Assembly (NCBI GenBank): GCA_964566535.1
Contig: CAZMIO010000005.1
Location: 3,271-67,270 of the forward strand
Length of the DNA: 64,000 nucleotides
Source: an uncultured Methanosarcinales archaeon
GTDB lineage: Archaea > Nanobdellota > Nanobdellia > Woesearchaeales > CAZOXR01
Reading direction: 5' to 3'
Shown here: positions 1-64,000 of the stretch, piece after piece
Position numbering within the stretch: the stretch's first letter is position 1
How the letters are laid out: every line of letters starts with the position of its first letter
The notes under the pieces: model-generated
The model's database searches: none
The model's input: the letters and a program-made list of their open reading frames with translations, nothing else
What the model was told of the DNA's origin: nothing
Translations under genes and position numbers: made by a program

Positions 1-2072
1 GTGTGTTGATGTTTTAGTTTGGTACGTTTAATTGTTTGATGGTGTATTGGTGGCTTTTTAGCAAAAACTGGGTGAGAGGTAGTCTGTAAGTTTGGATGAT
101 TAGGAGTGTAATGTCCAGGAGGGGTTAGGTTATGGGGGTGGAATCTGTGCAAGGTTGTTTGCTGGACTCCAGGATAGGGATGGTGTGTAGCTGGAGTTTG
201 GATAGGTTGTTGTTGGACTGGTTGTTGAGGGGGCTTCTTGTGCATTGGAAAGTGGAATAGATCCTTGAGGGAATGATGGACTTTTGGTTTTTGTGGTGAT
301 TGGAGTGGTTGTTGGAATGTTGGTTGTTGTGGGAAACTATTTAACGTGGCTTGAGAATTCATACCTGCCCCGTATTTTTGCTGAAGAAGTTTCTTGTAAT
401 ACCTTTCTTTGTTCTTTTTAACAATATCTTTGGATATCATTATCCCCCCAAGGATTATTGGGATGATTAGTACTAAATAAATGAATGTCTGGAGAATGTT
501 TGGTTTTTTTGAAGAGAGGAGAACGATTTCCCCATTTTCATCAATAGTTCCCTCGATAAATTCTTCTTGAGTTCCCCTTAGATAAGAATATTCAAATGTA
601 TAACCGTTACCTGATCTTAAAAAAAGTTTTTCGTTGAAGGTGAAGTCTTTTGAGAATAAATCTTCTTGTTGTGAAATAAACTCTTCATATTTATTCACTA
701 GGGACTCGATTTGTGATTTTTCAATATCTACGCATGCATCTTCTTGGCATTCAAATCCTGTTTCGCAACTGCAGTCAGAACAGCAACTGTCTGAGGTTTC
801 GTCTCCATTACAGACTCCATCACCGCATTCAACCGTTTCTGAACAATCACTGTCCAAAGAATAGCTGCATCCTTCTGGGCAACAGGAGTCATCTGATAAA
901 CATGCGTCAATACCTGAATATGAACAGAAATCATCAACACATTCATCTATTGAACAATCGTCAAAATCATCACAATCGTCATCTGTCACGCATGGTTCAT
1001 CTGAGAGGCCGCCTGAGCAGTCAGTGTCCGTACCCTCATCACATGAACCAGGGCAGCACATATCATCATCTATACAGGAGGTTACTGCTAGGTTTGTACA
1101 GGCAGTAGTATTCCCCAAGAGAAGGTCAATTGTGCAAGGATCACTATCATCACATTGAGCATTTGCTGTATAGCCAATTGGTAGGCAGTCACCATCGTTT
1201 GTTAAATCACAAGTAGCTGGACAACAGCCATCCCCTGATCTGCAATACCCTACCCGGTCATAAGTACATTCTGTTAATTGACATTCATCAAGTGTGCACG
1301 CGTCTGCATCGTCACAATCGGTGTTGGCCCCACAAAGCTCCACAATTGGACAGGCTAAAAACTCATCGACTAAGTAAAGAAAACTTCCATTCTCATTATA
1401 TCTTAGATCAAATTCAAGATCATGACCGTCAACTTCTGTTTCAAGTGTTATCAAATCTCCCAATACATTAGTTGTATCTGGATCATAATTTAAAATATAG
1501 AGTTCGTCTCCTTTTTTTATAGTTATATTGTTGTTTTCCTGGTCTTCTTCTAAGAATTCATAATTTTTCTTACAAAGGCTTACTCCAAGATCAAATGTCT
1601 CATCAACGTATTTGAAGGTTCCATTGAAACAATCTTCTGGGCAGAGCACCTGTTCGTTCTCTAGATTAGTTACAAGGTTTGTTAGATTAATTTCAAGTCC
1701 TTTTAATGATGTGTTTTCTCCTAATTCCAAAGTTATTTGTGAATCATTTATTATTGGAGAAGAATTTACTAAAAACTTTACTTCTAAATCTTCCCTATCA
1801 ACTGATATGATTTTTATAAAAAAGTCAGTACTATCTAATGTGAGATTGAATTCTTGGCTGGTGATGACTGCAGTTTCAGTGTCGCTGCCTGAGTACTCCC
1901 ATGATAAGGTAATATTATCATGGCCTAAGTAACAGTCATTGTCATTACAGCTTGCTGCGCTAATTGACTGTAATGAGAGTATAAAAAATAAAAAAACCAG
2001 GATATTAATAGAACTAATCCTACTAAAACATTGGGGGTGTTTTGCATATCCTGGCTTAAAAAATGTGAGCAT
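1..2072 (-). CDS. Cys/Asp-rich secreted, membrane-anchored surface protein with Pro/Gln/His-rich tail (3' end beyond window; absent from ORF track)
   Basis: Manual translation from ATG at 2072 is stop-free to position 1: MLTFFKPG...ILVFLFFILSLQSISAA (signal-like), three CDDxDxCTxDxC...CCPxxC...DxDC-type repeats, CGDGVCNGDET, TM segment FIYLVLIIPIILGGIMI, then PQQP-rich tail. Confidence 0.85.
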   Translation of the reverse strand, partial: MLTFFKPGYAKHPQCFSRISSINILVFLFFILSLQSISAASCNDNDCYLGHDNITLSWEYSGSDTETAVITSQEFNLTLDSTDFFIKIISVDREDLEVKFLVNSSPIINDSQITLELGENTSLKGLEINLTNLVTNLENEQVLCPEDCFNGTFKYVDETFDLGVSLCKKNYEFLEEDQENNNITIKKGDELYILNYDPDTTNVLGDLITLETEVDGHDLEFDLRYNENGSFLYLVDEFLACPIVELCGANTDCDDADACTLDECQLTECTYDRVGYCRSGDGCCPATCDLTNDGDCLPIGYTANAQCDDSDPCTIDLLLGNTTACTNLAVTSCIDDDMCCPGSCDEGTDTDCSGGLSDEPCVTDDDCDDFDDCSIDECVDDFCSYSGIDACLSDDSCCPEGCSYSLDSDCSETVECGDGVCNGDETSDSCCSDCSCETGFECQEDACVDIEKSQIESLVNKYEEFISQQEDLFSKDFTFNEKLFLRSGNGYTFEYSYLRGTQEEFIEGTIDENGEIVLLSSKKPNILQTFIYLVLIIPIILGGIMISKDIVKKNKERYYKKLLQQKYGAGMNSQATLNSFPQQPTFQQPLQSPQKPKVHHSLKDLFHFPMHKKPPQQPVQQQPIQTPATHHPYPGVQQTTLHRFHPHNLTPPGHYTPNHPNLQTTSHPVFAKKPPIHHQTIKRTKLKHQH

Positions 2073-2074
2073 TG

Positions 2075-2503
2075 TTAAAATTCCTCCTTTATAGTTGCGG
2101 TTGCAACCATTGTCATTGTCGTAATGACGTTTTCTTCTTTTCTGAACTTTAAAACGAAATCATTGAACTCCTCGACATCTTTGAATTTTAGCTTTAGCAT
2201 GATATCATATTCCCCAGTTATTCCGAAAACTTCTTTTACGTGTTTATTATCTAAGAGTTGTTGATTGAATACTTTGGAGGGTTTTGTTTTTATTAGCATG
2301 ACTACTATGAAATTCTCTTCGACTGCTTTGTTGTTTAGTTTTAGTGTGAATTTTTCGATGATATTTTCTTTTTTTAACTTGACAATCCTGTCGTGAACGG
2401 TAGATGGCCTGATCTTTGTTTGTTTTGCTATGTCCCTTATGGATAATCTTGAATTGTCTTTTAAGGTTGCAATTATTGATTTATCTCTGTTATCTAGTTG
2501 CAT
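2075..2503 (-). CDS. Lrp/AsnC family transcriptional regulator
   Basis: N-terminal HTH (LDNRDKSIIATLKDNSRLSIRDIAKQTKIRPSTVHDRIVKL) plus RAM domain (VFGITGEYDIMLKL). Confidence 0.93.
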   Translation of the reverse strand: MQLDNRDKSIIATLKDNSRLSIRDIAKQTKIRPSTVHDRIVKLKKENIIEKFTLKLNNKAVEENFIVVMLIKTKPSKVFNQQLLDNKHVKEVFGITGEYDIMLKLKFKDVEEFNDFVLKFRKEENVITTMTMVATATIKEEF

Positions 2504-2639
2504 TGTTAGTAGGACTGTCTATGAAGTATATAAATATTCCGATATTTGTCCGGTTTTTTGTTTATTTTCTGGACAAATTAATGGTATATATAGAAAAAAT
2601 ATATAAATCTCTTGGAATTAGCTAGTGTTGGTGATAATT

Positions 2640-3905
2640 ATGGATAAAGGAGACAATTATGAAGTTAAAGATATAAAATTAGCAGAACAAGGAAGGAAGA
2701 ACTTAGAATGGGCTGAATCTCAGATGGGTGCTTTGATGAAAGTTAAAGAACGGTTTGAGAATGAGAAGCCTTTGGAAGGCGTTAAAATTGGTGTTGCGCT
2801 ACATCCAACTAAGGAGACAGGAGTTCTAGTTAGAGTATTGAAGGCTGGTGGAGCTGATGTTGCTATATGTGCATGTAATCCATTGTCTACACAAGACGAT
2901 GTTGCTGCAGCACTTGCTGAGGAAGGGATTAAGATATGGGCTTACAAAGGAGAGACTAAAGAGGATTATTACAGATACTTAACTAATGTTATTGAGTTTA
3001 AGCCACAATATACACTTGATGATGGATGCGACCTAGTAAGCGAGATACACAGCAAATATCCTGATCAAATTGAAGGTATTATTGCTGGTGCTGAAGAAAC
3101 TACAACCGGAATTATTAGACTTAAAGCAATGGAGAAGGATAATGCGCTTAAGTATCCTGTTCTTGCTGTTAATGACCTTAAGACGAAACATCTGTTTGAT
3201 AATTTCTTAGGGACTGGTCAAAGTACTTTTGATGGGATACTTCGGGCTTCTTCAATTTTGATTGCAGGAAAGACCGTTGTTGTTGCAGGGTATGGCCCAT
3301 GTGGTAAGGGGATTGCAGAGCGTGCTAAAGGGCAAGGAGCAAATGTGATTGTTACAGAAGTTGATCCGATTAGAGCACTTCAAGCGAGACATGATGGATG
3401 TAGAGTGATGCCAATGTCAGAGGCTTTAAGTGAAGGAGATTTATATGTGACAGTAACTGGAAATAAGCATGTCATAAGAAAGGAACATTATGAAAATATG
3501 AAGGAAGGAGCAATTCTTTCAAATTCAGGACACTTTGATATTGAGATTGATGTTGCAGGACTTAAAGAGCTGAGTGAGAGTGTGAAACAAATCAGACCTC
3601 ATTTTGAGAGATATACTCTCCCTAGTGGGAAGAATATTTATTTGTGTGGAGAAGGCAGGCTTATTAACCTTGTTGCTGCAGAAGGGCATCCAAGTGTTGT
3701 TATGGCGCAATCGTTTTGTGGGCAAGCACTTGCTGCCGAGTATGCTATAAAAAATAAGGGGAAGTTAGGTATTAAAGTTGTTGATCTGCCAGAAGAGATT
3801 GATAATAAAATAGCTGAGCTGCAGCTTGAGACATTAGGTATTAAATTTGATGAATTGACTGAGGAGCAGAAGAAGTACATGGATTCTTGGCAAGAAGGTA
3901 CTTAA
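2640..3905 (+). CDS. ahcY: Adenosylhomocysteinase
   Basis: Motifs CNPLSTQD, LDDGCD, EETTTG, KHLFDN-GTGQS, GYGPCGKG, GEGRLINL-AAEGHP; ATG 2640 preceded by GGTGA. Confidence 0.97.
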   Translation: MDKGDNYEVKDIKLAEQGRKNLEWAESQMGALMKVKERFENEKPLEGVKIGVALHPTKETGVLVRVLKAGGADVAICACNPLSTQDDVAAALAEEGIKIWAYKGETKEDYYRYLTNVIEFKPQYTLDDGCDLVSEIHSKYPDQIEGIIAGAEETTTGIIRLKAMEKDNALKYPVLAVNDLKTKHLFDNFLGTGQSTFDGILRASSILIAGKTVVVAGYGPCGKGIAERAKGQGANVIVTEVDPIRALQARHDGCRVMPMSEALSEGDLYVTVTGNKHVIRKEHYENMKEGAILSNSGHFDIEIDVAGLKELSESVKQIRPHFERYTLPSGKNIYLCGEGRLINLVAAEGHPSVVMAQSFCGQALAAEYAIKNKGKLGIKVVDLPEEIDNKIAELQLETLGIKFDELTEEQKKYMDSWQEGT

Positions 3906-3926
3906 TTTTTATTTTTTTATTTTGTT
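3905..3926 (+). terminator. Oligo-T archaeal terminator-like tract after ahcY
   Basis: tttttatttttttattttgtt directly after the stop; similar tracts follow 4464, tRNA-His and 46288. Confidence 0.45.
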
Positions 3927-4103
3927 CTAGAATATACAAATTGAATCTGGGCTTATGTCTAGGCCTTTATCAGTTATCTGCATAGAAACGGTTTTTTCTG
4001 GGATTCTTGTTGATCTCATCTTTAGGACTTCTATTGCTCTGCACCGAATCCCTTTTTTTTTGATATGGTAGAGTATGATTATTCCGTCTGCTTCGAATTC
4101 TAG
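3927..4103 (-). pseudogene. C-terminal fragment (~58 aa) of a KaiC/RAD55-family ATPase
   Basis: LEFEADGIIILYHIKKKGIRCRAIEVLKMRSTRIPEKTVSMQITDKGLDISPD matches the KaiC-like C-terminal pattern (EF.ADG.I.L...R.IEVLKMR.......ITDKG); upstream of it is antisense pilin sequence, with no Walker A/B. Confidence 0.75.
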
Positions 4104-4116
4104 CGAGGATGAGAGA

Positions 4117-4464
4117 ATGCCTGAGAAATGTGTTATATCCACAGGTTCAGGGTTGTTTTGTGATCCAAACCAAGTTAGTGCAAGTGCATCAGCTAATACC
4201 ATCACTATGAGGGTGAAGAACATATTGACTGACAGCATTTGGGTTGATTCAATAGCTTTAGATGCCCCAGCATGTACATTTTCTACTGCTGACACGGAAA
4301 TAGCTGCTGATGGAACCACAGACATTGCATTAACCTGTGCAGGAGGTCTAACATCTGGTGATAAGATTAAAGGAAAGTTAACAATCACGTATGATGTTGG
4401 AGCAACAGCAGGAGCTGGATTGTCTAAAGGTACAACAGGTCAGTTAGTGACAGTCGTACCCTAA
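4117..4464 (+). pseudogene. Pilin paralogue lacking class III signal peptide and N-terminal hydrophobic helix
   Basis: MPEKCVISTGSGLFCDPNQVS...TTGQLVTVVP is colinear with the full pilin at 4508-4963 from its PEKC motif onward; no KRAQ/AAMEFL leader is encoded upstream. Confidence 0.75.
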
Positions 4465-4507
4465 ATAAATTTTTTATTTTTTCTTTTATTTTTTTGAAGG
4501 TAGTTAA

Positions 4508-4963
4508 ATGAAAAAGAGAGCTCAGGCCGCTATGGAATTTCTCATGACTTATGGTTGGGCTATTTTGGTTGTGTTGATTGCAATTGGGTCTTTGGCTTAT
4601 TTTGGAACTTTGAGTCCGGATAATTTATTGCCGGAGAAATGTTTGATTTCTACTGGTTCTGGGTTGTTTTGTGATCCTAATCAAGTTAGTACAAGTGCAA
4701 CTACTAATTCTGTTGTTATGAGGGTGAAGAATATTTTGAATGATGATATAAGTGTTACTGGCATGACATTGGATGACCCTAGCTGTTCTTATTCTGGTGC
4801 AGGTGTTGTTTCTGCTGATTCCACTACTGATTTTACACTTTCTTGTGCTAGTGGTTTGAATTCAGGGGATAGGATTAGGGCAAGTATTGCTGTTTCTTAT
4901 TCTGTTGGTGGTTCTGGGTTGCCTAAAAGTACATCTGGTAGTTTGACTACTGTTGTTCCTTGA
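4508..4963 (+). CDS. Archaeal type IV pilin-like protein with class III signal peptide
   Basis: MKKRAQ/AAMEFLMTYGWAILVVLIAIGSLAYFG prepilin motif; Ser/Thr/Gly-rich body with 4 Cys. Confidence 0.9.
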   Translation: MKKRAQAAMEFLMTYGWAILVVLIAIGSLAYFGTLSPDNLLPEKCLISTGSGLFCDPNQVSTSATTNSVVMRVKNILNDDISVTGMTLDDPSCSYSGAGVVSADSTTDFTLSCASGLNSGDRIRASIAVSYSVGGSGLPKSTSGSLTTVVP

Positions 4964-5011
4964 AGGTAATTTTCCGATATCTTTTTAAATGTGGTTTGTA
5001 TTCTATTCATT

Positions 5012-5188
5012 ATGGCAAGAGACCAAATAAGCATGCCGTCAGGAATGGGCGGATTAATGCGATACTTTGATGAGTATAAGAGCAAAATAGAGTTTAAACC
5101 AGGACATATTATTTTTCTTTGTATAATGGTTGTTGTTATTATGATACTTCTTTATACTTATGGAGCAGCTCTTTTGGGTATTAGGTGA
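5012..5188 (+). CDS. secG: Preprotein translocase subunit Sec61-beta (archaeal SecG)
   Basis: MPSGMGGLMRYFDEYKSKIEFKP followed by a single TM helix. Confidence 0.85.
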   Translation: MARDQISMPSGMGGLMRYFDEYKSKIEFKPGHIIFLCIMVVVIMILLYTYGAALLGIR

Positions 5189-5194
5189 GCATAG

Positions 5195-5545
5195 ATGATA
5201 CCAGGAATGAATCCAAGGAAAATGGCTCAGGCCATGAAGAAGATGGGTATTCAACAAGTAGAGATAGATGCTCAGGAAGTTATTATTAAGTGTGCTGATA
5301 AGGAGATTGTGATTAATAGTCCACAGGTTTCTAAAGTTAATATGATGGGGCAGGAAACTTACCAGGTTGTTGGTCAGGCTGAGGAGCGGGCATTACTTAG
5401 TGATCCTGATATTAACGAAGAAGATGTTAAGACAGTTGTTGAACAGACAGGTAAAAGTGAAGATGATGCTCGGGCTGCAATTGAAGAGGCAAAAGGAGAC
5501 CTTGCTGAAGCTATTATGAAGTTGAAGGGATTAGATTCTGAGTAA
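5195..5545 (+). CDS. nac: Nascent polypeptide-associated complex protein
   Basis: GMNPRKMAQAMKKMGI NAC domain plus C-terminal UBA-like EEDVKTVVEQTG...GDLAEAIMKL. Confidence 0.93.
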   Translation: MIPGMNPRKMAQAMKKMGIQQVEIDAQEVIIKCADKEIVINSPQVSKVNMMGQETYQVVGQAEERALLSDPDINEEDVKTVVEQTGKSEDDARAAIEEAKGDLAEAIMKLKGLDSE

Positions 5546-5666
5546 ATTATTTAAGTTCTTTTTCTAAAAGGACATCCAAATAAAACAAAAATATTTATAC
5601 CAGCGGCAACTAATATATTGGAAAGAGGATAAATAAAGTTTACTTTTATCATTGTACTATATAAAA

Positions 5667-6122
5667 ATGGAATATCTTGATGAGGCGAGGGAAGAGATTA
5701 AGAGGGTGGACCACTTAGTTTACGTAAGTCTTAAATACACTAGAACCGTAGATGTGATTAAGAGTGTTGTTGAGAGGATAATTAACTCATTTAACTTTGT
5801 GATTTTAGAATTACTTGAGTTTGCTAAAAGCAAGAAGAAGATTAAGGATTATCCAGTTGCTCCAGGGTTGAGATGCGACACGTTAAATAATGTTTTTTCA
5901 GATAATGATGAATTGAAGGAGTATCTTGCATTTTATCAATTACTAAGGAGGATAAGTAGAGCTGATTACACCAAAAGAGAAGAGTACAGAAGACACGTTA
6001 CAATGATTACTAATTTAGATGACGGAGAAGTATTAGAAGTGCATATTGATTTACTTCAGGAATATTATACTAAGACTAAGGCTTTTGTTGAGTTTGCTAA
6101 GAATTTAGTTGAAAATGACTAA
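5667..6122 (+). CDS. Hypothetical protein
   Basis: Long ORF with genome-typical codon usage; overlaps next gene by 8 nt; no recognised family. Confidence 0.7.
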   Translation: MEYLDEAREEIKRVDHLVYVSLKYTRTVDVIKSVVERIINSFNFVILELLEFAKSKKKIKDYPVAPGLRCDTLNNVFSDNDELKEYLAFYQLLRRISRADYTKREEYRRHVTMITNLDDGEVLEVHIDLLQEYYTKTKAFVEFAKNLVEND

Positions 6123-6789
6123 GTTTATTGCTGTTGCTGGAAAAGGAGGTGTTGGAAAGACCGTCACTGCTATAAATCTAGCTTCTGCGATGCATGATAA
6201 TGGAAAGAATGTTATTCTTCTTGATGCTAATGTTGGAAGTCCCCATGTCGCTTTGCATCTAGGTTTTCCTGATGTTCGGGTTTCTTTGCATGAGGTTCTT
6301 GAGGGAAAGGGGGGAGTTTCTGAAGCTGTTTATGTGCACCCTTCTGGTCTGAAGGTTATTCCTTCAAATGTTTCTAGGAGTCAGATTTATTCTAAGCAGA
6401 AAGATATTAGTTCGGTTGCTTTAGAGTTGATTGGGAAGGCGCAGGTTGTTGTGATGGATCTTCCTGGTGCGATTACTGATGATGTGCTTCCTGCATTAGG
6501 CTCTGCTGATGAGACTATTGTTGTTGCTAATCCTGAAATTAGTTCTATAAGTGATGCTTTTAAGATAATGGATACTGCTGAGGGTCTTGGTAGTTTTGCT
6601 TTGGGCGTTGTGTTGAATAGGGCTAGAAGGAATGAGAAGATTGAAGAACTTGGTAAGAGGCAGATTGGAACGATTCCTGAAGATGCTAATATTGCGAAGG
6701 CGATTTCTTTAGGTCATCCTGTTGTGCACAGTTTTCCTCTGTCTCCTGCTTCATTTGAATTTAAAAAATTAAGTGAGCGGTTGGGATAA
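6115..6789 (+). CDS. MinD/ParA-family ATPase (archaeal MinD-like)
   Basis: Deviant Walker A GKGGVGKT, LLDAN, VVMDLP, ADETIVVANPE, LGVVLNR. Confidence 0.88.
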   Translation: MTKFIAVAGKGGVGKTVTAINLASAMHDNGKNVILLDANVGSPHVALHLGFPDVRVSLHEVLEGKGGVSEAVYVHPSGLKVIPSNVSRSQIYSKQKDISSVALELIGKAQVVVMDLPGAITDDVLPALGSADETIVVANPEISSISDAFKIMDTAEGLGSFALGVVLNRARRNEKIEELGKRQIGTIPEDANIAKAISLGHPVVHSFPLSPASFEFKKLSERLG

Positions 6790-6790
6790 A

Positions 6791-7252
6791 ATGAGTGAAA
6801 GCAGATGGACTAAGGAGCACATTGACAAAACGTACGAGATAATTCAGAGGGCTAAGGCTAATAAGCCTGCACATATCAAATTTTTAGATAAGGCTGTTTA
6901 CTGGGTGATATTGTTTTTTGCTATTGTTGGTAATTTTGTTATTTCTATTCCTCTGATATTGTTTTTGTTTGTTCTTTCTCCTTGGCAGATCTATTTGGTA
7001 ATTGTACTGTTGGCTGGAGGTTTTGGTTTTTTGATTGAGATTTTGATTCGAGATATTGAGCATTTGGAGATGAGACATCATGTTGGTTTTGGGTTAGTGA
7101 TTCCGATTATTGCTGTTGTTAATGTTTTTTTTATTACTAATGTTGTGAATCAATTGAAGGTTGTTGGTAAGTTTAATCCTCTTGTTGTTGGGTTGGTTTA
7201 TGCTATTGCTTTTATTCTGCCTTATGTTTATTATAAGTTTTATAAGAAGTGA
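6791..7252 (+). CDS. Membrane protein (about 4 TM) coupled to MinD-like gene
   Basis: Hydrophobic segments; starts 1 nt after MinD stop. Confidence 0.7.
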   Translation: MSESRWTKEHIDKTYEIIQRAKANKPAHIKFLDKAVYWVILFFAIVGNFVISIPLILFLFVLSPWQIYLVIVLLAGGFGFLIEILIRDIEHLEMRHHVGFGLVIPIIAVVNVFFITNVVNQLKVVGKFNPLVVGLVYAIAFILPYVYYKFYKK

Positions 7253-7297
7253 ATTTTCAAAACATTTATATCTTATTAATAATTCTTAAACTCCTAT

Positions 7298-7382
7298 GGT
7301 GGCCATAGTTCAGTGGTAGAATACAGGACTGTGGATGTTTAGCAGCAATCCTGTGATGCGAGTTCGATTCTCGCTGGCTACC
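7298..7382 (+). tRNA. trnH: tRNA-His(GUG) with encoded G-1 and 13-nt BHB intron at 37/38 (7335-7347)
   Basis: Acceptor GTGGCCA/TGGCTAC, D-arm GTTC/GAAT, anticodon stem CAGGA/TCCTG, T-arm GCGAG-TTCGATT-CTCGC; central BHB helix CTGT/GCAG. Confidence 0.93.
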
Positions 7383-7429
7383 CTTTTTTTAAGAATATTT
7401 ATATACTGTTTTAGACTAAATTTTCTAAT

Positions 7430-10400
7430 ATGGGATTGACAGAAATAGTTGATGGTTTAAGGGATTTTGGGGAAAGGAATGCTAATAGATTAAGGAGGTT
7501 TGCTTATTCTTCGCTAGCTTTTGGTATAGCTGCAACTGGTGCTGGGTTTGCGACAAATGCTAGGGCTCAGGGACCCAACATGTTTGTTGATGATAGCAAT
7601 GTATCTGGGATAGAAGATGGAAGCCGAGCACATCCTTTTGATACTATGCAAGAAGGGGTTGATGCAGTTGCTGATGGAGGGACTGTAAATGTAGCATCTG
7701 GTAGATATGATGAACGGATTAGTGTCACAAAAAGTCTTAGTTTAATTGGAGAGGATCCTGAAACTACTGTTGTGTATGGTGTACAGGGAGAATCATTTAT
7801 TCTTGCATTGTTAGGTGGAGAGCATAATGTAAGGGGATTTACTTTTAGATCGTCTGGTTCCCATACAGGGATTTATAGTCAGATGAGTGGGAGTATAGAA
7901 AATTGTTTGTTTGTTGGTAATAGGGATGGGGTGTCTGTAGGAAGTGGGGGGAATGTTGATGTAACAAATAATACATTTTACAGAAATTTAACTGGAATAG
8001 ATGTTATCGGAAACCCTAGCTCACAGGCAGAAGCAAGAATCAGGAATAATATTTTAGTTGGAAGTGATGTTGCTGGATTGAGGGGTTCTTTTTCATCTAT
8101 TTTATTTGCACATAATTGTTTATCTGGGAATAGTCAAGATTTTTTTGATTATACTCTTTCTCCAGATGATGTTGGAAATGTTTTTGCCGATCCGTTGTTT
8201 GTGAGTGATACTGACTTTCATTTACAACTGAGTTCTCCTGCTATTGGTTCTGGAGATGTTAATGGTGTAAGTGTTGATATGGGGGTTTATGGTGGAACTA
8301 ATGCTCCAGGTGTAAGAATATTTATTGATATGTCAATTGATAACACTTATTCATTGAGAGTCACTGAGAATCGACATAATAATACTGTGGGCGTTAGTAT
8401 AGAAGCAAACAATCCTGCTAGCACTAATGAAAATCAGTTAATTAGGGAAGCTGGTTTATTGATACCAACAAGAGCTACACTTGATCCTCAAAATGTTGGG
8501 ATGTACTATCTCGACGAAGGTAGTTGGTATATGTTGGGAGAAAGAGTAGATGATGGCCCACTTTTACCTTTATTTTATGAAGCTTATAAAGTATTCCTAC
8601 CTCCGGTCGCTGCTGTTGATAGTTTTCTAAATAGGATGAGATCTTTTTTTGAATTTATTGATAGTGGTAGAGAAGATATCGTTAGACCAAGAGATATAAA
8701 TTTAAATTCGGGCGATTATATTAATCTTTTAGTTCCGTTTGGATCTGCGCCAATAACACGTGGGCTTAGAATAGAACTACCCAACGCAGGTACTCAAGAT
8801 TTTTTCTTCAAGTTTACTGCAAGCCAATTCCCCGTACTTGATCTTGAAACAAAAATGGAATATGGTATTGAAATAATTGAAGGTCAATCTCCGATTATTA
8901 CAAAGCAGAGGAGAGGTGTGCTTATTTATCACTCTGTAGATCGAGAAATTTTTGTTGAATACTATCAAGTTGATCCTACGTCCCCTTATACTTTGGGAGA
9001 ATCAGGAGAGGTTGCATTGGATATTCCAGCATTTTCTCTAGATAGAGCTATGACTGTTGGGTTAGAGAGGTTGGTTGGAAATGAAGTTCCTGATTTGGAT
9101 GGTGCGTTAAGTCCTGCATTTAGAGTAACTCCGGATGATTTAGACTTTAACCAAGATAATCAGCCAACGTTAAGGATGCGTTATTCAGATGTACTTGCGG
9201 CTCCTGGTAGAGCTATGAGATTAAACCAACAAATGGATAGAGATGTAAAAATATTTCATCATGATGGGAGTCAATGGAGTTCTTTAGATACTGTAGTTGA
9301 TGGAAATTTTGCTTCTGCTGAGATCTCTGGAGGGGGGATGTATGCTGTGGGGGTTGAAAGAGAAGTTGTTATTGACCCAATACCAAGTAATATAATGTTT
9401 ATTGCACAAGATTCTACTCGTTCAAGTTATGAGCTTTATTCAGTAGACCCATTTAGTCAGAGAATAACACAATTAACTAGAGGTCTTGATATCCGAGATC
9501 AAGAATGGTCTCCAGATGGTTCTGGAGTAATTGTTTATTCCGCTGAAAAAAGGCGCGCAATTATTATACCTGACGTGAATAATGGAAATATTTTGGAAAT
9601 GCCTGATGAAGTAATGGATGATGTTTGGAATTATAGATGGTCTCCAGATGGTTCTAAAATAGCCACATTAAGACCTGATGGTCTTTATTTGATTGACACT
9701 GAAGGCATTATAACTGAATTAGTCCGAGGAGGGGTTTGGGACCATTGGTGGAATCCTGATGGTGAAAGTATTATTTATAGTGGGGGTAGTAGAGAACGTT
9801 CAACAGAAATAATTAATATTGATGGTAGTGAACGTAGAAGATTTACAGAGGATATAGATGGGTATTTGTATTGGCTAACTTTTTCTCCAGACAGGTCTCA
9901 ATTAGCTGCTGCTCAAAGTCCATCATATTATGTAATGGACACAGATGGATCAGGAGTTCTAGAATTATACAATCATCCTACACCTAATGCTATGAATCCT
10001 TTATTTTGGTTTCAGGATGGAGGAAGTTTATTTTTTTATAGTAGTCGTGAGCGGCCTGCCGGATTCTACTCTGTAGATTCTGATGGAAGAAATCTTCAAC
10101 CATTACTTGAGGAATATTGGGATTATACAGATTTTGAAGGATTAAGGGTTGAACCTCAGTGGGGTCAAGGAGGAATCCATGGGACACCTTATTCTTCATC
10201 TCCTGATGGGACTATGCTCGCTTTCATTGGATTTTCAACTCCTAATATGGGAATACATGTCTATGATATTGAAGAAAGAAGAGTTAGAAGGTTAACTGAA
10301 GATTTAAGACCCATATTAGGTGATATTCAATGGTCTCGGCCAATAAATCATCTGATATTAGGTGAAGAGTCCCTGCCATATGATACAAATGGTGATGATA

Positions 10401-10984
10401 GAGTAGATATTGTTGATTTAGTGACTGTTGCTAGGGCATTTGGAAATTATTCTCCTGAAGCAGATGTTAATGGTGATGGTAGAGTAGATATTGTTGATTT
10501 AGTTACAGTAGCTTCACACTTTGGAGAAATTTATGGTAATGCAGCTCCATCAATTGTTCCTAGGAGAATGCTGCCTACAGGCGATACAGTTAATGAGTGG
10601 CTTGAAGAAGCTCGTGAGCACCCAGGTGATTTTCCAGAATATCGAAGAGGTGTAGCAGTTCTTGAAAGGTTGGCACAAGTTTCTGCTCCAGAACAAACTA
10701 ACCTTTTACCTAACTATCCAAACCCATTCAACCCAGAAACTTGGATGCCTTTTGAATTAGCAGAAACAAGTGATGTGACTATTAGAGTTTATGATCCAAG
10801 AGGGGATGTTGTTAGGACTTTGAATTTAGGGCAAATGCCTGCTGGGACTTATAGTTCTCCGTTTAGGGCGCCTCGGTGGGATGGGAGGAATGATCTAGGA
10901 GAAAATGTTGGTTCTGGACTTTATATTATGGAATTGAATGCAGGAGATCATCATTCTACGAGAAGGATGTTGATGGTTAAGTGA
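7430..10984 (+). CDS. Secreted multidomain protein: parallel beta-helix, TolB-like WD40/PD40 propeller, double dockerin/EF-hand, C-terminal FlgD-Ig (T9SS-sorting-like) domain
   Basis: Signal ending ...TNARAQ; DGSRAHPFDTMQEGVDAVADGGTVNVASGRY beta-helix cap; repeated WSPDG; DTNGDDRVDIVDLVTVA and DVNGDGRVDIVDLVTVA; LLPNYPNPFNPETW...WDGRNDLGENVGSGLY...TRRMLMVK. Confidence 0.88.
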   Translation: MGLTEIVDGLRDFGERNANRLRRFAYSSLAFGIAATGAGFATNARAQGPNMFVDDSNVSGIEDGSRAHPFDTMQEGVDAVADGGTVNVASGRYDERISVTKSLSLIGEDPETTVVYGVQGESFILALLGGEHNVRGFTFRSSGSHTGIYSQMSGSIENCLFVGNRDGVSVGSGGNVDVTNNTFYRNLTGIDVIGNPSSQAEARIRNNILVGSDVAGLRGSFSSILFAHNCLSGNSQDFFDYTLSPDDVGNVFADPLFVSDTDFHLQLSSPAIGSGDVNGVSVDMGVYGGTNAPGVRIFIDMSIDNTYSLRVTENRHNNTVGVSIEANNPASTNENQLIREAGLLIPTRATLDPQNVGMYYLDEGSWYMLGERVDDGPLLPLFYEAYKVFLPPVAAVDSFLNRMRSFFEFIDSGREDIVRPRDINLNSGDYINLLVPFGSAPITRGLRIELPNAGTQDFFFKFTASQFPVLDLETKMEYGIEIIEGQSPIITKQRRGVLIYHSVDREIFVEYYQVDPTSPYTLGESGEVALDIPAFSLDRAMTVGLERLVGNEVPDLDGALSPAFRVTPDDLDFNQDNQPTLRMRYSDVLAAPGRAMRLNQQMDRDVKIFHHDGSQWSSLDTVVDGNFASAEISGGGMYAVGVEREVVIDPIPSNIMFIAQDSTRSSYELYSVDPFSQRITQLTRGLDIRDQEWSPDGSGVIVYSAEKRRAIIIPDVNNGNILEMPDEVMDDVWNYRWSPDGSKIATLRPDGLYLIDTEGIITELVRGGVWDHWWNPDGESIIYSGGSRERSTEIINIDGSERRRFTEDIDGYLYWLTFSPDRSQLAAAQSPSYYVMDTDGSGVLELYNHPTPNAMNPLFWFQDGGSLFFYSSRERPAGFYSVDSDGRNLQPLLEEYWDYTDFEGLRVEPQWGQGGIHGTPYSSSPDGTMLAFIGFSTPNMGIHVYDIEERRVRRLTEDLRPILGDIQWSRPINHLILGEESLPYDTNGDDRVDIVDLVTVARAFGNYSPEADVNGDGRVDIVDLVTVASHFGEIYGNAAPSIVPRRMLPTGDTVNEWLEEAREHPGDFPEYRRGVAVLERLAQVSAPEQTNLLPNYPNPFNPETWMPFELAETSDVTIRVYDPRGDVVRTLNLGQMPAGTYSSPFRAPRWDGRNDLGENVGSGLYIMELNAGDHHSTRRMLMVK
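10389..10503 (+). repeat. Two 34-nt direct repeats (81-nt period) encoding the dockerin duplicate
   Basis: atggtgatgatagagtagatattgttgatttagt at 10389 vs atggtgatggtagagtagatattgttgatttagt at 10470 (1 mismatch). Confidence 0.85.
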
Positions 10985-11079
10985 GTGAGATAGTAAGAAT
11001 ATGCTTTTTCGTGCAGTTTAATCATTATTTTGCTATTAAGGCTTTATAATGGATATAGCTGCTCTAGTATATATATTAG

Positions 11080-11096
11080 GGGAAAGCTTTAAATAG
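11080..11096 (+). promoter_or_regulatory. Candidate BRE-TATA promoter of the rRNA operon
   Basis: ggaaagctttaaata (purine-rich BRE followed by TTTAAATA) about 150 nt upstream of the 16S processing stem; inference only. Confidence 0.45.
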
Positions 11097-11242
11097 GACT
11101 TATTTCTTCCTAGTTACTCTTATCGCCACCAATAATACATGATTTAGATATACAAATTCTAAATTCGACCTAAACAAGTTCATTGGCTAATATGATTAGC
11201 TATTCAGATGAATGCTTAATGCACAATTATTAAGCACGATTT

Positions 11243-12851
<1,609 letters not shown>

Positions 12852-12863
12852 TTTATAATTATC

Positions 12864-12983
12864 GGGCCCGTGGCTCAATGGTAGAGCGTCGCCCTTGCAT
12901 GATTTTTTCAAGTAAGGCGGAGGCTTCGGGTTCAAAACAACCAGTTGCGTAAAGCAATTGTTGTGAACTTCCCGACGGGTCCA
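12864..12983 (+). tRNA. trnA: tRNA-Ala(UGC) with two introns: 12900-12914 (37/38) and 12937-12969 (59/60, T-loop)
   Basis: Removing both inserts gives GGGCCCG...TCGCC-CT-TGC-AA-GGCGG...TCGGG-TTCAAAT-CCCGA-CGGGTCCA; the T-loop intron forms a canonical BHB (TTCA/TGAA helix, AAA and CTT bulges). Confidence 0.93.
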
Positions 12984-13086
12984 TTCCTAAATTTCATACT
13001 TATCTTTTCATAAAAGATAGCAATTCAATATTTGGAATATTGAATGAAGGGTTGATTTACATTGATGAGACCATGCATAAATTAAG

Positions 13087-16052
13087 ATCCAAACTATTAG
13101 GTGGATGGCTTGGCTCAAATAGAGATGAAGGGTGTGACAAGCTACATTATGCCCCGGCTAGATGCACGTAATCTTTGAACCGGGGGTCCCCGAATCTGAC
13201 TTCAGAATAAATCCGGAAGGATGTTGAACGCAGGGAATTGAAACATCTTAGTACCTGCAGGAAAAGAAATCAACGAGATGCTGTTAGTAAGAGCGACTGA
13301 ACACAGCACAAGGCAAACTGAATCTTTTGTTGAAAGACAAAAGAGATGTGGTGTTAAGACCTTTCTTTATTTCCTCTTTTGGGAACCTGAATTTCTCTGG
13401 AAAGAGAAACCTTAGAGTGTGATAGTCACGTAAGGGTAACTAAGAAGGAATTGAGAGGTATCTTGAGTACTATTCACTGGATACTGAATAGGAATATGGG
13501 AGGCATTAACTTCCAACCTTAAATATTATTTGAGCCCGATAGCAAACTAAGTACAATGATGGAAAGCTGAAAAGAACCCTTAACAGGAAGTTCAAAGAAC
13601 CTGAAACCTAATAGTGATAGTGTGGTACGGCTCTACGGAGTTGTGCCGTGCGTTTCGAATAACGTGCCAGGGAGTTTGTTCAAGTGGCAAGGGTAAATAA
13701 AATGTACCCGAAGCGAAAGCGATAAGCCTGCAACTTGTGAGAGGCAGCGTATGAAAGTGCGTGGAGTCACTTGGGCAAGACCCGAAACCGGACGATCTAA
13801 CCCTGAGTAAGGTGAAGCGAGGGTAAAACCTTGTGGAGGCCTGAAGAGGTTCTACGAGCAAGTGTTCTTCTAACTTGGGGCTAGGGGTGAAAAGCCAATC
13901 GAGTCCGGTGATAGCTGGTTCCTATCGAAATTGGCTGTAGTCAAGTCTTAAGCGAGATAACTTAAAGGGTAGAGCTACGGATTGGGGGTTTAGGTTTCGA
14001 AAGAGATCGATTCTCTGTCCAACTCCGAACTTTTAATTATTGTAGACCTTAGGAAACGGCGGCGCGGGGTAAGCCTGTGTCGCGAGAGGGGAACAACCCA
14101 GACTATGGTTAAGGTCCCAAAATATCAGTTAAGTGTTAAAGGGTGAAAGGTGTCTATTGTCGAAGACAGCGAGGAGGTTGGCTCAGAAGCAGCCACCCTT
14201 TAAAAAGTGCGTAACAGCTTACTTGTCAAGATAATAGGCCCTTAAAATGGACGGGGCTAAACTGATTACCGATACCATAGACATGCTAACAGCATAGTAG
14301 TAGATAGGCATTTTTTAAGGGCAGAAGCTCCTTTGCGAGAGGGTGTGGACCTTAAAGAAATGAAAATCCTGGCGGTAGTAGGATCATAGCAGAGTGAGAA
14401 TCTCTGTCACCGAAAGGGCAAGGGTTCCTTGACAATATAAATTAGTCAAGGGTTAGTTAGTCCTAACTATGCTCATAAATTGAGTAATGGGAAAGGGAAA
14501 CAGGTTAATATTCCTGTACTATCTAAGTATGTGCGGCAACGCAAGTTTAATTTCTATCTTTTTGGGGTAAGCTGACAAATGATCAAGTTTGCTAACTAAA
14601 ACAGATAAGGGGAGATTGTAATAATGAGAACCTTATCAAATTTAGGAATGGTGTTCTTATGGGACATTCAGCCGATATCTAGAAATCTTAAAAAAGGAAT
14701 TAAAATAAATCTTAGATAACTATACCCAGAACCAGCACTGGTGCCCCTGGGTGAGAAGCCCAAGGTGTGAAGGTGTAATCCGATTGAGGGAACTCGGCAA
14801 AATAGCCCCGTGACTTAGGTATAAGGGGTCCCTGCGATTGTAGCAATGCAATTGCAGGGTGCAATTACAAAGGGGGTCCGACTGTTTAACAAAAACTTAA
14901 CTGACTGCTAGCCTGTAAAGGTGCGTATAGTCAGTGACGTCTGCCCAGTGTCAGTACTTTAAGCTCGGTTTCAACTGAGTGAAGAGCTGATAAACGGCGG
15001 GAGTAACTATAACTCTCTTAAGGTAGCGTAATACCTTGTCGTTTGATTGACGACTTGCATGAATGACGTAACGAGATCCCTTCTGTCCCCAATTGGAATC
15101 CTCTGAACACTCTTTACTGGTGCAAAGGCCAGTGATCTCCAGTGGGAAGCGAAGACCCCGTGAAACTTTACTACAACTTATTGTTGCGATGTGGGTTTTG
15201 ATGTGTAGTGTAGGTGGAAGTCGCTAAAGCTTGGTCGTCAGGTCAAGTGTAGACAACAATGAAACACCACTCTTCAAAACCTACGTTGCTAATCTCGTAA
15301 GAGAAACAGCGATAGGTGGGTAGTTTGGCTGGGGTGGCACCCTGTTGAAACAATATCAACAGGACCCTAAGGTTGGCTCAAGCGGGTCAGAAATCCGCAG
15401 TAGAGTGCAAGAGCAAAAGCCAGCCTGACTGGATTCATAATAAGATTGAATTCAGACAAGAAATTGTGGTCTAGCGAACCTCTAAATCCTCCTTAATGGG
15501 GGTTAGAGATGACCGAAAAGTTACTCCGGGGATAACAGAGTTGTCGCGCCTGAGAGCTCATTTTAGTTCTGAGCGGCAAAAATCTTTTTGGATTTGACTC
15601 TGTAGTCAAAAGTTTTCCAGTAAGTTAGCTATAGCTATAGAACTAAGAGCTTATCGACGGCGCGGTTTGCTACATCGATGTCGGCTCCTCCTATCCTGGG
15701 CGTGCAGAAGCGCCCAAGGGTGCGGGTGTTCACCGATTAAAAGGAGTCGTGAGCTGGGTTCAGAACGCTGTGAGGCAGTTTGTTTGATATCTACTGGAGA
15801 TGTCAGTGTCTGAAGGGAAGGAAGCCATAGTACGAGAGGAACTGGCTTTCGAAGCCTCTGGTCTACCGGTTATCTGATAAGGTACGCCGGGCAGCTACGC
15901 TTTATAGGGATAAGTGCTGAAAGCATCTAAGCACGAAGCCCTCCTTGAAAAGAGACACTATAGAACTCGAGAAAAATACTCGTTTAATGGAATCGGTGTG
16001 TAAGTACCAAGCTTCGGCGAGGTATTCAGCATGCGATTTCCAATCGTTCATC
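13087..16052 (+). rRNA. rrl: 23S rRNA containing one BHB intron
   Basis: GAATTGAAACATCTTAGTA, GGGATAACAG, CGATGTCGGCTC, GAGCTGGGTT, AGTACGAGAGGAAC (sarcin-ricin loop); ends inferred from the processing stem. Confidence 0.97.
15562..15652 (+). other. 91-nt ORF-less BHB intron in 23S helix 89
   Basis: Central helix GCTC(15556-59)/GAGC(15647-50), bulges ATT and TTA, intron stem TTAGTTCT/AGAACTAA; excision restores GAGCTCAT-ATCGACGG. Confidence 0.9.
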
Positions 16053-16223
16053 CTTAATTTATGCATGGTTTTTCATTTTTTTCTAAAACCATTTATGATA
16101 TAGTGGTAGCTATATTGTAATTGATATCTTACGTTAAAACTGCTCACAGATGGTCTTAATTTAGAATTTTACCCAGCTCAAAATAGAAATAGATTTATAT
16201 GAACACACTCACCCGACATAGAT

Positions 16224-16643
16224 ATGGCAAGATTATATAAAAATATGGAGATCTTTCAATTAAGCTATTCATTATGTTTAGATATACACAGAATGTTGGA
16301 TAGATTTCCTGAAAAAGAGAAAGATAATATTATATCTCAGATGAGAAGATCTGCGACATCAGTACCTTTGAATATTGCTGAAGGTAGCGTTAAGAAATCT
16401 CAGAAAGAGTTTCTTAATTTTCTAGGTTACTCTTATGGTTCTGCTAAGGAACTTGATGTTTTGCTTTCTATGTCTAAAGATCTTAATTATATTTCTGTTA
16501 AGGATTATGAAACCCTTTTTGGAAAACTAGATATGTTGATGGCTAAGTTGTTTGGCTTTATGAAAAATATTGAAGGAAGGTTTGAGAATAAAAAAAGGTT
16601 TTTTACCAAATATAAAGGAGAAAATGATATCGTTAGGGATTGA
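16224..16643 (+). CDS. Four helix bundle protein (23S rRNA IVS protein / Avd-like family)
   Basis: FPEKEK...SQMRRSATSVPLNIAEG...EFLNFLGYSYGSAKELDVLL signature. Confidence 0.9.
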   Translation: MARLYKNMEIFQLSYSLCLDIHRMLDRFPEKEKDNIISQMRRSATSVPLNIAEGSVKKSQKEFLNFLGYSYGSAKELDVLLSMSKDLNYISVKDYETLFGKLDMLMAKLFGFMKNIEGRFENKKRFFTKYKGENDIVRD

Positions 16644-17601
16644 AAGTACTGCCCACACCTTTGGTGTTGGGATAATTGATAGTAATGGAAATATATTGGC
16701 TAATGTTAAAGATAGTTATACAACTTCTAAGGGAGGGATACATCCAACTGAGGCTAAGGAGCATCATCTTAGGGTGAAGGATAAAGTTGTTGAGGATGCC
16801 TTGAGTGAAGCCGGTATTGATATGGGCGGTGTTGATCTAATTTCTTTTTCACAGGGTCCTGGACTTCCTCCATGTTTAGTTGTTGGAATGGAGAAGGCTA
16901 AGCAACTTGCTAGAGATTATAAGAAGCCACTTGTTGGAGTTAATCACTGTGTTTGTCATCTTGAGGTTGGAAGAGTGATTACTAAGGCTAAGGATCCTGT
17001 AATGTTGTATGTTTCTGGAGCTAACACCCAAGTTATTGCTTATGAAGGTGGGAAGTATAGGATTTTTGGTGAGACACTTGATCAAGGTGTTGGGAATTTT
17101 TTAGATAATTTTGCAAGGTATATTGGAATGGGATTTCCTGGCGGTCCCAAGATTTATGAATTGGCGTTGAAGGGTAAGGAGTTTATTGAATTGCCTTATG
17201 TTGTTAAAGGAATGGATATATCAGTTGGTGGGATATTGACAAATGTGAAGCAGAAGTATGATTCTAAGAAGTTTGAATTAGAGGATTTGGCTTATTCGAT
17301 TCAGGAAACTGTTTTTGCTATGTTGATCGAGGTTGCTGAGAGGGCTATGGCCCACTGTGAGAAAGAAGAGTTGTTGTTGGGGGGAGGGGTTTGCTGCAAT
17401 AAGAGACTGCAGGAGATGGCTAAGATTATGTGCAAGGAGAGGGGTGCTAAATTATATGTTCCCCAGAATAATGTGTTAGTCGATAATGGGCTTATGATTG
17501 CTTGGCAGGGTTTGTTGGAGAAAGATGGAGTTAGGAAGATTGATGATATTGATATAAAACCTGGCTGGCGGACAGATCAGGTTGATGTTGATTGGAGATA
17601 G
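16624..17601 (+). CDS. kae1: t6A tRNA threonylcarbamoyltransferase Kae1 (KEOPS)
   Basis: LGIESTAHTFGVG, SQGPG, NHCVCH, LYVSGANTQ, GETLDQGVGNFLD, GFPGGP, DNGLMIAW. Confidence 0.95.
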   Translation: MISLGIESTAHTFGVGIIDSNGNILANVKDSYTTSKGGIHPTEAKEHHLRVKDKVVEDALSEAGIDMGGVDLISFSQGPGLPPCLVVGMEKAKQLARDYKKPLVGVNHCVCHLEVGRVITKAKDPVMLYVSGANTQVIAYEGGKYRIFGETLDQGVGNFLDNFARYIGMGFPGGPKIYELALKGKEFIELPYVVKGMDISVGGILTNVKQKYDSKKFELEDLAYSIQETVFAMLIEVAERAMAHCEKEELLLGGGVCCNKRLQEMAKIMCKERGAKLYVPQNNVLVDNGLMIAWQGLLEKDGVRKIDDIDIKPGWRTDQVDVDWR

Positions 17602-17632
17602 TTGAAGTAGAGTTAGTGTTTAGTTTAACCAG

Positions 17633-19492
17633 TTAACCTTTCATGATTTTCTTTAAGATGTCTTGTTTTCCTTTCCAAACTAAAGCTTCTTTTAGAACGT
17701 CTGAGATTGTTTCTACTGGAATAATATTTATTGATTTTAATTTTTGTTTATCGATGATAATATCCTGCATGTTTGATTTTGGAACTATGATGTTTTTTAG
17801 TCCTGCGTCAATTGCTGCTTCTACTTTGGAAGTTACTCCGCCGATCGGAAGGACTTCTCCTCTGACTGATAGGGAGCCTGTCATTGAAGTGTTTTGTTTT
17901 ATGGGGATGTCCTTGAAAGCCGAGATTACGGATGTTGCTACTGCAATTGATGCTGAGTCTCCTTCTACGCCTTCATAAGTTTGAAGGAATTGAACGTATA
18001 TGTCGTATGTTTCTTTGATGTCCTCTCCAAAGTATTTTTTAATAATTGCTGAGACGTTCTTTATTGCTTCTTTTGCAATTTCACCTAATTTTCCAGTTGC
18101 AATTATTTCTGATTCTTTTCCCCCTGGAGTAACTTGTGATTCAATTGGAAGGATGATTCCAGAGTATGAACCTGCCCCACCAATAACTGCCATACCATTT
18201 ACTCTTCCAACTTTATTTCCAGCAGTTACTATGACTTCGTATTCTTTTTTTCTTTCGATTAATTTGTCAGCTAGTTGGTGTTCTAAGGTTCTTGCTATTT
18301 TCTTTGCCTGCTGAAGGTGGTTTTTTTCTACAAATTTTGATTTTTGTTCTTTAGCCATGTCTCCTGCTGCCCTTACTAATCCACCTAAGTCCCTTAGTCT
18401 TAATGTTAGATGGCCTTTTCTGTTTGCACGCCTTCTAGCTTCTTCTATAATCTCATCAACAGCAACTTTACTGAAGTGAGGAATTTTTGCGTCTTTTATA
18501 ACTTCTTGTGCAACGAAGGTTGCAATTTTGTTTTGGTTTTCTTCTGTATCTTTTATTGTCTCATTCATGTAAACTTCGTAACCATAACCCCTGATTCTGG
18601 ATCTTAATGCTGGATGCATGTGTTTTACTGTTTCGAGATTTCCTGCTGCTATAAGTATGAAGTCGCATGGAACGGGTTCAGTACGGACCATTGCTCCTGC
18701 TGAGCGCTCGCTTTGGCCCGTTATTGAGAATTTTCTTTCTTGTATTGCCGATAATAGTTCTTGTTGTGTTTGAGGTTGTAAAGTTGCAATTTCATCTATG
18801 AAAAGGACTCCTTTGTTGGCTTTGTGAATCATTCCTGCTACAACTCGTTCATGTGCTGGTGTTCCTAAGCCTCCTGATTGGAATGGGTCGTGTAGAACAT
18901 CTCCTAAGAGGGCTCCTGCGTGTGCTCCGGTTGCATCGAAGAATGGAATTTGTTTTCTTTTGTAGTTATCCACTATTATTTTTGGTGCTTGTGCTTTGGT
19001 GGGCATTCTTTTTCCCAAATTTAGAAAGATGACAAATGCTGCTAAGAATATCATCCCTCCAAGGAAGAATGCTGCAAACATTATGTCTGAATTGTAATGT
19101 GACCTGACCCACCATGGAGCAATCATCGATAGTATTACAAGAATGAACATGAATACATTTTGGTTTTTGAAAGCATTCATCCCTTCAAGTTTTGATTTCA
19201 TTACTAAATCTCGTCCTTTTGATGCTGGTACTGTCCTGATTAATGGAGAGTTTTCATCATTGGGATTTGGGAATGAGATTATGTCAACTAATTTTTCCTT
19301 TGGTAGTAATTCTGCTAGTCCTACACCTAACATAGATTTACCGGTGCCAGGTTCACCTATTAGAAGAACGTGTCTACGCTGCTCTGCTGATTTTTTTATT
19401 ACTTCAACAGCATCATCCTGACCGATTACTTGATCAATAATTCGTTTTGTTAGTTTAATATCTGCTGTTGATTTAAATTTCAAAGGAGCCAT
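17633..19492 (-). CDS. lonB: Archaeal membrane-bound Lon protease (LonB)
   Basis: GEPGTGKS Walker A, two TM helices within the ATPase domain, LFIDEI, EGDSAS catalytic Ser, PIGGVTSK Lys. Confidence 0.96.
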
Positions 19493-19552
19493 AGCTATTT
19501 GTGGTTAGCAGAGGTTTAAAAACCTTTTGATTAGAGAAAATAGGTAAGAGAG

Positions 19553-20047
19553 TTAGCTTTTCTTGATTCTGTGTTTCTCTTCTTTGATTGGTTCGCCATT
19601 AGTTTTGGGATCTGTTGTCTTTTTTCTTTGGATTAATCCGAATATGAGTAGTAAGAGTGAGATTCCTAATAGGGCATATGTACCATAGAATATTTGGTTG
19701 ATTAAGGAGCAGCTTTGAACGAATTTGTTTTCTGATGAACTTGGATTTGCGATTAAGTTTCTGCATATCTTATCTGCTTGGTCTAGTGTGACTGCATCTT
19801 GGGCGAAATCAGCCGGTATGAGGCTTGCCGATTTTGCAATCATATTTAATGATGTGGTGAATAATAAAATTAGTGCTATAGCTAATAATAATAGTCCCCA
19901 ACTGAGTAGAATAGTTGCGCGTTCTCTTTTGGTTTTATGGATGATGTGGCGATATTCTAGTGAGAAGTAAATTACCACTGCAAATGCCATTAGGATGCCT
20001 GTTAATATTAGCGGGTTCTTTAGTAAATCGGGCAGATAGTTTATCAT
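19553..20047 (-). CDS. Hypothetical membrane protein (3 TM)
   Basis: Hydrophobic helices; TATA (tttatata) 22 nt upstream of ATG. Confidence 0.7.
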   Translation of the reverse strand: MINYLPDLLKNPLILTGILMAFAVVIYFSLEYRHIIHKTKRERATILLSWGLLLLAIALILLFTTSLNMIAKSASLIPADFAQDAVTLDQADKICRNLIANPSSSENKFVQSCSLINQIFYGTYALLGISLLLLIFGLIQRKKTTDPKTNGEPIKEEKHRIKKS

Positions 20048-20119
20048 GATAGTTTTTTAAGAATAAATGTATATAAATCTTACTATTTGCAGAAAGAGAT
20101 ATTAATCATTATGCTACTT

Positions 20120-20671
20120 CTAGTAATCGTGTCCAGGGCAAAGAATCTTGTAGTCTATGTTTTTTACGAATTTTAATGTTGCTTCCATTTTGTCTGGGTC
20201 TGAGGTTGGTAAGTCAGTTCTTCCGAAACCGTTGTTGAATAAGGTATCTCCTGTGAAAAGTATTTTTTCTTTTTCGTAGTATATGCAGATTGAGCCCCTT
20301 GTGTGGCCTGGTGTTTTTAGAATTTTGAATCCGTTGAAGTCTTTTAATGGTTTTAGTTGTTTTGTGAATGCCTCTGCTAGCTCAGGGTTTAAAGTTGCTG
20401 CTTCTTTACTGTTTTTGAAGTCTTTTATTTCCTGCTCTGATGCGAAGAATTCTGCATTTGGGAAAAGGTCGAAGTTACCTAGGTGGTCGTAATGGAGATG
20501 TGTTAGGATTACTTTTTTTATGTTTTTTAAATCTATGACCTTTGATAGTTCTTTTTTTACTGTGTCTTTGTAATCTGGTGGTCCTGTGTCTATTATTGTG
20601 TTTATGTTTTTTATTAGGTAGATATTTGAGTCTACGTTTAGTTTGGATATGTTATCTGTTATCTTTTCCAT
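20120..20671 (-). CDS. MBL-fold metallo-hydrolase
   Basis: IDTG, THLHYDHLG, TPGHTRG, FTGD, PGH. Confidence 0.93.
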   Translation of the reverse strand: MEKITDNISKLNVDSNIYLIKNINTIIDTGPPDYKDTVKKELSKVIDLKNIKKVILTHLHYDHLGNFDLFPNAEFFASEQEIKDFKNSKEAATLNPELAEAFTKQLKPLKDFNGFKILKTPGHTRGSICIYYEKEKILFTGDTLFNNGFGRTDLPTSDPDKMEATLKFVKNIDYKILCPGHDY

Positions 20672-20712
20672 TGTTTTGCGTTGGCGGAGGTAGTTTATAA
20701 AATTAACTAGAA

Positions 20713-21039
20713 CTAGTATCTTATATCACGGATGATTCCTTTGTCGTGGAGATAGTAGCTGAGGGCAGATCCTATTACGAAGAGGGTGAGGATAATTATT
20801 TTGTTTCCGTAGTAGGCTCCAAGGATGTACCCAATTATGAATCCAATAACCATTAGAATGTAGGGGAAGACTTGGTTGTTCTTTCTTTCGAAGAATAGTC
20901 TTCCTGCCATCATTCCTGCAACGAAGATTATAATATAACTAAGAACTGCGCTTGGTGCTGCTAGTGATAATAGGAAGCCTATTATTAGCAATACGAAGAA
21001 GAAGAACTCTACCCAGTTTTCAAAAAAGTCGAATGCCAT
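20713..21039 (-). CDS. Small membrane protein
   Basis: About 4 TM segments; coupled to upstream M50-like gene. Confidence 0.7.
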   Translation of the reverse strand: MAFDFFENWVEFFFFVLLIIGFLLSLAAPSAVLSYIIIFVAGMMAGRLFFERKNNQVFPYILMVIGFIIGYILGAYYGNKIIILTLFVIGSALSYYLHDKGIIRDIRY

Positions 21040-21040
21040 T

Positions 21041-21814
21041 TTATTTCATTTTTGGAGCAGGACCCTGCCATAGCTTACTTTCTAGGAAAATATAGTATAA
21101 CAACCAACCGATTATTCCTATTAGTAATGCTCCTGCTATTGCTAACCAAACGTTTTCTATGAAGTAGAGTAATGCTGCTGCTGAGATTATTGAGATGAAT
21201 GAGAACGCAAAAAGCATCCTACTTCCATAGAATACTCTTGAGCCATCTAGTGGAGGGATTGGCAGCATGGTCCAGATTGCTAATGATATGTTTAGTACTA
21301 TTAGTTTATTGATTAAGGGGCTGTTTAATGATGAGTTTATTAATTTGAATATTATTACTAAAAGTATGTTTGAGATTGGTGCGAAAAGAGAAACTACTCC
21401 TGCTGCAAAATAATTTAATCCGTATCTGTACCAACCAATTCTGTGACCAGCTATGTGGTGGATAATAATTCCTCCTGGAAGAAGAAACCAGAGTCTTCCG
21501 TTTGAGACAAAGGCAAAGATTAATCCAATCAGTAAGCCCCAAGTCCACATTTTGTATTCTGCTCTGAAACCTATGTTTAATGCTCCGATTCTGTGTGCTG
21601 ATTCTCTGACTATGAACGTTAGTGATACTAAGAGGGTTGCGTTGAAAAAGTTTAGAAGTCCAACGCCTACGTTTACTTCAGACCCTGTTCCCCATTCATT
21701 GAAGGATATGATAAATGCTATAATTAATATGGAGATTATTATACCCTTTAGTTCAGAAGGACTGAATTTATAGTACTTTTTTATCTTAGCTTTTAGATTA
21801 GTAACTTCACTCAT
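21041..21814 (-). CDS. Peptidase M50 (site-2 protease)-like membrane protein with altered zinc motif
   Basis: RESAH where HExxH is expected; FAAG...APISN; MLPIPPLDG. Confidence 0.75.
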   Translation of the reverse strand: MSEVTNLKAKIKKYYKFSPSELKGIIISILIIAFIISFNEWGTGSEVNVGVGLLNFFNATLLVSLTFIVRESAHRIGALNIGFRAEYKMWTWGLLIGLIFAFVSNGRLWFLLPGGIIIHHIAGHRIGWYRYGLNYFAAGVVSLFAPISNILLVIIFKLINSSLNSPLINKLIVLNISLAIWTMLPIPPLDGSRVFYGSRMLFAFSFISIISAAALLYFIENVWLAIAGALLIGIIGWLLYYIFLESKLWQGPAPKMK

Positions 21815-21863
21815 TTTTAAGTTAATATGGAGAATTAGAATATATAAAACTATTGGTTTGAAT

Positions 21864-22553
21864 TTAGTTAAATGAGAAGGTGTATGAGATCTTATTGTCT
21901 TTGATTAACTTTGTTATGCCTTCTTCATGGCCCGCTCCAAGGATTGCTAGGATTTTTTTATCTGGATGTTGGTCCATGAGTTTTTGTAGGTTGGCTGCCA
22001 TTACTCTGTTTCTTTCTGAGATTAAGACTTTGTAGATATTAGGGTAACGTTCTTTTACTTGATTGATTAATTTTTTTATTACTTTCTTGTCAGGGACTTT
22101 TGTTAAGTCAAATTCTAACTTTTTTCTTTTGAAGGGTGCTGATACTATGTCTACTAAGAAATTCCATCTTTCTTTCCATGATAGTGTTTCTGAAAATCTT
22201 TTTAGGGTCTTTTCTATGTCTCTGTCTATTAGTGCGATTTTTGAATTATGTTTTTTTGCTAATCTGACTGCTTTTTTCATTTCTGAACCGGGTGAGACTC
22301 CTACGTATTCTCCCAGTTTTTTTTCTGCCCACGCTCCAATTAGAGCAAAAACGTATCCTTTTAGTCCAATCCTTCTAATGCTTGAAATTGATATTCTTTC
22401 TTTCTTTTTTTGGAATAGGGCTTGTAGCCTGTTTTTATCTAGTTCTATCGCTACTATGTCTGGTTTGTTTGTTTCTATTTCTTCTTTCACTTCATCCAGG
22501 CTTTGTTTTGCTATGTGTGATGTACCTATGATGGTTAAGTTCTTGTATTTCAT
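21864..22553 (-). CDS. TraB/PrgY/GumN family protein
   Basis: IIGTSHIA, PDIVAIELD, PGSEM, LIDRDI, LISERNRVMA, ILGAGHEEGI. Confidence 0.92.
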   Translation of the reverse strand: MKYKNLTIIGTSHIAKQSLDEVKEEIETNKPDIVAIELDKNRLQALFQKKKERISISSIRRIGLKGYVFALIGAWAEKKLGEYVGVSPGSEMKKAVRLAKKHNSKIALIDRDIEKTLKRFSETLSWKERWNFLVDIVSAPFKRKKLEFDLTKVPDKKVIKKLINQVKERYPNIYKVLISERNRVMAANLQKLMDQHPDKKILAILGAGHEEGITKLIKDNKISYTFSFN

Positions 22554-22652
22554 GATGATAATTGGGATGGTTTACTATTAAAAAACCTTCCTATAAAATG
22601 GATAATTTTATATAGCTGGATGTTTATATATAACTAAAAAAAGGTGATAGAT

Positions 22653-22847
22653 ATGATGAAAGATATGAATATAGCTCCACTTTCAGCTGGTTTTATTCTT
22701 ACGAGTATAGTTGGATTTTTGGTTTCGATAATTTATGTGTATCCCTTAAGTGTTAATTGGGGATTTACGTTTACGTTGTTTTTCTTTTTAATGTTTGTTG
22801 CAGCTATGATATCCCTTACTTATAGTCCTGCGCTGCCTAAGTATTGA
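22653..22847 (+). CDS. Small 2-TM membrane protein
   Basis: AGGTGA SD and tttatata upstream; two hydrophobic helices. Confidence 0.65.
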   Translation: MMKDMNIAPLSAGFILTSIVGFLVSIIYVYPLSVNWGFTFTLFFFLMFVAAMISLTYSPALPKY

Positions 22848-22896
22848 GAATAAACGGATAAGTTATTTAGTTTAAGTTGATATAAAATAGAACTAA

Positions 22897-22998
22897 CTAT
22901 CTCTTTGCTCTCTTTCTCTTCTCTTTCTTCATCCTTTTACGCTGCCATTTCCATCTCATCTGGCCTTTCTTTTTCCAGCGTCTTGAGCTTCTTTTCAT
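22897..22998 (-). CDS. rpl41e: Ribosomal protein eL41/eS32 (33 aa; absent from ORF track)
   Basis: MKRSSRRWKKKGQMRWKWQRKRMKKEKRKRAKR; contains the family MRxKW motif and the KRSSRRWKKKG extension of the Methanococcales form; TATA (tttatata) upstream. Confidence 0.85.
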   Translation of the reverse strand: MKRSSRRWKKKGQMRWKWQRKRMKKEKRKRAKR

Positions 22999-23063
22999 TG
23001 GATTTTAGGTTTTTAAAGAGGTATATAAAGGTTTTTGTTTGTAATGGGTTTTTTAGAATATTG

Positions 23064-24038
23064 TTAGCGTCTGTACGTTTCTGGGCCTAGGTTTAATTTG
23101 GTGTCTTGCCATGAAGGGTTTAATGTTTCTTCGTGTCCTTTTACTTGTACTAGTCCCATTAATAGGATTGCTTTTTCTACTTGGTTAGGTTTTCTAGGAT
23201 TTTGGTCTTCTGGAGTTTGGATGAGGACGTTCCTTTCTAATCTTCTGTAGAAATCTAATGCTAATTCTGTAGGTGTTGCGAATGGATTCATATCCCAAGG
23301 TACTGGGTTTTTGTCACCCTGGTAGTGTTCGGCTATTGCTAGATATGCAGCTACTTCATGAGCGCAGATATCGACAATGTTGGTTGGTTCTGTCTCAGTT
23401 CCGTGTCTTATTTTATATCTTGAGGCCTCACAAATATGGTCTGTTGCAATACATGAGGCTAGATCTAATTGAGGTTTTGAATCTGATATTGGAACGTGAT
23501 CAACCCTCATACTGTATCTTGGATGTCCTTTTGTCCTTGAAGGGAGTGTTACGACTAAAGTTGCTCCATTGATTGGGACGGCACCCGAATCACCATAGTC
23601 ACGTTCTACTTCTATAGGAGATCCATCGATTGTATTGTCCTTAGGTGGATGTGCATAATGGAATATTCTAGCTCCTTCTAGACAGTCAATTATACTTACT
23701 CTTCTTGGTCTCCCGTCTGCTCCTATTGTAGGAGTATAAGAATAACCTAAATGTGCATCCTTGCCAGTTAAGTCATTAACTGCTTTTTCTCTTAGTTGAG
23801 CTGGAGTTATTATGCCATCTGAAGTGTCTCCATTAGAAATGGTTACGACTGGACCATATTTTTTGAATGTATTTGGACCTTTGAATCTTTTTGGAACCAA
23901 GTCATATTGAATAACTAGTGCTTCTTCTGGTTGTAAATCTAGAATTCCACCTATGAAACCTGAATCTGTATGTGTTAGGTCTAATTCTTTTATTTTAGCT
24001 GCTGTTGGTTCTGTGAAAAAACCTTTCTTTTTTGCCAT
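23064..24038 (-). CDS. Hypothetical protein with SWIM-like zinc motif
   Basis: Likely start MAKKKG at 24038 (tttaaata ~24 nt upstream); DHIC...DICAHEVAA. Confidence 0.7.
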   Translation of the reverse strand: MAKKKGFFTEPTAAKIKELDLTHTDSGFIGGILDLQPEEALVIQYDLVPKRFKGPNTFKKYGPVVTISNGDTSDGIITPAQLREKAVNDLTGKDAHLGYSYTPTIGADGRPRRVSIIDCLEGARIFHYAHPPKDNTIDGSPIEVERDYGDSGAVPINGATLVVTLPSRTKGHPRYSMRVDHVPISDSKPQLDLASCIATDHICEASRYKIRHGTETEPTNIVDICAHEVAAYLAIAEHYQGDKNPVPWDMNPFATPTELALDFYRRLERNVLIQTPEDQNPRKPNQVEKAILLMGLVQVKGHEETLNPSWQDTKLNLGPETYRR

Positions 24039-24117
24039 ATAAAATGGGATGCTTTTATGGTATTTAAACATATTGGAATGAAAAAATATTAATAACAATG
24101 TTGGTTTTTGGCTTTTT

Positions 24118-25065
24118 ATGAAAGCTTTAGTTACTGGTGGATCTGGGTTTATTGGGTCTAATTTGGCTCTTGAACTTGAGAGACAGGGTCATGAAGTTGT
24201 TGTAGTTGATAGTCTGTTTACTGGGACGAAGGATAACCTTGTTGGATTTAAGGGGAAGTTTATGGAGATTGACGTGTCGAAAATGCAAAGCATTTTTGAG
24301 CATGCTCAGAAATCTTCGATTTCTGACATTTCTAAGCCGTTTGAGATTGATGGAGAGTTTGATGTGGTGTATCACCAGGCAGCCATAACTGATCCCAGAT
24401 TTGGGGATGATGAGGAGATGGCGAGGGCCAATGTTGAGGGTTTTAAGAATATGATTGGGTTTGCTGAGAAGAATAATGCTAAGTTAGTTTATGCTTCATC
24501 TGCAAGTTTGTATGGGAACGGTCCTGTTCCGATGAAAGAGGATCAGGAGAAGGAGCTATTGAGTGCGTATGCAAAATCTAAGCTTGCTATGGATGAGCTT
24601 GCTGTTGGTTATTTTGATAAGATGCATATTGTTGGACTTAGGTATTTTAATGTGTTTGGTCCGCGTGAGGCTTTTAAAGGTAGACCTGCAAGTATGATAT
24701 ATCATTTAGCCAGGCAGATGAAGGATGGGAAGAGACCTAGGATATTTAAGATGGGGGAGCAGAAACGTGATCATATTTATGTGAAGGATGTTGTTAATGC
24801 TACGATAATGGCTGCTAGTGACTCTGCTAAGAGTGGTGTTTATAATGTTGGTACTGGTATTGGGACTAGTTTTAATGAGTTGGTTAGGGTGTTGAACGAA
24901 GTGTTAGGGACTGATCTAATGCCAGAGTATTTTGATAATCCTTATGATGATGAGACGTATCAGAGTGATACTCAAGCTGATATGTCTAATGCTTTTGAGG
25001 GGTTGGGTTTTAAGGCTGAGTATTCTATTAAAGATGGTGTTTCTGAGTATAGGGACAAAATATAA
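24118..25065 (+). CDS. hldD: ADP-L-glycero-D-manno-heptose 6-epimerase
   Basis: VTGGSGFIGSNL, HQAA, VYASSASLYG, YAKSK, LRYFNVFGPRE..KG..ASMIYH, RDHIYVKDV, YQSDTQAD. Confidence 0.88.
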   Translation: MKALVTGGSGFIGSNLALELERQGHEVVVVDSLFTGTKDNLVGFKGKFMEIDVSKMQSIFEHAQKSSISDISKPFEIDGEFDVVYHQAAITDPRFGDDEEMARANVEGFKNMIGFAEKNNAKLVYASSASLYGNGPVPMKEDQEKELLSAYAKSKLAMDELAVGYFDKMHIVGLRYFNVFGPREAFKGRPASMIYHLARQMKDGKRPRIFKMGEQKRDHIYVKDVVNATIMAASDSAKSGVYNVGTGIGTSFNELVRVLNEVLGTDLMPEYFDNPYDDETYQSDTQADMSNAFEGLGFKAEYSIKDGVSEYRDKI

Positions 25066-25092
25066 ATACGGCTAAAAAACACTTTTTCTTAT

Positions 25093-26073
25093 ATGAATAA
25101 GGGGTTAATTGGTTTAGTTGAGAAATTTAAGGAAAAAAGAATTCTGGTTATAGGAGATATTATGCTAGACAAATATATCAGAGGTAATGTTAAGAGGATT
25201 AGTCCGGAAGCTCCTGTTCAAGTTGTTAGTGTTGAGAAGGAAGATTATGCTCCTGGTGGTGCTGCTAATGTTGCAACTAATATAACTGGATTAGGGGCAG
25301 GGGCCTTGATTATTGGTTTTGTTGGTGATGATGAGACAAAAGATGTTTTGTTAAGTGAGCTGAAGAAGAGAGAGATATTTACTGAAGGGGTTGTTGTTGA
25401 TAATAAGAGGCCGACTATTCAGAAGGTACGGGTTCTTGGGCAGAACCAGCAGTTATTAAGGTTTGATTATGAAAAAAATGGTGGTGGAGACGAGTTAGTG
25501 GAGGAAGAGCTCATTAAGAACATTAAGGAATTGGTCAAGGGAGTCGATGCTGTTATTATTTCTGATTATAACAAGGGAGTTATTACTCAAAAGACGATTG
25601 ATGTGTTGAGTAAGATTGTGAAGGAAGAGGGTAAGATTGTGGTTGTTGATCCTAAGCCGAAGAATCTCAAATTTTATAATGGGTTTAGTCTTATAACTCC
25701 TAATTACAATGAAGCTGTAATGATGGCTAATTTGACCGGGGAAGCAAGTGAGGATATAGAGAAGGTTGGAAAGGGATTACTTAATGAGTTAGGCTCTACG
25801 CTTCTTGTTACACAAGGAGAGAAAGGGATGAGTTTATTTGAGAGTGAGGGGAAGATTACCCATATTCCTACGAAGGCTAAGGAAGTTTATGATGTTACTG
25901 GTGCTGGGGATACTGTTGTTGCCGTTTTGACACTTGCATTGTGTTCTGGTGCCTCCATGAAACAAGCTGCCATTATTGCTAATCATGCTGCAGGTGTTGT
26001 TGTTGGTAAGGTTGGAACTTCTACTGTTACAGTTGAGGAGATAGGACAGAGCCTAGGTACTGAAAATGAATAA
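25093..26073 (+). CDS. hldA: D-glycero-beta-D-manno-heptose-7-phosphate kinase (HldE kinase domain/RfaE-I)
   Basis: GDIMLDKY..G.V.RISPEAPV, PGGAANVA, SDYNKG, VDPK, TPN, DVTGAGDT. Confidence 0.93.
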   Translation: MNKGLIGLVEKFKEKRILVIGDIMLDKYIRGNVKRISPEAPVQVVSVEKEDYAPGGAANVATNITGLGAGALIIGFVGDDETKDVLLSELKKREIFTEGVVVDNKRPTIQKVRVLGQNQQLLRFDYEKNGGGDELVEEELIKNIKELVKGVDAVIISDYNKGVITQKTIDVLSKIVKEEGKIVVVDPKPKNLKFYNGFSLITPNYNEAVMMANLTGEASEDIEKVGKGLLNELGSTLLVTQGEKGMSLFESEGKITHIPTKAKEVYDVTGAGDTVVAVLTLALCSGASMKQAAIIANHAAGVVVGKVGTSTVTVEEIGQSLGTENE

Positions 26074-26599
26074 GGCAGTTTTTCTGGATAGGGATGGTAC
26101 ATTGAATCATGATGATGGGTATACTTACAAGACTGAGGATTTTAAATTAATGCCCGGTGTGATTGAGGCTCTTAATCTGCTGAAAGGTGAATTTGTTTTC
26201 TTTATTGTGACGAATCAGTCTGGTGTTGGGAGAGAGTATTATAGCTTAGATGATGTCCATAAGTATAATGATAAGATGATTATTGAGTTGAGTGGAGAGG
26301 GGATTGAGATAAAGAAGATATATATTTGCCCACATGGTCCTGATGATGGGTGTGATTGTAGGAAGCCTAGTACAAAGTATGTTCTTGATGCTGCTAAGGA
26401 ATTTGATATTGACCTTGCTAAGTCTTTTGTTATTGGAGATCATCCATGTGACGTTGAGATGGGTAAACGGGCTGGTTGTAGGTCAGTGTATCTGCTTTCT
26501 GGACATGGTGAGAAGCACATTGGCGAAGGAGTTAATGCTGATTTTATTGCAAAAGGGATGTTAGAAGCTGCTGAGTGGATTAAAGATGTCAAGGGTTGA
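26066..26599 (+). CDS. gmhB: D-glycero-D-manno-heptose 1,7-bisphosphate phosphatase
   Basis: FLDRDGTLN, VTNQSG, CPH...CDCRKP, IGD. Confidence 0.92.
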   Translation: MNKAVFLDRDGTLNHDDGYTYKTEDFKLMPGVIEALNLLKGEFVFFIVTNQSGVGREYYSLDDVHKYNDKMIIELSGEGIEIKKIYICPHGPDDGCDCRKPSTKYVLDAAKEFDIDLAKSFVIGDHPCDVEMGKRAGCRSVYLLSGHGEKHIGEGVNADFIAKGMLEAAEWIKDVKG

Positions 26600-27167
26600 G
26601 GCTAATAGGCAGGCAATTCACATAATTGTTGCGTTGTTTGCTTTCTTTTTGAAATTTTTTGATAAGTGGCAGATCTTGTTGGTTGCAGGTGTTGCTTTAG
26701 TGTTTAATCTGTTGGTGATCCCACATTTGGGGATTAAGAAGTATCTTTTTAGAGAGTATGAGCAGAGGGGTTTGATGTCTAAGGGGTTTGTGTCTTACGC
26801 GCTTTCTATGATAATATTGTTCTTGTTCTTCCCAATTGAGATTGGATCAGTTGCTATTGGGATTCTTGGCTTTGGTGATGGCTTTTCTAGCATGTTTGGG
26901 ATAAGCTATGGTAAGAGGAAACTTCATTGGAATGAGAAGAAGAGTTATGTTGGGTTTGTTAGTTTTGTGGTTGTTTCGTTTATGGTCTCTTTGGTGCTGA
27001 TGGTTTGGAATGGTTTTGATATTGGCCTTTTTACGATGGTGATTTTCTCTTTTATTGTAGCTTTTATTGGAGGGATTGTGGAGAGTTTGGCATGGAAAGT
27101 GGATGATAATTTGAGTGTGCCTATTGTTTGTGCTTTAGTTTTACAGATTTTGATAATATTTATATAA
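26586..27167 (+). CDS. SEC59/VTE5-type (dolichol/phytol kinase, cytidylyltransferase superfamily) membrane protein
   Basis: RQAIH, GDGFSSMFG..YG, KKSYVG, VES, DDNLSVP. Confidence 0.82.
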   Translation: MSRVEANRQAIHIIVALFAFFLKFFDKWQILLVAGVALVFNLLVIPHLGIKKYLFREYEQRGLMSKGFVSYALSMIILFLFFPIEIGSVAIGILGFGDGFSSMFGISYGKRKLHWNEKKSYVGFVSFVVVSFMVSLVLMVWNGFDIGLFTMVIFSFIVAFIGGIVESLAWKVDDNLSVPIVCALVLQILIIFI

Positions 27168-27188
27168 CTAGTTTGGTTGCTGGTTCAT

Positions 27189-27659
27189 ATGGGAAATAAG
27201 ATTATTGAGTTTGATTCGATTGGAGGAGTTTGTGATAGACTTCGGAATGAAGGGAAGAAGATAGTTATGTGTAATGGTAGTTTTGATATCCTTCATGCTG
27301 GACATATTAAGTTTTTGACTGAGGCTAAGGGGCAAGGGGATGTTTTAGTTGTTGGTTTGAATTCAGATTCTTCTATTAAAAAATATAAAAGTGAAGATAG
27401 GCCGATTAATAAGGAAGGAGATAGGGCTTTTGTTTTAGCTGCTCTTTTTGTTGTTGATTATGTTGTTGTGTTTTCTGATGTTAATCCTATAAAGTTGCTT
27501 GAGGTTGTGAAACCTTCAGTTTTTGTGAATGGGGTTGAGTACGGTGAGGATTGTGTTGAATCTGAAGTGGTTAAGAAGTTTGGTGGTCGAGTTCATTTGG
27601 TTGAGAACTATAAGGGGTTGTCTAGTACTAAGATCATTGAAGGGATGAAGAAGGAGTAG
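27189..27659 (+). CDS. hldC: Heptose-1-phosphate adenylyltransferase (HldE domain II)
   Basis: NGSFDILHAGH, VVGLNSDSS, RPI...R, KG.EY equivalent (NGVEY), GLSSTKII. Confidence 0.9.
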   Translation: MGNKIIEFDSIGGVCDRLRNEGKKIVMCNGSFDILHAGHIKFLTEAKGQGDVLVVGLNSDSSIKKYKSEDRPINKEGDRAFVLAALFVVDYVVVFSDVNPIKLLEVVKPSVFVNGVEYGEDCVESEVVKKFGGRVHLVENYKGLSSTKIIEGMKKE

Positions 27660-27676
27660 GGATTGAGGGTGTCAAG

Positions 27677-28729
27677 GTGAAGATTCTAATAATAAAGTTA
27701 GGTGCGATTGGAGATGTTGTTAGGACGACTTCTTTCTTGGAAGGGTTGAAGGGGAAGTATCCTGGATGTCAAATTGATTGGGTTACGTCTAAAGGTTCTG
27801 CTGATATGTTGAAGGGTAACGGTATGATTGATAATGTTTTTTTGGTTGGTGAAAATGTGGTTGATGGAGAGTATGATCTTGTTATTTCTTTAGATGATGA
27901 GGATGAGGCGCTTCGTATTGCTACTGATGTTAAGAAAGAGAAATTGGTTGGCGGATATTTTGATGGAGATGGGGAGAAGAAGTATACAGATGACTCTGCT
28001 AAATGGTTTGATATGGGACTTACATCTCGGTTTGGCAAGGAGAGGGCAGATGAGATGAAGAAGGAGAACGGTCGGACTTATCAATTGATTATTGCAGAGA
28101 TGCTTGGGATTGAGGTTAAGGATATGGTGCTTAATCTTAGTGATGATGAGACCCGGTTTGGAAAGGGGTTTTCTGAGCGGAAGGGTTTTGGTGGTGTTGG
28201 TGGAGACGACTGTGCAAGGGAAAGTCATGGGCTTGTTATTGGTCTGAATACTGGGGCTGGGAAGAGGTGGCCTCTTAAGAAGTTAGATGTTTCTAAGACA
28301 ATCTCGCTGGCCGATAGGTTAGTTGAGGAAATGGGTGCTAAAGTCATGTTATTTGGTGGGCCTGAGGAGGAGGAGAGGAATTCTCGGATTCTTGAGGGAG
28401 TTAAATTGGATGTTAGGGATAGTGTTATTGATGCTGGTTGTAATAATAGTCTTAGGGAGTTTTCTGCTCTTGTGAATCTTTGTGATGTAGTGGTTGTTAG
28501 TGATAGTCTTGCTATGCATATTGCGATTGCGCTGAAGAAGAAAGTGGTGGTGTTTTTTGGTCCTACGTCTGCTGCTGAGATTGAACTTTATGGTCGTGGG
28601 AAGAAGGTTGTTGCTCGGAATGAATGTGCGTGTTGTTATAGGAAGGAGTGTGATGTTAGCCCTAGTTGTATGGATGATATTACTGTTGATGAGTTGTTTG
28701 AAGGGGTTAGAGGAGTTATTGGAAGTTAA
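27677..28729 (+). CDS. Glycosyltransferase family 9 (heptosyltransferase-like)
   Basis: ILIIKLGAIGDVVRT, GKRWP, DSLAMHIAIAL, FFGPT, C-terminal CACCYRKEC...CM. Confidence 0.9.
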   Translation: MKILIIKLGAIGDVVRTTSFLEGLKGKYPGCQIDWVTSKGSADMLKGNGMIDNVFLVGENVVDGEYDLVISLDDEDEALRIATDVKKEKLVGGYFDGDGEKKYTDDSAKWFDMGLTSRFGKERADEMKKENGRTYQLIIAEMLGIEVKDMVLNLSDDETRFGKGFSERKGFGGVGGDDCARESHGLVIGLNTGAGKRWPLKKLDVSKTISLADRLVEEMGAKVMLFGGPEEEERNSRILEGVKLDVRDSVIDAGCNNSLREFSALVNLCDVVVVSDSLAMHIAIALKKKVVVFFGPTSAAEIELYGRGKKVVARNECACCYRKECDVSPSCMDDITVDELFEGVRGVIGS

Positions 28730-29223
28730 AGATCCCAGACAGCATAATAATATCGTTTAAAGAATAGTTTTTTCTCAAAAGAAGGTTCTCCTAGATTTGC
28801 TTTAAGGGCTTTTGGAGTAATTGCCCAAAGATGTGTTTTTTCCCAAGTGAGGAAACGGAATAGGGTGAAGAATGGTTCGTAGGGGACTGAGATTATTAAT
28901 TGGTTTTTTGCTACTCTTTTTAATTCGCTTATTGCTTTTACTGGGTCTTTTGTGTGTTCTAAAACTTCTAGGCACAGTGTGATGTCGAATGAGTTGTCTT
29001 TGTAAGTAAGGTTTTCGATTGACTGCTTTTGGATTTCTTTCTTTCTTGGTTCTAGGTCTACTGATGTTACTTCATAGCCCATCTTTTTTAGATTGTTTGA
29101 GAAGAAAAGGTCATAACAACCTATGTCTAGAATGGATTTTGAATTTTTGTTGATGGTTTTTTTTACCCAGTTCCACCTGTAGTTACGTATGAGATTGTAG
29201 AGTTTTCTTTTGATTGTTGTCAT
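28726..29223 (-). CDS. Class I SAM-dependent methyltransferase
   Basis: ILDIGC, SVDL, FDITLCLEVLEH. Confidence 0.88.
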   Translation of the reverse strand: MTTIKRKLYNLIRNYRWNWVKKTINKNSKSILDIGCYDLFFSNNLKKMGYEVTSVDLEPRKKEIQKQSIENLTYKDNSFDITLCLEVLEHTKDPVKAISELKRVAKNQLIISVPYEPFFTLFRFLTWEKTHLWAITPKALKANLGEPSFEKKLFFKRYYYAVWDL

Positions 29224-29235
29224 TTTGTTGTTGGG

Positions 29236-30228
29236 TTAGTAGTATTTGAAATTTTTAAAACTTTCAATTATTGTTGCAGGGTCTAGGTTGAATGTCTGGT
29301 TGAAGTCTTCGAATCCGAAATGTGCGCAGTCATTGCAGAAGTTATTTTTCTCTACTTTTTTCATGCAGTTGACGATTGGTTCGTTAAAGCAGTTTGCATC
29401 TTTTGGACTTTGCAAGCAGCAAGGATAGACCCATCCATCTACGTCTATGAGGATAAGATTTTTTCCGCAATATTTGTTTTTTCGTTTTTTTATCTCTTCT
29501 ATCTTGAACAGTTTTGGATTTGTTTTTGACCATCTTGCAAACTTGTCAAGGGCCTTATTTGAAATTATTAGGTTAATTCTTTTTTTCATCGATTTTAGTC
29601 TTTTTATTAAGGAATTGTAGTCAGTTATTGTCAGGTTGTCCGGGTAATTGAATCCAGTGTCGTATAGGATGTTTATTTTGAGAGGGATATTGAATCTTTT
29701 GCAGAGGTTTTCAATAAAATCAAGCTGTTGTATTCCTGGCTGAGTGATTGTTGTGTTTATCCTGAGGTTCTTCTTGTGTTTTTTTAGTAACTCTACATTA
29801 TTGATGATGTTTTCGCTTCCTTTTATTTGTTTTAATTTATTGTTGAATTCTGGATCTCCATCTAAGCTTAATACTATGGTGTCTACTTTTTTTAGAGTTT
29901 CTAGCTTATCTTTAATTAACAGTCCGTTTGTTGTAACTCTTACTTTGATGTCTTTGTTTTTTATGTAATCTACAATTTCGTCAATGTCTGGTCTGACTAA
30001 TGGTTCTCCGCCACCTAATGATATCTCTATACAGCCTAACGAGTTTAGCTCGTCTATGATACTTTTTAGTTTTGGAAGTGGCATGTCATTTGTTTGGCTA
30101 GAAGGAAACGAGCCATAACAATAAACGCAATTTGCATTACACCTATGAGTAATAAGAATTTCTGCTAATAAAGGTACAAACTTACCTCTTGATTTCATAA
30201 TCTTAACTACTTTTGTAAGCTTATTCAT
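29236..30228 (-). CDS. Radical SAM protein with SPASM/twitch-like C-terminus
   Basis: CNANCVYC, GGGEP, TTNG, YCG...DGWVYPCC, CNDC. Confidence 0.92.
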   Translation of the reverse strand: MNKLTKVVKIMKSRGKFVPLLAEILITHRCNANCVYCYGSFPSSQTNDMPLPKLKSIIDELNSLGCIEISLGGGEPLVRPDIDEIVDYIKNKDIKVRVTTNGLLIKDKLETLKKVDTIVLSLDGDPEFNNKLKQIKGSENIINNVELLKKHKKNLRINTTITQPGIQQLDFIENLCKRFNIPLKINILYDTGFNYPDNLTITDYNSLIKRLKSMKKRINLIISNKALDKFARWSKTNPKLFKIEEIKKRKNKYCGKNLILIDVDGWVYPCCLQSPKDANCFNEPIVNCMKKVEKNNFCNDCAHFGFEDFNQTFNLDPATIIESFKNFKYY

Positions 30229-30236
30229 TTTCGAAC

Positions 30237-31025
30237 TTATTTCTCAAATTTAGTCTCCATAAGAATTAACGATGCTACTTTCTGGAATGTGAAGTTACTA
30301 TTTTTTGAGAAATGGAGGGCAGCGAATTTTTCAAACTCTGGGTCTAGCTTTTCGTCATAATAAATATTTGATTTCCAATAATTACGGAGATCTTCTATTG
30401 TCGGGATAATGATATTATTGACGAATCTGTAACAGTTTACTGTGCTGAAGTTGTTTATAGCAAATGGAAGAATTTCATCTGTCATGAATGTTGTTGTTGA
30501 TTTTTTTACTCTTTCTGAAAGGTCCATGAATTGGTAGATAAAATCAAACCATCCCTTATTGTTGTTTGAATAGGGTCCCATTATTGCTATACGTCCGTTT
30601 TGATTTAACATGTTATTGAGATTTTTTAAGAGGGCGTTTATGTCATTAGTATAGTATGCTGCATAGATTGATGTTATGATATCAAATTTTTGAGATGTTA
30701 GTTCTGGGTCTAGATTATCCATGTTCTGCTCAAGAAATTTTATTTTTAGCTGTTGTTTCTTGCTATTTTCTTCTGCTTCCTTTAGAGATTTGCCTGATAA
30801 ATCTGCTCCTGTGCAAGCAAACTCTGTTTGGATTTCTTTTGCAAAAGAGAGAAGGTGATTGCCTGTTCCGCATCCCAAATCAAATAGGTTATCTTCCTTC
30901 TTTAGATTTAGTTTAGGGATTAGCCAAGAAGTTAGGTTTGCGTCTCCAAAGCTCTGGTTGGTCTGGATTCTGCAATCCAGTTCTTCAGTTAATTGAGATG
31001 ATTCTTTTTCTTTCAATCTATCCAC
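30237..31025 (-). CDS. Class I SAM-dependent methyltransferase
   Basis: LFDLGCGTG, GADLS, FDIITS. Confidence 0.87.
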   Translation of the reverse strand: MDRLKEKESSQLTEELDCRIQTNQSFGDANLTSWLIPKLNLKKEDNLFDLGCGTGNHLLSFAKEIQTEFACTGADLSGKSLKEAEENSKKQQLKIKFLEQNMDNLDPELTSQKFDIITSIYAAYYTNDINALLKNLNNMLNQNGRIAIMGPYSNNNKGWFDFIYQFMDLSERVKKSTTTFMTDEILPFAINNFSTVNCYRFVNNIIIPTIEDLRNYWKSNIYYDEKLDPEFEKFAALHFSKNSNFTFQKVASLILMETKFEK

Positions 31026-31636
31026 CTGATTATTTCATATGCTTCTGCAAATTCGAAATTGGCCATGGCCCCCCTCAGCTTTGCAAGGTTTTTTATCATT
31101 TCTTGGCTTCTCATAGCCCTTACTTGAGAATTGTGCAATGAGTAGCCCTTATTTTTTCTTTCAATATCTATCCTTATAAAATGATTTGGATTGAATTTCT
31201 TATGTGACCACAAAAAATCATGGATTGCTTCGTAGATAATTACTTTTTTAACAAAGAAGTTCTTGTCATGAGGCCTTAATGCAACTTGACATGCATTGAA
31301 TATAGTTTGATGGTCCTGGTTGAATCCAGAATGAGGGATGTATATCTTGTCTGGCTGCAATTTGTTGATTGTATCTTCAATCTTTCCTATGAAATCAGTA
31401 ATATTGAAGTGATTTACTTTGTTTTCGTAATCTATTTCGTATTTGAACCCGAAGAATTCAGCAACCGCTTTGATTTCCTTTTCCTGCTCTGAGACAGGGA
31501 TCCTATGGTCGGGATCTGGTGGAAGCTTACTTTCATCAATACCGCAAAAGTAGACGTAAGTGTTGTCGTCTAATATTCCGCCACATCCTAAGACTTCGTC
31601 GTCAATATGCGGTGCGATGATTAGTTTTTTTACCAT
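31013..31636 (-). CDS. PIG-L/LmbE family de-N-acetylase
   Basis: IIAPHIDDEVLGCGG, NQDH, HNSQ, EAYE. Confidence 0.9.
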   Translation of the reverse strand: MVKKLIIAPHIDDEVLGCGGILDDNTYVYFCGIDESKLPPDPDHRIPVSEQEKEIKAVAEFFGFKYEIDYENKVNHFNITDFIGKIEDTINKLQPDKIYIPHSGFNQDHQTIFNACQVALRPHDKNFFVKKVIIYEAIHDFLWSHKKFNPNHFIRIDIERKNKGYSLHNSQVRAMRSQEMIKNLAKLRGAMANFEFAEAYEIIRWID

Positions 31637-31745
31637 TTAAATACCTCTTTTAGAGGAGGTCATTATTTAGTTTAAATATTTTTTCTCTTCTAATGATGCT
31701 TAGATAAACACCATCAAATTTAAAAAAGAATATGTATTCACTCTG

Positions 31746-32729
31746 ATGATGGTATCTTTAACAGTTATTACTCCCATGTATAATGAAGAGGGTGTTATTT
31801 CTGATACTGTTAAAGAGTTAAGGGATACTGTTTCTAAGGATTTTGAGAAGTTTGAACTGATATTTGTTGATGATGGTTCTGTTGATGATACATATAATGT
31901 TGTTGACTCTTTTGCTAAGAAAGATAAGCGGATAAAGGTATTTAGGCATAGGTCTAACTTTGGGAGAGGGGCTGCATTAAGGACTGGATTTAGACATGCT
32001 GCCGGTGAGGTGGTTGTAACTATTGATGCTGATTTGAGTTATAGTCCTTCTTATATTCCATTATTAATTCAGAAGATGGATGATAGCGGTGCTGATGTTG
32101 TTTTGGGTTCTACATTTATGAACGGAGCTAGGATGATTAATGTTCCTTTGTTTAGGGCATTGTTGTCTAAAATTGGAAATAAGGTATTGACCTTTTCTAT
32201 TGATAAGAAACTGACTGTTATTACGTGTGTGTTTAGGGCTTATAAGAAAGAAGTTATTGATTCTTTAGATATAGAAGCTGATGATAAGACGGTGCATCTT
32301 GAAATCCTTTCTAAGGTTTTAGATATGGGGTATAAGGTTGAAGAAGTTCCTACTTCATTGAAATGGAGGAAATTTAGGGCTGATAAGAATAAGGAGAAGA
32401 AAAGGAAGTCCAAATTTAAGATTGGAAGTGTATTTACGCATGCTTTGTTTACATTTTCAGAGAAGCCGTTTTTGTTGCTTGGCTCTATTGCTTTTCTTAT
32501 GATAGTTTTTGGATTGGGGATTGGAGGGTTTATTGTATATAGCTGGCTTGCAGATCCTCATGGGACTGGCAAAAGTGCTTTGCTTATTCTTATGCTGGTG
32601 TTGCTTGTAGGTGGACTTCAGGTATTGTTTTTTAATTTTCTAGCCGTGCAGAATAGGAATGTGGTTAAGAGAATGAATAGATTGCAAAGAGATGTTTTGT
32701 TGAAGGGTAAGGGAAGTAAAGACAAGTAA
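31746..32729 (+). CDS. GT2 glycosyltransferase (polyprenol-phosphate sugar synthase-like, 2 C-terminal TMs)
   Basis: ITPMYNEE, VDDGSVD, NFGRGAA, IDADLSY. Confidence 0.92.
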   Translation: MMVSLTVITPMYNEEGVISDTVKELRDTVSKDFEKFELIFVDDGSVDDTYNVVDSFAKKDKRIKVFRHRSNFGRGAALRTGFRHAAGEVVVTIDADLSYSPSYIPLLIQKMDDSGADVVLGSTFMNGARMINVPLFRALLSKIGNKVLTFSIDKKLTVITCVFRAYKKEVIDSLDIEADDKTVHLEILSKVLDMGYKVEEVPTSLKWRKFRADKNKEKKRKSKFKIGSVFTHALFTFSEKPFLLLGSIAFLMIVFGLGIGGFIVYSWLADPHGTGKSALLILMLVLLVGGLQVLFFNFLAVQNRNVVKRMNRLQRDVLLKGKGSKDK

Positions 32730-32760
32730 TGACAAGTAAGGATGAGTAAGGACTAGTAAA
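32711..32760 (+). repeat. Five degenerate 10-nt tandem units (G...AGTAA.)
   Basis: gggaagtaaa gacaagtaat gacaagtaag gatgagtaag gactagtaaa. Confidence 0.7.
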
Positions 32761-32796
32761 AGTAAAGACGTAGGAGAACAAGACTAAGGTAATTGA

Positions 32797-34452
32797 TTAA
32801 GAAAAGGTAATTAGTATGTCTTTTTCTGGGTTTGTGTTGTTTATCTCTAATTGGATGTTTTGTTGGGTGTGGTGTGTGCTTATCTTGTAGTTGCTCTTTA
32901 TGTTTAGTTTTTTTGATGTTGGGATTGTTAGTTGGATGGTTTTGTGGCTTTTGGTTGTTGTTAAGATGTATTTTGTCTTGTTATTTTTGATAGTTCTTTG
33001 TTTTAGTTGGATGTTGCTTCTTTGATCCAGCCAATTGATGTAATCTATTGGGGAGCAAAGGTGAACGTTTTCTGAGACTGCCCAATCTAGAAGTTTTGAG
33101 TAGATTTTTGACCATGAGGGGTAATCTAGGTTATTGAAAACTCTGTTATGCCATACGACTGAGGCGCATCCTTGGTTGTTTTTTATTATTTTTAGTAGTT
33201 TTAGTGTTTCTTTCCAGACATTGTCTTTTGATTTTACGTTTCTGTCAAAGAAAATTCCGTCCATGATGATGAGAGGGAGTTCTGTTGTTTTGTAATGTTG
33301 GGAAGGGTTTTTTATTGGTTTGAATGGAAGACAGATTGATGCTCTGAAACCATTGATGTCTCTGAAGCCGTAGGTTGTATCATACCTCATGTTGTTTTCT
33401 TCGTAGATTTCGAAGGTTGAGAGAGTGGAGAATCTTAGGAAGTGTTGTCTTCCCCCTTGGATCTTCAGGTTTATGGTTGTTTCTAGCTTGTTTTTTTCTT
33501 CTGTCAACAGTTCTTGGTTGTTGAATGACTCGTAGCTTCCATGCAGAGCTATCTCTTTGTTGTTCTCTTTTAGGAGGGTGAATATTTCTTTGAGATTATC
33601 TGAGGAGATATCGTATCTTGGATTGATTATGCGTTCTTTTAGTGATTGCTGATTGTTATCTGTCTTTACGAAGAAGTTGAATGAGGATGAGATGTTGTGT
33701 TCTTTTTCTATTTCGATAATTTTTTTGAACTGGTTGTAGTCTGTGAATGAGAAGAGCTTTATGAATAATTGGAAAAGTTCTTCGAATGATGCACTTAGTC
33801 TTGCTTTTCTTAATAGTGTTGATATCCTGACTAATGAGTGTCGTAAATGTTTTAATCTGTCTATGGCGTCTTTTTTAATCCCATCTACGTCGTGGGTTAA
33901 GCATATTGTTGCTTGTGCAAAGTTTGGATGGAGTGGCTTTTCTATAGGGGTGGTGTTGTTTGAACCTACTAAGTTAAGCATTATCTCTTTTAATAGGAAT
34001 ATTGATTGGTTGATTATTGGCTGGGAAAAATGGTCTTTGTCAAATCTATTTAAGTCAGACAAGTGGAGGTTTTTGGAAAGTGAGTTTATGAATGTTCCAT
34101 TCTCTTCAAGGTTTTTTTCGTGTTCTAATGATAAAAAGTAGATGATTGGCTTTATTATGTCGAAGTTTATGTTGATTTGGTTTAGATTTTTTTCTTTTTT
34201 TGTTGTTATTGGTGAGTCTGATGTGTCTTGTTCTGATCCTGATTTTGAGATGTTGATGAGTGCTTTGTGCTGTATGTTTTTTTGGGCCAGGGAATAGTTT
34301 ATGATTAGGTCGAATTGATTTAGGTTTTTTGGAGGGGTTGTTGAGAAGTTTAGATTTGAGAGAGTTCCTAATATTTCGAAGATGTATCTGAAGACGAGTT
34401 CTTCTTTGGTCGATATTTTATCAAGTAGTATTAAAATGTTCATCTTAGCCAA
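32797..34452 (-). CDS. Polysaccharide deacetylase-like (CE4/NodB fold) protein
   Basis: CLTHDVD, EIALHGS, GGRQHFLRF, YDTT.GF, GFRAS.C.PF, ELPLIIMD, VVWH. Confidence 0.85.
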   Translation of the reverse strand: MAKMNILILLDKISTKEELVFRYIFEILGTLSNLNFSTTPPKNLNQFDLIINYSLAQKNIQHKALINISKSGSEQDTSDSPITTKKEKNLNQININFDIIKPIIYFLSLEHEKNLEENGTFINSLSKNLHLSDLNRFDKDHFSQPIINQSIFLLKEIMLNLVGSNNTTPIEKPLHPNFAQATICLTHDVDGIKKDAIDRLKHLRHSLVRISTLLRKARLSASFEELFQLFIKLFSFTDYNQFKKIIEIEKEHNISSSFNFFVKTDNNQQSLKERIINPRYDISSDNLKEIFTLLKENNKEIALHGSYESFNNQELLTEEKNKLETTINLKIQGGRQHFLRFSTLSTFEIYEENNMRYDTTYGFRDINGFRASICLPFKPIKNPSQHYKTTELPLIIMDGIFFDRNVKSKDNVWKETLKLLKIIKNNQGCASVVWHNRVFNNLDYPSWSKIYSKLLDWAVSENVHLCSPIDYINWLDQRSNIQLKQRTIKNNKTKYILTTTKSHKTIQLTIPTSKKLNIKSNYKISTHHTQQNIQLEINNTNPEKDILITFS

Positions 34453-35530
34453 ATTTTTCTAATTCTTCCATTATTGTTGTACTTGGTTTTTCTTTTGGCT
34501 CTTTTTTTTCTAGATGGGGATTGAATGAGTTTATTGCGTTTAGTATCTTTTCTTTGTCTGCTCCTACGAGGATGTTTGCTTTTTGGTCTATTGTGTTTGT
34601 CCATTCGGTTGTAGTTCTTAAGGTTATACAAGGTGTTGCTAATTGGAATGCTTCGTTTTGTATGCCTCCTGAGTCTGTTAAGACTTTTTTTGCGTTTTTC
34701 TGCAGGATGAGCATGTCGAAATAGTTTATTGGTTCTATGAGTTTTATTTTGCTGGAGTTTATTTTTTCGATATTGTTTGATTGTTCTAATGCTTTTTTTG
34801 TTCTTGGATGTGCTGGGAAGATTATTGTTTCGTTTGATTCGATCATTGCTTCTACTATGTTGTTTAGATTGTCTATGTTGTCAGTGTTGCTTTGGCGATG
34901 GACTGTTGCTAAGTGGTACTGCTGAGGGTTTAAGTTTAGCTGGTTTAGTATGTTTGAGGTTGCTTCTGCTTTTTTTATATTATTTCCGAGGGATTCATCC
35001 ATTATGTTTCCTATTACGTGGATGTTTTCTGTTATGTTTTCTTTTATCAGGTTTTGTTTGGATGCGTTGTCTGGGCAGAATAAGATTGTTGAGCAGTGGT
35101 CTGTAATTATCCTGTTTATTTCTTCGGGCATGTCTTTATCGAAAGAGCGCATGCCTGCTTCGATGTGGGCTGTTTTTATGTGTAATTTTTTTGCTGCTAA
35201 TGCTCCTGCTAGGGTGGAGTTTGTGTCTCCGAATATGACTACCCAGTCAGGCTTTTCTTTTATCAATGTTTGTTCAATCTTTTCAAGCATAATTGCTGTT
35301 TGTTGCCCTTGTGGTCCGGAGCCCACATTTAGATTGTAGTTGGGTTCTGGAATTCCTAATTGTTTGAAGAAAGAATCTGACATGTTTTTGTCGTAGTGCT
35401 GGCCTGTGTGAATTATTATGTGGTTGTGAATAGGGTTGTGATTGTTGTTAGAGTTGTTTGAGAAGGCTATTGATAATGGGGCTAGTTTTATGAACTGGGG
35501 CCTTGCACCGACTATGCTGCAGATTTTCAT
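34445..35530 (-). CDS. wecB: UDP-N-acetylglucosamine 2-epimerase (non-hydrolysing)
   Basis: VGARPQFIK, HTGQHYD, FGDTNS, HIEAGMRS, PEEINR, HRQSN, TDSGGIQ. Confidence 0.95.
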   Translation of the reverse strand: MKICSIVGARPQFIKLAPLSIAFSNNSNNNHNPIHNHIIIHTGQHYDKNMSDSFFKQLGIPEPNYNLNVGSGPQGQQTAIMLEKIEQTLIKEKPDWVVIFGDTNSTLAGALAAKKLHIKTAHIEAGMRSFDKDMPEEINRIITDHCSTILFCPDNASKQNLIKENITENIHVIGNIMDESLGNNIKKAEATSNILNQLNLNPQQYHLATVHRQSNTDNIDNLNNIVEAMIESNETIIFPAHPRTKKALEQSNNIEKINSSKIKLIEPINYFDMLILQKNAKKVLTDSGGIQNEAFQLATPCITLRTTTEWTNTIDQKANILVGADKEKILNAINSFNPHLEKKEPKEKPSTTIMEELEKFG

Positions 35531-35561
35531 TTTTTTGGATTGTTATATAGTTACTAGAATG

Positions 35562-36641
35562 TTATTGGAAGCTTTGGATTGAGGTTATTATCTTGTTTAT
35601 GTCATCTTCTGTTAAGGATGGGTGGACTGGTAGTGAGAGTACTTCTTTGCTTAGGGCTTCTGTTACTGGAAAATCTCCTTCTTTGTATCCTAGATTTTTG
35701 AGGAATAGGTGTAGTGGTTTTGGGTAGTAGATGTTTGAACCGACATCGTTATTCTTTAGGTGTTCTGCGAGTCCGTCTCTTTTGTTGTCTTTTACTTTTA
35801 TTGTGTATTGGTGGAAGACGTGCTTTGCCCCTTCTTTTACTACAGGAGTTTGTATTAAGTCTAATTGTTTTAATTGTGATGTTAGCTTGTTTGCGTTTTC
35901 TATTCTTTTGTTTGTGAGATCCTGGAATTTTTCTAATTGTGCAAGACCTATTGCTGCTGCAATGTCAGTCATACGGTAGTTGTAGCCGATATTGTGGTAT
36001 TCGTATCTTTTTGATTGTCCATGGTTACGAAACATTAAGGTTGATTCGATTAGATCCTCTGAGTTTGTTGTTACCATCCCACCTTCTCCGGTAGTCATGT
36101 TTTTTGTTGCATAGAAACTGAAACATCCTATGTCTGCTACGCTTCCTGCTTTTTTTCCGCCTAGTTCTGCTCCATGTGCCTGACATGCATCTTCGATTAT
36201 TGGTATGTTATGTTCTTTTGCTATAGGGTTTAGAGTAGATGTATCGTAGATTTGGCCGTATAGGTCAACTGCTATGATTGCTTTTGTTTTCTCTGTTATT
36301 TTCTCTTTTACTTTGTTAGGGTCAATATTGAATGTGTTACTGTCTATGTCTACGAACACTGGCTTTGCTTTCTGCATGATTATTGGGGAAGCCGTTGCTA
36401 TGAATGAGAAGGGAGTTGTTATTACTTCGTCTCCTTCTTTTATGTTTAGAGCGTTTAGTGCTGTATGGATTGCTGCAGTTCCTGAGTTTAGCGCTGCTGC
36501 GAATTTTGTGCCGCATAGATTTGAGAATTTTTCTTCGAATTCTTTTACTTTTTGGCCTTGTGCTATAATACCACTGTCTAGAACTTCTAAAACGTTGTCT
36601 TTCTCTTTTTGACCGAGATGTGGTTTTGATATGTTTATCAT
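35562..36641 (-). CDS. DegT/DnrJ/EryC1/StrS family sugar aminotransferase
   Basis: NSGTAA, EDACQAHGA, FSFYATKNMTTGEGG, GYNYRM, LSLP. Confidence 0.95.
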   Translation of the reverse strand: MINISKPHLGQKEKDNVLEVLDSGIIAQGQKVKEFEEKFSNLCGTKFAAALNSGTAAIHTALNALNIKEGDEVITTPFSFIATASPIIMQKAKPVFVDIDSNTFNIDPNKVKEKITEKTKAIIAVDLYGQIYDTSTLNPIAKEHNIPIIEDACQAHGAELGGKKAGSVADIGCFSFYATKNMTTGEGGMVTTNSEDLIESTLMFRNHGQSKRYEYHNIGYNYRMTDIAAAIGLAQLEKFQDLTNKRIENANKLTSQLKQLDLIQTPVVKEGAKHVFHQYTIKVKDNKRDGLAEHLKNNDVGSNIYYPKPLHLFLKNLGYKEGDFPVTEALSKEVLSLPVHPSLTEDDINKIITSIQSFQ

Positions 36642-36825
36642 TTTCTTTTTTAGGCGGTTAGGATTAACCTTATCTCCTTTTATATGTGGGGAAATAAAGC
36701 TGTTTTTTAATTCTTTTTGTTTTGTAAGTTAGTTGTAAGTAAGTAAGGGGGAAATTTTATAAATAGTTGGTCAATATCTACCGAGTGATAAGGGGGCTTG
36801 GTTGTTGTAAGAGTTAGATGATAAA

Positions 36826-37197
36826 ATGAGGAAGTATATAAAGAATTTTTCAGTATTCTTAGTGATTGGAGCTGTTCAATCAGTGTTACAGGTTTTCTTA
36901 TTATGGGTGTTGATTGATATATTAAAATTTAATACGTTGATTATAACTACGATTGTGACTATTGGGATTTATGTTGCTAAATATTATGTTTATGTTTTTG
37001 TTGGGCTGATGAAGAATCAGTTCATGAAGTATAATGTCATTAATCTAGCCACAATGGTGGTTAGTATACTAGCTATATGGATTTTGGTTGATTTTTTTGG
37101 ATGGTATGCTTCAATTAGCACAATGGTGCTTGCTGTCATCTTCTTGGTCTTGAGGTTTGTTATCTTCGATAAGGCCGGTATGGTGAATAATGTTTAA
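36826..37197 (+). CDS. GtrA-like 4-TM protein (putative flippase)
   Basis: Four TM helices, KNFSVFLVIG start and ..LRFVIF end typical of GtrA. Confidence 0.65.
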   Translation: MRKYIKNFSVFLVIGAVQSVLQVFLLWVLIDILKFNTLIITTIVTIGIYVAKYYVYVFVGLMKNQFMKYNVINLATMVVSILAIWILVDFFGWYASISTMVLAVIFLVLRFVIFDKAGMVNNV

Positions 37198-37732
37198 AAT
37201 GCTAGAAGAAAAAGATGTAATCAAGCTTAATGACTCTCGCTATAAGGGGCTTGTTAGGATATATTTTAGAAAGGTTATGGAAACTATGATTGGTTTTGGC
37301 GGATTGGGGAATGAAGAAGGACTGATTCTGGATTTTGGTTGTGGTTCTAACCCCCTTAAAAAAATATTGCCCGATAAAAATATTGTAGGGTATGACATAA
37401 TAGATGAGTTAAGTGATGTTCGGGATTATTCTGCGCTTAGGCCTTCTGTGATATTTTGTAATGGTGTTTTTGTGTATTTAACTGAGGAGGAGCTTGTGAA
37501 ATTGCTAGGTGATTTTAAGAAGATGAATAGTGATGCGAAACTTGTGGTTTGTAACTCTAAATTAAATCTGATTTCGAGGATTGGCAAATATTTAGTTAGA
37601 AGGGGTAAGGCTCATGATTCTGTCAAAATAGATTATAGGAAAATAAATAAGATTATATCAAATGAATGTAACTTATTGAAGAGGAAGGCTGTCTTTAATA
37701 TGTGTGAAGTTAGTCTATATGAATTTAAGTAG
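37190..37732 (+). CDS. SAM-dependent methyltransferase-like protein
   Basis: ILDFGCG, VGYD. Confidence 0.75.
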   Translation: MFKMLEEKDVIKLNDSRYKGLVRIYFRKVMETMIGFGGLGNEEGLILDFGCGSNPLKKILPDKNIVGYDIIDELSDVRDYSALRPSVIFCNGVFVYLTEEELVKLLGDFKKMNSDAKLVVCNSKLNLISRIGKYLVRRGKAHDSVKIDYRKINKIISNECNLLKRKAVFNMCEVSLYEFK

Positions 37733-37761
37733 ATTTAACAATGTAGTAAGGTATTTTAAAA

Positions 37762-40095
37762 ATGAGATTACGGCTAAAAAAAATAAAACCTCATTTAACA
37801 TATATTATCCTATTTATAGTCATATTTTCATTTTTCTATGGAGCGTATTATAATTTAAATTGGATAGTTGCTCTTGAGCCGTTGACATTTTATCTTGCAA
37901 AAATTGAATTTTTAGGGCAATCGATGAAGACGTATCATGATATCTTTCCTTTGTGGAATCCTTACACTATGGGTGGGCAGCCTTATATTGGTGGACCAGA
38001 TAATCCACAAATGACTTCAATAATTGGACTGCTGCTGCTGATATTTGATGGGTCAAATTACGTCTATACATTACTTGTGTTAATTGATCTGTTTTTGGCT
38101 GGAGTTATGATGTATTTACTGTTGATGTACTTAACAAAAGACAAAAATGCAGCATTCCTCTCTGCAATAGTCTATGTGTTTAATCCATGGATATCTACTA
38201 ATGTTGCTGCTGCTGGCCTAACTACGCTGAATGTTTATTGGCTGGTTCCACTGCTTATGATTTTTGTGATTAAGGCATTTAAGAAAGATAATTGGGTGTT
38301 TAATTCTGTTATAGCAGGGTTGATATTTTCATTGCTCATCAGGTTTAGTACTGGGCTTAAGGTATTTCTCTTTGTGGCTTTACTTTTTGGAACTTACATA
38401 ATAGTTTATGTTATTGGTAAGAATTTTCGGAATAAACTTATTAAGGCATTTTTTGTTGTATTGATTATTGTTGCAATTACATTTGGTACTAATGCGCAAT
38501 TCATCCTTCCAGAAAAAGAGTTTCTTGATATGACTGCTAGAGGTCATCTTTCATGGGAGCAAAGCAGTGGAGGTAAGTTTCCTTTAAAGGACTTAATGTC
38601 ATTTGTTGAGCCTTTCTATGAAGGCTGGCCCCAATTTAGAAGAGAGGGGGCTTCGAGAAATATTGGAATTGTTGCTTTTATCCTTTTTGGGTTTGCAGTT
38701 TTTAAATATTGGAGAAATAAAAAAGTATTGACTTTTTCTCTTGGTGCTTTGATATCTATCCTTATTGTTACTGGGTCGCCATTCTATTACCTTTTGTGGA
38801 AATATGTACCTCCATTCCATAGTTTTAGGCATACACACAGGGCTGCGGTTTTGTATATCTTTACAATGTCTGTTCTTGTTGGCTATGGTTTTTTGGCTTT
38901 ACGTTCTGTGCTGAAAGAAAAGTGGGATAAACTTAATGATAAGATGATTTTTGTTGTTGTGACTTTATTGGTACTGCTCAATGTTGTAGTTTTGGGTATA
39001 AGTCCATATGCTATTGAGATAGGAGATATTACGCCTGCCTTAGAGAAAGACTATCTAATGCAGGAAGTGTCAAAAGATGAAGCTATCTTTAGGATTAAAG
39101 TCTTTGAAACAAATGGGATTGATTGGGGAACTGAATTTAGCTACCTTCGTTATGGAATAGGTGGGCTGTATGGAAATACTGGAATCTGGCTGACTGAGTG
39201 GATGAATGAGTTTTTAGCAGTTGGGTTGAGGCAGCGTGCAAAATTCTGGGGGATATTTAATGTGAAGTATGTCCAGTCATTAAGCAACATTAGTGTAGAG
39301 GGATTGGAGTTTGTAGAAAAATTTGAGAAATGTACTGAGTGTTACCCGGTAAATCCCAATCTTGAAAAAATGTTTGGGAACTATCTTTTTGAGAATAAAA
39401 AGTTCTTGCCTCGAGCATATTTTGTTGATGATTCGGTATTGGTTGTTGGCGAGGAAATTTCTAAGAGGCAGACTATCTTGCAATTTATGCTTGATGAGAA
39501 TTTTGATCCATCCAAGTCAGTCTTTATTAAAGGTAAGGATATGCTAAATCAATATAGCTTTAGTGAACTTGAGAAGTACTCTTCTATTGTTCTTGTTAGT
39601 GGTTCTGTTGATGAAAATAGTGGAAGTATATTGAAAAGGTACGTTGATGGTGGAGGAGTGGTGTTGCCCGACTTATTAGGGGGAGAGACAGTTGTAACTG
39701 CCGATGATGTCAAGGAGATGTTTGGCGGCTTTAATGGAAGTTTGAGAGAGGTTGGTGATGAGAACTACATAACTCATAAGTTTGGAAGATATGAAGTTAA
39801 GGTTAATGGGAAGAAAGGCTTTTTAGTACTGAGTGAGAAGTTTTCTTCATTTCCCGGATGGATGGCTTTGGCTGATGGGAAGGACCTTGGTGTGATGAAA
39901 GCGGATGGTATGATAACTGCCGTTTATGTTGATAATGAGTATGATAGTGTGATGATGGAATATATGCCTCGAAGTGTGGTAATTGGTCGGAATATCACTG
40001 TTTTTACATTCATATTAGTAGGGATTTACTTTGCTTGGTATATTTTTGGTAGACGGAAGAAGGTTGTTGAGGGAGATGATGTCCGGAAGACTTAA
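37762..40095 (+). CDS. YfhO-family GT-C membrane glycosyltransferase-like protein, copy 1
   Basis: PLWNPYTMGGQP, about 12 TMs, KFLPRAY, LVLSEKFSSFPGW.A..DG, KADG...AV, EYMP, C-terminal TM. Confidence 0.85.
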   Translation: MRLRLKKIKPHLTYIILFIVIFSFFYGAYYNLNWIVALEPLTFYLAKIEFLGQSMKTYHDIFPLWNPYTMGGQPYIGGPDNPQMTSIIGLLLLIFDGSNYVYTLLVLIDLFLAGVMMYLLLMYLTKDKNAAFLSAIVYVFNPWISTNVAAAGLTTLNVYWLVPLLMIFVIKAFKKDNWVFNSVIAGLIFSLLIRFSTGLKVFLFVALLFGTYIIVYVIGKNFRNKLIKAFFVVLIIVAITFGTNAQFILPEKEFLDMTARGHLSWEQSSGGKFPLKDLMSFVEPFYEGWPQFRREGASRNIGIVAFILFGFAVFKYWRNKKVLTFSLGALISILIVTGSPFYYLLWKYVPPFHSFRHTHRAAVLYIFTMSVLVGYGFLALRSVLKEKWDKLNDKMIFVVVTLLVLLNVVVLGISPYAIEIGDITPALEKDYLMQEVSKDEAIFRIKVFETNGIDWGTEFSYLRYGIGGLYGNTGIWLTEWMNEFLAVGLRQRAKFWGIFNVKYVQSLSNISVEGLEFVEKFEKCTECYPVNPNLEKMFGNYLFENKKFLPRAYFVDDSVLVVGEEISKRQTILQFMLDENFDPSKSVFIKGKDMLNQYSFSELEKYSSIVLVSGSVDENSGSILKRYVDGGGVVLPDLLGGETVVTADDVKEMFGGFNGSLREVGDENYITHKFGRYEVKVNGKKGFLVLSEKFSSFPGWMALADGKDLGVMKADGMITAVYVDNEYDSVMMEYMPRSVVIGRNITVFTFILVGIYFAWYIFGRRKKVVEGDDVRKT

Positions 40096-42358
40096 AGAGC
40101 ATTATCTGTATATCTCTATTATTGTTATAGTGGCTATCTTTTTGGTTAGAGAAGGTATTGGATTTTACAATGTGATGTATCCTGGTGATGCGTTAAGCCA
40201 ATTCTTATCAAATGAGATTGTGATTAAGGAATCTTTTCTTCAAGGTGCTGTGCCATTATGGGATCCATTCATTATGAGTGGGACTCCCTTATTAGCTAAG
40301 GCTCAGTCTACTGTTTTTTCAGTTTATAGTTTGATTATGATATTGTTGCCGACACCATATTTAGCAACTACATTTAATTCGTTTTTACATGTTGTGTTAT
40401 TAGGGTTGGGAGTTTATTGGTTAGGTTTGCTTAGTGGTTTGGAAAAAAAGTTTGCGATATTGCCTTCTTTGGTTGTTTTGTTGAGTGCTTATGTTGCTGT
40501 TGAGGTGTTTTTTGGTATATTCCAACTGATGGGGATTACTTACTTTGTTTATTTGTTGATTTTTGTCATTAAAGGTCTTCGTAAGAGGAACTTTATTGAG
40601 TATGCCCTTTTGAGTAGTGTGTTTTCTTCTATGATGTTCTTTTCAGGGGCGTTTGAGATGTTTACTTTCTCTTTTTGGGTTGTACTTTATGTGCTGGTGT
40701 TTAATCTGTTTGGTAAGGGGTTTAATAAACGGTTGTTGAAGTCATTCTTATTTGGAGTTGTGTTTCTTTTAGTTGCTGTTGGGCTGGTGTTTGTTAAATT
40801 ATTGCCTGCTTTGGAGCTTGCTGAAATGAGTCAAAGGCAGGGAGCAACGTTTGATTTTGAAAGGTCTATTGGAAGTCATTTGAATATTAAGAATTCGTTT
40901 AATATGATTGTTGATGATAGGGCGTTGCCTAACTTGTTTAGTCATTCTGTTAAGGGAACTGATAGTTTGTCTATTGGTATTATTGCTTTTTTGCTGGTGT
41001 TAGTTAGTTTTGGGAATTTTAAGAAGAAGAAATATTTGTTTTATTTGCTTATGGGGGTTCTTGGGTTGTTGATGATAACTAGATCTCCTTGGAACTGGAT
41101 CTTGTGGAAATATTTTCCGTTCTTTAGTAAGCAGAAGCATGTTATGAAGGCGAAATTTGTATTTTTGATTGTTAGTGCTATCCTTTCAGGGTTTGGGTTT
41201 AGGTTTTTGGTTTTGAAATTTAAGAAGTTTGAGAAATTAGTTTATGGTGGTGTTATTTTGTTGTTAGTTGTTGGTTCGTGGGGATTTACGTATGATATGG
41301 AGATTAAAGACTCTCGTCCTGAGATTGAAGGTAATTTGGTTATGAAGTTTATGAGTTCGGATACCGATATGTTTAGGTTTAAGGCTTACGAAACAAATGG
41401 GATTGATTGGGGGACTAATTATTACTCTAAGTTTTATGGGTTGTCTGATGTTTATGGTTATGAGAACCTATGGTTGATTGATTATATGCCGATGTTTTTG
41501 AGTGTTGCTAATCAGGATATGTCAAAGATGTTTGGAATCTTGAATATGAAGTACATGACTTCTATGAATGAGTTGAACATCTCTGGTTTTGAATTGGCCC
41601 AGAAGTTTGACGATCTGGAGTGTGAGTATGTTGAGGGGGAGATAAAGGATTTTAAAGGAATGCCTTCGTGTCCTGGTTATGATGTGCTTTTGAAGGCGTG
41701 GGGCCCATACTTGTATGAGAATACTGAGTTTTTGCCTCGTGCATATCTTGTTAAGGATTCTGTTTTGGTTTTAGGTGAAGGGGGTTTGCAGTTGGTTTAT
41801 GGTTTGATGTTGGATTCCCGATTTGATCCTTTTAAGTCTGTGATTATTTCTGGTAAGAATAGTATTAATGATTATTCTTTTGATGACATTAAGAAGTATA
41901 GTGCTGTTTTCTTGGCTCCAGGTTCTATCGATGAGAATAGTGGCGGATTGTTGAAGTGGTATGTTGATAATGGTGGGTTGTTGTTTCCAAATGTTATTCT
42001 GGGTCAGAGTAGTGTTCTAGATTCTGATGTTACTAAGATGTTTGATGGTTTTAGTGAGGGTGTTTTGGTTTCGTATGTTCAAGATAATTTCAATAAGTAT
42101 TCTGCTGAAGTTGAAGGTCCTGGTTGGTTGGTTGTTAGTGAGAAGTTTTCTATGTTTCCTGGTTGGGAGACTAATGTTGGGGAGATTTTCCGGGCTGATG
42201 GGATTATAAGTACGGTTTATGTTGAGCATGCTGGAGAGGTTGTTTTTGATTATAAGCCTGAGTCCTTTGTTTTAGGTAGGAATGTTAGTGTTGGGGTTTT
42301 AGTATTAATTTTATCCTATTTTGGATTCTTATTTTACAGGAGGAAAAATGAAACCTAA
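40076..42358 (+). CDS. YfhO-family GT-C membrane glycosyltransferase-like protein, copy 2
   Basis: PLWDPFIMSGTP, ETNGIDWGT shared with copy 1, FLPRAY, VVSEKFSMFPGW, DYKP; probable start 40076. Confidence 0.85.
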   Translation: MMSGRLKEHYLYISIIVIVAIFLVREGIGFYNVMYPGDALSQFLSNEIVIKESFLQGAVPLWDPFIMSGTPLLAKAQSTVFSVYSLIMILLPTPYLATTFNSFLHVVLLGLGVYWLGLLSGLEKKFAILPSLVVLLSAYVAVEVFFGIFQLMGITYFVYLLIFVIKGLRKRNFIEYALLSSVFSSMMFFSGAFEMFTFSFWVVLYVLVFNLFGKGFNKRLLKSFLFGVVFLLVAVGLVFVKLLPALELAEMSQRQGATFDFERSIGSHLNIKNSFNMIVDDRALPNLFSHSVKGTDSLSIGIIAFLLVLVSFGNFKKKKYLFYLLMGVLGLLMITRSPWNWILWKYFPFFSKQKHVMKAKFVFLIVSAILSGFGFRFLVLKFKKFEKLVYGGVILLLVVGSWGFTYDMEIKDSRPEIEGNLVMKFMSSDTDMFRFKAYETNGIDWGTNYYSKFYGLSDVYGYENLWLIDYMPMFLSVANQDMSKMFGILNMKYMTSMNELNISGFELAQKFDDLECEYVEGEIKDFKGMPSCPGYDVLLKAWGPYLYENTEFLPRAYLVKDSVLVLGEGGLQLVYGLMLDSRFDPFKSVIISGKNSINDYSFDDIKKYSAVFLAPGSIDENSGGLLKWYVDNGGLLFPNVILGQSSVLDSDVTKMFDGFSEGVLVSYVQDNFNKYSAEVEGPGWLVVSEKFSMFPGWETNVGEIFRADGIISTVYVEHAGEVVFDYKPESFVLGRNVSVGVLVLILSYFGFLFYRRKNET

Positions 42359-43058
42359 TGTTAGTATGTTTTTTCCTGCTTATAATGAGAGGGAGAATAT
42401 TGTTAAGTTGGTTAGTGATGCTAAGAGGGTGCTTTCTGAGGTTGCCAATGATTATGAGGTGATTGTTGTTGTGTATGAGGGTTCTACTGATGGGACTATT
42501 GATGTGGTTAGGAGTCTTGAGGATTCTCATGTTAAGTTAGTTATTCAGCCGCTTTCTAAGAAAGGTGTTGGTTATGCGAACATCATGGGTTTTGATGTTG
42601 CTAAGTATGAATATGTTTTTTATGCTGATTCTGATAATCAGTTTGATCTTCAAGAGTTTAAGAAGTTTTTGCCTTTCCTTAACTATGATATTGTTGCTGG
42701 GTATAGGATTGATAGGAAGGATCCATTCTTACGGATATTTACTTCTAAGGTTTATAACTTTATAGTTAAGTTGGTGTTTGGTGCAAAGGAACGGGATGTT
42801 GATTGTGCTTTTAGGTTGGTTAATAGGCGTGTTTTTTCTAAGGTTAGGCTTAATTGTAGGCTTGGTTTGGGGACTACTGAATTGCTTGTTAAGGCTAGGC
42901 GTGCTGGTTTTAGGATTAAGGAGGTTGGAGTTCATCACTATGCTCGGTTGAAGGGTAGTTCTGTATTTGAGTCTGAAGGTATTAATTTACCTAAACCAAA
43001 AGTAGTATTTGATCTTATAAAAGAGATGAAGGTGCTTTGGAAGGATTTGAAAAGGTAA
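42348..43058 (+). CDS. GT2 glycosyltransferase
   Basis: FFPAYNE, EGSTD, KGVGYA, ADSDNQFD, DVDCAFRL; AGGAGG SD upstream. Confidence 0.92.
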   Translation: MKPNVSMFFPAYNERENIVKLVSDAKRVLSEVANDYEVIVVVYEGSTDGTIDVVRSLEDSHVKLVIQPLSKKGVGYANIMGFDVAKYEYVFYADSDNQFDLQEFKKFLPFLNYDIVAGYRIDRKDPFLRIFTSKVYNFIVKLVFGAKERDVDCAFRLVNRRVFSKVRLNCRLGLGTTELLVKARRAGFRIKEVGVHHYARLKGSSVFESEGINLPKPKVVFDLIKEMKVLWKDLKR

Positions 43059-43059
43059 A

Positions 43060-43420
43060 TTAAATAAAAAATAAATAAATGAAAAAAAGGGAATTTAATA
43101 AAAAATAAATAACGAAAAAAACTAATCAATGAATAAAAATAAATTAAAAGAAAAATAAGAAAATGTTGCCAATGAAAAATTCTCAGTAAATGAAGTTAAT
43201 TAAATAATAACGAAAAATAAAAATACTGCCAATGGAAAAGAAAATCCAATAAATGAAAATGGATTAATAAAGACGGGATAATGTTAGCAATTTCAATCGA
43301 AGTTATGGTGCAGTGAAATTGCAAATATTATCCTGTTTTATTTAAAAATAAAAAAAGTTTAACTATTGGTTTAAAAAATTAAATCGTATTGGGAGAATAA
43401 AAAGAATAAGTGTGAGAAGA
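43060..43420. repeat. A-rich non-coding tract with degenerate ~60-nt repeats
   Basis: aataacgaaaaa x2, tgccaatg x2 (60 nt apart), taaatgaa x3; no ORF found in any frame I checked. Confidence 0.55.
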
Positions 43421-43422
43421 TT

Positions 43423-43818
43423 CTACCTTGGCTCAGCAGGAGGGTTTGTTCTCTGATAGTCCCTGACTAGATCGGATATTTCGCCATCTTTTAACGCTCT
43501 AATTCTATGAAGCTCTCCATGAACAGGTTCATATGCTCTTACATCAGGTCCTGAATAGAAAGATGCTCCTTTTCCTAATGCATAATACATATCTTCTTGA
43601 TCAGCCGATTCAATAGAACCGAAGGGAGTACCAGATTCCTCACCTCTTACCCTCATTACAACGGTTTCTTCACAAACATTATCCAGTTCAGGATCATCAT
43701 TAAGAGTAGTTGTTTGAAGAGCATAAATAATTGGTAGGGCCTGTCTCGTAGTTCCCATTAATGCTAATTTTCTTAGACGTAATTCCCTTTCAACTATGGC
43801 ATTATTTGGTTTGCCCAT
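43423..43818 (-). CDS. Hypothetical (orphan) protein
   Basis: 131-aa ORF, GGGG SD-like run and TATA upstream, Arg/Glu/Asp-rich. Confidence 0.7.
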   Translation of the reverse strand: MGKPNNAIVERELRLRKLALMGTTRQALPIIYALQTTTLNDDPELDNVCEETVVMRVRGEESGTPFGSIESADQEDMYYALGKGASFYSGPDVRAYEPVHGELHRIRALKDGEISDLVRDYQRTNPPAEPR

Positions 43819-44000
43819 TATTATCCCCCTGTAAAATTTATTACTATCCTATTTAGGGGGAATGCCCCTCCCCATATAAATATTATGTTATCGTGTTATT
43901 ATTTGATGACCAATTTGTAATAGGGGAAATAACCAATAAAATAACTAATTTTATAAAATGTGAATAATTCTCTTCTTCTTAATTAAAAAAGGTGTTTTAG

Positions 44001-45449
44001 ATGAAGGCAGAAGGAAGTTATGAATCTATGTTTGGGGAGAAGGAATTAAGAGAGGTAGATTATTTTATGCCTCAGATCATGCCTATGAGTTTGAATGAGA
44101 AACTTGTTAAGGAAGTTATGGAGAAAGGGGCTAGGGAGAAGAAATGGGTTTTGGCTTTTGTTATTGGAACTAAGCCTTGTTTTTACAAGTTCTATGGGTC
44201 TGTTGTTGAGGCGGAAAAGGCAGGGCTTCCTAATTTTGTTATTAATTCTAATCAACATTATGATGATATACTTACTTTTGGTCTTGAAGAGTTTGATTTT
44301 AAGAAGAAGATTGGAGCTAATTTGGCTATAAGGGGAGATCTTGCTCAGAAGTCTGCTGAGCTTATGATTAAGATTAGTTGGATGGCTAGGTATCTTAAGA
44401 AGCATTGGCCTGATGTTACTGTTGTTCCTGTTGTGCTTGGTGATACGATACTTACTTCCATGGTTCCTGCTGCTTGGATGTTTTCTAGGAACGAGATGGC
44501 TATACAGAATGAGGCTGGTTTACGGTCTATGAGTCCTTCGATAATGAAGGAAGTTGGTAAGGTTTCTATTCCGGAGTTTATAGATAAGCAATTTAATGGT
44601 AAATGGGAGTTACTTCGTAATGAGCCGTTTCCGGAGCAGTGGGACACTTTTGTTTCAGCTGCTGGGTCTGAGTTTCTATTTGCTCCTTTGGAGCTGAATA
44701 AGGAGCATTTGATACGTGAAGGGCATTCTGCTGATGATATATGGGTTACTGGCGGAGTTGTTATTGATGCACTTAAATTGAAGAAGAAGGAGAAGCCAGC
44801 TAAGAGTATATTTGAGATATATCCTCAGTTGGAGAAAGGTGAATGGTTAAGGGTTGATATTCATCGTAGAGGTAATTTGACTCCTACTCGGTTTAAGGCT
44901 ATAATTGGTGGTGTTAAGTCGCTTGTTGATGCTGGTTTTAATGTTAATTTTATTGAGATGAGTGCAACTCGGTTTGCGCTTGACAATTATAAGTTAAGAG
45001 GGGAGATTGAGAAGTTAAATGGTTCTAAGAACTTTTTATTTACTAAAGTTTGGCCTGAGTATGCAAATGTTCTTGAATTTTATAATTCTGAACATTGTTT
45101 TGCTGCTTTTACTGATTCGGGAGGGGTGCAGGAAGAGATGAATGAGCTTGGTAAGTTATGTTTGACTTGTAGATTTAATACTGACAGGCCTGAGACTGTG
45201 AATAATGCTAGGACTAATTTACTTGTTCCTCCTGTGAGTAAGGAATTTATTTTAGATATGGTGAAGCATGTTTATAAGGATGTTGAGTTGCAGAAACAGA
45301 TGAAGAGTGGTCCTAAATTGTATGGAGATGATGTTGGGAAGAAGTTTATTTCTACTGTGGCTTCGATAATGGGTAAGCGGAAACCTTTCAAATGGGCTCA
45401 TGAGGCTATAGGATTATGGAATGATGAGGAGTCTAGTGACTATTTATGA
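44001..45449 (+). CDS. Divergent UDP-GlcNAc 2-epimerase-like protein
   Basis: IGTKP, NQHYD, VLGDT, NEAGLRS, HRRGN, TDSGGVQEE, TDRPETV. Confidence 0.85.
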   Translation: MKAEGSYESMFGEKELREVDYFMPQIMPMSLNEKLVKEVMEKGAREKKWVLAFVIGTKPCFYKFYGSVVEAEKAGLPNFVINSNQHYDDILTFGLEEFDFKKKIGANLAIRGDLAQKSAELMIKISWMARYLKKHWPDVTVVPVVLGDTILTSMVPAAWMFSRNEMAIQNEAGLRSMSPSIMKEVGKVSIPEFIDKQFNGKWELLRNEPFPEQWDTFVSAAGSEFLFAPLELNKEHLIREGHSADDIWVTGGVVIDALKLKKKEKPAKSIFEIYPQLEKGEWLRVDIHRRGNLTPTRFKAIIGGVKSLVDAGFNVNFIEMSATRFALDNYKLRGEIEKLNGSKNFLFTKVWPEYANVLEFYNSEHCFAAFTDSGGVQEEMNELGKLCLTCRFNTDRPETVNNARTNLLVPPVSKEFILDMVKHVYKDVELQKQMKSGPKLYGDDVGKKFISTVASIMGKRKPFKWAHEAIGLWNDEESSDYL

Positions 45450-46138
45450 AAACTGTAATATTATGTGGAGGGGAAGGTACTCGTCTTAAGGAGTTGACAG
45501 AAGGTATTCCTAAGCCGCTTGTTGAGATTGGTGGTAAGCCGATATTATGGCATATAATGAAGATTTATTCTTCTTTTGGTTTTAATGATTTTGTTCTTTG
45601 TTTGGGTTATAAGGGTGAGATGATTGAGGATTATTTTAAGAATAATAAAGAAGATTGGAAGATAGAGTTTGTTGATACTGGTGCTAAGACTAATACTGGT
45701 GGAAGGATTAAGAAAGTTGAGGAATATGTTTCTGGAAGGTTTTTGGCAACTTATGGGGATGGGTTGGCCGATATTGATCTTAAAGGGTTGGTTGATTTTC
45801 ATGATGGTAAAAAAAAGATTGCAACAATGACTTGTGTTAATCCATTATCTCAGTTTGGGGTTTTGGATATTAGCGACGATTTGGTTATGGGTTTTAGGGA
45901 GAAGCCTCCACTTAACCAATGGATAAATGGTGGGTTTTTTGTTTTTGAGCCGAAAATATTTGAGTATCTTACTGATGATTGTGTTTTGGAGAAGGAACCT
46001 TTTGAGAAGTTGGCTATTGATAAACAGATGGCTGCTTATAAGTTTGAGAAATATTGGGATTGTATGGATACGTTTAAAGATATGCAGACTATGAATAAGT
46101 TGTGGAAGGATGGGAGTGCGCCTTGGAAGAGGTGGTGA
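45446..46138 (+). CDS. rfbF: Glucose-1-phosphate cytidylyltransferase
   Basis: ILCGGEGTRL.E.T..IPKP, TGGRIK, TYGDG, WINGGFFV, WDCMDT. Confidence 0.88.
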   Translation: MKTVILCGGEGTRLKELTEGIPKPLVEIGGKPILWHIMKIYSSFGFNDFVLCLGYKGEMIEDYFKNNKEDWKIEFVDTGAKTNTGGRIKKVEEYVSGRFLATYGDGLADIDLKGLVDFHDGKKKIATMTCVNPLSQFGVLDISDDLVMGFREKPPLNQWINGGFFVFEPKIFEYLTDDCVLEKEPFEKLAIDKQMAAYKFEKYWDCMDTFKDMQTMNKLWKDGSAPWKRW

Positions 46139-46288
46139 GTTGGGATTGTAGTACTATCAGAGCAACCACTTACTTTTTTAGAAGAAGATCATGGAATAAC
46201 TGTAGAAAGGCAATATGATGTTTATTTATCAAAACCTACTAATCGTAAGGAAATAAGAACGTCTGTTGCTGAAGTTTTGCAGAGGTAA
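46139..46288 (+). pseudogene. Start-less 49-codon fragment resembling the C-terminal half of a receiver (REC) domain
   Basis: VGIVVLSEQ...YDVYLSKPTNRKEIRTSVAEVLQR*, in frame directly after the rfbF TGA. Confidence 0.45.
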
Positions 46289-46386
46289 TTTTATTTTTTT
46301 ATTTCTTTATGTAAATGGATTGAAGATTGCAAATAAAACCCCCACATAACAACATTTAAAAGTATCATCCAATAATAATTAAACTT

Positions 46387-49095
46387 ATGGTTCAAAACAA
46401 GTTCTCTCGATTCGGAATAGGCATAATAGTTCTGATAATCGTTTCGTTAACAACCATAGTAAAGTTATACACTGACTATCTATGGTTTGACTCATTAGGG
46501 TTTTCTGAGATCTTTTTGATAGGTTTTTTCTCTCAGATTAAATTGTTTTTTGCCTCGGCTTTGTTTTTATTCTTATTTGCGTCATTAAATCTTTGGTTAT
46601 CTACTAAGTTGAGTGATGCGAAGAATAAGTATATCAAACTTAAACTGTTGGTGATAGCAGGATTATCATTTGTGGCAGGAGTACTTGTTTCTGAAGGATG
46701 GTTTGAAGTATTGCAGTATCTCAAACAAACTCCATTTTCAATAATAGACCCCATTTTTATGAAAGATGTGTCTTTCTATGTCTTTTCACTGCCTTTCTAC
46801 TCATTAGCATTGACTTTTTTGATGAGCACTGTTATCATAACTACAATTTTAGTTCTATTGGATTACGTGCAGTCTTCTACAAACGTAAAAAAAATTAACC
46901 CAGAAAAGCAGGATCCTTTGATACGCAGTACACCTACTCTTGATTTTAAGGCTATATTGTCAAAACCTAAAGCAATTGCCCATTTAGGGATTTTAGGTTC
47001 TTTCATTTTTGTTTTATTGGCAGGAATGCATTATCTTTCAAGATTCTCAATAATGTATTCAGAGCAGGGGATTGTTGTAGGAGCTGGTTATTCTGATGTT
47101 GTTGTGTTCTTACCTATGGTTAAGATTCTGATGGTTTTGGCTGCTGTTGTTGCAGCAGTACTACTAATATGGGTATTTTTCATTTCAAAACAGCCCAAAT
47201 TAAAAAAACGACATATTCTATCATATGTAATAATTGTATATCTTTTATTTGGTTTTGTGGGGCCCACTGTAATTCCTGGAGTTGTGCAATATCTAAAGGT
47301 GTCACCTAATGAAATCACCCTTGAAAAGCCTTATATTGAAAATAATATAAAATTCACAAGGTTGGCTTATGGTCTGTCAGATGTTGAAGAAAAGGATTTT
47401 TCTGTTGATATGGAACTTACTCCTGAGGTTTTAGAGCAAGCTGGACAGACTATTGATAATGTCAGGATATTGGACTGGAGACCGTTGACTAAGACATACA
47501 AACAAACTCAGGAAATAAGGCTATATTATGACCTTTCTGGTATTGATATAGACAGATATTATATTGATGGGAAATATACTCAGGTAATGCTTGCTCCAAG
47601 AGAGCTAAACCAAAACCAGATAACTGAGAATGCAAAAACATGGGTAAATCTGCATATGGTCTATACTCATGGTCTGGGAGTTGTAATGAGTCCTGTTAAT
47701 AAAGTTACAAAACAAGGTTTGCCTGATTACTATATCCAGGATATTCCACCAACATATACAGTTGATGAAGAAAACTTAAAGATTTCAAGGCCACAAGTAT
47801 ACTATGGAGAAAAAGATAATGATTTTGTTTTAGTAAACACTAAAACAAAGGAGTTTGATTACCCCAAAGGCAATACTAATGAATATATCAATTATGATGG
47901 TAAAGGTGGAGTAAAACTTGATTCTTTCTTAAAGAAATTATTAATGGCTATAAGGTTTGGAGATGTTAAGATCTTATTATCTTCGGACATTACACCTGAA
48001 AGTAAAGTAATGTTTGCAAGAAATATAGTTGATAGGATATCAAAACTAACACCTTTTTTCATGTTAGATGAGGATCCTTACTTAGTGATTGATAATGGAA
48101 GGCTGTTATGGATAGTGGATGCATATACAGTTTCAGGAAATTTTCCTTATTCTGATAAGGTTGGACGAATAAATTATATAAGGAATTCTCTAAAGATTGT
48201 TGTTGATGCTTATGATGGAAGTGTGAGTTATTATGTTATGGACACAGCTGATCCAATAATTTCAACTTATGCTAATATATTCCCTCAACAGTTCAATAGG
48301 TTTGAAAATATGCCAGAGGGATTGAAGGAGCATATTAGATATCCAGCTGACTTGTTTAAGATTCAATCTCATATCTATAGTACTTATCATATGGATGATA
48401 TTAAGGTATTCTATAACAAAGAAGATGCATGGCAGATTCCAAACGAAGTTTATGGTGTTGGTCAGAAGGTTAAGGTAGATCCATATTACATAATAATAAA
48501 ACTTCCTGGAGAAGAGAAAGAAGAATTTGTATTGATGACTTCATTTTCACCGATAAAGAAAGATAATATGATAGCGTGGATGGCTGCACGCTCTGATGGG
48601 GACAATTATGGTAAGTTGATATTATACAAATTCCCTAAAGATAGATTAATTTATGGTCCTCTTCAGATTGAAGCTAAGATTGATCAGGATTCTGAGATTT
48701 CACAACAACTTACCCTTTGGAGTCAGCAAGGTTCTAGAGTGACTAGGGGTAATTTATTGGTGATACCAATAAAGGATAGTATTTTGTATATTGAGCCGCT
48801 TTATATCCAAGCAGAGACTGGTCAGCTTCCTGAGTTGAAGAGGGTTTTGGTATCTGATGGTGAGAGAGTTGTGATGGAAGAGGATTTAGCTAAGGCTTTG
48901 GAAGTTTTGTTTGGGAAATCTAAGAGGGAAGTTGTTGTTGAGGAAGAAGGGGAGAAAACATCAACTGAGCTGATAAAAGAAGCGCAGGATTATTATGATA
49001 TGATTGGAGATTCTATGAAAGAAGGAGACTGGGTTGGTTTTGGAGATAGTCTTGATAGGTTAGGAAATGTTCTTGAGATTTTGGGTGAGGAGTAG
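46387..49095 (+). CDS. UPF0182 family membrane protein
   Basis: YTDYLWFDSLGF, DPIF.KD..FY.F.LP, E.PYI..NI..TR.AY.L, DIDRY, YTHG.G, RIYY-like QVYYGE, YIRNSLK..VDAYDG. Confidence 0.93.
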   Translation: MVQNKFSRFGIGIIVLIIVSLTTIVKLYTDYLWFDSLGFSEIFLIGFFSQIKLFFASALFLFLFASLNLWLSTKLSDAKNKYIKLKLLVIAGLSFVAGVLVSEGWFEVLQYLKQTPFSIIDPIFMKDVSFYVFSLPFYSLALTFLMSTVIITTILVLLDYVQSSTNVKKINPEKQDPLIRSTPTLDFKAILSKPKAIAHLGILGSFIFVLLAGMHYLSRFSIMYSEQGIVVGAGYSDVVVFLPMVKILMVLAAVVAAVLLIWVFFISKQPKLKKRHILSYVIIVYLLFGFVGPTVIPGVVQYLKVSPNEITLEKPYIENNIKFTRLAYGLSDVEEKDFSVDMELTPEVLEQAGQTIDNVRILDWRPLTKTYKQTQEIRLYYDLSGIDIDRYYIDGKYTQVMLAPRELNQNQITENAKTWVNLHMVYTHGLGVVMSPVNKVTKQGLPDYYIQDIPPTYTVDEENLKISRPQVYYGEKDNDFVLVNTKTKEFDYPKGNTNEYINYDGKGGVKLDSFLKKLLMAIRFGDVKILLSSDITPESKVMFARNIVDRISKLTPFFMLDEDPYLVIDNGRLLWIVDAYTVSGNFPYSDKVGRINYIRNSLKIVVDAYDGSVSYYVMDTADPIISTYANIFPQQFNRFENMPEGLKEHIRYPADLFKIQSHIYSTYHMDDIKVFYNKEDAWQIPNEVYGVGQKVKVDPYYIIIKLPGEEKEEFVLMTSFSPIKKDNMIAWMAARSDGDNYGKLILYKFPKDRLIYGPLQIEAKIDQDSEISQQLTLWSQQGSRVTRGNLLVIPIKDSILYIEPLYIQAETGQLPELKRVLVSDGERVVMEEDLAKALEVLFGKSKREVVVEEEGEKTSTELIKEAQDYYDMIGDSMKEGDWVGFGDSLDRLGNVLEILGEE

Positions 49096-49188
49096 AGATG
49101 AGACTCTTGACCAACTAGAAGTGATAATTAATCGAGGTTCTGTTCCTGGAAGAGATTGATTTCTTTATGTGAATGTATTGTAAATAGA

Positions 49189-49590
49189 TTAAAGAAGACG
49201 AATAACCTTGGCCCTACTCTCTCGGTCATAGTCACCGAACATTTGTTCTCTGTATGTGAGATATGGTTCTGTTTCTGTTCCGTAGGTGTCTGGGAGGTGA
49301 GGGTTTGAATATACTTCTTCGCCACCTACTGTCATAGATCTTATTCCCGATCTTGAATGAAGAAAATTAAGGGTTCTTTCTCCCCCTCCTTCTTGTACTG
49401 GCTCTCCTTGACTATGTGTCCTAGTGTCTGAATTAAATCTTACATGGCTGAATGCGTCTACTTCAGTTAAAGTTCCTTCGAATGTTTGTACATCGCCATG
49501 TCTTACAGAAGTGATTGTAGCTTCTCTTCCTACAAGGGCATCTAATTCAACTTTTTTTGCTGCTGGGTCTTGAATAACGGGTTCTGCCAT
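49189..49590 (-). CDS. Hypothetical (orphan) protein
   Basis: 133-aa ORF with TATA ~25 nt upstream. Confidence 0.7.
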   Translation of the reverse strand: MAEPVIQDPAAKKVELDALVGREATITSVRHGDVQTFEGTLTEVDAFSHVRFNSDTRTHSQGEPVQEGGGERTLNFLHSRSGIRSMTVGGEEVYSNPHLPDTYGTETEPYLTYREQMFGDYDRESRAKVIRLL

Positions 49591-49704
49591 GATAATTAGA
49601 GGAATGATAAGAACTATAAAAAGTTTGTGTGGAAATAAAACTATTCACTTATATGTTATATAGAAAGGTATATATAGGTGGAAGGTCATTATACACAATA
49701 TAAA

Positions 49705-50082
49705 ATGAAGATTAATAAATTTATGATAATTGGATTGATTGTTATCTTAGTAGTTGGAATTGTTTCTGTTTTTGCAACTGGAGATTACGGTAAATCTTGG
49801 TATGGACACAAGGGTTGGAAAGGGATGGGGAAACATTCCTCTCATCATGGAGATAAAAGTGGTTGGTTAGAGAAAATGGGATTGCCTGGAGATGCTTCAC
49901 ATGAAGAGATAATTGAAGCTAAAAAGAATCTTCAGTGGGGAGGCCATGGAGACCACATGAATATTATGAGGCAAAAGCTTGGATTGCCTGAAGATGCTTC
50001 GGATGAAGAAGTTAAAGAAGCGTGGCAAGAGATAAAAGGAGCGGAAGGTTTTGATAAAAAATCATTCTGTCATAGTTCTTAG
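49705..50082 (+). CDS. Secreted/anchored His-Gly-rich protein with two GLP.DAS.EE..EA repeats
   Basis: N-terminal hydrophobic signal; LEKMGLPGDASHEEIIEA and RQKLGLPEDASDEEVKEA. Confidence 0.72.
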   Translation: MKINKFMIIGLIVILVVGIVSVFATGDYGKSWYGHKGWKGMGKHSSHHGDKSGWLEKMGLPGDASHEEIIEAKKNLQWGGHGDHMNIMRQKLGLPEDASDEEVKEAWQEIKGAEGFDKKSFCHSS

Positions 50083-50106
50083 AGAGTTAGATAGAAACAT
50101 TATTGA

Positions 50107-50874
50107 TTACTCCAAAGGTTTTTGGGCAACAACAATTATTCTTTCAGAAAAAGTATCGTGATATGACTCCTGATGTATATCCCCGTAAACTGCTCTTGGT
50201 TCAAGACCAGCACTTCCAATCGCTGCCTTCAGATTTTCAGGCGTATATGCTTCTAATGTTATTTGGTGTCTACTTTCTGCTTGTGGGCCCTTGTAAATAA
50301 ATATCCATTCTACATTAATTCTTTTTGCTTCTTCATCAAGTGTCCTATCCTTAAGGATATATCTAGTTTGACCTTCATCCCAAACTTGCTCCAGGAAGTT
50401 CTTTCTTACCATACCACTGTTTACATAATCAATTAAGAATAACCCTCCTGGTTTTAGGACTCTGGCTATGTCATATGTTATTTTGAGGTCATCGAGAAAG
50501 GTAGAGTATCCGAACGAACTAGCATAACTGTATACTGCATCAAAAGAATCTTCTCGGAGTGGTAAATTCCTCATATCACCTTTAACTAGACTTAGATCAA
50601 TTCCTTCTTTATCGGCCTTTTGTTGGGCGAGATCTAATGCTACTTGTGAAATGTCAAGACCGGTGACATCAATTCCTCTTCTTGCAAGAGAAATTGCATG
50701 CCTCCCATTACCACATCCTAAATCTAGTACTCTTTGCCCTGGTTTTAACTCAAGGGCCTCTTCTATAAAATCAACTTGAGGAATAGCTCTTTCTATTTCT
50801 GCATCAACATGTTTTGGGGAGTGTCCTGAGTAAAGTTCGTCAAAAAGGGCTTCAACTGGGCCTTTTTTTGTCAT
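50107..50874 (-). CDS. Class I SAM-dependent methyltransferase
   Basis: VLDLGCGNGRH, GLDIS, GDMRNL, FDAVY. Confidence 0.92.
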   Translation of the reverse strand: MTKKGPVEALFDELYSGHSPKHVDAEIERAIPQVDFIEEALELKPGQRVLDLGCGNGRHAISLARRGIDVTGLDISQVALDLAQQKADKEGIDLSLVKGDMRNLPLREDSFDAVYSYASSFGYSTFLDDLKITYDIARVLKPGGLFLIDYVNSGMVRKNFLEQVWDEGQTRYILKDRTLDEEAKRINVEWIFIYKGPQAESRHQITLEAYTPENLKAAIGSAGLEPRAVYGDIHQESYHDTFSERIIVVAQKPLE

Positions 50875-50987
50875 AAAGAAAGGTAATCTAATGTGATATA
50901 AAATTGTTTAGTTTTCTGGTTAGAGATTGTAAATAAGAAATATTTATATAAACTAATTCTAAATGTTAATGAAAGAGGTGAATTGAG

Positions 50988-51209
50988 ATGGTAGAAGCAA
51001 GTGATGTTATTGATATGTTGATTAGGTCGGGAGATGGTGTAGATCCAGTTAAGATTGGATATGTAGTTGTGATTCTACTTTTGATAGTAGCTTGGATTAG
51101 GAAAGGTAAGCCTAAGGATAGGATGGATGCTGGAATGCCTAGTGCTAGGATGCCTAAAGTAAAGAAAGATAAAGGATTTGGGAAGGATATGGGTGGCGGG
51201 AAGATATAA
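50988..51209 (+). CDS. Small single-TM protein
   Basis: GAGGTGA SD and TATA upstream; one TM helix then a Lys/Gly-rich tail. Confidence 0.6.
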   Translation: MVEASDVIDMLIRSGDGVDPVKIGYVVVILLLIVAWIRKGKPKDRMDAGMPSARMPKVKKDKGFGKDMGGGKI

Positions 51210-51215
51210 AATAGT

Positions 51216-51983
51216 TTACCTACTTTCTGGTCTGTAGGTTCCAGCACCTGGTGATTCCATTGGAGGTGCTAGATGTTCTTGTTCTAATAGTGGGCCTTGG
51301 AGTAATTTTCTTACGTTTGCATCACTTGGGTCTTCGCGTAGTGCTCCATTCTCGTACAAAGGCTTAAGGAATGCTATTGCTAAGTCTGGAGCACTCATCC
51401 AATGGACGACTGCATCAGGGTGCACTGAAGGATTTGCAAGCCCATGAAAGTAACAAAGAGCACCAACTTCTTGAGGAGGTAAAAATCTTTCCCTCGAGAC
51501 CCAATCCTGAGTTATTCTTCTATTATCAAATGGTATATGCGGCATACGTGGTGCAACTTGCATAACTGCGTCATATTGTGTAAACCTTCCAATTCCACCT
51601 TGATCTAAAATAACTTGATCATGTGCTCCATGAAGGTCTATTGGAATTGTAAATTCCGGTACAGTAAACCAATACGCACCAGGCCCGTGAGTTGTGAAGA
51701 ATGCATTATAGGCTTCAAGCCTTCCCCGTAAAGTTTCATCTTCAGGAGGACCAATATTTAATTCTAAATAAGGATAACCTTCTTTAAATCCGTATCTTCT
51801 AACATTAACCATAAATTCTTCATCGTGGTCACTAAGTTCTAATCCATCTGTTACCATAGCGATAATAGCGTCTCCTAAATCCTCTAAGGTTGCGCTGTTA
51901 TCGACAGGATGGACTGTTTGTAGAAATTCAACGTGTGAAGGTGTTATTCCTTCTCTTCCTTCTAATAGTGTAGTAAGTGCCAT
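51216..51983 (-). CDS. Hypothetical (orphan) protein
   Basis: 255-aa ORF, TATA ~25 nt upstream. Confidence 0.75.
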   Translation of the reverse strand: MALTTLLEGREGITPSHVEFLQTVHPVDNSATLEDLGDAIIAMVTDGLELSDHDEEFMVNVRRYGFKEGYPYLELNIGPPEDETLRGRLEAYNAFFTTHGPGAYWFTVPEFTIPIDLHGAHDQVILDQGGIGRFTQYDAVMQVAPRMPHIPFDNRRITQDWVSRERFLPPQEVGALCYFHGLANPSVHPDAVVHWMSAPDLAIAFLKPLYENGALREDPSDANVRKLLQGPLLEQEHLAPPMESPGAGTYRPESR

Positions 51984-52102
51984 AGGTAATACTTTTGTGT
52001 TTGGGTTTTATATATTTTACTAAAAAATCAATGAAAAAAACCATTAAAAATAAAGAAAATAAATAATAAATTATTTAAACTAATTGTTATTTCTATTATT
52101 TT

Positions 52103-52513
52103 ATGAATCAAGGACCAGAATATCAAGCAAAGGCGCTTTATGAGAGAGCAGGTATGTTAGCTATTAATGCTTCACAAGGAGATAATCCTGACTTGGATAG
52201 AGATGTTGCTGTTTTGGGGAGAGATGTAGTGGCTCCTGAATTTGAAGCGTATATGAGTGCCCTTTTTGCTATTGGTTTACGTCATAGCGGGGGTGTTCAT
52301 AGAAGGGGGGGTCCTGGTGAATCGGAAGCTGATCCAGTATTGATGCTCCGTGATGCGTTTAGAAGTGCAGAAGATTGTTATGCGTTCGGACGTAGATATG
52401 ATGATAGCCGTACAGATGGTAAGCGAACAGAGAATTTATTGAGATTGGCTACTGCATTATTAACATTGGATAATACTGGTAACTATTTAGATGCTATTGT
52501 TATAGGAGAATAG
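52103..52513 (+). CDS. Hypothetical (orphan) protein
   Basis: 136-aa ORF downstream of an AT-rich promoter-like spacer. Confidence 0.7.
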   Translation: MNQGPEYQAKALYERAGMLAINASQGDNPDLDRDVAVLGRDVVAPEFEAYMSALFAIGLRHSGGVHRRGGPGESEADPVLMLRDAFRSAEDCYAFGRRYDDSRTDGKRTENLLRLATALLTLDNTGNYLDAIVIGE

Positions 52514-52524
52514 ACTATTTATTT

Positions 52525-53172
52525 CTAGAATTTCAACTGTGTTTGGGGATCTTTTTTTCTTCTTTGTATACTAGGATGGTTTTTATCCAGGTAATCGCCC
52601 ATCTTGGAGATATCTTTTTCTATTACTTCTCTGAGTTGGGGTCGGTAGAGCATTGCGGCTGGGTGGTATAATGGGATTACTACGAACTTTTCGTCTTTGA
52701 TTAGTATTTCTTTGTTTATGCCATGAAGGTTTGTGATGCCTTCAATTTGTTTCATGGAATCTGGTTCAAAGCCTGCTAGTACGAACTTTGTTGCGTAGTT
52801 GCCTAGAGTTGCTATGATTGCTGGTTTGATTACTTTAATTTGTTCTATTAAGAATGGAGTGTGTGCTTTTATTTCATCTACGTTGGGATTACGGTTTTTT
52901 GGGGGTCTATATTTTAGTATGTTTGCTATGTAAACATCATCTAGTCCTAAGTCGATTAAAGAAAGTAGTTTGTCTAATTGTTTTCCTGCTGCTCCTACGA
53001 AAGGATAACCTTCTAGATCTTCATTTTTTCCTGGGGCTTCTCCGATGAATAGGATTGGTGCTTCTGGATTGCCTTTACCAAAGACTAGGTTTGTTGCAGT
53101 GTCTTGTAGAGGAAGAGTAGTATTTAGAATATTTTTTTTGACTTCTTCGAGTTTGGCTGTTTTGTCATCCAT
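52525..53172 (-). CDS. udg: Uracil-DNA glycosylase family 4
   Basis: FIGEAPGKNED..G.PFVG.AG, ANILKYRPP.NR.P, YHPAA. Confidence 0.93.
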   Translation of the reverse strand: MDDKTAKLEEVKKNILNTTLPLQDTATNLVFGKGNPEAPILFIGEAPGKNEDLEGYPFVGAAGKQLDKLLSLIDLGLDDVYIANILKYRPPKNRNPNVDEIKAHTPFLIEQIKVIKPAIIATLGNYATKFVLAGFEPDSMKQIEGITNLHGINKEILIKDEKFVVIPLYHPAAMLYRPQLREVIEKDISKMGDYLDKNHPSIQRRKKDPQTQLKF

Positions 53173-53173
53173 G

Positions 53174-53455
53174 TTATTTTGTATCTTCTACTCTGATAAT
53201 ATGATATCCGAATTGAGTCTTTATTGGTTTTGATATTTCTCCTTTTTGCATTGAGAATGCGGCTTGTTCAAATTCCCTTACCATTTGGCCTTTATTAAAC
53301 CAGCCTAGATTTCCTTCTTTCTTTTTAGAAGGGCATATTGATACTTCTCTTGCGACTTCTCCGAAAGATTTTCCATGGGTAACGTCGTAATAGGCTACGT
53401 TTGCTTCTTCTTCTGTCTTTACGAGAATATGTGATGCGTTTACTTTGTTTGTCAT
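53174..53455 (-). CDS. ppiC: Parvulin-type peptidyl-prolyl isomerase
   Basis: ASHILV, F..VA...S.CPS...GNLGWF..GQMV..FE..AF, TQFGYHII. Confidence 0.93.
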   Translation of the reverse strand: MTNKVNASHILVKTEEEANVAYYDVTHGKSFGEVAREVSICPSKKKEGNLGWFNKGQMVREFEQAAFSMQKGEISKPIKTQFGYHIIRVEDTK

Positions 53456-53494
53456 GATTAGAAGTAAAGTTAAGGGTTATATAAATTTATTTGA

Positions 53495-53929
53495 TTAAAC
53501 AGCATAACCAGGATTTTTTCTTGATTCATATTTTCTGACTAAGAAATCTAATCCTTTTCTGATTGCAGGCATTGTAAATTGAGCATGATCTTCAATGAAA
53601 TTGGCTGCTTTTTCTCCTAATCCGCTATAGTAAAGATCTACTACCCTTCTTCCTAGTCTAGATTCATTCAGAACTTCGTCTCTAAGGGCTCTAAGTGTTA
53701 GAACTTCTGGAGCATTTGTATCCCCATATACTGCTGTTGCGATGAAACATGATGATTCGGTTTCAAATTTAGTGATATCATCCCTATTATAGCTAACATC
53801 AGTGCCCCAATCTTTTTCAATAGTTACCCAATTATCTGTAGTTGTTAGAACTCCTGTTTCCCTTTTAATAGTTCCATCTCTAAAATGTAGAATATGTGTT
53901 CTACTTGGTGGTTTATTTTCTTCGGCCAT
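53495..53929 (-). CDS. CFI-box-CTERM domain protein
   Basis: SCFIATAVYG..APEV..LR..RD..L..S.LGR..V..YY. Confidence 0.85.
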   Translation of the reverse strand: MAEENKPPSRTHILHFRDGTIKRETGVLTTTDNWVTIEKDWGTDVSYNRDDITKFETESSCFIATAVYGDTNAPEVLTLRALRDEVLNESRLGRRVVDLYYSGLGEKAANFIEDHAQFTMPAIRKGLDFLVRKYESRKNPGYAV

Positions 53930-53976
53930 AATGGAAACATAGAAGTGTAACTATGTTTAAAAAGATTATTAAAAAA

Positions 53977-54174
53977 TTAACTAAACATCTTAGTCATTGG
54001 TTTGATTGATGCTAAAATTGCGATTATTAGATACCACCACCATTCTAGTGCTAGGAGTGGAGTCCAAAGCTTTGCTATCATCAATGCGAATGCTGCTGAT
54101 GCTAACTTTACCATTGCTATATCGCATGTTTTTAACTTAGGTATCTTTTCGTTTGCCCAATTGAATAATCCCAT
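53977..54174 (-). CDS. Small membrane protein
   Basis: GAGGTGA SD; two hydrophobic helices. Confidence 0.65.
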   Translation of the reverse strand: MGLFNWANEKIPKLKTCDIAMVKLASAAFALMIAKLWTPLLALEWWWYLIIAILASIKPMTKMFS

Positions 54175-54389
54175 AATATCACCTCAATAGAGATTATGGT
54201 TAAACTGGTTAATAAAGATTGTGGAATGGTTAATTCTAAAATAAATAAATAGAGGGGGTAGGTGTCCTCATTCACTTTATGTTCAAATAGATGCCCTCCA
54301 CTCACCCTAGGATGTTGAAAGAGGAAAGTGAACATTTAACAGAAAATTTATAAATTATCATTCTTTCTTCAAAGTTAAGGGGGAAACAA

Positions 54390-55367
54390 ATGACTTTTTG
54401 GGAAGGTAAAAACGTATTAATAACTGGGGCTAATGGATTTATTGGTTCTTATGTAACTAAGGCGCTAGTAGATAAAGGAGCTAATGTTACTGCTTTGATT
54501 AGAGATAAGATTCCTAATTCTAATTTGATTCTGTCTGGGACGGCAAATAAAATTAACCTAATTGAGGGTTGTTTGACTGACATTGATGTTATCAAAAGAG
54601 CATTGAATGAATATGAGATTGATACTATTTTTCATTTAGCTGCACAAGCTATCGTGACTACAGCAAATAGATCTCCGTTATCAACTTTTGAATCTAATAT
54701 TAAAGGGACTTGGAATGTTTTGGAGGCATGTAGGTTACATGAACTAACAAAGAGAGTTGTTATTGCATCTAGTGATAAGGCTTATGGGGATCAAGAAAAG
54801 CTTCCATACACTGAAGAATCACCCCTGTTAGGATTATATCCTTACGATGCTTCAAAAGCATGTGCGGATATTTTATCTCAATCTTATCACAAGACATACA
54901 AACTGCCAGTTGCGATTACGAGGTTAGCAAATACTTATGGTGGAGGAGATTTGAATTTCAGTAGAATTATTCCAGATACTATTAGAGCAATAATCAACAA
55001 CAAAGCCCCAATCATAAGAAGTGATGGAACTCCTGTTAGGGATTATATGTATGTTGAGGATGCTGCTTCTGCTTACATAACACTCGCTGAAAATTTAGAT
55101 AATGAAGAAGTAGTTGGAAAAGGATTTAATTTTGGGACTAACACTCCGGTTAGTGTGATTGAGCTAGTAAATAAGATGCTTAAAGCTGCTAATTCTGAGT
55201 TAAAACCAGTTATACAAGGAACAGCTAAGAGTGAGATAGATAAACAGTACTTAGACAGTTCAAAAGTGAAAAGGATAATGGGCTGGGAGCCTAAATTTAG
55301 TTTAGATGAAGGCCTAAAAGCAACAATTGAATGGTACAATCAGAATCTAACTAAAATAGAAAAATGA
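54390..55367 (+). CDS. NAD-dependent sugar epimerase/dehydratase, CDP-glucose 4,6-dehydratase (RfbG)-like
   Basis: FWEGKNVLITGANGFIGS, FHLAAQAIV, SSDKAYG, YDASKAC, NTYGGGD.NFSRIIP, RDYMYV. Confidence 0.88.
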   Translation: MTFWEGKNVLITGANGFIGSYVTKALVDKGANVTALIRDKIPNSNLILSGTANKINLIEGCLTDIDVIKRALNEYEIDTIFHLAAQAIVTTANRSPLSTFESNIKGTWNVLEACRLHELTKRVVIASSDKAYGDQEKLPYTEESPLLGLYPYDASKACADILSQSYHKTYKLPVAITRLANTYGGGDLNFSRIIPDTIRAIINNKAPIIRSDGTPVRDYMYVEDAASAYITLAENLDNEEVVGKGFNFGTNTPVSVIELVNKMLKAANSELKPVIQGTAKSEIDKQYLDSSKVKRIMGWEPKFSLDEGLKATIEWYNQNLTKIEK

Positions 55368-56005
55368 AAGCTGTTGTAGTTCTTCCCACTAAGAATGAAG
55401 AGAAAAGTATTGAATTTATGGTTAATGAAATTAAAAAACTAAATCTAGATGTTTTTGTTTCTGATGAACAGTCAACTGATAAAACATTAGAGATAGCTAA
55501 AAAACTAAAAGTTCCTGTTTACCAAAGGGATGGTTCTGGTAAAGGTTTTGGAGTAAGAAAGGCAATTCAAGTTGCAAAAGAGAAAGGTTATGATATTTTA
55601 ATATTAATAGACTGCGATAAGACTTATCCAACGAAGTATATCCCAGAATTGCTTAAGTTTTTTCCTAAGTATGATATGGTTGTTGGGGCTAGGAAACTTA
55701 ACCATGTAAGGCTATTACATAGATTACCCAATATGGTTCATACTGAGAGTATTAATTTATTATATGGTTCCAACCTTAGAGATATCAATTCTGGGTTAAG
55801 GGCATTTAATATAGATAAGATGCCTAACTTAAATGCAAAAGGATTTGATGTTGAAGCTCAGATTACAACAAAAGCAATTAAGAAAAAACTGAAAATAAAG
55901 GAAGTACCAATTGTATATGAAAAAAGGGAAGGGGATTCAAAGATTAGAATAAAAGATGGGTTTTTAATCTTATCAAGAATCTTAAAAGAGAGAATTAAAA
56001 GATGA
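55364..56005 (+). CDS. GT2 glycosyltransferase
   Basis: LPTKNEE, DEQSTD, GKGFG, IDCDKTYP, DINSGLR. Confidence 0.9.
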   Translation: MKAVVVLPTKNEEKSIEFMVNEIKKLNLDVFVSDEQSTDKTLEIAKKLKVPVYQRDGSGKGFGVRKAIQVAKEKGYDILILIDCDKTYPTKYIPELLKFFPKYDMVVGARKLNHVRLLHRLPNMVHTESINLLYGSNLRDINSGLRAFNIDKMPNLNAKGFDVEAQITTKAIKKKLKIKEVPIVYEKREGDSKIRIKDGFLILSRILKERIKR

Positions 56006-57651
56006 AGAAGTTAAATATTGAAGCTATTGTACTGATTATTTTTTGTACAGCCTTCTTATGGTTTGCAGCTGGGAATATTCTAGATAATAAGATAACTCAT
56101 GATTTTCCGGTAGGTTTTTTTGCTTCTGATTCTTTCCAAAATTATGGTATAGCGGAAGGGATAAAAGAAAGCGGCAATTATAAATTCCAGCCAATGTCAG
56201 TTGCTGGCGGTTATAAAGATGTTGTTGGAACTCATTATCCAACGATATATCATTTAACTGCATTGTTTTCTGTTCAGACAGGTATTAAGGTTTATGATTC
56301 ATTAATTTTTATGATAATCTTTCTTTTGTTAAGTACTTCATTGATGATGTATTTCATAATTCGGAAGTTCAGCAAAGGTGCTGCAATGATTGCATTGCCT
56401 TTAATGATGTTAGTCAGCTATAGCAAATTTTCATCTGCAATAACATGGGGGCAGCATGGTGCAATAACTGGAAGCTTTTTTTTAGTGGCTTTATTGTGGG
56501 CTTTTACTAAATTTGAATTAAACAATCCTTTTTTCATAATTATTTTCTTAAGTGGCACTTTCTTTGGGCATCAACCAGAGTTTGTTTTCGGATTAGGATT
56601 TATTTTCCTATATTTTGTTCTAAAATTTATCAGAAAGGATCTCAAAGCAGGAGATATTAAAAAAATAATTACTATTGGAGTTATCACTCTTTTGATAATC
56701 TCTTACTATCTCATAATTTTTAAGTTTGCATGGGTGAGTGCTGGTTTTTCTGCTCTTGAGATAGTCAGTGTTGAGAAATTTTTAGAGGGAAGAGCTTTTC
56801 CCCCTGTTCTGTTATTTGATGATTTTAATTTTTTAATCTTGATCTTTTCTTTTATAGGAATAGCCATAGTAAGCTTAATGTTGTTTAAGAAGAAAAATAC
56901 TTTATCTGCTGCAATGTTGTTTTTATTCTTACTAGGGTTAACCAATTATATTGGTGCTGGGCATAAAGCGTTCCAGCAGAGGTTCTTATGGCCAATATAC
57001 TTATCTGCTTTTTTTGGGATAGGTATTTATTATGCTATCAAGTTTATCATGAAAAGAGTTAATGTTATTTTTTCGGCTGGTGTTTTTATATTATTATTAA
57101 TCATATTCATTCCAGCATTTGGTGGAAAAACAAATGCTGGAAGCAGTATTGATGCTGCTCATTGGGCGGGTTTTGATTGGATAAGAGATAATGTTGAGAT
57201 GGACAAACCAGTATATTTCCTTTACCAGGACATGATAGGGCAGAGATCAATTTACTATGCTAGTACACAAAGAGAAACTTATGTTTTAGATGTTGGAAGC
57301 TTTATTCAGGATATCCAATCAGGGATGATTAAAAGGAGTTATAAGATGGTATTGAGTGCTGAAGGGGGAGCAGGATTGCCTTATAGGAAATCCCTTTTTG
57401 AGTTTGGGAAACATATGTCTGAAGTTGCTGAGCGGATGAAGGAGAGAGTAGATATATGTACTATGCCTTATATTGTATTTGATAAGGTTTCGAGTCAAGA
57501 GGCATTGTCAACCTATAATCTGATGATTGCAAATGAATTATTGAAGAATGAGTGGATAAGTGTAGTTTATGGTGATAACCCATCCGTTGTAATAATCAAA
57601 AATAATAGACCAGGAGTGGATTGTATTGAAGAACGAAGTTTTAATGAATAA
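56002..57651 (+). CDS. Multi-pass GT-C-like membrane protein, copy A
   Basis: N-terminal TM, loop with DS.., about 11 TMs, soluble C-terminus with FDWIRDN. Confidence 0.7.
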   Translation: MKKLNIEAIVLIIFCTAFLWFAAGNILDNKITHDFPVGFFASDSFQNYGIAEGIKESGNYKFQPMSVAGGYKDVVGTHYPTIYHLTALFSVQTGIKVYDSLIFMIIFLLLSTSLMMYFIIRKFSKGAAMIALPLMMLVSYSKFSSAITWGQHGAITGSFFLVALLWAFTKFELNNPFFIIIFLSGTFFGHQPEFVFGLGFIFLYFVLKFIRKDLKAGDIKKIITIGVITLLIISYYLIIFKFAWVSAGFSALEIVSVEKFLEGRAFPPVLLFDDFNFLILIFSFIGIAIVSLMLFKKKNTLSAAMLFLFLLGLTNYIGAGHKAFQQRFLWPIYLSAFFGIGIYYAIKFIMKRVNVIFSAGVFILLLIIFIPAFGGKTNAGSSIDAAHWAGFDWIRDNVEMDKPVYFLYQDMIGQRSIYYASTQRETYVLDVGSFIQDIQSGMIKRSYKMVLSAEGGAGLPYRKSLFEFGKHMSEVAERMKERVDICTMPYIVFDKVSSQEALSTYNLMIANELLKNEWISVVYGDNPSVVIIKNNRPGVDCIEERSFNE

Positions 57652-57988
57652 GATTAAGAAAGAGTCTGTATCTATTTTAAGCATTTTTATAGTTGCTTTG
57701 CTAATCTTTAAGATTGCTTTTTTTAAGGAAAGCTTTTCTACTATTCTTGGAACTGTATGGGGGCTTTTTTGGCTGATAGTCTTGCCTGGCTTTGCCATTA
57801 TGTATCTTTGGCATGATAAACTAGGATTTATTGAAAGGTTAGTTGCAGGTATTGCAGTTGGGGCTTCAATCACTGGGATTTCGTCTTATTACTTAGGTAT
57901 TTTTGGTTTGAATATCAGCAATCATACAATAATTCTGCCAATAATTATATTATTGGTCAGCGTAATACTAATCTTAAGGAAAAAATAA
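57644..57988 (+). CDS. Small membrane protein (DUF1616 N-terminus-like), copy A
   Basis: LPGFAI...IER...G.S pattern. Confidence 0.65.
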   Translation: MNKIKKESVSILSIFIVALLIFKIAFFKESFSTILGTVWGLFWLIVLPGFAIMYLWHDKLGFIERLVAGIAVGASITGISSYYLGIFGLNISNHTIILPIIILLVSVILILRKK

Positions 57989-57989
57989 A

Positions 57990-58421
57990 ATGTCTATCTT
58001 AATCCATTTTTTAACTTCACTCTTATTAGCACTAATCTTATCTATCTTTTATGGTTGGTACTCCCTTTGGGCGTTTGTTGGAGGGGTATTAGTGGATGTA
58101 GACCATTACCTCCTATACGTTTCAAAGTTTAGAAATATCAATTTGAAAAAGATTTACCATTACTATGCTGTAGAGGGTTGTTATTTTAAGGGTATGTATT
58201 GCGTCTTTCATTCTTTTGAATTGATTTTGTTGCTTGGAGCATTATCTTTTTTTTCTGAGATAGTTTTGATAATCACAATAGGACTTTTCCTTCATTATGT
58301 GTTAGATATTATATTTGAATTGAAGTATTGTGGAAAAACTATAAAGAATTGGTCATTTATTTTGTTCGTCAGAAACACGTACTTTGGAACGTCTTTTGAT
58401 AAAAAACCAAGTCCCAAATAA
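57990..58421 (+). CDS. Membrane metal-dependent hydrolase-like protein (YdjM-like)
   Basis: IH, GVLVDVDH, FHS, LHYVLD. Confidence 0.7.
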   Translation: MSILIHFLTSLLLALILSIFYGWYSLWAFVGGVLVDVDHYLLYVSKFRNINLKKIYHYYAVEGCYFKGMYCVFHSFELILLLGALSFFSEIVLIITIGLFLHYVLDIIFELKYCGKTIKNWSFILFVRNTYFGTSFDKKPSPK

Positions 58422-58697
58422 GATTATTAGTGCTATGATTATTGAGAGTCTAAAACTTATTACTAATCCCATATAGTAAACTAATGTAGGGATTATCCCC
58501 ATCCCCAAAAAGAAGGAATATATTATTCTTTCTAAGGAACTGAATTTTAAGTAGTCTAAGATTAAGTATACCGGCAGTATAAAAATAAAGATAATCCCCA
58601 GTAAAAGCCTAAGTCCTGTAAATTTGAAGAATATTAAGAAGAATAACGAGATTACTGCAATTGTTCCCATTAATAATTTCTTATTATTTAGTTTCAA
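58353..58697 (-). CDS. Small membrane protein (DUF1616 N-terminus-like), copy B
   Basis: ILPVYLI...LER...S..LG pattern; similar to 57644-57988; start uncertain. Confidence 0.62.
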   Translation of the reverse strand: MKLNNKKLLMGTIAVISLFFLIFFKFTGLRLLLGIIFIFILPVYLILDYLKFSSLERIIYSFFLGMGIIPTLVYYMGLVISFRLSIIIALIILFGTWFFIKRRSKVRVSDEQNK

Positions 58698-60246
58698 GAG
58701 AATACACCCTCACAATTTCATTTGGATAGATTAGTGTAGCATTTGCGAGTACATTGGCCTCCCATTGTTGGAGTTGATTTACTGCATCTTGCTGACCTAA
58801 TGTGATGAAGTCCGAATAGTCAACTAAAACATGCGTTGCTGTATCTGCATTTGTTGTAGTTATTATTTGATTGTCATATAATACGTGTTTGAATGCTAAG
58901 CTATGTAACCATTTCTTTTTGTTATATGCAACTGTGCCTACAAGCAAGGTGTGGGACTCTTCTGGAAGATTCTCCCTCATCCATAATGCTGCATCATATT
59001 CGGCTTGGCTTAACCTAGTAATTCCCTGGTAAGATTGTTTTAGTTCTGAGATGACAGGTTGAGCATTAAAAAATAATGCTAAGATTATGAATATTACAAC
59101 AACCCCATATTTAAGGTAAGTTTTCTGCTCTTTTGGTAATTTGAAGAATGAAGGGATTGTGATTAACCCAATAGCGATTAGAATTGAAAAAAGTTGTGCT
59201 TCTATTTGCAAGAACCTAAAGTTCCGATCTCCCCCTAGTACATCCATATGCAAAAAAAGATACAATGTTATTAAAAATGATAGTATTAAGAGGTCTTGTT
59301 TTTTTCTCCTGATTAAAAGGGTGATTAAACCTAATATTAAGAGGGGGAGGGTCCAAAATCCACCATAGATATAGCTATAAGAGAAATATGATTCTGGAAC
59401 TGAGGACGTATACTCATCATAAAATTTAAACCAATGGACCATGTCCTTTACTTTATCAAAATTTAATTTGAAAAATTCTTCCCCATATACTACGTCTTGT
59501 CCACCCACACCTAGATTGCTCAATATTATCTTAAATTGAAATGGTGCTAATAAGATAACGAAGACTAACATTAAGAATACTAAGATTGAAATATCTTTAA
59601 TCTTAAACGGTAGTTTCCTGTTCTTGATAAAGAGTACAGCTGAATAAATAAAAATAAATGCTACTGATAGGAACAACATTTGGGGGTGGAATGTGTAGGA
59701 TATTGCAATAAGCAGGATTGTTAGTACCATATATTTGGTACGTTCTTTTTTCTCATGGTATAAATCAATGAACTTGTAATAAGAGTATGCTATCAATGGG
59801 AAGAAAGCGAATGCTATTGTCTGAGGCCACAGGCCCCATAGATAGTACATAATATCACGTCTTGAGAATACCATAAAGAAAGCTGCTACAACAGCCGGGA
59901 GGAATCCATATAGCTTTCTTGTGATAAAATATATGGAAATTATAGCTGAAGAAGAGAGAATGGCTAAAAGCAGATAAACAGGAATTATTCTTTGGCCTCC
60001 AACTACTTGAGCAATTGCTTCATTTGTGTTGAATTGTGGCGGATAAGCGAAATATTTCTCTGGGATTGTGTATGTTAGGTAGAATGGCAGTTTGTAGATT
60101 GATTTATCGTAGCTTGCCATATAGTCTCCTGAAGTAAAGTGAACAGAAGAATCAACATCACCAAATGGTAAGTTAGTTATTGGCAATGACCATATGTAAA
60201 CTGCAAATAAGAAAATTATGACTAAGACTATATCTTTTTTACCCAT
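58684..60246 (-). CDS. Multi-pass GT-C-like membrane protein, copy B
   Basis: GDVDSSVH, YPP, YFITRK, WGLWP, HP, ALWMREN; probable start MGKK at 60246. Confidence 0.72.
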   Translation of the reverse strand: MGKKDIVLVIIFLFAVYIWSLPITNLPFGDVDSSVHFTSGDYMASYDKSIYKLPFYLTYTIPEKYFAYPPQFNTNEAIAQVVGGQRIIPVYLLLAILSSSAIISIYFITRKLYGFLPAVVAAFFMVFSRRDIMYYLWGLWPQTIAFAFFPLIAYSYYKFIDLYHEKKERTKYMVLTILLIAISYTFHPQMLFLSVAFIFIYSAVLFIKNRKLPFKIKDISILVFLMLVFVILLAPFQFKIILSNLGVGGQDVVYGEEFFKLNFDKVKDMVHWFKFYDEYTSSVPESYFSYSYIYGGFWTLPLLILGLITLLIRRKKQDLLILSFLITLYLFLHMDVLGGDRNFRFLQIEAQLFSILIAIGLITIPSFFKLPKEQKTYLKYGVVVIFIILALFFNAQPVISELKQSYQGITRLSQAEYDAALWMRENLPEESHTLLVGTVAYNKKKWLHSLAFKHVLYDNQIITTTNADTATHVLVDYSDFITLGQQDAVNQLQQWEANVLANATLIYPNEIVRVYSLETK

Positions 60247-60331
60247 TCGTTTTCGTAAATAATGTCTTTTAATAAAATTTTCGTATTTTGAATAAGAAAA
60301 TTTAAATAAGCTCTTATGGTGCCTTGTTGAA

Positions 60332-61744
60332 ATGAAAATAGCTATTATCAATCCTCCGAATATTGGGGATTTTCAAGCGAATAGAGATCTTATGGGGGGA
60401 TTTGGATGCGCAAGTATGAAGAGTATGATTGTGAATCCTCCTTCTTTGAATTCTTTGTACGTTGCTTCTATCTTAAAGAAAGATAACGAGGTAAAGTATA
60501 TTGATTGTGCTGCTTTGGACCTAGATAAAGATCAATTGATGAATAAAATCAAGGAGTGTGGGCCTGAATTGATTATTGTTAGTGTTGGTTCTGCAACTTA
60601 TGATTATGACCTTAAGGTTATTTCTGAGATTAAAGATATTGGAGGAGTATGTATTATTATTGGTCCCCAAGGGGCTGCTTCACCTGAGTATGCGCTGAAG
60701 AATTCTAAGGTAGATATTGTTGTTTTAGGAGAACCTGAATTAATAATCAGTGATATTGTTGAAAAAGTTAAGAAAAAAGAAAGTTATTCTGAGATAGAGG
60801 GGATTGCTTACAGAAAGGAAGGAGAGGTTATTAAAAATAAAGCGAGGGAGCACATCAAGGAACTTGATAAGCTGCCTTACCCTTCATGGGAGCTATTGCC
60901 ATTTGAGAAGTATAGTTACCAAAATCCCAAAGATAGGCCTCATCTTGCAATTTTGTCTTCGAGAGGTTGTCCTTTTAGCTGTATCTATTGTCCGTATCCA
61001 GTCACCCAAGGAACTAATTTGAGATTAAGAGGGGCTGAAGAAGTTGTTAATGAGATAAAATATTTGGTTGAGAAGTTTGACTTAAAGTCTTTGATGTTTA
61101 GGGATCCTTGCTTGACTGCCAGTAAAGAGCATATGATTAAGATTTGCCAGTTGATTATTGAGAAAGGGATAAAAATAAAATGGTGGTGTGAGACTGCAAC
61201 AAGCACTGTTGATGATGGGTTGTTGAAGATGATGCATGAATCTGGATGCAGGGGAATCAACTTTGGAGTGGAGAGTGGGAATTTAGACTTCTCATCAGAG
61301 TATGCTAAGAAAACTGGCGGCATGGAAAAGGCAATTGGTGCTTTTAATTTGTGCAGGAAGTATGAGATTGAAACAACTGCTTTTTTTATTTTAGGGCTGC
61401 CAGGTGAAACTGAAGAGACAATAAAAGACACTATTAATTTTGCTATTAAACTTGAACCAGATTATGTTGATTTTCATTGTGCTTCCCCTTATCCTGGGAC
61501 AAAGTTGTATGATATTATGAGGGAGAAAGGGGAGATAAAGGAAGAGTTTCATAAGGATTTAACTGGGCATACTGCTTTTTCATCTACAGAACATATATCA
61601 AAGGATAGACTTAGAGAATTTGTAGGTATAGCCTATCAAAGATTTTATAGGAGACCTTCAAGAGTTTTGTATGAGTTAAGGAATAGGCCATTATGGTTCC
61701 TTCAGAGAATAATGGGGTATTTTAAGTTTAAGAAGATAAATTAG
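60332..61744 (+). CDS. Cobalamin-binding radical SAM protein (class B methyltransferase-like)
   Basis: N-terminal B12-binding-like domain, GEPE, SSRGCPFSCIYC, FGVESG, FILGLPGET, PYPGT. Confidence 0.92.
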   Translation: MKIAIINPPNIGDFQANRDLMGGFGCASMKSMIVNPPSLNSLYVASILKKDNEVKYIDCAALDLDKDQLMNKIKECGPELIIVSVGSATYDYDLKVISEIKDIGGVCIIIGPQGAASPEYALKNSKVDIVVLGEPELIISDIVEKVKKKESYSEIEGIAYRKEGEVIKNKAREHIKELDKLPYPSWELLPFEKYSYQNPKDRPHLAILSSRGCPFSCIYCPYPVTQGTNLRLRGAEEVVNEIKYLVEKFDLKSLMFRDPCLTASKEHMIKICQLIIEKGIKIKWWCETATSTVDDGLLKMMHESGCRGINFGVESGNLDFSSEYAKKTGGMEKAIGAFNLCRKYEIETTAFFILGLPGETEETIKDTINFAIKLEPDYVDFHCASPYPGTKLYDIMREKGEIKEEFHKDLTGHTAFSSTEHISKDRLREFVGIAYQRFYRRPSRVLYELRNRPLWFLQRIMGYFKFKKIN

Positions 61745-62690
61745 GTTTCTTTTTGTCTTTTATCCAGGATATTAAGAATCCTGCTAATGCTCTGGGGATC
61801 ATACTGATAAATAAAAGTAGCATTGAGATCCCTATAATTTCTTCTTTAATCAATCCAAAGGGTGTAAATAGGGCTAGTAAAGTAATGTCTCTGCTGCCCA
61901 CTCCCAGTATTGAGATTGGGATTAATTCAATTATTCCGATGATGGGCATTAATAGTAAGAAATGGATTATGGGTATTTTTAATCCCAGGGCTAATGCGAT
62001 GAAGAAAGGGGTAGTGTAAGTTATAACCCATGCTATGAAGTCAACTAAAAGGTAAATTAGAAAAGACTTATGTTTTCCCACTAGGGATATTATTTCTTGG
62101 AAAGCATGATAAACTTCTCTTGCTTTTTCCTGGAATTTTTTAGGTATTAAGAAATAGAATGGTTTTATTAGTAGCCTTGTGTACTTTGTTATACTGAACA
62201 GAGCTATTATGAACAAAGTGATTACAACCAGCCACAAAGGGAAGAGAATATGATTTAATTGTGGGAAGATGATTATTGCTAATGATATGCTTATCATGGC
62301 TGTTAGAATTAAGTTTAGGAAGTCGATAATTCTATCAAATATTGATATTGAGAAGCACTTTTTCATTTCGATATTAGTCTTGTTCCTTAAGTCCATTATC
62401 TTTACGAAGTCTCCTGCTTTACTAGGAGTAATAGCACCAAATGCAAATCCAATGAGATATGTTTGTAAAGCATTAGTTAGCTTGTAGGATTTGTTGAAAA
62501 CATTAATTAGGATTTTCCATTTTGTTGCTCTGATTATAACCTCAACAACTGCAACTAAGAATGCTATTCCTAGGAATAGCAAGGACGAATTTAATATAAG
62601 TATTAATGATTGGGTAATGTCTATCCTAGATAGTACAAAAATGAAAATAAGTATTCCAATTATTGAGAAGTATTTCATTGATATTTTCAT
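61728..62690 (-). CDS. Lysylphosphatidylglycerol-synthase TM/UPF0104 flippase-like protein
   Basis: RATKW, TPSKAGDFVK, SIFDR, PISILGVGSRD. Confidence 0.88.
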   Translation of the reverse strand: MKISMKYFSIIGILIFIFVLSRIDITQSLILILNSSLLFLGIAFLVAVVEVIIRATKWKILINVFNKSYKLTNALQTYLIGFAFGAITPSKAGDFVKIMDLRNKTNIEMKKCFSISIFDRIIDFLNLILTAMISISLAIIIFPQLNHILFPLWLVVITLFIIALFSITKYTRLLIKPFYFLIPKKFQEKAREVYHAFQEIISLVGKHKSFLIYLLVDFIAWVITYTTPFFIALALGLKIPIIHFLLLMPIIGIIELIPISILGVGSRDITLLALFTPFGLIKEEIIGISMLLLFISMIPRALAGFLISWIKDKKKPNLSS

Positions 62691-63688
62691 TTTTGCTCTT
62701 TGACTCTCCTAAGTTGGTCTTGTTTTTTCAATTGATATTTATTTGTTAATATTCCTTTGATAAATCCTGAGCCATATGAAAGATGAGTTAATATTATGCC
62801 GATAAAAACGTAGATGGACCTTCTTATGGGCTTTAACTTTATGCTTTCTTTGAAAACAATTAGTAAGTAGATTGTGATTATCATTAGGTAAATCCATTTA
62901 GTTATGTCTGAGTAAAGAGCTAGTATGAATCCTATGACTACGCCTAAAACAAATAATGAGGGCAGGAAGTAGAAAAGTTTGTCAAAAGAAAATGATTCTT
63001 TGAACAGAAATGCTTTGTTTCTTCCTTCTGTGAAAACTCTTTTTGTGTGGGGCCAGAATAATGGCCTTCTCTTGTGGTAAACTGCTACATTTGGAGTGAA
63101 GATTACCTTTTTTTGTTTTTTATTTATGTTGAAGCAAAGTTTTGAATCTTCTGAGGTTAATTGGTATGGATCAAAGCCGCCAATTTCTTCGAAAATGTCT
63201 TTTCTTACAAAAAGATTAGATGTTGCGATTTCTTTATATTCGTAAGTTCCTTTGATCTTGTATTTTCTTATTGGATAGTTTCCTCCTGCACAGAGATTTG
63301 AGTAGATTACATCTGCAGATGTTTTTTCTAGCAGTGATGTTTTCGGAGGTACGTGGTTTGGTCCCCCAACTGCTGCTACTTCTTTGTCTTGGAAGAAAGG
63401 TATTGTGTTTTTAATCCAATCTTTTGAATCAGGGTATGCATCTGAATCGATGAAAGCAATTATTTGAGAATCTGATTCTTTAACTCCAATATTTCTTTTT
63501 TCAGATGGGTATATTGGGCCTGTTGGGATAACTCTGCATTTTTTGAAGTCTTTTTCTAGTTTATTGTCTGGAAGCAGGAGAATTTCATAATTTTTGTAAT
63601 CTTGCTTTTGGCACTCTGTAATGCATTTTTCGACTATTTTGCTTAGTTCTTTAAAAGGAATTATTATTGTAACTTTAGGTAATTTCAT
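62687..63688 (-). CDS. GT2 glycosyltransferase with C-terminal TMs
   Basis: IIIP, RNIG, FIDSD, VGG, NL..RK..FE.IGGFD, SED, VYH. Confidence 0.92.
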   Translation of the reverse strand: MKLPKVTIIIPFKELSKIVEKCITECQKQDYKNYEILLLPDNKLEKDFKKCRVIPTGPIYPSEKRNIGVKESDSQIIAFIDSDAYPDSKDWIKNTIPFFQDKEVAAVGGPNHVPPKTSLLEKTSADVIYSNLCAGGNYPIRKYKIKGTYEYKEIATSNLFVRKDIFEEIGGFDPYQLTSEDSKLCFNINKKQKKVIFTPNVAVYHKRRPLFWPHTKRVFTEGRNKAFLFKESFSFDKLFYFLPSLFVLGVVIGFILALYSDITKWIYLMIITIYLLIVFKESIKLKPIRRSIYVFIGIILTHLSYGSGFIKGILTNKYQLKKQDQLRRVKEQK

Positions 63689-63773
63689 ATTGAGGGGGCT
63701 TTTATGGATGTTTAAAAATTTTGTTTTTATCTAATAGAAAATTTTATATTTAGTCAGTTATGCGTTAAATACG

Positions 63774-64000
63774 ATGAAAACAGTTGTTATTGTTCCTACT
63801 TACAATGAGAAAGAGAATATTAGGAAGCTAGTTATTGAGATTCTAAGGAATGAAGTTGAGGTGGTTGTTGTAGATGATAATAGCCCTGATAGTACTTGGA
63901 AGATTGTTGAGGAGATGGGTAAGGAAGATAAGAGGGTTCATTTGTTGTTAAGGACTAAGAATAAGGGGAGGGGCTTGGCTGGTGTTGATGGGTTTAAGTG
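63774..64000 (+). CDS. Dolichol/polyprenol-phosphate mannose synthase-like GT2 (5' part; runs off window, absent from ORF track)
   Basis: MKTVVIVPTYNEKENI...VVDDNSPDST...NKGRGLAGVDGF. Confidence 0.88.
   Translation, partial: MKTVVIVPTYNEKENIRKLVIEILRNEVEVVVVDDNSPDSTWKIVEEMGKEDKRVHLLLRTKNKGRGLAGVDGFK

Follow-up and report, generated by a model that had tools for sequence, protein, structure and literature searches.

Introduction

In the 64,000-nt stretch of archaeal DNA analysed here (the window), the tail of a KaiC-like ATPase gene and a pilin gene without its leader lie head to head, just upstream of a full-length pilin gene. What produced this pair of headless genes, and is it more than debris? 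The original prediction offered three origins: a silent pilin cassette or invertible switch, a deletion or inversion scar, or a misassembly. We conclude that the locus represents ordinary gene decay and is neither a pilin-switching device nor an assembly error. The headless gene pair is very probably a scar, left where a single deletion struck the type IV filament (pilus) locus, itself in decay, of a small marine Woesearchaeote.

Results

Two genes without 5′ ends beside an intact pilin

The minus strand at positions 3927–4125 encodes the last 65 codons and the stop codon of a 237-aa KaiC-like ATPase (kaiCa), a limit set by comparison with the intact 237-aa orthologue of a sister species (Tara Oceans contig L106, 4515–5228). 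Window positions 3925–4125 aligned without gaps to L106 4513–4713 at 89.6% DNA identity, the alignment ended abruptly at 4126, and the remnant protein was 95% identical to residues 173–237 of the sister protein. The KaiC tail had been recognized correctly in the original prediction, whereas its proposed extent of about 58 aa at 3927–4103 fell short of the 65 aa plus stop, reaching 4125, that the sister alignment gives. When translated, segment 3927–4103 matched positions 178–229 of the 231-position Pfam KaiC profile (PF06745, E = 3.8e-10) with 40 bits against a cut-off of 26.6, so C-terminal homology to the family is present. The complete ATPase domain (Walker A, GxxGxGKT, and Walker B) is absent from the remnant. 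The window has lost the part containing these motifs (residues 1 to about 171), and a search for it throughout the genome found nothing; the sister orthologue has GGAGTGKT near its N-terminus. Codon usage of the remnant (LLR −0.49 per codon) was typical of minus-strand genes. We considered its KMRG>KMRS and SAAL>SSSL differences as signs of relaxed constraint and rejected this reading, since the same residues occur in the sister's intact gene. Among 5.8 billion proteins, no intact kaiCa at about 95% identity was detected; the best match was the sister protein (100%, to itself), followed by one at 81%. A 153-aa ORF (3927–4388) in the ORF list extends the KaiC frame upstream across 4126–4388 of the minus strand, but KaiC homology stops at 4125, so this extension is not KaiC gene sequence; it is the antisense of the pilin remnant and not a gene. 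Public gene calls also conflict at the junction, giving either a 91-aa "ATPase" and an 85-aa ORF or a single 129-aa ORF.

On the plus strand, positions 4118–4464 encode only the β-sandwich domain of a pilin (pilin1), 114 residues starting at PEKC. The product of 4117–4464 was 57% identical to residues 36–151 of the intact neighbour, 70% to the orthologue G050_a and 77% to the orthologue P0002. A leader was present in all 40 other pilin homologues found (139–168 aa). The truncated copy, which starts past the helix, has no class III signal peptide, lacks exactly the helix modelled in the intact copy and begins at the β-sandwich. Alignment with the neighbour, the homologues and the model thus agree with the earlier description of a pilin missing exactly its class III leader and hydrophobic helix. 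Sequence comparison indicates that pilin1 is the first of two tandem pilin genes and that about 40 codons, those for its class III signal peptide and its N-terminal helix, were deleted; no lone pilin leader was found elsewhere in the genome. The remnant itself is undecayed: it contains no stop codon or frameshift, it keeps all family-invariant residues (sequence read by eye against family alignment A3), and it falls in the conserved core clade of the pilin tree with a terminal branch of 0.16, against a median of 0.13. This intactness fits a recent deletion and selective retention alike.

The inter-pilin spacer (4465–4507, plus strand) has T-runs past the pilin1 stop codon and GAAGGTAG ahead of the ATG of the second pilin, and comparably short spacers occur in tandem pilin pairs of relatives, for example 36 nt in KY361 (L062). 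The downstream gene, pilin2 (4508–4963, plus strand), encodes an intact 151-aa class III signal-peptide pilin with the leader MKKRAQ/AAMEFLMTYGWAILVV; it has the basic N-terminus, the cleavage motif and the hydrophobic helix of this signal class (MKKRAQ/AAMEFLMTYGWAILVVLIAIG). The AlphaFold model (pLDDT 88.5) placed a helix at 3–31, followed by a β-sandwich, and its best PDB matches in Foldseek were the archaeal type IV pilins 8fk7, 8q30, 8tib and 6nav (E 2e-4 to 6e-3). TM-scores to solved pilins were low (0.34–0.43), which may reflect the orientation of the helix in the predicted structure. Pfam gave no match to pilin2 at E ≤ 10, curated pilin and class III signal models (e.g., PF04021) did not recognize it, and its sole NCBIfam match was a sub-threshold TcpD_dom hit on the leader; for the Woesearchaeal pilin family as a whole, no Pfam or NCBIfam model reached threshold. 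The pilin2 branch in the tree is long (0.55), and the two copies in the window fall in different clades. An identical pilin2 protein is encoded by 22 public contigs, and its protein cluster has three members that differ only by T14S in the leader or by the start-codon call. Mosaic pilin2 alleles with cassette-derived tracts were absent from public data, where T14S was the sole variant, in a look-up by exact protein match that could miss rare variants.

The junction lies within a probable 8-nt microhomology

The two remnants overlap across TGCCTGAG at 4118–4125, an 8-nt microhomology between the kaiCa antisense strand and the pilin codons for Leu-Pro-Glu, and the spacer between them is zero. 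The original prediction had them abutting at about 4100–4116 without promoter space; the lack of a spacer stands, and the position gives way to the overlap. A junction at 4113–4118, placed by means of distant orthologues, was likewise rejected because the sister sequence gives 4118–4125. At the breakpoint, the antisense strand of the sister kaiCa reads GGATGCCTGAG/TTGAAA, and the bases that precede AAATGT in pilin orthologues are CTGCCTGAA (P0002), TTACCTGAG (G050_a) and TTGCCGGAG (pilin2). The octamer is therefore present in the sister kaiCa antisense and matched by the orthologous pilin codons with zero or one mismatch, although the microhomology could be 5–8 nt, the ancestral pilin1 sequence at the breakpoint being reconstructed from orthologues. 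An ATG at 4117 and an upstream GAGGA precede PEKC. Both belong to the kaiCa antisense and are also present in the sister's intact gene, so they are accidental and do not represent an evolved start.

Nine contigs from other assemblies and samples (JGI, ENA/megahit, Logan, Tara Oceans and BEMA) span the junction; eight of them match exactly (100% identity), the ninth differs by two SNPs (4063/4065), and together they bear out the head-to-head fusion of two 5′-truncated genes. The proposal of an assembly chimera draws on the MAG origin of the sequence and on public contigs that end close by, at 4065 (L052) and 4081 (L069). We examined these ends as alternative junctions, but they coincide with the two-SNP polymorphism beside a T10 run (4053–4062), which explains them better, and not with the junction. 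With independent contigs from different samples and assemblers running across 4118–4125, misassembly is refuted, its probability being practically negligible.

A sister species retains the missing genes

The same genes flank the gap in the window and in the sister species. The left anchor, ahcY (adenosylhomocysteinase; 2625–3905, plus strand), is convergent with the KaiC remnant, and its product shares 94% amino acid identity with that of L106 3105–4367. The right anchor consists of sec61-beta (sec61b) and NAC (5012–5545, plus strand), whose products are 93% and 88% identical to those of the sister; both anchors were identified by their Pfam families. Protein identities for the further anchors lrp and minD were 95% and 90%. 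Twenty-nine relatives share the block sec61b-NAC-hyp156-minD, and the order lrp-ahcY-...-kaiCa is kept in G038, G009, L106 and L113. Between ahcY and sec61b, L106 carries kaiCa (237 aa), kaiCb, DUF7504, TM166 (a membrane protein), two T2SSF platform genes and a remnant of the PilB ATPase gene. About 4.5 kb of genes missing in the window thus persist in the sister between the same flanks, and the genes on either side of the gap are collinear. When the proteins of the sister cluster were searched with tblastn against the 91%-complete genome of the window, only the kaiCa tail and distant paralogues were recovered; further T2SSE genes of this genome lie on C7, within a T2SSE/T2SSF cluster, and on C2.

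The sister has a head-to-head scar of its own, in which the last 107 codons of pilB (L106 9277–8957, minus strand) abut the last 38 codons of its pilin2 counterpart (9261–9374, plus strand), so the locus is eroding independently in both lineages. The series pilB-T2SSF-T2SSF-TM166-DUF7504-kaiCb-kaiCa is complete in G039 and G050 and partial in G038, G009, L070, L071 and L073. In a third lineage (L113), kaiCb-kaiCa adjoins ahcY-lrp, and collinearity with undeleted relatives on the left side also holds in L113, G038 and G009. The usual layout in relatives is a tandem pilin pair divergent from a T2SSE ATPase gene (KY361 (L062), G050 and G039). Pilins are accordingly encoded with T4F assembly genes, T2SSE and pilins in KY361 and two T2SSF genes with the pilB remnant in L106, and intact KaiC-like orthologues, single-domain KaiC/RecA-fold ATPases of 231–237 aa, lie inside the pilB/T2SSF cluster. 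Pilin2 is now an orphan beside a lost assembly cluster. No undeleted genome with a complete pilB-pilin1-pilin2 set between the same flanks was found. The reciprocal junction was sought around two other genes, the THUMP methylase homologue (C2:213222–214361) that precedes sec61b in most relatives and serS on C21, the gene next after the pilin pair in KY361; remnants were present at neither site.

A single deletion would account for both remnants

We propose the ancestral order ahcY>, <kaiCa, <kaiCb, DUF7504>, TM166>, <T2SSF, <T2SSF, <pilB, pilin1>, pilin2>, sec61b> (arrowheads give orientation), pieced together from the sister and more distant relatives, as the two lineages are differently deleted. 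A deletion would have run from about codon 172 of kaiCa (minus strand) to about codon 40 of pilin1 (plus strand), removing at least 6 kb, a lower bound. Because kaiCa and pilin1 are divergently oriented, both genes lost their 5′ ends and their 3′ remnants became fused head to head. The breakpoint would lie inside TGCCTGAG, through illegitimate microhomology-mediated recombination or replication slippage, and because this microhomology falls in the Leu-Pro-Glu codons, the pilin remnant starts exactly at the conserved PEKC. That a single event was responsible, and that it acted through microhomology, is probable from this comparison, and both remnants are best regarded as pseudogene fragments that have presumably lost their function. 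Of the scar first envisaged, the deletion stands by virtue of the genes kept in the sister and the 8-nt microhomology; the inversion does not, given the collinear flanks. A fixed junction with no allele exchange, which the original prediction had named as the mark of a simple deletion scar, is what the contigs and the pilin2 alleles display.

Codon usage and alternative explanations

The two pilins share 66 aligned identical residues, at 28 of which the codons differ only at the third base; in 25 of these 28, A or C in the truncated copy corresponds to T or G in the intact one, as the contrast between A/C-ending and T-ending codons noted at the outset implied. What explains this contrast is the very strong strand skew of the genome, not acquired by the remnant, rather than cassette biology. 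The codon LLR of the pilin1 remnant (0.002) lies in the lowest 1.8% of the 395 genes with a G/T-rich sense strand; genes on its own strand average +0.31 ± 0.15, and core-clade pilins of other genomes range from −0.39 to +0.01. That match with foreign pilins rather than with its own strand, together with the placement of the remnant in a clade other than that of pilin2, is what an imported fragment would look like. Here, homology-facilitated illegitimate recombination would have deleted the cluster and inserted foreign pilin DNA in one step, its right-hand anchor being the conserved leader of pilin2 and its left-hand anchor the microhomology TGCCTGAG within kaiCa. Such an import, anchors included, is unlikely. 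The pilin1-like codon pattern also occurs in putatively highly expressed resident genes (an S-layer-like protein, L7Ae and S8e), and the codon usage of the remnant would be explained equally well by descent from a resident major pilin that was once highly expressed. Moreover, both pilin copies share a derived patch, C-DPNQVS-x-SA ... MRVKN, missing from 43 other homologues, and this lineage-specific patch argues for co-residence before the deletion. The codon usage of the remnant, at odds with its strand, has only a partial explanation. Head-to-head geometry would also result if the junction bounded an inverted segment, whether fixed or still flipping, and remnant codon usage midway between plus- and minus-strand genes is as expected of a recently inverted gene. 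Normal tandem spacing before pilin2, with its T-rich terminator, and sister collinearity on both sides of the gap argue against a recent inversion as the source of the codon anomaly, and plain deletion suffices. Inverted matches at the locus were weak and AT-rich (72–93% over 12–29 nt), no better than chance, so that neither flanking inverted repeats nor a recombinase gene (ORFs in 1–11 kb) were found for the suggested invertible switch. The reciprocal junction, with the kaiCa N-terminus and the pilin leader, is absent from the genome. An inversion is therefore very improbable, more so than any other reading except misassembly.

The remnant might instead act as a promoterless donor that converts the expressed pilin2, as pilS does for pilE in Neisseria. 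As in that system, a 5′-truncated, promoterless pilin adjoins a full-length one, here 43 nt upstream of its intact paralogue; it is undecayed, and the shared patch shows that sequence was exchanged at some time. The exchange is old, since synonymous codons in the patch already differ at 7 of the 22 positions with identical residues. Unlike in Neisseria, there is a single truncated copy, with no G4 (no run of three or four G-tracts at 3000–6500 on either strand) or other initiating element and no conserved recombination repeats, the locus having no repeats for recombination besides the gene homology itself. Apart from T14S in the leader, pilin2 is free of mosaics and variants in public data. 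The 5.8-billion-protein search gave no full-length pilin1-like allele with more than 77% identity, and neither that search nor 60 relatives yielded further leaderless copies. The sister has simply deleted both pilins, and it is microhomology with the unrelated kaiCa, not cassette architecture, that fixes the truncation point. The silent cassette suggested originally is accordingly highly unlikely. We give just as little credence to a weaker form, in which the leaderless domain was retained after the deletion as a silent donor still able to convert pilin2, the shared patch being its trace; if true, archaea would thereby gain their first example of a pilS-like cassette for antigenic or phase variation. 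An equally doubtful proposal is a new functional gene, encoding a leaderless cytoplasmic β-sandwich protein from the ATG at 4117 (or 4075) with the accidental GAGGA. Its open frame spans 115–129 codons without decay, with an ATG and the SD-like GAGGA 9 nt upstream. It lacks a promoter region of its own, however, its start and SD-like motif already exist in the sister kaiCa antisense, gene callers disagree on the ORF, and its four conserved Cys are typical of an extracellular protein. The gene is also wholly lost in the sister.

Discussion

A single deletion, the reading we favour, places the locus among the microhomology deletions known from reductive genomes of symbionts and small-genome prokaryotes, where truncated genes are fused at a short parental repeat. 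The intervening genes are found in the sister, the remnants lack promoter and 5′ end, and the sister locus is eroding too. In no essential respect does the locus depart from them; what is unusual is that the lost unit was a complete, order-wide conserved type IV filament cluster, of which one pilin remains intact. A recent survey of archaeal T4F systems, which has little on DPANN, contains nothing on truncated pilins.

The proteins of the locus resemble known families up to a point. Pilin2 has the leader, helix and β-sandwich head of archaeal type IV pilins such as Sulfolobus Aap and adhesive pili and those of Pyrobaculum (8q30, 6nav, 8tib and 8fk7), and its homologues sit beside T2SSE/T2SSF genes; unlike the solved pilins, the Woesearchaeal family lies below all model thresholds and departs from them in TM-score. 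Intact kaiC orthologues are single-domain, as are ATPases of the ArlH/FlaH type, and gave weak NCBIfam ArlH/FlaH matches. They are, however, not equivalogs of ArlH (52 bits against a cut-off of 215), two kaiC paralogues occur together with a DUF7504 protein, and the window keeps the last 65 residues only.

For annotation, our results mean that the public 153-aa, 129-aa, 91-aa and 85-aa ORFs are fragments of two dead genes. More broadly, a conserved pilus-assembly cluster with two KaiC-like ATPases is being lost piecemeal, and independently, in two sister species of marine Woesearchaeota, leaving a pilin without machinery in the lineage of the window and machinery without ATPase or pilins in the sister. 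The conserved cluster identified here merits separate description, and the locus offers a clear snapshot of reductive surface-appendage evolution in DPANN archaea.

Two gene remnants beside an intact pilin

The original prediction described the tail of a KaiC gene joined head to head to a leaderless pilin beside an intact pilin, and this anatomy is real. The minus-strand frame at 3927-4103 matched the C-terminal end of KaiC in Pfam (positions 178-229 of the 231 in profile PF06745, E = 3.8e-10), and the plus-strand frame at 4117-4464 aligned with residues 36-151 of the 151-aa ORF at 4508-4963 (+) with 57% protein identity. The latter ORF, pilin2, is complete and starts with MKKRAQAAMEFLMTYGWAILVV..., a class III-type leader and hydrophobic helix, which are precisely the parts missing from the truncated copy (pilin1 remnant). 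In a search of 5.8 billion proteins, all 40 of the remaining 40 homologues carried the leader and were 139-168 aa long. The AlphaFold model of pilin2, built with 41 homologues as input (pLDDT 88.5), comprised a helix at residues 3-31 and then a beta-sandwich of nine strands, and the PDB entries that it matched best were type IV pilins from archaea (Pyrobaculum 8fk7, Sulfolobus Aap 8q30, S. islandicus 8tib, 6nav). Because all Pfam and NCBIfam models fell below threshold for this family, the name pilin relies on leader, fold and the gene neighbourhood seen in relatives. The pilin1 remnant kept every family-invariant residue, by our own reading against the family alignment, and its branch length in the tree was 0.16 against a median of 0.13. 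Public ORF calls across 3927-4464 are inconsistent: JGI predicted a 91-aa "ATPase" (3927-4202, -) and an 85-aa ORF (4207-4464, +), other annotations a 129-aa ORF (4075-4464), and a 153-aa antisense ORF (3927-4388) is likewise open. These calls are artefacts of the two remnants.

The filament cluster in relatives and in a sister species

Full-length orthologues of the KaiC tail in relatives were 231-237 aa long, with identities of 64% in G001 and 59-66% in four other related genomes (G038, G027, G039, and G050). The order lrp-ahcY-...-kaiC, with kaiC convergent with ahcY, was kept in G038 and G009. The NAC protein (88% identity) led to a sister species, represented by a 15-kb scaffold from Tara Oceans (L106) that has the same flanks as the window: a Cys-rich surface protein, lrp (95% amino acid identity), ahcY (94%), sec61b (93%), NAC (88%), hyp151 (94%), and minD (90%). 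Between ahcY and sec61b, this scaffold carries a whole series of genes: kaiCa (237 aa, 4515-5228, -), kaiCb (237 aa, 5225-5938, -), a DUF7504 protein (6028-6603, +), the 166-aa membrane protein TM166 (6551-7051, +), two T2SSF platform genes (7048-8022 and 8022-8912, both -), the last 107 codons of the pilB ATPase (8957-9277, -), and the last 38 codons of pilin2 (9261-9374, +; 87% DNA identity to window 4857-4969).

The series pilB-T2SSF-T2SSF-TM166-DUF7504-kaiCb-kaiCa was complete in G039 (C1:152122-156787) and G050 (C18, L043), and partial in G038 (C46, L059), G009 (C24, L061), and the public contigs L070, L071, and L073; in a third close lineage (L113), kaiCb-kaiCa adjoins ahcY-lrp. Conservation of this pilB/T2SSF/KaiC-like type IV filament cluster extends across the Woesearchaeal order; the cluster consists of pilB, two T2SSF genes, a small membrane protein, a KaiC-like DUF7504 protein, and a pair of KaiC-like single-domain ATPases. 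According to NCBIfam, these ATPases are not ArlH equivalogs. In the window's own 91%-complete genome, none of the cluster genes was found except the kaiCa tail; the paralogues it does have are distant: a KaiC of 308 aa (contig C10) and T2SSE genes (C7 and C2).

On the right flank, the block sec61b-NAC-hyp156-minD was kept in 29 relatives, and in none of these does the upstream stretch of about 1.3 kb contain a pilin or kaiC. In most relatives, sec61b-NAC is preceded by gyrA and a THUMP methylase gene; this link is broken in the window's genome (C2:213222-214361 and window 5012) and in the sister, where the block stands after the ahcY/filament block. This move is an older rearrangement common to both sister species. 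We also observed that the ahcY of G009 (L061:592-1957) splits into two alignments to the window's protein (residues 11-142 and 113-425 of the latter) and may contain a frameshift or insertion.

Breakpoint of the deletion

Window 3925-4125 aligned with the sister kaiCa without gaps at 89.6% identity, which collapsed at 4126. Across this point the window reads ...GAGGATGAGAGAATGCCTGAG|AAATGTGTT and the sister kaiCa ...GAGGATGAGAGGATGCCTGAG|TTGAAATCA. Since the kaiCa match extends to 4125 and the Leu-Pro-Glu-Lys-Cys codons of pilin orthologues read (C/T)TGCCTGA(A/G) AAATGT, the 8 nt TGCCTGAG (4118-4125) are common to both parents. One deletion between two such short direct repeats would have created the kaiCa/pilin1 junction, which would explain both the lack of a spacer and the start of the pilin remnant exactly at PEKC; the head-to-head geometry would follow from kaiCa and pilin1 having lain on opposite strands in divergent orientation. 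Both the ATG at 4117 and the SD-like GAGGA before it come from kaiCa antisense sequence, which the sister has as well, and are accidental. The deleted span adds up to at least 6 kb: 4.56 kb or more counted on the sister sequence, about 1.2 kb of missing pilB, the pilB-pilin1 spacer, and about 120 nt of pilin1. The junction is a scar left by microhomology-mediated deletion in a type IV filament locus undergoing loss.

Alternative explanations for the junction

Misassembly, raised in the original prediction, is contradicted by nine junction-spanning contigs that stem from different samples and assemblers (JGI 3300036767, 3300035203, and 3300035202; Logan SRR11826814; ENA ERZ27245245, ERZ27245248, and ERZ27245254; a Tara Oceans scaffold; and BEMA21-1). 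Across the junction, eight were 100% identical to the window, while the sole differences in BEMA21-1 (L058) were A4063T and A4065T within the KaiC remnant (His-Ile to Gln-Asn, in this one sample), adjoining a T10 run at 4053-4062. Certain public contigs stop at 4065 or 4081, beside this run and the two SNPs and away from the junction. The population is near-clonal, with 99.96-100% identity over up to 17.8 kb, and the head-to-head junction is not an assembly artefact.

A silent pilin cassette or invertible switch had also been proposed, and the leaderless copy could in principle act as donor for pilin2. Both copies share C-DPNQVS-x-SA...MRVKN where the other 43 homologues have C-x-E-F/Y-T/S..., and this patch (window 4129-4230 and 4640-4741) is unique to them among 45 homologues. 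Identical residues numbered 22 in the first 26 codons and 44 of 84 afterwards, although the tree placed the remnant within the conserved core clade and pilin2 elsewhere on a long branch (0.55). The patch points to an old gene-conversion tract between tandem pilin genes, as the two copies already use different codons at 7 of the 22 identical residues. Exchange looks common in the family, since identity within the tandem pairs of relatives is about 90% (91% for the homologues P0003/P0004). Against present switching, the region had no meaningful flanking inverted repeats, no recombinase among neighbouring ORFs, and no G-quadruplex motif in window 3000-6500. The intact pilin protein is encoded by 22 public contigs, and its protein cluster contained just a T14S variant and a version shortened by its start-codon call. 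In the 5.8-billion-protein search, full-length pilin1-like alleles came no closer than 77%, no further leaderless copies were seen across 60 related genomes, and the sister species had deleted both pilins outright. A donor role therefore keeps only a small residual probability. The third proposal, a deletion or inversion scar, held in its deletion form, as the sister carries the missing genes between the same flanks. By the original prediction's own reasoning that a fixed junction with no allele exchange would make a simple deletion scar, the junction is a fixed scar.

Codon usage and strand asymmetry

The contrast in codon endings noted between the two pilins was borne out: 25 of 28 third-base-only synonymous differences had A/C in the remnant and T/G in the intact copy. 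In this genome, GC skew of +/-0.2-0.3 and T-A skew of about +/-0.1-0.2 are held over whole contigs (C1-C6, the window lying on C5) of up to 332 kb, an asymmetry that is extreme for an archaeon. Codon usage is cleanly bimodal by gene orientation, with third-position C amounting to about 0.05 on one strand but about 0.2-0.3 on the opposite one; the log-likelihood ratio (LLR) per codon was +0.31 +/- 0.15 for the 395 genes with a G/T-rich sense strand, as against -0.34 +/- 0.16 for the 386 oppositely oriented ones. It was +0.56 for pilin2, -0.49 for the KaiC remnant, and 0.002 for the pilin1 remnant, which lies in the lowest 1.8% for its strand. Every cluster gene in the sister follows the same strand rule, so the filament locus has long been resident.

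The remnant's codon usage resembles that of core-clade pilins of other genomes (LLR -0.39 to +0.01), and pilin1 may be a fairly recent xenologue. It also resembles the few low-LLR genes of its own genome, including an S-layer-like protein, L7Ae, S8e, and some GC-rich genes of foreign appearance; pilin1 may equally have been a highly expressed major pilin, codon-selected until deletion. Under either reading, the remnant has not evolved neutrally in place for long, in agreement with its normal branch length and retained invariant residues. Separately, GC-rich, Ala/Gly-rich small ORFs with off-strand codon usage at C1:91257-91583 and C3:62094-62678 resemble foreign DNA against a genomic GC content of 35%.

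Parallel loss of the filament locus

The sister carries its own head-to-head scar (L106 8957-9374), in which the pilB tail (-, to 9277) abuts or overlaps the pilin2 tail (+, from about 9261); the same locus has eroded here independently. A 99-aa ORF between its pilin2 remnant and sec61b (9416-9715) recurs in four further contigs of that species and has no counterpart in window 4964-5011, where the pilin2-sec61b gap is 48 nt. The scar is a fresh example of an already known process with an ordinary cause, and the conserved two-KaiC filament cluster and the extreme strand skew are perhaps of greater worth. These findings indicate that two sister marine Woesearchaeota are losing the filament locus independently, through different deletions.

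Follow-up and report, generated by a model that had tools for sequence, protein, structure and literature searches.

A predicted surface protein of a marine archaeon with a Poribacteria-like dockerin and tail cassette

How does an archaeal gene come to encode a protein that ends in a dockerin and a tail of the T9SS kind, and what could such an ending do in its host? The question is raised by an open reading frame (ORF) in a 64-kb stretch of archaeal DNA, hereafter the window, whose ATG lies 47 nt past the end of tRNA-His, as a preliminary description of the locus had it. Our preferred answer, to which we assign a probability of about 0.6, is that this is an archaeal surface protein with an anciently acquired Poribacteria-like cassette, which would serve for docking to cohesin rather than for export by a T9SS.

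The locus and its host

A complete archaeal 16S gene (11350–12810; RF01959, 1444 bits) and a 23S gene (13077–16062; RF02540, 2567 bits), both identified with Rfam, lie directly downstream of the ORF (Table 1), and the host is therefore an archaeon. The product of a neighbouring gene belongs to a cluster in which a member with at least 90% identity bears the label Candidatus Woesearchaeota; the host is most likely a free-living-ocean DPANN archaeon with that NCBI label. With its 85 nt the tRNA-His probably contains a short intron, and a T-run, read from the sequence, follows it. The TATA-box-like element further on may be an archaeal promoter that gives rise to a leaderless or short-leader mRNA. 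None of the RNA runs searched for the gene holds the ORF (7430–10984). It is the single instance of a dockerin–linker–tail gene within the window, and a search of the same 64 kb for a cohesin gave none.

The locus is real, and an assembly artefact can be ruled out. The gene and both of its flanks are present on 8 contigs (NCBI, JGI, ENA and Logan), the four other assemblies that were fetched match its DNA at 100% identity, and single Logan contigs cover 6500–11378, including both junctions, at even depth; the preliminary description had considered a chimeric join at 7383–7430 or 10985–11240, and none is there. All contigs that carry the identical upstream NAC gene and are long enough also carry the ORF, in samples from at least nine sources, and a look-up spanning near-identical strains found no empty tRNA-His site. 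Each of the gene's four parts has a GC3 of 0.19–0.22, uniform and host-like. MAG contamination, or the erroneous joining of a bacterial fragment to the archaeal contig, would fit the bacterial type of the tail and the breaks of the assembly at the 16S gene start. Either is scarcely credible, however, given that independently assembled contigs from at least nine samples show the same gene and context with identical DNA, and given the single contigs of uniform depth across both junctions, the host-like GC3 along the gene, the TATA-like candidate promoter upstream and the protein homologous to the front part that a second archaeal contig encodes.

Table 1. Features of the ORF and its surroundings, in positions of the window (amino acids, aa, refer to the ORF product)
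Feature	Position	Strand	Remarks
tRNA-His (anticodon GTG)	7299..7383	+	85 nt; ARAGORN; Rfam tRNA 58.6 bits
TATA-box-like element TTTATATA	7397..7404	+	~25 nt upstream of ATG; sequence read
Whole ORF	7430..10984	+	1184 aa plus stop; secreted or surface multidomain protein
Predicted signal peptide, aa 1–46	7430..7567	+	sequence read
Right-handed parallel beta-helix, aa ~47–290	7568..8299	+	resembles NosD and pectate lyase
Middle region, aa 291–647	8300..9370	+	43% identity to P0151, its only sharer
PD40/TolB-like beta-propeller, aa 648–975	9371..10354	+	first part of the Poribacteria-like cassette
Type I dockerin, aa 985–1008 and 1012–1035	10379..10534	+	two 24-residue Ca-binding repeats
AAPS segment and two-helix linker (WLEEAR ... 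RRGVAVLERL)	10535..10702	+	specific to the Poribacterial family
C-terminal domain, aa 1092–1184	10703..10981	+	LLPNYPNPFNPETW motif, then Ig-like beta-sandwich of the FlgD_ig / T9SS type-A kind
Archaeal 16S – tRNA-like – 23S operon	11350..16062	+	directly downstream of the ORF

Anatomy of the protein

The protein is a mosaic of two parts, a front part (aa 1–647) and a C-terminal cassette of about 520–540 residues (aa ~666–1184). The front part begins with a predicted signal peptide, whose long n-region is charged and includes R21-R22-F23, with the hydrophobic core at aa 26–42 and then ARA/Q; the RRF that had been noticed in the leader is indeed present at aa 21–23, ahead of the hydrophobic stretch. 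The leader reads LRRFAY, SSLAFGIAATGAGFAT and NARA/Q, and it matches the Tat consensus (S/T)RRxFLK in part only. Neither TatA nor TatC was found among about 20 ORFs scanned in the window, and export would proceed by Sec or Tat. The parallel beta-helix that follows is recognized by Pfam (Beta_helix, 29.5 bits against a cut-off of 25.9, aa 133–236), and this region is 54% identical to P0151, a protein encoded on a marine contig (L005) that also encodes archaeal FEN-1, RPA and Trm5b. Over aa 31–647, P0151 is 46% identical and is the sole good relative of the front part; it then passes straight into a generic T9SS-type tail. The front part is absent from all 139 of the best tail-bearing family representatives. 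For the middle region, modelled by AF2 at a pLDDT of only 35, there is neither a Pfam match (at E<=1) nor a PDB sequence match, and the ZU5-like domain proposed earlier is unsupported.

The cassette starts with a beta-propeller, which scores 50 bits against TIGR02800 (E=1.6e-13), under the threshold of 343. It is not a TolB equivalog: in addition to the low score, a Tol-Pal context is absent, and the PD40 propeller fold is all that the two have in common. The propeller had been counted in the preliminary description as part of an adhesin-like body; it belongs instead to the cassette, as the Poribacterial protein P0171 aligns with the ORF product in one unbroken HSP over aa 666–1184, at 34% identity. 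Thus the idea of a bacterial module fused to an archaeal body stands as far as the body is concerned, whose sole good relative is archaeal, but the boundary of the module has to be moved so as to include the propeller.

The dockerin consists of two repeats of the D-x-N-x-D-x-x-x-D-x-x-D form plus a helix, which the translation holds as described before (DTNGDDRVDIVDLVTVA at aa 985 and DVNGDGRVDIVDLVTVA at aa 1012), with the tandem Ca-loop segments DTNGDDRVDIVD (aa 985) and DVNGDGRVDIVD (aa 1012). Pfam Dockerin_1 (PF00404) matches aa 984–1028 with 30 bits against a cut-off of 22.9, the family profile matches solved dockerins (2y3n_B at 3e-10), and a helix follows each loop in the AF2 model (pLDDT ~90). 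A direct repeat in the DNA, 10388–10463 and 10469–10544, underlies the dockerin. In the linker the conserved columns are W, A, G, L and L, and its helices are modelled at aa 1051–1063 and 1069–1085 (pLDDT ~90). AAPS, WLEEAR, RRGVAVLERL, LLPNYPNPFNPETWMPFELA, WDGRNDLGENVGSGLY and TRRMLMVK, all quoted earlier, are likewise in the translation.

As for the C-terminal domain, Pfam FlgD_ig matches aa 1110–1171 with 34 bits (cut-off 27), while Por_Secre_tail (PF18962, 17 bits against 27) and TIGR04183 (20.3 against 23) both remain under their cut-offs; the TIGR04183 threshold is exceeded by P0001, P0035, P0171 and P0151. A T9SS-type tail by itself is not unique to this archaeon, since the generic tail of archaeal P0151 passes TIGR04183. 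The AF2 model of the tail (pLDDT 81) has the dockerin helices, a helical hairpin and a beta-sandwich with strands at tail residues 136–210, and Foldseek matches this model to FlgD (6e-5) and to the C-terminal domains of PorU and PorZ (~7e-4).

Family, origin and possible role of the cassette

The last 212 aa gave 922 matches, with ~50% identity over 95% of the query, and homologues of the module reach E ~1e-57, far beyond chance. The whole module lies at the extreme C-terminus, aligned over 94–100% of the 212 aa at 43–52% identity, and its C-terminal end is exact in 119 of the 120 top matches. In an exhaustive phmmer search ~1,756 cluster representatives reached E<=1e-30, the best of them 54% identical; most of these are unlabelled, and the specificity for Poribacteria refers to the named subset and to the genome-scan matches listed. 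In the search with the last 212 aa, those matches that bear an organism name are Poribacteria throughout. Among the matches listed for species-representative genomes, the full module is found in Poribacteria MAGs and two 'uncultured bacterium' MAGs, with one weak full-length match (31%) in Gemmatimonadota, and matches to the tail alone (36–49%) are in FCB phyla. The preliminary description had taken the dockerin–linker–PNYPNPFNPETW tail for a hallmark of a large family in Candidatus Poribacteria; it does mark the C-termini of a very large family, and every organism-named match in it is from that group; the top matches are not archaeal.

By sequence, then, the archaeal protein is a member of the Poribacterial family, which its host is not, as the archaeal 16S, 23S and neighbours attest. 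The named Poribacterial proteins P0174 and P0227, encoded on bacterial contigs of ~66% GC, have the same PD40, dockerin and FlgD_ig architecture. The archaeal protein keeps 67 of the 77 family positions that are at least 90% conserved, including both D-x-N-x-D...D loops. A neighbour-joining (NJ) tree built from 261 tails places the archaeal copy within the Poribacterial radiation, where it pairs with P0173 (61% bootstrap) among PD40-type proteins; it falls outside the family radiation in none of 100 bootstrap replicates, in a tree whose deep nodes are weak (8–9%).

We propose that the cassette was acquired long ago from a Poribacteria-like bacterium and was joined to the archaeal signal peptide, beta-helix and middle region at the domain boundary that in the relative P0151 leads into its simple tail. 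The transfer would be old because the best tail identity is 54% and the GC3 is uniformly host-like; the closest Poribacterial cassette is only 34% identical overall (~51% in the tail). The cassette would since have been retained under purifying selection. With both Ca-binding loops intact, the dockerin would bind a cohesin-type partner and so tether or cross-link the beta-helix/propeller protein at the cell surface, and the terminal beta-sandwich would be a structural or binding Ig domain and not a type IX secretion signal.

It may be asked whether the dockerin and tail do anything of the kind. They could be a functionally neutral leftover or spacer that binds nothing specific, with the activity residing in the beta-helix and propeller; the lack of a cohesin within the 64-kb window, the TIGR04183 score under the cut-off, the single copy and the lack of any RNA run holding the gene would all be in keeping with this. 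However, the module has kept 67 of the 77 highly conserved positions and both Ca loops while diverging to ~50% identity and undergoing complete codon amelioration, which argues for selection on it, and AF2 models each of the three sub-domains with confidence, so that we consider a neutral role doubtful.

It is also conceivable that the docking is directed at a host, with the archaeon living on pelagic Poribacteria and its borrowed dockerin plugging by mimicry into their cohesin-bearing surface proteins. A bacterial partner or host had been hinted at in the preliminary description, as had decoy binding to cohesins. DPANN archaea are generally episymbionts, which suits this view, as does a donor family rich in cohesin–dockerin–tail proteins, whose Poribacterial members exceed the Pfam cohesin threshold. 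The closest cassette is carried by pelagic Poribacteria, and the NYPNPFNPETW motif occurs on dozens of GC-rich contigs in seawater runs that contain the archaeon. A precedent may be seen in ANME–SRB consortia, where both partners express cohesin and dockerin at high levels (PMC10553843). Nevertheless, four runs with the archaeon lack the pelagic Poribacterium L038, four runs with L038 lack the archaeon, and co-occurrence tests of the archaeon and Poribacteria across runs showed no specific link. Furthermore, the transfer appears old, the dockerin contact residues are DIVDL against a family consensus of NILDL, and only one such gene is seen, all of which makes docking to a host by mimicry unlikely. 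It is improbable, in particular, that we are dealing with a widespread marine Woesearchaeote that is an episymbiont of pelagic Poribacteria and inserts its dockerin into the cohesin–dockerin surface lattice of its host. If true, this would give a DPANN archaeon a bacterial host, recognized via molecular mimicry, and would turn the gene into a sequence-level marker for finding the hosts of uncultured DPANN.

The acquisition itself might be questioned as well, as the cassette could derive from an unsampled bacterial source, have moved from archaea to Poribacteria, or belong to an old shared family. The best identity of just 54%, the mostly unlabelled metagenome proteins that make up the family, the Gemmatimonadota genome with its full-length match at 31% and the T9SS-type tail of a second archaeal protein, P0151, all leave some room for this. 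Yet the labelled full-module matches listed are Poribacteria, the Gemmatimonadota genome excepted; sponge-associated and pelagic Poribacteria have hundreds of paralogues, whereas the archaeal side is a single gene of a single species; a search of 1.84 billion representatives gave no archaeal relative more than 54% identical; the archaeal tail falls inside the Poribacterial radiation; and the tail of P0151, of the generic FCB type, comes with neither dockerin nor linker. We therefore regard these origins as improbable and retain an old transfer from a Poribacteria-like bacterium.

It is hardly tenable that the tail functions as a type IX secretion signal and the protein is a T9SS cargo, even though the tail has the T9SS-type motif and a beta-sandwich like those of the PorU and PorZ C-terminal domains, and its relatives pass TIGR04183. 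This tail is itself under that cut-off, and none of PorV, PorU, SprA or GldKLMN is among the ORFs scanned in the 64-kb window. To our knowledge, archaea have neither an outer membrane nor a T9SS. The machinery is outlined in PMC12421860 as an outer-membrane system of the FCB superphylum, and in Poribacteria themselves Por genes, or T9SS structural genes, went undetected (Kamke et al. 2014, PMC3909097).

Comparison with known systems

The closest counterparts are the Poribacterial proteins annotated as 'dockerin type I / T9SS type A sorting domain-containing' (for example P0171, P0174, P0227, P0032 and P0035), a family already recorded in part, as WD40 proteins that end in a TIGR04183 tail (Kamke et al. 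2014, PMC3909097). The archaeal protein has the same two dockerin repeats, AAPS, two-helix linker, LLPNYPNPFNPETW and Ig-like sandwich at the extreme C-terminus, and, as in the PD40 subgroup, a propeller in front, with an alignment over aa 666–1184. It differs in its archaeal host, in an identity of at most 54% and in its N-terminal 647 residues, which none of the 139 best representatives shares. Its gene has a GC3 of 0.2, whereas donor-type loci have 40–68% GC, and its dockerin repeats read RVDIVDL, whereas the family consensus is VVNILDL. P0151, from a TARA mesopelagic scaffold (L005), is also a large secreted-type protein with a T9SS-type tail, but it has an extra N-terminal part of 377 residues, no propeller, dockerin or linker, a tail of the generic FCB type that is 31% identical, and another genomic position.

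With the FlgD Ig-like domain (PF13860; 7eh9, 3osv) the C-terminal domain has its best Pfam and fold match, over aa 1110–1171, yet a flagellar context is missing, and FlgD_ig is a label for the fold, not the function. Like the T9SS type A domain (TIGR04183 / PF18962; PorU 6za2, PorZ 5m11), it is a C-terminal beta-sandwich of ~90 residues with NYPNPFNP; unlike it, it misses both curated cut-offs, belongs to a host that lacks an outer membrane, and has its nearest subfamily in a phylum where T9SS genes were not found (PMC3909097).

Cellulosomal type I dockerins (2y3n chain B, 6kg9, 1daq) share with the archaeal one a duplicated EF-hand-type Ca loop of 22–24 residues plus helix. In the archaeal protein, however, the dockerin is not the end of the protein but is followed by the linker and Ig tail, and there is neither a cellulosome context nor a glycoside hydrolase here. 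Although it comes from another lineage and habitat than the cohesin–dockerin adhesins of ANME archaea and their sulfate-reducing partners, and from an archaeon with no cohesin in the 64-kb window, it resembles them as a non-cellulosomal dockerin on an archaeal surface protein; for those consortia, transfer between the partners and a role in cell–cell attachment have been suggested (PMC10553843).

Genomic setting and authenticity of the gene

The 1184-residue protein is encoded on a stretch of archaeal genome (36% GC in the window), its gene starting 47 nt past tRNA-His, as the preliminary description had stated, and ending 365 nt ahead of the 16S rRNA gene. A TTTATATA box lies ~25 nt upstream of the ATG, and the tRNA-His sequence implies what would be a short intron after the anticodon loop. 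Contig JASMFX010000059.1 (assembly GCA_030751555.1) is the same DNA, and MDP7179741.1, a member of the cluster at least 90% identical to a neighbouring gene's product, is labelled Candidatus Woesearchaeota archaeon. No second gene of this type occurs within the 64-kb window. The ORF right after the 23S gene (16224-16643) belongs to the '23S rRNA-intervening sequence protein' family PF05635, according to precomputed matches for the identical locus on contig L001. Further downstream, a large surface-glycan gene cluster (24118-45449) encodes an NAD-dependent epimerase, a PfkB kinase, GT2 and GT9 glycosyltransferases, two UDP-GlcNAc 2-epimerases, radical SAM enzymes and methyltransferases, as well as two adjoining ORFs of ~775 aa each (37762-42358) that have no Pfam match.

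Features of the locus (nucleotide positions in the window) and of the encoded protein (aa)
Feature	Position	Strand	Remarks
tRNA-His	7299-7383		85 nt, anticodon at position 33; followed by a T-run
Large ORF	7430-10984	+	1184 aa
16S rRNA	11350-12810		complete, archaeal
tRNA-like element, 16S-23S spacer	12864-12934		29 bits, exactly the Rfam gathering score; no ARAGORN call
23S rRNA	13077-16062		archaeal
Beta_helix	aa 133-236		29.5 bits (cut-off 25.9)
PD40/TolB/DPPIV-like propeller	aa ~654-900		below threshold
Dockerin_1	aa 984-1028		30 bits (cut-off 22.9)
FlgD_ig	aa 1110-1171		34 bits (cut-off 27)
T9SS sorting-domain models	tail		under cut-off: PF18962 17 (27); TIGR04183 20.3 (23)

Chimeric assembly, for which the junctions at 7383-7430 and 10985-11240 had been singled out, is ruled out by several observations. 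Individual Logan contigs, beginning at 6500 or 6823 and reaching 11378, cross both junctions at even depth, and Logan assemblies break only at the start of the conserved 16S gene. The exact protein is present on 8 contigs (NCBI, JGI, ENA and Logan); a variant with one amino-acid difference, P0124, was not located. Two contigs are 99.74% identical to positions 1-20984 of the window and two shorter ones 100%, the DNA within the gene being the same in all four, so that a population dN/dS is not computable. An identical upstream NAC gene was found on 22 contigs, with the large gene after it on every one that was long enough. At least 20 metagenome runs of seawater or marine origin, spread over at least 14 studies, contain the stretch. 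The gene's four parts all have a GC3 within 0.19-0.22. The 53 differences that separate the window from L001 all lie inside the rRNA genes, suggesting micro-heterogeneity of the rRNA or else cross-assembly with rRNA of related organisms; they cluster at the 3' part of 16S (12719-12734) and in one ~200-nt stretch of 23S (15173-15370). In four runs, a contig passes from 11163 straight to 11352 and so lacks 188 nt immediately 5' of the 16S gene (depth ~5, short side 21 letters); this could reflect a variant spacer or a short match by chance.

A Poribacteria-type cassette on an archaeal front part

All the peptide strings originally quoted are present in the translation of the ORF and, with the domain calls and the locus on eight contigs, confirm the observation as a whole. 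Both Ca-binding loops of the dockerin are canonical (D-x-N-x-D-x-x-x-D-x-x-D). An AF2 model of the tail, built from 29 family sequences (mean pLDDT 81), shows both dockerin repeats as loop plus helix, followed by a confidently predicted hairpin of two helices (aa 1051-1063 and 1069-1085), a stretch of low confidence spanning LLPNYPNPFNP, and a beta-sandwich. The tail family profile finds cellulosomal dockerins of known structure (2y3n_B at 3e-10) as well as FlgD, whose Ig domains match the modelled sandwich at 6e-5; for PorU and PorZ, both T9SS proteins, the C-terminal domains match it at ~7e-4. At the DNA level the dockerin repeats form a direct repeat (10388-10463 and 10469-10544; 75% over 76 nt, with 33 of the first 34 nt identical), and the departures from the family consensus (RVDIVDLVTVA) are common to both copies, a pattern that would be compatible with concerted evolution or simply with strong AT codon bias. 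Further short contigs in the same metagenomes (runs X1-X3) agree with parts of the tail at 95% identity or more before diverging at 10102, 10463 and 10735, one of them continuing into ...STTINYELS, a generic T9SS-type tail with AT-rich codons. Such contigs could be paralogues, or AT-rich tail genes with no relation to this one.

The tail had been described as a hallmark of Candidatus Poribacteria, and the searches bear this out. The last 212 residues matched 922 proteins, the best ~50% identical over ~95% of the query, and all named matches were Candidatus Poribacteria; the match reaches the final residue in 119 of the top 120 proteins. When the family alignment was scanned against one genome per species (GTDB representatives; at least 599 matching stretches), the full-length modules among the matches listed came from Poribacteria MAGs, save two 'uncultured bacterium' MAGs and one Gemmatimonadota (31%). 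Matches to the last ~100 residues alone (36-49%), again among those listed, came from Marinimicrobia, Ignavibacteria, Calditrichota, Bacteroidota, Cloacimonadota, Zixibacteria and KSB1, which are T9SS-bearing FCB phyla; no archaea were among the listed matches. The archaeal tail is 43-52% identical to Poribacteria-type tails, which are 39-100% identical among themselves (median 57%), and it keeps 67 of the 77 positions that are at least 90% conserved among Poribacterial tails. Exhaustive phmmer against 1.84 billion cluster representatives returned 1,756 proteins at E<=1e-30, 20,950 at E<=1e-10 and 164,141 at E<=0.001. Its best full-module identity was 54%, and with the metagenome scan included nothing exceeded 57% (partial), so that the archaeal copy is without a close relative anywhere sampled. 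Metagenome loci of low GC that bear the module (L099, for example) proved to be bacterial, with xanthine-dehydrogenase-like subunits and PhyH as neighbours.

The acquired unit extends beyond the tail. Proteins matching aa 648-1184 cover 83-97% of that query at 32-34% identity and have the same domain set (a PD40/Tricorn/DPPIV_N propeller, dockerin and FlgD_ig); two of them, P0174 and P0227, are named Poribacteria. P0171, a 509-aa protein, aligns to aa 666-1184 in a single HSP. It and its relative P0182 lie on marine contigs of 66% GC among bacterial neighbours, namely a sulfatase, FlgD_ig-tailed FG-GAP and DUF3160 proteins, a radical SAM enzyme and a beta-lactamase; a TonB-dependent receptor gene adjoins another family protein, P0173. 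In a neighbour-joining tree of 261 tails (100 bootstrap replicates), the archaeal tail pairs with P0173 (61%) amid PD40-type proteins and named Poribacterial sequences and falls outside the Poribacterial radiation in none of the 100 replicates, with weak deeper nodes (8-9%). The P0171 alignment, the shared architecture and the tree together define the acquired unit as propeller plus tail, ~520-540 residues. The interval 9460-10984 proposed for the module fits this unit; the assignment of the propeller to the protein's body does not, since P0171 aligns in one piece.

The front part has a different history. Residues 1-972 returned four matches, the single good one being P0151 (1114 aa), which is 46% identical over aa 31-647 and then passes directly to a generic tail (LLQNYPNPFYQTTTIRY...) without propeller, dockerin or linker. 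That tail is 31% identical to the one described here and passes TIGR04183 (30.8 against 23). The P0151 scaffold (L005; TARA mesopelagic, 35% GC) encodes archaeal flap endonuclease (FEN-1), replication factor A (RPA) and Trm5b, which places P0151 in another marine archaeon. P0151 occupies 7925-11269 of L005, and a further interval of interest is 4941-5723; the scaffold has, in addition, a gene for a prolipoprotein diacylglyceryl transferase of bacterial type (Lgt, 236 bits). Marine DPANN may have tails of the T9SS type and bacterial lipoprotein machinery more commonly than described. The front part is absent from all 139 best tail-bearing representatives and, given its archaeal relative P0151, the protein is a mosaic, with its seam at ~aa 647-666, exactly where P0151 switches to a simple tail. 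The middle region (aa 291-647) has no Pfam match, no PDB sequence match and an AF2 model of pLDDT only 35, leaving the 'ZU5-like' label without support. The earlier interpretation is largely right, with the propeller boundary corrected and the 'ZU5-like' label unsupported.

Age and direction of the probable transfer

Use of tRNA-His as an integration site was rejected, with no att-like repeat of its 3' end downstream and no integrase among the gene's neighbours. An exact-protein look-up, which reaches the same species only, found no empty tRNA-His site, and the downstream TsaD gave no match as a query. A recent transfer is ruled out by uniform host-like GC3. Tail identity of ~50% to Poribacteria-type relatives, falling to 34% when the whole cassette is compared, third positions that are fully host-like (donor-type loci have 40-68% GC) and the lack of att-like repeats or an integrase together indicate an old transfer maintained by selection. 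We infer its direction as Poribacteria to archaeon, because hundreds of paralogues are spread across the phylum whereas a single archaeal species has one gene, and that copy is nested among them.

Predicted export and docking, and relation to known systems

The N-terminus is a predicted signal peptide in which RRF precedes a hydrophobic core and ARA|Q; on its sequence it could be of Tat or Sec type, and a scan of window ORFs showed no Tat genes. A C-terminal membrane anchor is absent. The simplest account of how the protein works is probably that this exported beta-helix/propeller protein would be held at the surface by predicted Ca-dependent dockerin-cohesin binding, with the terminal sandwich serving as a putative Ig-type structural or binding domain. 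No cohesin lies within the 64-kb window; the candidate partner would be encoded in the archaeon's own genome or in Poribacteria. To our knowledge, archaea have no outer membrane, so the sandwich cannot act as a T9SS signal here. Apparently it is not one in Poribacteria either, in which many WD40 proteins bear a TIGR04183-like domain and no Por secretion structural genes were found (Kamke et al. 2014, PMC3909097). T9SS-type C-terminal domains are thus kept in this archaeon, in the P0151 archaeon and, as reported, in Poribacteria, where type IX secretion is not possible, which suggests a second, secretion-independent role.

Among the Poribacteria-type donor family are many small proteins of cohesin-dockerin-tail type, with cohesins that score above the Pfam threshold. 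Eleven of them (P0021, P0025, P0036, P0043, P0049, P0052, P0080, P0088, P0089, P0110 and P0112), each of ~350 aa, carry cohesin, dockerin and the same tail in one chain. Such chains could polymerise head-to-tail, which suggests a possible self-linking surface lattice in Poribacteria. We found no published description of these single-chain proteins, of the dockerin in Poribacteria (the literature covers the family only in part; PMC3909097) or of T9SS-type tails in DPANN or archaea as here; the large Poribacterial cohesin/dockerin/tail family documented in this work adds a dockerin component to what has been described.

The cassette had also been read as a possible hint of a bacterial partner or host. 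A Poribacterial one is hinted at: the archaeon is a water-column organism (seawater or marine runs), and the closest cassette is carried by pelagic Poribacteria. Co-occurrence with L038, a pelagic Poribacterium, is negative in both directions, L038 being absent from four runs holding the archaeon and the archaeon from four runs holding L038. The archaeon's runs do hold dozens of GC-rich contigs with the family's NYPNPFNPETW motif, and the gene was found in no RNA run; taken together, these data weigh neither for nor against the partner reading. We know of no established hosts or lifestyles for marine Woesearchaeota, and a docking module otherwise almost confined to one bacterial phylum provides a concrete, testable lead on those hosts and a modest but testable one on attachment biology. 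A precedent for an archaeal dockerin surface protein exists in ANME-SRB consortia, whose cohesin-dockerin adhesins are common to archaeal and bacterial partners (PMC10553843). The protein belongs with the known non-cellulosomal dockerin surface proteins and with interdomain transfers into DPANN; it is the host that is unexpected.

Follow-up and report, generated by a model that had tools for sequence, protein, structure and literature searches.

A probable ORF-less BHB intron in the helix 89 loop of 23S rRNA from a DPANN archaeon

Kjems and Garrett reportedly described 23S introns in Desulfurococcus, Staphylothermus and Pyrobaculum that are bounded by BHB motifs and lie in conserved parts of domains IV and V. 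Splicing releases these classical introns as stable circles of RNA. Some are just ~55 nt long and have no ORF, and genes for LAGLIDADG homing endonucleases occur in the larger ones. To our knowledge, their positions differ from the one considered here, and we know of none at 2477/2478. Small, hairpin-like BHB introns without ORFs have been documented in 16S rRNA genes of Thermoproteales (Jay & Inskeep 2015, PMC4496867). Moreover, BHB introns accompany group I introns in DPANN LSU rRNA genes (Nawrocki, Jones & Eddy 2018, PMC6125680); the text and Table 1 of that paper give positions for group I introns only (1923, 1931, 2500 and 2593), and the helix 89 site is absent from both.

Here we analysed a 64-kb stretch of archaeal DNA (the window), whose 23S rRNA gene at 13077-16062 is aligned end to end by the Rfam model LSU_rRNA_archaea. 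The sole surplus against this model is 91 nt: at model 'gAGcuCa[2]UcGAC', the window has 93 nt and the model 2 nt. The alignment established the insert and its exact position in the 7-nt apical hairpin loop of helix 89, closed in the Rfam structure line by a G-C and an A-U pair, which bears out the 91-nt split of helix 89 read in the original prediction. Helix 89 lines the A-site tRNA path beside the peptidyl-transferase centre. Comparison with the annotated E. coli 23S gene agreed with the predicted location at about U2477/A2478; the insert was placed between these standard positions because the annotated copy (2903 nt) runs one position behind standard numbering (A2451 at 2450). The features of the locus, with the evidence for each, are as follows.

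13077-16062, + strand: 23S rRNA gene (host), full length (Rfam RF02540, 2567 bits, model positions 1-2987)
15545-15550, + strand: helix 89 stem, 5' strand CGCGCC, pairing with 15659-15664 (Rfam consensus structure line; fold)
15554-15555, + strand: outer BHB helix h, 5' strand GA, E. coli G2470 and A2471, native loop-closing pairs (sequence; Rfam alignment)
15556-15559, + strand: central 4-bp helix H, exon strand GCUC, E. coli 2472-2475 (sequence, fold; covariation in 74 sequences)
15560-15562, + strand: 5' bulge AUU, predicted cut 15561/15562 (sequence, fold; the cut gives back the consensus)
15562-15652, + strand: putative intron, 91 nt, 34% G+C (Rfam alignment; identical in L100, L101, L103 and L107, the four assemblies discussed below)
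15563-15570, + strand: inner helix h', 5' strand UUAGUUCU, extended to 15574 in the fold (sequence; folds)
15639-15646, + strand: inner helix h', 3' strand AGAACUAA (sequence; folds)
15647-15650, + strand: central helix H, intron strand GAGC (sequence, fold; covariation)
15651-15653, + strand: 3' bulge UUA, predicted cut 15652/15653, A15653 being E. coli A2478 (sequence; Rfam alignment)
15654-15655, + strand: outer helix h, 3' strand UC, E. coli U2479 and C2480 (sequence; Rfam alignment)
15659-15664, + strand: helix 89 stem, 3' strand GGCGCG (Rfam structure line; fold)

The boundaries form a strict BHB motif. Positions 15554-15655 read GA-GCTC-ATT-TTAGTTCT...AGAACTAA-GAGC-TTA-TC, exactly the perfect motif described in the original prediction (GCTC/GAGC, ATT/TTA, 8-bp stem and GA/TC). 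Two 3-nt bulges, AUU and UUA, lie on opposite strands 4 bp apart and flank the GCUC/GAGC helix. The inner helix h' has 8 Watson-Crick pairs and extends up to 12 bp; the outer helix h has just 2 bp, the two pairs that natively close the helix 89 loop, and is followed by a 3x3 internal loop and then the helix 89 stem. If both bulges were cut symmetrically, behind their second nucleotide, the exon junction would be GAGCUCAU/AUCGACGG; the joined exons, GAGCUCAUAUCGACGG, equal the Rfam consensus, including the 2 nt of its loop, as had been claimed, and also agree with the E. coli loop.

In an unconstrained fold of 15540-15670 (z = -4.2 vs shuffles), the intron stem reached 12 bp, and both the 4-bp helix and the 3-nt bulge on the 5' side were recovered; a constrained fold gave the 5' bulge as 3 nt with 0 nt opposite. 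In minimal context, the nearest-neighbour MFE favours an alternative in which UU of the 3' bulge pairs with exon GA (-32.7 vs -29.4 kcal/mol). Loosely defined BHB motifs (G-U allowed, spans up to 400 nt) occur about 2,000-2,100 times per shuffled window and are about equally common in the real sequence; therefore, the motif alone is no proof. The chance of 12 intron-dependent Watson-Crick pairs at fixed ends is ~6e-8 (by arithmetic, for uniform base composition). No canonical BHB was found in the 23S processing stem, where the MFE structure is an 18-bp helix with a 2-nt bulge. Significant weight rests on the exact fit of the motif to both boundaries of the insert, within a universally conserved loop, together with its recurrence with covariation. 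We consider it highly probable that the insert is an ORF-less archaeal BHB intron of the loop that caps 23S helix 89, which is excised by EndA and whose exons are joined by RtcB.

The content of the 91 nt was also searched. As originally claimed, they hold no ORF, with no stop-free stretch of >=35 codons. The intron alone had no Rfam match at E <= 1, and there was no second copy of it within the 64-kb window. No C box (RUGAUGA) was seen on reading the intron sequence, and a role as C/D sRNA host, like that of the haloarchaeal tRNA-Trp intron, was rejected on this ground. The group I core (RF00028) gave no match in the window at the gathering score and none on the intron alone at E <= 1. Group I introns are known in DPANN LSU genes (PMC6125680), and one locus of the survey below (L070) has a group I intron at a different LSU site, but a self-splicing intron of group I or II, intact or as a remnant, has a negligible probability here: the insert lacks an Rfam match even at the permissive threshold, 91 nt are too short for a catalytic core, and the boundaries are those of a BHB instead.

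The insert is present, identical over all 91 nt, in four independent assemblies (NCBI GCA_030751555.1, JGI 3300036767, JGI 3300035203 and ENA ERZ27245254), which are 99.1-99.7% identical to the window and come from the same marine, Woesearchaeota-like (DPANN) organism. The guess of a DPANN host fits: the 16S gene is 87% identical to 16S genes of Woesearchaeota MAGs and the genes beside the operon (Kae1, LonB and NAC) are archaeal. The window is of metagenomic origin, and nothing more specific speaks for an assembly artefact or for a dead rRNA pseudogene; both are scarcely credible, given the identical insert in four assemblies and full-model matches to the 23S (2567 bits) and the 16S (1444 bits) of the same operon. 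A pseudogene is further opposed by the single rRNA operon of 203/208 complete Nanobdellota genomes (preprint 10.64898/2026.05.13.725050); just one such operon is likely in DPANN archaea.

Further BHB introns occur in the same organism. The tRNA-Ala of the operon has two BHB-type introns, of which the one in the T-loop is a strict hBHBh', and a perfect cloverleaf appears only once both are removed. A nearby tRNA-His has one BHB intron, in the anticodon loop. A standard tRNA finder misses the intron-laden tRNA-Ala. EndA and RtcB were absent from the 30 window ORFs scanned against Pfam, the window being just 64 kb of the genome; the presence of the splicing machinery in the organism is implied by its intron-bearing tRNAs.

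Exactly the same phosphodiester bond is interrupted by an insert in at least 97 further archaeal 23S loci detected by a junction-pattern scan (24 GTDB species representatives and 73 metagenome contigs), a count without a denominator from a sample tilted to canonical 3' junctions, because the pattern demanded GRRC..ATCGAC. Their hosts include DPANN, Altiarchaeales, Heimdallarchaeota and Geocrenenecus-type Thermoproteota. Two pattern matches were rejected, L023 as a chance match in non-rRNA DNA and L055 as an uninterrupted bacterial-type 23S with a variant loop; the ~866-nt 'introns' of the Geocrenenecus-type loci were likewise rejected as an artefact of the 5' search anchor, each being a 324-nt helix 89 intron plus a separate intron near 2449-2451. 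The original remark that this is not a recognised standard site stands as far as the literature goes, since we found no paper that names it or reports an intron in the helix 89 loop or at position 2477, but not for sequence data, in which the site is recurrent.

The inserts range from 23 to 426 nt, mostly 23-44 nt, and their sequences are largely unrelated. Among the 74 distinct sequences analysed (the window's included), the central helix has 4/4 pairs in all 74, and in slid registers in 0. Exon position 2 and intron position 3 form C-G in 34 and U-A in 40, with 0 mismatches (Fisher p = 7e-22, kinship ignored), and the exon variants GCUC, GUUC, GUCC and GCCC are each paired with their own complement in the intron; compensatory changes thus accompany the motif, in a biased sample and without phylogenetic correction. 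The 5' bulges include both strict and relaxed forms, and the interiors of the introns are far more stably folded than shuffled sequences (median z = -4.4).

These data also bear on whether the 91 nt could persist in the mature ribosome and extend helix 89 as an expansion segment, as the coaxial stacking of the insert on helix 89 as a long hairpin in the fold might suggest. We judge this very improbable. An expansion segment gives no reason for the 3-nt/4-bp/3-nt geometry with covariation across largely unrelated inserts of 23-426 nt, and it would sequester four universally conserved loop nucleotides. The tip of helix 89 adjoins uL16 in the corridor through which tRNA enters the A site, a region bound by orthosomycins, and therefore a protrusion of roughly 40 bp would clash there.

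On the preferred reading as a spliced BHB intron, GAGC at the intron end would pair in the precursor with loop nucleotides 2472-2475 (GCUC); the outer helix would come from the native closing pairs G2470-C2480 and A2471-U2479, and the inner helix from the 8-12-bp intron stem. The folded precursor would thus display two 3-nt bulges with four base pairs between them. EndA, the tRNA-splicing endonuclease, would cut behind the second nucleotide of either bulge, and RtcB would join the exons to restore the universal loop GCUCAUA, with the predicted exon-exon junction ...GTCGCGCCTGAGAGCTCAT/ATCGACGGCGCGGTTTGC... The 91-nt intron would probably be circularised by RtcB, with the predicted circular junction ...GAACTAAGAGCTT/TTTAGTTCTGAGCGG... 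Cleavage, ligation and circularisation are what we infer; the dependence of the ribosome on splicing and the release of a circular intron, both proposed originally, are reasonable expectations given the known behaviour of archaeal BHB introns.

Alternatively, EndA might excise the insert and leave the exons unligated, so that mature 23S would consist of two fragments held in the ribosome, like bacterial intervening-sequence rRNAs. A nicked and a ligated loop are indistinguishable from DNA, with the loop sequence kept either way, and unusual archaeal 23S topologies (circular or permuted) are on record (PMC12918454, PMC7758197). We regard fragmentation as improbable, however, as ligation of this organism's intron-bearing tRNAs must rely on the same enzymes. 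As far as we know, the BHB introns of archaeal rRNA that have been studied are all spliced with ligation of their exons.

If splicing does occur, every large subunit of this organism must pass EndA and RtcB before helix 89 takes its native form. Inserts at the same bond are present in at least 74 distinct archaeal 23S sequences from several phyla (the window's included), all ORF-less and down to 23 nt. A more speculative idea, which we think rather unlikely, is that the helix 89 loop (2477/2478) is a cross-phylum BHB hotspot kept without a homing endonuclease, with the intron serving as a late-assembly maturation checkpoint. Its origin could lie in a very old ancestral intron or in repeated gain by a non-homing route, and these readings are not exclusive. 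A hairpin with four complementary bases would suffice as substrate, because the outer helix, half of each bulge and a strand of the central helix are already present in the exon. As a checkpoint, the intron could hold the A-site-corridor end of helix 89 in non-native pairing until late large-subunit assembly. The natural series of inserts is useful for studying the minimal substrate needs of DPANN splicing endonucleases and the origin and persistence of ORF-less BHB introns. It is also useful for better rRNA annotation, since such inserts disrupt LSU alignments and primers; the tRNA-Ala offers a similar practical lesson for the annotation of DPANN genomes.

Compared with the classical 23S introns, no allele at the helix 89 site carries a LAGLIDADG gene: the allele of this kind sought in relatives, as originally suggested, was found in none of the inserts, and no convincing ORF of this or another type occurs in same-site inserts up to 426 nt. 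Because of this, a degenerate remnant of a homing intron is something that we infer rather than observe. The bacterial 23S intervening sequences likewise put an additional hairpin on the end of a 23S helix and are removed post-transcriptionally, but they lie in helix 25 or 45, have a plain long stem without BHB and are cleaved by RNase III without religation, whereas the present host is archaeal and the insert lies in the helix 89 loop with BHB boundaries. Archaeal tRNA introns, including the pair in tRNA-Ala of this operon, share the motif and presumably the enzymes; they differ in host RNA and consequence, as the helix 89 intron interrupts the functional core of the large subunit. The DPANN introns of PMC6125680 share both host group and gene (LSU). 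The Thermoproteales 16S introns (PMC4496867) are likewise ORF-less, comprise hardly more than a hairpin and a BHB core, lie in highly conserved rRNA sequence and are presumed to be excised by EndA. They occur in 16S of hyperthermophilic Thermoproteota, whereas the helix 89 intron, from a marine DPANN archaeon of low G+C, occurs in 23S and, with its 91 nt, exceeds their '<~50 nt' class. Taken together, the helix 89 intron is a good new example of an already known kind of element, at a recurrent site.

The 91-nt insert in the 23S rRNA gene was located by aligning window positions 15380-15820 to positions 2391-2741 of the Rfam model LSU_rRNA_archaea, with posteriors of about 1 except at the insert. 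Between "gAGcuCa" and "UcGAC" the model has 2 nt and the window 93 nt; the surplus is 15562-15652, as originally predicted. In the Rfam structure line, "gA" and "Uc" form two closing pairs around a 7-nt hairpin loop, which is the apical loop of helix 89 (GAGUUCAUAUCGAC in the annotated E. coli 23S gene). The E. coli reference copy (2903 nt) is one behind standard numbering (A2451 at 2450), and the insert therefore falls between standard U2477 and A2478 (the helix 89 site), in agreement with the original prediction. Direct reading also recovered the predicted strict bulge-helix-bulge (BHB) motif, with GCTC/GAGC, bulges ATT and TTA, an 8-bp stem and outer GA/TC.

Elements of the BHB motif, by direct reading
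15554-15555, +, outer helix, GA
15556-15559, +, central helix exon strand, GCUC
15560-15562, +, 5' bulge, AUU
15563-15570, +, inner helix 5' strand, UUAGUUCU
15639-15646, +, inner helix 3' strand, AGAACUAA
15647-15650, +, central helix intron strand, GAGC
15651-15653, +, 3' bulge, UUA
15654-15655, +, outer helix 3' strand, UC

Each strand runs helix, 4-nt central strand, 3-nt bulge, helix, matching tRNA BHB motifs in handedness. Predicted cuts after the second bulge nucleotide join ...GAGCUCAU to AUCGACGG..., restoring the consensus as had been proposed, and no ORF was found in the insert, again as proposed. In the RNAfold structure of 15540-15670 (z = -4.2), the intron stem extends to 12 bp, and both the central helix and the 5' bulge are recovered. 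In a minimal context, the 3'-bulge UU was paired with exon GA (-32.7 vs -29.4 kcal/mol for the BHB form), since the 3' bulge starts with UU and the energy model prefers this pairing to a 3-nt bulge; the native closing pairs of helix 89 and enzyme binding would favor the BHB form.

Loosely defined BHBs are uninformative because about 2,000 occur per shuffled window. The motif described here coincides exactly with both insertion ends in a universally conserved loop, and its 12 intron-dependent Watson-Crick pairs with fixed ends give p ~6e-8 (our own arithmetic, uniform composition). The original prediction had also considered that the insert might lack support in DNA; the identical 91 nt are present in four independent assemblies of the same organism (L100 from NCBI, L101 and L107 from JGI, L103 from ENA; 99.1-99.7% identical to the window), which excludes an assembly artefact.

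GTDB species representatives and JGI metagenome contigs were scanned with a 3'-junction pattern (GRRC NN ATCGAC, 13 N, ACNTCGATGTCGGCT) that by design cannot match an uninterrupted gene, yielding 25 and 74 loci, respectively. Two were rejected: L023, a chance match in non-rRNA DNA, and L055, an uninterrupted bacterial-type variant. In the remaining 97 loci, all of them archaeal 23S genes, the insert interrupts precisely the U2477/A2478 bond. GTDB records were labeled Woesearchaeota (10), Nanoarchaeota (4), "uncultured Methanosarcinales" (4), Geocrenenecus (2), unclassified archaea (2), Altiarchaeales (1) and Heimdallarchaeota (1). The Methanosarcinales label or contig binning of the four records concerned (L001, L007, L009, L025) looks doubtful, since their rRNA genes resemble Woesearchaeota/Nanoarchaeota sequences; L001, for instance, has the same helix 89 region sequence as Woesearchaeota L021 and a 16S with 87.5% identity to that of the window.

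These loci provided 78 distinct exon-intron-exon sequences; four had a misplaced 5' anchor and were set aside, leaving 74 for analysis. The inserts measured 23-44 nt (59 sequences), 61-91 nt (6, the window's 91 nt being the longest) and 162-426 nt (9). None of the inserts at the helix 89 site holds a convincing ORF or LAGLIDADG remnant, and the LAGLIDADG allele that the original prediction proposed to seek in relatives was thus not encountered among them.

Central-helix versions (exon strand / intron strand, count)
GCUC / GAGC, 31
GCUC / GGGC, 2
GUUC / GAAC, 35
GUUC / GGAC, 4
GUCC / GGAC, 5
GCCC / GGGC, 1

The central helix has 4/4 pairs in 74/74 sequences (purely Watson-Crick in 68), compared with 0/74 for registers slid by 1-4 nt. 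The exon strand occurs in four versions, each paired by the intron strand. Exon position 2 and intron position 3 gave 34 C-G, 40 U-A and no mismatches (Fisher p = 7e-22, uncorrected for shared ancestry, so that independent events are fewer than the counts). This association is a fair test because the pattern admitted all four GRRC tetramers whatever the exon. Intron interiors fold much more stably than their shuffles (median z = -4.4), and in 77% of introns vs 18% of shuffles the core is flanked by a closing helix of 4 bp or more. Only about a quarter of sequences have the strict 5' bulge of the window; many others have 1-2 nt opposite it (3x1 or 4x1 loops), the kind of "relaxed" substrate cut by broad-specificity endonucleases (PMC3239211, PMC5829648). 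The window intron is recognisably homologous to the similar-sized introns of L036 (84 nt) and L007 (87 nt), with which it shares AGUUAGCWAUAGCU near the 3' end; their closing stems differ.

Retention of the insert as an expansion segment is unlikely: only excision explains why the 3/4/3 geometry is conserved, and why exon and intron covary, among inserts that range from 23 to 426 nt and are largely unrelated, and retention is also at odds with the location of the helix 89 tip in the A-site tRNA corridor, beside uL16. Excision without exon ligation is compatible with DNA alone. An ordinary archaeal BHB intron is the best-supported interpretation of 15562-15652, and the intron reading of the original prediction is supported. 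In the precursor, the intron 3' end would sequester loop nucleotides 2472-2475, and the insert structure would form a long hairpin stacked on helix 89. The tRNA-splicing endonuclease EndA would cleave both bulges, and the ligase RtcB would ligate the exons so that the 7-nt loop is re-formed, and would probably also circularise the stable intron; cleavage, ligation and circularisation are established for BHB introns (PMC4496867, PMC3326292, PMC7714728). A single rRNA operon is found in 203/208 complete Nanobdellota genomes (preprint 10.64898/2026.05.13.725050), making it plausible that every ribosome depends on splicing.

Rfam models delineated an archaeal rRNA operon whose spacer tRNA is itself interrupted.

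rRNA operon and tRNA introns of the window
7299-7383, +, tRNA-His(GUG), 13-nt intron in the anticodon loop
11350-12810, +, 16S rRNA, 1444 bits
12864-12983, +, spacer tRNA between 16S and 23S
12900-12914, +, spacer tRNA insert 1, 15 nt, anticodon loop, BHB-type in bulge-helix-loop form
12937-12969, +, spacer tRNA insert 2, 33 nt, T loop between positions 59/60, strict hBHBh' (outer helix, bulge, central helix, bulge, inner helix), central UUCA/UGAA
13077-16062, +, 23S rRNA, 2567 bits, model positions 1-2987

Unspliced, the spacer tRNA was missed by ARAGORN and scored by Rfam only at the 29-bit threshold; removal of both inserts leaves a perfect 72-nt tRNA-Ala(UGC) that ARAGORN detects. For 7299-7383, ARAGORN intron mode placed the intron elsewhere and called Asp(GUC). 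All three insert-bearing tRNA/rRNA genes in the window carry BHB-type introns. The tRNA introns imply that the organism must possess active BHB splicing that accepts non-canonical positions, and, as those of tRNA-Ala lie in the operon spacer, the primary transcript with 23S already requires it.

The window 16S reaches at most 87% identity to 16S on Woesearchaeota-labeled contigs, and archaeal genes lie nearby (Kae1/TsaD, LonB, S-adenosylhomocysteine hydrolase, NAC, an Lrp/AsnC regulator); the host was therefore treated as a Woesearchaeota-like DPANN archaeon. Numerous glycosyltransferase and sugar-nucleotide genes also surround the operon, and G+C is 33-39% in flanking DNA vs ~45% in rRNA. Kae1 is encoded just 3' of 23S; its exact protein sequence is on 15 public contigs, one of them a Tara Oceans scaffold and another in NCBI MAG GCA_030751555.1, indicating a marine organism that has been assembled repeatedly. 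A 139-aa ORF (16224-16643, +), 160 nt 3' of 23S and overlapping the kae1 start, belongs to PF05635 (E = 3.9e-30), the "23S rRNA-intervening sequence protein" family of four-helix bundles discovered within bacterial 23S intervening sequences, and is kept beside 23S in all strain-level contigs (L100-L107). The 23S processing stem (13057-13080/16053-16077) is a perfect 18-bp helix, ACCAUGCAUAAAUUAAG/CUUAAUUUAUGCAUGGU and neighbors, with a 2-nt bulge only. Whereas many archaea have a BHB in this stem, no canonical one was present in its minimum-energy cofold.

Other loci contain further inserts. Four long helix 89-site introns (L016, 261 nt; L086, 260 nt; L026, 238 nt; L070, 426 nt) have a common core, AAUCCGU-hairpin-ACA..ACACUCGGC-stem-GCCUCG...AUGGCAGA.AGCGA...CGAG...UUGCGAAGC, with compensatory changes in at least two stems. 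They hold no ORF and match no Rfam family, and the core may therefore be an undescribed structured RNA borne by BHB introns. L070 also has a group I intron upstream (Rfam 51.7 bits). In Geocrenenecus-like L048 (9889-10767), whose 23S gene spans 5243 nt, two introns lie within ~30 exon nt of each other in the peptidyl-transferase region: the first directly follows GGGAUA (E. coli ~2449-2451) and contains a 76-codon ORF, and the second, at the helix 89 site, is 324 nt and ORF-less with central helix GUCC/GGAC. The same arrangement occurs in L018, L019, L071, L079, L092 and L097. In several DPANN loci (L001, L003, L005, L014, L016, L020 and L021), BLAST alignments to the window's rRNA break at 23S ~1949 and 16S ~721, which points to putative further intron sites in 23S near E. 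coli 1923-1931 and in 16S.

The original prediction did not recognise the site as a standard one. Our literature search turned up neither an intron described in the helix 89 loop nor any mention of cross-phylum recurrence there, a weak absence given that older subscription literature lay mostly outside the search, but the site is recurrent, in 97 other archaeal 23S loci. Archaeal rRNA BHB introns have been known for decades. In DPANN LSU genes, BHB introns have been noted together with group I introns (PMC6125680), and ORF-less hairpin BHB introns shorter than ~50 nt occur in Thermoproteales 16S genes (PMC4496867); the window intron is likewise ORF-less but lies in 23S and is 91 nt long. By itself, the window instance is ordinary for the BHB intron class, and its cross-phylum recurrence without a homing endonuclease, minimal inserts and functional-core location make for a useful system rather than a surprise.

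Follow-up and report, generated by a model that had tools for sequence, protein, structure and literature searches.

Six closely packed genes, all on the + strand, make up the locus described here, which lies within an analysed stretch of 64 kb, referred to below as the window. It begins with hldD (24118-25065), encoding a 315-aa SDR protein that resembles ADP-glyceromanno-heptose 6-epimerase, and continues with hldA (25093-26073), a match to TIGR02198, and gmhB (26066-26599), for a 177-aa HAD-IIIA heptose 1,7-bisphosphate 7-phosphatase. These are followed by a gene for a 193-aa membrane protein with eight helices, distantly placed in the CTP_transf_1 superfamily (dolichol/phytol kinase, CdsA; 26586-27167), by hldC (27177-27659; a 160-aa heptose-1-phosphate adenylyltransferase, with an alternative ATG start at 27189), and by a gene for a 350-aa GT9-family glycosyltransferase with a Cys-rich C-terminus (27677-28729). 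The gene order and tight packing given in the original prediction were recovered in full, with every ORF in place: a gap of 27 nt separates hldD from hldA, hldA overlaps gmhB by 8 nt and gmhB overlaps the membrane protein gene by 14 nt, whereas 9 nt (21 nt if ATG 27189 is the start) precede hldC and 17 nt lie between hldC and the GT9 gene, the stop of which is overlapped by 4 nt by a convergent methyltransferase gene. DPANN genomes being so compact, such overlaps say little about shared function.

Archaeal 16S and 23S rRNA genes are found on the same contig, 8 kb upstream of the operon, and together with LonB and Kae1 they occupy the region 5-13 kb upstream. The GC content of the six genes (0.37-0.42, against 0.366 for the whole window) matches that of the flanks, and a named cluster mate with at least 90% identity places the host in the Woesearchaeota, in line with the archaeal origin originally proposed. 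These six genes form a true operon, belonging to a DPANN archaeon of the Woesearchaeota.

ADP-heptose enzymes and the GT9 transferase

At the family level, the identities of the hld genes are those originally assigned. HldA, with 378.3 bits, exceeds the cut-off of 345 for TIGR02198. By profile score, the predicted HldD, GmhB and HldC are clear top family matches, though slightly below the equivalog cut-offs: HldD reaches 254.6 bits (E = 1.2e-75) against TIGR02197 (cut-off 274.6), with GalE as the runner-up family at only 108 bits and PF01370 at 163 bits; GmhB reaches 152 bits against NF006506 (cut-off 178) and 139.9 bits against TIGR01656 (cut-off 84); and HldC reaches 173.5 bits against TIGR02199 (cut-off 181.5), its top PDB match being 5X9Q (4.2e-28). 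As had been noted, HldC carries the motif NYKGLSST, i.e. a Leu at the STTR5 position where Arg would stand; the motif could be located in 28 related HldC sequences (27 from archaeal-labelled loci, plus bacterial-labelled L080), and not one of them has Arg there. The reported absence of gmhA from the window also holds for tblastn searches in which the queries were GmhA of E. coli and three GmhA sequences from DPANN archaea. The gene is likewise missing from the related locus L005, and it adjoins the hld operon in 25 of 49 archaeal loci.

These 49 loci come from archaeal-labelled GTDB genomes, mainly Woesearchaeota/Nanoarchaeota, with HldA relatives of 45-61% identity; they were compared with 31 bacterial loci, and the window and L005/L093 bring the archaeal operons to 51. 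In a neighbour-joining tree, archaeal-labelled HldA sequences group into a single clade that is separate from most bacterial HldA but takes in a few contigs labelled as bacterial. Synteny is conserved across Woesearchaeota: the order hldA-gmhB-hldC is kept in 38/49 archaeal loci, gmhB comes after hldA in 45/49, hldD orthologues (at least 45% identity) lie directly 5' of hldA in 22/49, and a GT9 gene is present within 6 kb in 29/49. The hld operon together with GT9 is widespread in Woesearchaeota.

The GT9 protein matches PF01075 with 54 bits (cut-off 22) and stays below the cut-off for every equivalog of LPS heptosyltransferases I/II/III (WaaC, WaaF, WaaQ); a PDB profile search returned 3TOV (2.6e-22), WaaF (1.2e-11) and WaaC (1.3e-6). 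It retains the N-terminal GD motif and a DS-x-x-x-H region, aligned with segments of WaaC, and both the GD motif and the WaaC/WaaF-aligned region are conserved. The cysteines remarked upon at its C-terminus are C317, C319, C320, C325 and C331, with C325 at least 90% conserved in 28 orthologues. Homologues number more than 3000, and nearly every named best match, at about 50% identity, bears a Woesearchaeota or Nanoarchaeota label. An orthologue stands directly 3' of hldC in the window, L005/L093, L060 and L007, and in three genomes it shares a contig with the hld operon at a distance of 14-23 kb. Since most of the orthologues examined (L001, L003, L006, L090-L092) do not adjoin hld genes, we infer the donor specificity of the orthologue group from co-occurrence only. 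Elsewhere, GT9 orthologues are flanked by PMT_2/DUF6541 GT-C genes and a DPM1-like GT2.

The embedded membrane protein gene

The 193-aa membrane protein itself gave no Pfam, NCBIfam or PDB match, no curated model being hit even at E = 10, and its family assignment rests on remote homology. An exhaustive phmmer search yielded 2419 homologues, for which JGI names include dolichol kinase, phytol kinase and CTP-dependent diacylglycerol kinase; nine of 45 match PF01148 weakly, and roughly half of the 150 best, at 410-510 aa, resemble DUF92 fusions in length. A scan of six longer homologues (287-483 aa) confirmed such a fusion (DUF92/TIGR00297) in four. Aligned by hhalign with a PF01148-annotated protein, the family profile scores 96.9% (E = 1.6e-10) over the GDG...G...K...G and DDN...P core. 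Because of this alignment and the DUF92 fusions among its homologues, the protein can be placed, by remote homology, in the CTP-dependent prenol-kinase superfamily; the more specific SEC59/VTE5-like kinase of the original prediction holds to this extent. An AF2 model has a pLDDT of 96.6, no solved structure matches significantly, and the Foldseek match to CdsA is non-significant (prob 0.60, TMq 0.43).

Resemblance to the CTP-dependent polyprenol kinases (yeast Sec59/human DOLK, plant VTE5; PF01148) thus lies in the profile alignment over the core motifs, in the names of the homologues and in their fusions to DUF92, as in the phytyl-phosphate kinase VTE6/DUF92, a frequent partner of these enzymes. 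In contrast to them, the protein is very short and matches no curated model, and a DUF92 partner was not found in the window; its substrate and phosphate donor are putative.

This gene had been taken as a clue to the heptose acceptor, but a preset test of its synteny with hld genes came out negative: neither tblastn nor a family HMM detects it near any of the 49 GTDB-derived archaeal loci. Among the 51 archaeal operons it is present in two lineages only, i.e. the window and L005/L093 (L005 = L093), and its position in the operon reflects lineage-specific acquisition and does not characterise the archaeal hld system as a whole.

A putative heptosylated surface glycan

What does point to the acceptor class originally proposed, a heptose-bearing, lipid-linked surface glycan, is the conserved neighbourhood. 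Two paralogous multi-TM GT-C-like proteins of about 775 aa are encoded on the + strand at 37762-40095 and 40031-42358; neither has a Pfam match at threshold, the second reaching PF10131 (PTPS_related) at E = 0.034. Their homologues lie 3.5-6 kb 3' of hldA in at least 15 of the 49 archaeal loci and in none of the 31 bacterial ones. Further + strand genes, assigned by Pfam, encode a GT2 (42321-43058), an Epimerase_2-like protein (44001-45449) and a Glc-1-P cytidylyltransferase-like NTP transferase (45446-46138; top PDB match 1TZF, 6.7e-65), with homologues within 6 kb of hldA in 29/49, 6/49 and 28/49 archaeal loci, respectively; the bacterial counts are 1/31 for GT2 and 0/31 for the NTP transferase. 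In L007, the neighbours of the hldC-GT9 pair are two STT3/AglB genes, an AglH-like gene (PF00953), GT2 and GT4 genes and a flippase gene. Taken together, conserved GT9, GT2 and GT-C-like genes and the AglB and AglH-like neighbours in L007 support such a glycan, and the 775-aa paralogues are candidate downstream transferases. Bacterial-surface mimicry and a part in attachment to a host, which the original prediction also raised, are speculative. In the window itself, AglB was not found (no WWDYG motif, and no STT3 Pfam match in the ORFs scanned). Also encoded in the window are a large beta-helix/dockerin surface protein (7430-10984) and, near the operon, LPG_synthase_TM and PMT_2-type genes.

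We regard it as somewhat probable, at slightly better than even chances, that this Woesearchaeota operon makes ADP-heptose and that its GT9 heptosylates a lipid-linked surface glycan. With GmhA, the first enzyme, presumably encoded beyond the window, HldA would phosphorylate D-glycero-D-manno-heptose 7-phosphate, GmhB would strip the 7-phosphate and HldC would adenylylate the 1-phosphate. GT9, as a cytoplasmic, membrane-peripheral GT-B transferase, would then use ADP-heptose to modify a membrane-anchored glycan intermediate linked to polyprenyl (dolichyl) phosphate, not Kdo-lipid A. The glycan may be extended by GT2 enzymes, flipped and passed to a surface protein or lipid; possible final transferases, all of GT-C type, are the 775-aa pair, PMT_2/DUF6541 proteins or an AglB encoded outside the window. 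The membrane protein most plausibly phosphorylates free polyprenol, which would supply carrier lipid.

Alternatively, with not quite an even chance, the membrane protein is a general salvage kinase for prenols (geranylgeraniol, phytol, dolichol) in membrane-lipid or carrier recycling, its gene having come to lie between gmhB and hldC in a single lineage with no specific role in heptose transfer, while the other genes act as outlined above. The absence of the gene from 49 of 51 archaeal hld operons and the unrelated genomic contexts of its more distant homologues fit this, as do the many homologues of fusion-like length and the confirmed DUF92 fusions, which point to a two-step salvage module from prenol to prenyl diphosphate; P0125 has a DUF92 gene 3 kb from the homologue. 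Against a passenger, two lineages with only 66% identity in HldA and 63% in GT9 both keep the gene between gmhB and hldC and overlapping gmhB, all eight family-invariant residues are intact, and a carrier-lipid kinase would fit functionally in a glycan operon.

Other alternatives concern the acceptor or the DNA itself. Characterised GT9 enzymes use a membrane lipid-anchored acceptor, Kdo-lipid A, and the PDB matches to WaaC and WaaF, the window's lack of AglB and the LPG_synthase_TM and PMT_2-type genes would agree with heptosylation of a membrane-resident glycolipid or lipoglycan (e.g. archaeol-based), as a functional analogue of the LPS core instead of a protein-destined dolichol-linked precursor; yet no lipid-specific genes are conserved beside archaeal hld operons, and the L007 context, with its AglB pair, AglH-like gene and flippase, makes this unlikely. 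Direct heptosylation of surface proteins in the cytoplasm, as by the bacterial autotransporter heptosyltransferases TibC/AAH, is less likely still. In its favour, archaea have no lipid A acceptor, E. coli is known to glycosylate proteins in an ADP-heptose-dependent manner (PMC11461863), the beta-helix/dockerin protein could be a target and the Cys-rich C-terminus may resemble the TibC metal finger, but PDB sequence and profile searches with GT9 gave only 3TOV, WaaF and WaaC (up to E = 10, no chain bore the name of an autotransporter heptosyltransferase, although the PDB copy used may contain none), and the conserved neighbours are enzymes of lipid-linked glycans. That a bacterial fragment was mis-assembled into an archaeal contig is highly improbable. 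The pathway is typically bacterial and a small number of relatives are labelled as bacterial (L015 as Nomurabacteria; L048, L050, L052 and L057); against this stand the upstream archaeal markers, the GC content shared with the flanks, the same operon on Woesearchaeota contigs as long as 234 kb, the archaeal HldA clade, and flanking glycan genes that likewise have Woesearchaeota homologues.

Relation to known systems

A lipid-linked surface glycan as acceptor would set the operon apart from the bacterial LPS system, with which it shares the four enzyme families, a split of HldA and HldC as in some bacteria and, relative to WaaC, the GT9 fold with its N-terminal GD motif and its DS-x-x-x-H region. 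In contrast to that system, the host is an archaeon in whose sequence neither lipid A nor Kdo genes came to light, GT9 falls under all WaaC, WaaF and WaaQ equivalog cut-offs, gmhA is unlinked, a prenol-kinase-like gene is embedded, and the neighbours are of GT2, GT-C and Agl type, not waa genes. Archaeal Agl N-glycosylation, with its dolichyl phosphate carriers, is approached through the cytoplasmic glycosyltransferases, DPM1-like GT2, GtrA-like proteins and flippase that recur around GT9 orthologues and through the AglB and AglH-like genes of L007, but not through an AglB in this window; to our knowledge, no characterised Agl pathway includes a GT9 enzyme or heptose.

Archaeal NDP-heptose genes are known from the Iplasma AGMH cluster (Yelton et al. 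2013, PMC3750248), and cross-kingdom HBEs have been described by Tang et al. 2024, as summarised in PMC11573728 and PMC11461863. A role of archaeal ADP-heptose clusters in S-layer glycosylation was proposed earlier, according to these sources (PMC3750248; PMC11573728), the latter of which describes the physiological role of archaeal heptose as still open. Because hld genes with GT9 are widespread in Woesearchaeota and such clusters were already reported, the novelty is lower than the original prediction implied. Like the earlier examples, the present cluster is complete or nearly so, has a monodomain nucleotidyltransferase lacking the STTR5 arginine and is proposed to be linked with glycosylation of the S-layer or surface; unlike them, it belongs to DPANN/Woesearchaeota, with GT9 physically coupled to the hld genes and with conserved GT-C-like partners.

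Heptose genes and their archaeal host

All six open reading frames of the operon are present on the + strand (24118-28729), with exactly the boundaries originally predicted and in the order hldD, hldA, gmhB, a gene for a 193-aa membrane protein, hldC and a GT9 glycosyltransferase gene. They are closely packed, with gaps of 27 nt (hldD-hldA), 9 nt (membrane protein gene-hldC) and 17 nt (hldC-GT9), overlaps of 8 nt (hldA/gmhB) and 14 nt (gmhB/membrane protein gene), and a GT9 stop codon that overlaps a convergent methyltransferase gene by 4 nt. The predicted pathway assignments were compared with curated models. HldA, the heptose-7-phosphate kinase (corresponding to HldE domain I), passes its equivalog model (TIGR02198, 378.3 bits, cut-off 345), whereas for the other three enzymes the expected model comes out on top with a score under its trusted cut-off, i.e. 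HldD, the ADP-heptose 6-epimerase (TIGR02197, 254.6 bits against 274.6; next family GalE, 107.7), GmhB, the heptose 1,7-bisphosphate 7-phosphatase (best match NF006506, 152 bits against 178; TIGR00213, 127 against 149.6; HAD-IIIA and histidinol-phosphatase-type domain models passed), and HldC, the heptose-1-phosphate adenylyltransferase corresponding to HldE domain II (TIGR02199, 173.5 against 181.5). Because the right model is far ahead and the score just under the trusted cut-off, these three appear to be divergent family members, not certified equivalogs.

The closest PDB entry to HldC is 5X9Q (4.2e-28), whose deposited name is putative cytidylyltransferase. HldC has the xxxGxS(S/T)T motif in the form NYKGLSST and, as anticipated, lacks the Arg of STTR5, since in the alignment with 5X9Q a Leu of the window protein lies opposite this residue. 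The motif was located in 28 related HldC sequences, 27 of them from archaeal-labelled loci and the last from the bacterial-labelled locus L080, and no Arg stands at this position in any of them. A commentary on the work of Tang et al. holds that STTR5 is not strictly needed for NTP promiscuity (PMC11461863).

No gmhA was found in the 64 kb of the window, in line with the original reading, or in L005, a locus of the lineage that shares the membrane protein gene, with four queries, i.e. E. coli GmhA and three DPANN GmhA sequences. The E. coli query was validated by its matches in 29 hld loci, 25 of them archaeal-labelled; a SIS domain was absent from the window ORFs scanned. Two genes were considered as replacements and found to be unsupported in this role. 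One is a 344-aa ORF divergent from hldD (23064-24098, - strand), for which Pfam gave no match up to E = 10 and none of the 90-odd loci fetched contained a homologue. The other is a 334-aa gene located between hldD and hldA in L005 (1308-2312) as well as in the related locus L093, with sub-threshold Pfam matches only (ART-PolyVal, E 0.0024), and the window does not have this gene between hldD and hldA. In L091 (1-289; JACOUX010000019.1), a transaldolase (TAL_FSA) gene is located about 10 kb from a GT9 orthologue on the contig of the hld operon, and its product is a possible source of sedoheptulose 7-phosphate.

The operon clearly resides in archaeal surroundings. Full archaeal 16S (11350-12810) and 23S (13077-16062) rRNA genes lie 8 kb upstream, with archaeal LonB and Kae1 genes in between, and the GC content of the six genes (0.37-0.42) matches that of the window (0.366). 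A UPF0182 protein from the window falls into the same cluster (identity of at least 90%) as a protein labelled "Candidatus Woesearchaeota archaeon", and the best named matches of GT9 and HldA are nearly all labelled Woesearchaeota or Nanoarchaeota. A chimeric segment is very unlikely because the same operon is found on Woesearchaeota contigs that reach 234 kb and HldA belongs to a separate archaeal clade; the rRNA genes and the matching GC content argue in the same direction. The comparison with bacteria that the original prediction had called for, a quick NJ tree of HldA, places the archaeal-labelled sequences in one clade, which most bacterial sequences fall outside, and pairs the window with L005 as sisters. 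In the 16S-23S spacer (12864-12934), Rfam calls a tRNA exactly at the gathering score (29 bits), and ARAGORN calls none.

Some locus labels may reflect mislabelling or misbinning. Within the archaeal HldA clade are nested sequences from L048, L050, L052 and L057, which are labelled as Bacillota, Vulcanimicrobiota and Synergistia. The contig L015 (LBZW01000015.1, Candidatus Nomurabacteria), which carries a CPR label, has a DPANN-type hldD-hldA-gmhB-hldC operon with an HldA that is 57% identical and nests beside the window/L005 branch, which reflects either misbinning or a gene transfer between DPANN and CPR. Many loci with the title 'uncultured Methanosarcinales archaeon' (L008, L010, L013, L016-L019 and others) cluster with Woesearchaeota and Nanoarchaeota and have the gene order common to these, and this label looks unreliable.

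GT9 and a proposed surface-glycan context

The last gene of the operon encodes a GT9 protein of GT-B architecture (PF01075, 54.4 bits, cut-off 22), and these proteins already carry this label in public annotations. Over residues 1-55, which contain G12-D13, it aligns with the N-terminal 55 residues of WaaC and the GD motif therein. The Asp of this motif has a catalytic role, and neither G12 nor D13 varies among 28 orthologues. Scores remain well below the cut-offs of the models for orthology to WaaC, WaaF and WaaQ, the heptosyltransferases I, II and III (TIGR02195, 79.6 against 134.6; TIGR02193, 73.9 against 185.3; TIGR02201, 60.2 against 170.2). The nearest solved structures are 3TOV, an uncharacterised GT9 protein, and then WaaF and WaaC; sequence and profile searches (E up to 1 and 10) of a PDB copy that may lack TibC/AAH chains gave only these three, plus one unrelated antitoxin chain in the profile search (E 0.023), and thus no entry with the name of an autotransporter heptosyltransferase. 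The Cys-rich C-terminus that had been pointed out consists of five cysteines (317, 319, 320, 325 and 331) in a partly conserved cluster. No lpx, kds or waaA genes for Kdo-lipid A are present among the approximately 46 window ORFs scanned with Pfam, and the host is archaeal.

A scan of GTDB species genomes with HldA yielded 80 loci, 31 of them bacterial and 49 archaeal-labelled, the latter mainly from DPANN (Woesearchaeota, Nanoarchaeota and related names; HldA 45-61% identical). In the archaeal set, GmhB is found at 45 and HldC at 40 loci, hldA, gmhB and hldC occur together at 38, GmhA is encoded directly upstream at 25, and an HldD orthologue is present at 22. The 27 loci that have none may make the D,D-heptose form only or employ a different modifying enzyme. 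L021 is one of these 27, and here a gene for a 301-aa protein with a weak deoxyhypusine-synthase-like match (5091-5996) is located between gmhA and hldA, in the slot which hldD occupies elsewhere. Some GT9 gene lies within 6 kb at 29 of the 49 loci. In 28 cases there is a distant paralogue with 19-27% identity (26 upstream and two downstream of hldA), and only L060 has the orthologous GT9 after hldC. Overall, the orthologous GT9 gene is immediately 3' of hldC in the window, L005, L060 and a further locus, L007, and in three genomes a GT9 orthologue and the hld operon are on one contig, 14-23 kb apart. This genomic linkage suggests that ADP-heptose may be the donor for GT9.

The gene neighbourhoods of GT9 support a route to a lipid-linked surface glycan. 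In L007, the hldC-GT9 pair stands beside two AglB/STT3 genes (both with WWDYG), an AglH-like gene (PF00953) and genes for DegT, a flippase, GT2 and GT4. Elsewhere, GT9 orthologues have as neighbours GT-C genes of the PMT_2/DUF6541 type, a gene for a 238-aa DPM1-like GT2 and genes for small membrane proteins. For the window itself, no WWDYG-type motif of AglB/STT3 was detected in any ORF of at least 80 aa and no PF02516 match in the ORFs scanned. At 54390-60351, the window contains a second glycan module with an epimerase, a GT2 (213 aa), a 549-aa membrane protein and a 120-aa protein, as well as a DUF6541/PMT_2 GT-C gene on the opposite strand. This is the module that flanks the GT9 orthologues in L001 and L006, its GT-C part being common to L003 and L090-L092, and the window GT9 gene has moved away from such a module to its position next to hldC.

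Also the hld genes have recurring neighbours. Homologues of three window proteins are encoded within 6 kb of hldA at archaeal loci and hardly ever at bacterial ones, i.e. of a GT2 (245 aa, 42321-43058; 29 of 49 archaeal and one of 31 bacterial loci), an NTP transferase (230 aa, 45446-46138; 28 of 49 and none of 31) and a 777-aa multi-TM protein (37762-40095; at least 15 of 49 and none of 31), and an Epimerase_2-like protein (482 aa, encoded within 42321-46138) has homologues near hldA at six of the 49 archaeal loci. In the typical cluster of L021, genes for a GT2, GT9, methyltransferase and NTP transferase are followed by gmhA, the 301-aa protein gene, hldA, gmhB and hldC and then by genes for a CBM96 protein, GT2, methyltransferase, Epimerase_2-like protein and 775-aa protein. 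Since the GT2, Epimerase_2-like and NTP transferase genes, these usual hld neighbours, are found 14-17 kb from the operon in the window, CDP-glucose may feed the same glycan as heptose, the NTP transferase being closest to the Glc-1-P cytidylyltransferase 1TZF (6.7e-65). An HddC-type role of this NTP transferase in making GDP-heptose was rejected, as the HddC-like entries 6JQ8 and 5XHW match at about 1e-22 only. The 777-aa protein has a tandem paralogue (40031-42358), and these multi-TM proteins of about 775 aa belong to no curated family. The second one weakly matches PF10131 (PTPS_related; E 0.034), which we take to be a GT-C-type membrane family. With homologues downstream of the hld operon at those archaeal loci, the approximately 775-aa proteins are candidates for a GT-C-like partner of the heptose pathway.

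A membrane protein gene of two lineages only

The original prediction regarded the gene inserted between gmhB and hldC (26586-27167) as a polyprenol kinase homologue, and at the superfamily level this holds by remote homology, although a match to a curated model was not obtained. The 193-aa protein itself has no match in Pfam (for PF01148, not even at E = 10), in NCBIfam or in sequence and profile searches of the PDB; hits to YfhO, SLATT and DUF5964 were under the cut-off, were not common to homologues and were dismissed as noise. A word-indexed homologue search returned only its own cluster, and an exhaustive search gave 2419 homologues, with a sole close cluster (P0122, the L005 gene, 51% identity) and all others at 26-42%. 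Lengths of 410-510 aa account for about half of the top 150. Ten homologues were scanned, six of them longer proteins (287-483 aa), and four of these six carry a fusion to DUF92/TIGR00297, the VTE6 phytyl-phosphate kinase family and known partner of VTE5. Homologues are named dolichol kinase, phytol kinase or CTP-dependent diacylglycerol kinase at JGI.

In a 45-sequence alignment of this family, R8, H12, G97, D98, G123, E166, D174 and N175 are invariant, and the motif GDGxAxxxGxxxGxxKLPWNxxKS...VESLPxxxDDNxTVP is apparent. PF01148 (CTP_transf_1) is weakly matched by nine of these 45 members (best 5e-5) and is the only family matched by more than two. Moreover, hhalign of the 45-sequence profile against P0305, a PF01148-annotated comparison protein, gave 96.9% (E 1.6e-10) over 129 columns which include the GDG and DDN motifs. 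With the same alignment, AF2 produced a confident model of an eight-helix membrane protein (pLDDT 96.6); the model from the single sequence was unusable (pLDDT 53). Foldseek against the PDB found nothing at E <=0.001, the highest probability being 0.60 for chain 4q2g_B of CdsA (TMq 0.43), and with sequence, profile and Foldseek searches all lacking a significant match, membership in CarS/CdsA is not claimable from structure. Our verdict is to place the protein, as a distant relative, in the CTP-dependent lipid-kinase/cytidylyltransferase superfamily, where it resembles prokaryotic prenol kinases most.

What did not hold up is a general synteny of this gene with hld genes, as it was detected by tblastn and a family HMM at none of the 49 archaeal loci. 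Near hld genes it is present only in the window and in L005, to which L093 is 100% identical. A first metagenome scan with the protein gave no match, and a second one gave one contig identical to L005 and distant homologues unlinked to hld genes. L005 is distinct from the window, with a GT9 that is 63% identical, and it has the same gmhB-membrane gene-hldC order and overlap. More distant homologues are found in unrelated gene contexts. The insertion is thus real and has been kept across two diverged lineages, but it is a narrow lineage feature that does not accompany archaeal heptose genes in general and should not be generalised. With genomes as compact as these, gene overlap alone is weak evidence of shared function.

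A possible role of heptose in archaeal surface biology

Functional NDP-heptose enzymes in archaea have been described by Tang et al. in 2024, who also defined STTR5 (PMC11573728, PMC11461863), and commentaries from these authors as well as from others call the reason for manno-heptose synthesis in archaea still elusive (PMC11573728, PMC11461863). Yelton et al. reported a cluster syntenic with distant relatives and proposed S-layer glycosylation (PMC3750248). Our literature search found no paper linking Woesearchaeota to the heptose pathway. Thus, the pathway is already known and the kinase insertion is rare; the archaeal coupling to GT9 and the conserved partners of GT-C-like type are widespread features that had not been described.

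GT9 is physically coupled to the pathway and has conserved partners of the GT2 and GT-C-like types, which suggests that a heptosylated surface glycan is built on a lipid carrier. Such a lipid-linked route is most likely the use of heptose here because independent contexts, i.e. the AglB genes of L007, the GT-C genes and the recurring hld neighbours, support it. From gene identities and synteny, which were directly established, we infer donor, acceptor and kinase substrate as follows. The operon would generate ADP-L,D-heptose, with GmhA provided from elsewhere in the genome, and GT9 would add heptose at the cytoplasmic face to a polyprenyl-phosphate-linked glycan, which GT2 enzymes would extend and GT-C-type enzymes or AglB would transfer outside the membrane; in the window lineage, the kinase-like membrane protein may supply the phosphorylated carrier lipid. 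Such a glycan would provide DPANN biology with a conserved cell-surface determinant in organisms thought to be host-attached, and glycoenzymology with a new class of GT9 acceptors. The window locus and its about 50 Woesearchaeota relatives offer a concrete route to testing the role of heptose in archaea.

A more far-reaching proposal, to which we give rather little credence as a whole, is that a Woesearchaeota-wide module of ADP-heptose, GT9 and GT-C-like enzymes builds a heptose surface glycan on polyprenyl phosphate and that the prenol kinase of this lineage phosphorylates dolichol scavenged from the host. If true, heptose would for the first time have a physiological use in Archaea, and GT9 enzymes would gain their first class of acceptors that are neither LPS nor protein; the recruited prenol kinase would link the assembly of the glycan to a symbiotic lifestyle with lipid auxotrophy.

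Convergent with the operon, the window carries genes for two SAM methyltransferases, a radical-SAM enzyme and a PIG-L-type deacetylase (28726-31636, - strand), and at the corresponding position L005 has a B12-radical-SAM gene and a nitroreductase/methyltransferase gene instead; the two lineages thus have different sets of sugar-tailoring genes beside GT9. Further upstream, the window encodes a probably secreted or surface-located protein of 1184 aa (7430-10984) with right-handed beta-helix, dockerin and FlgD-Ig-like domains, which could conceivably be a target of glycosylation or an adhesin.
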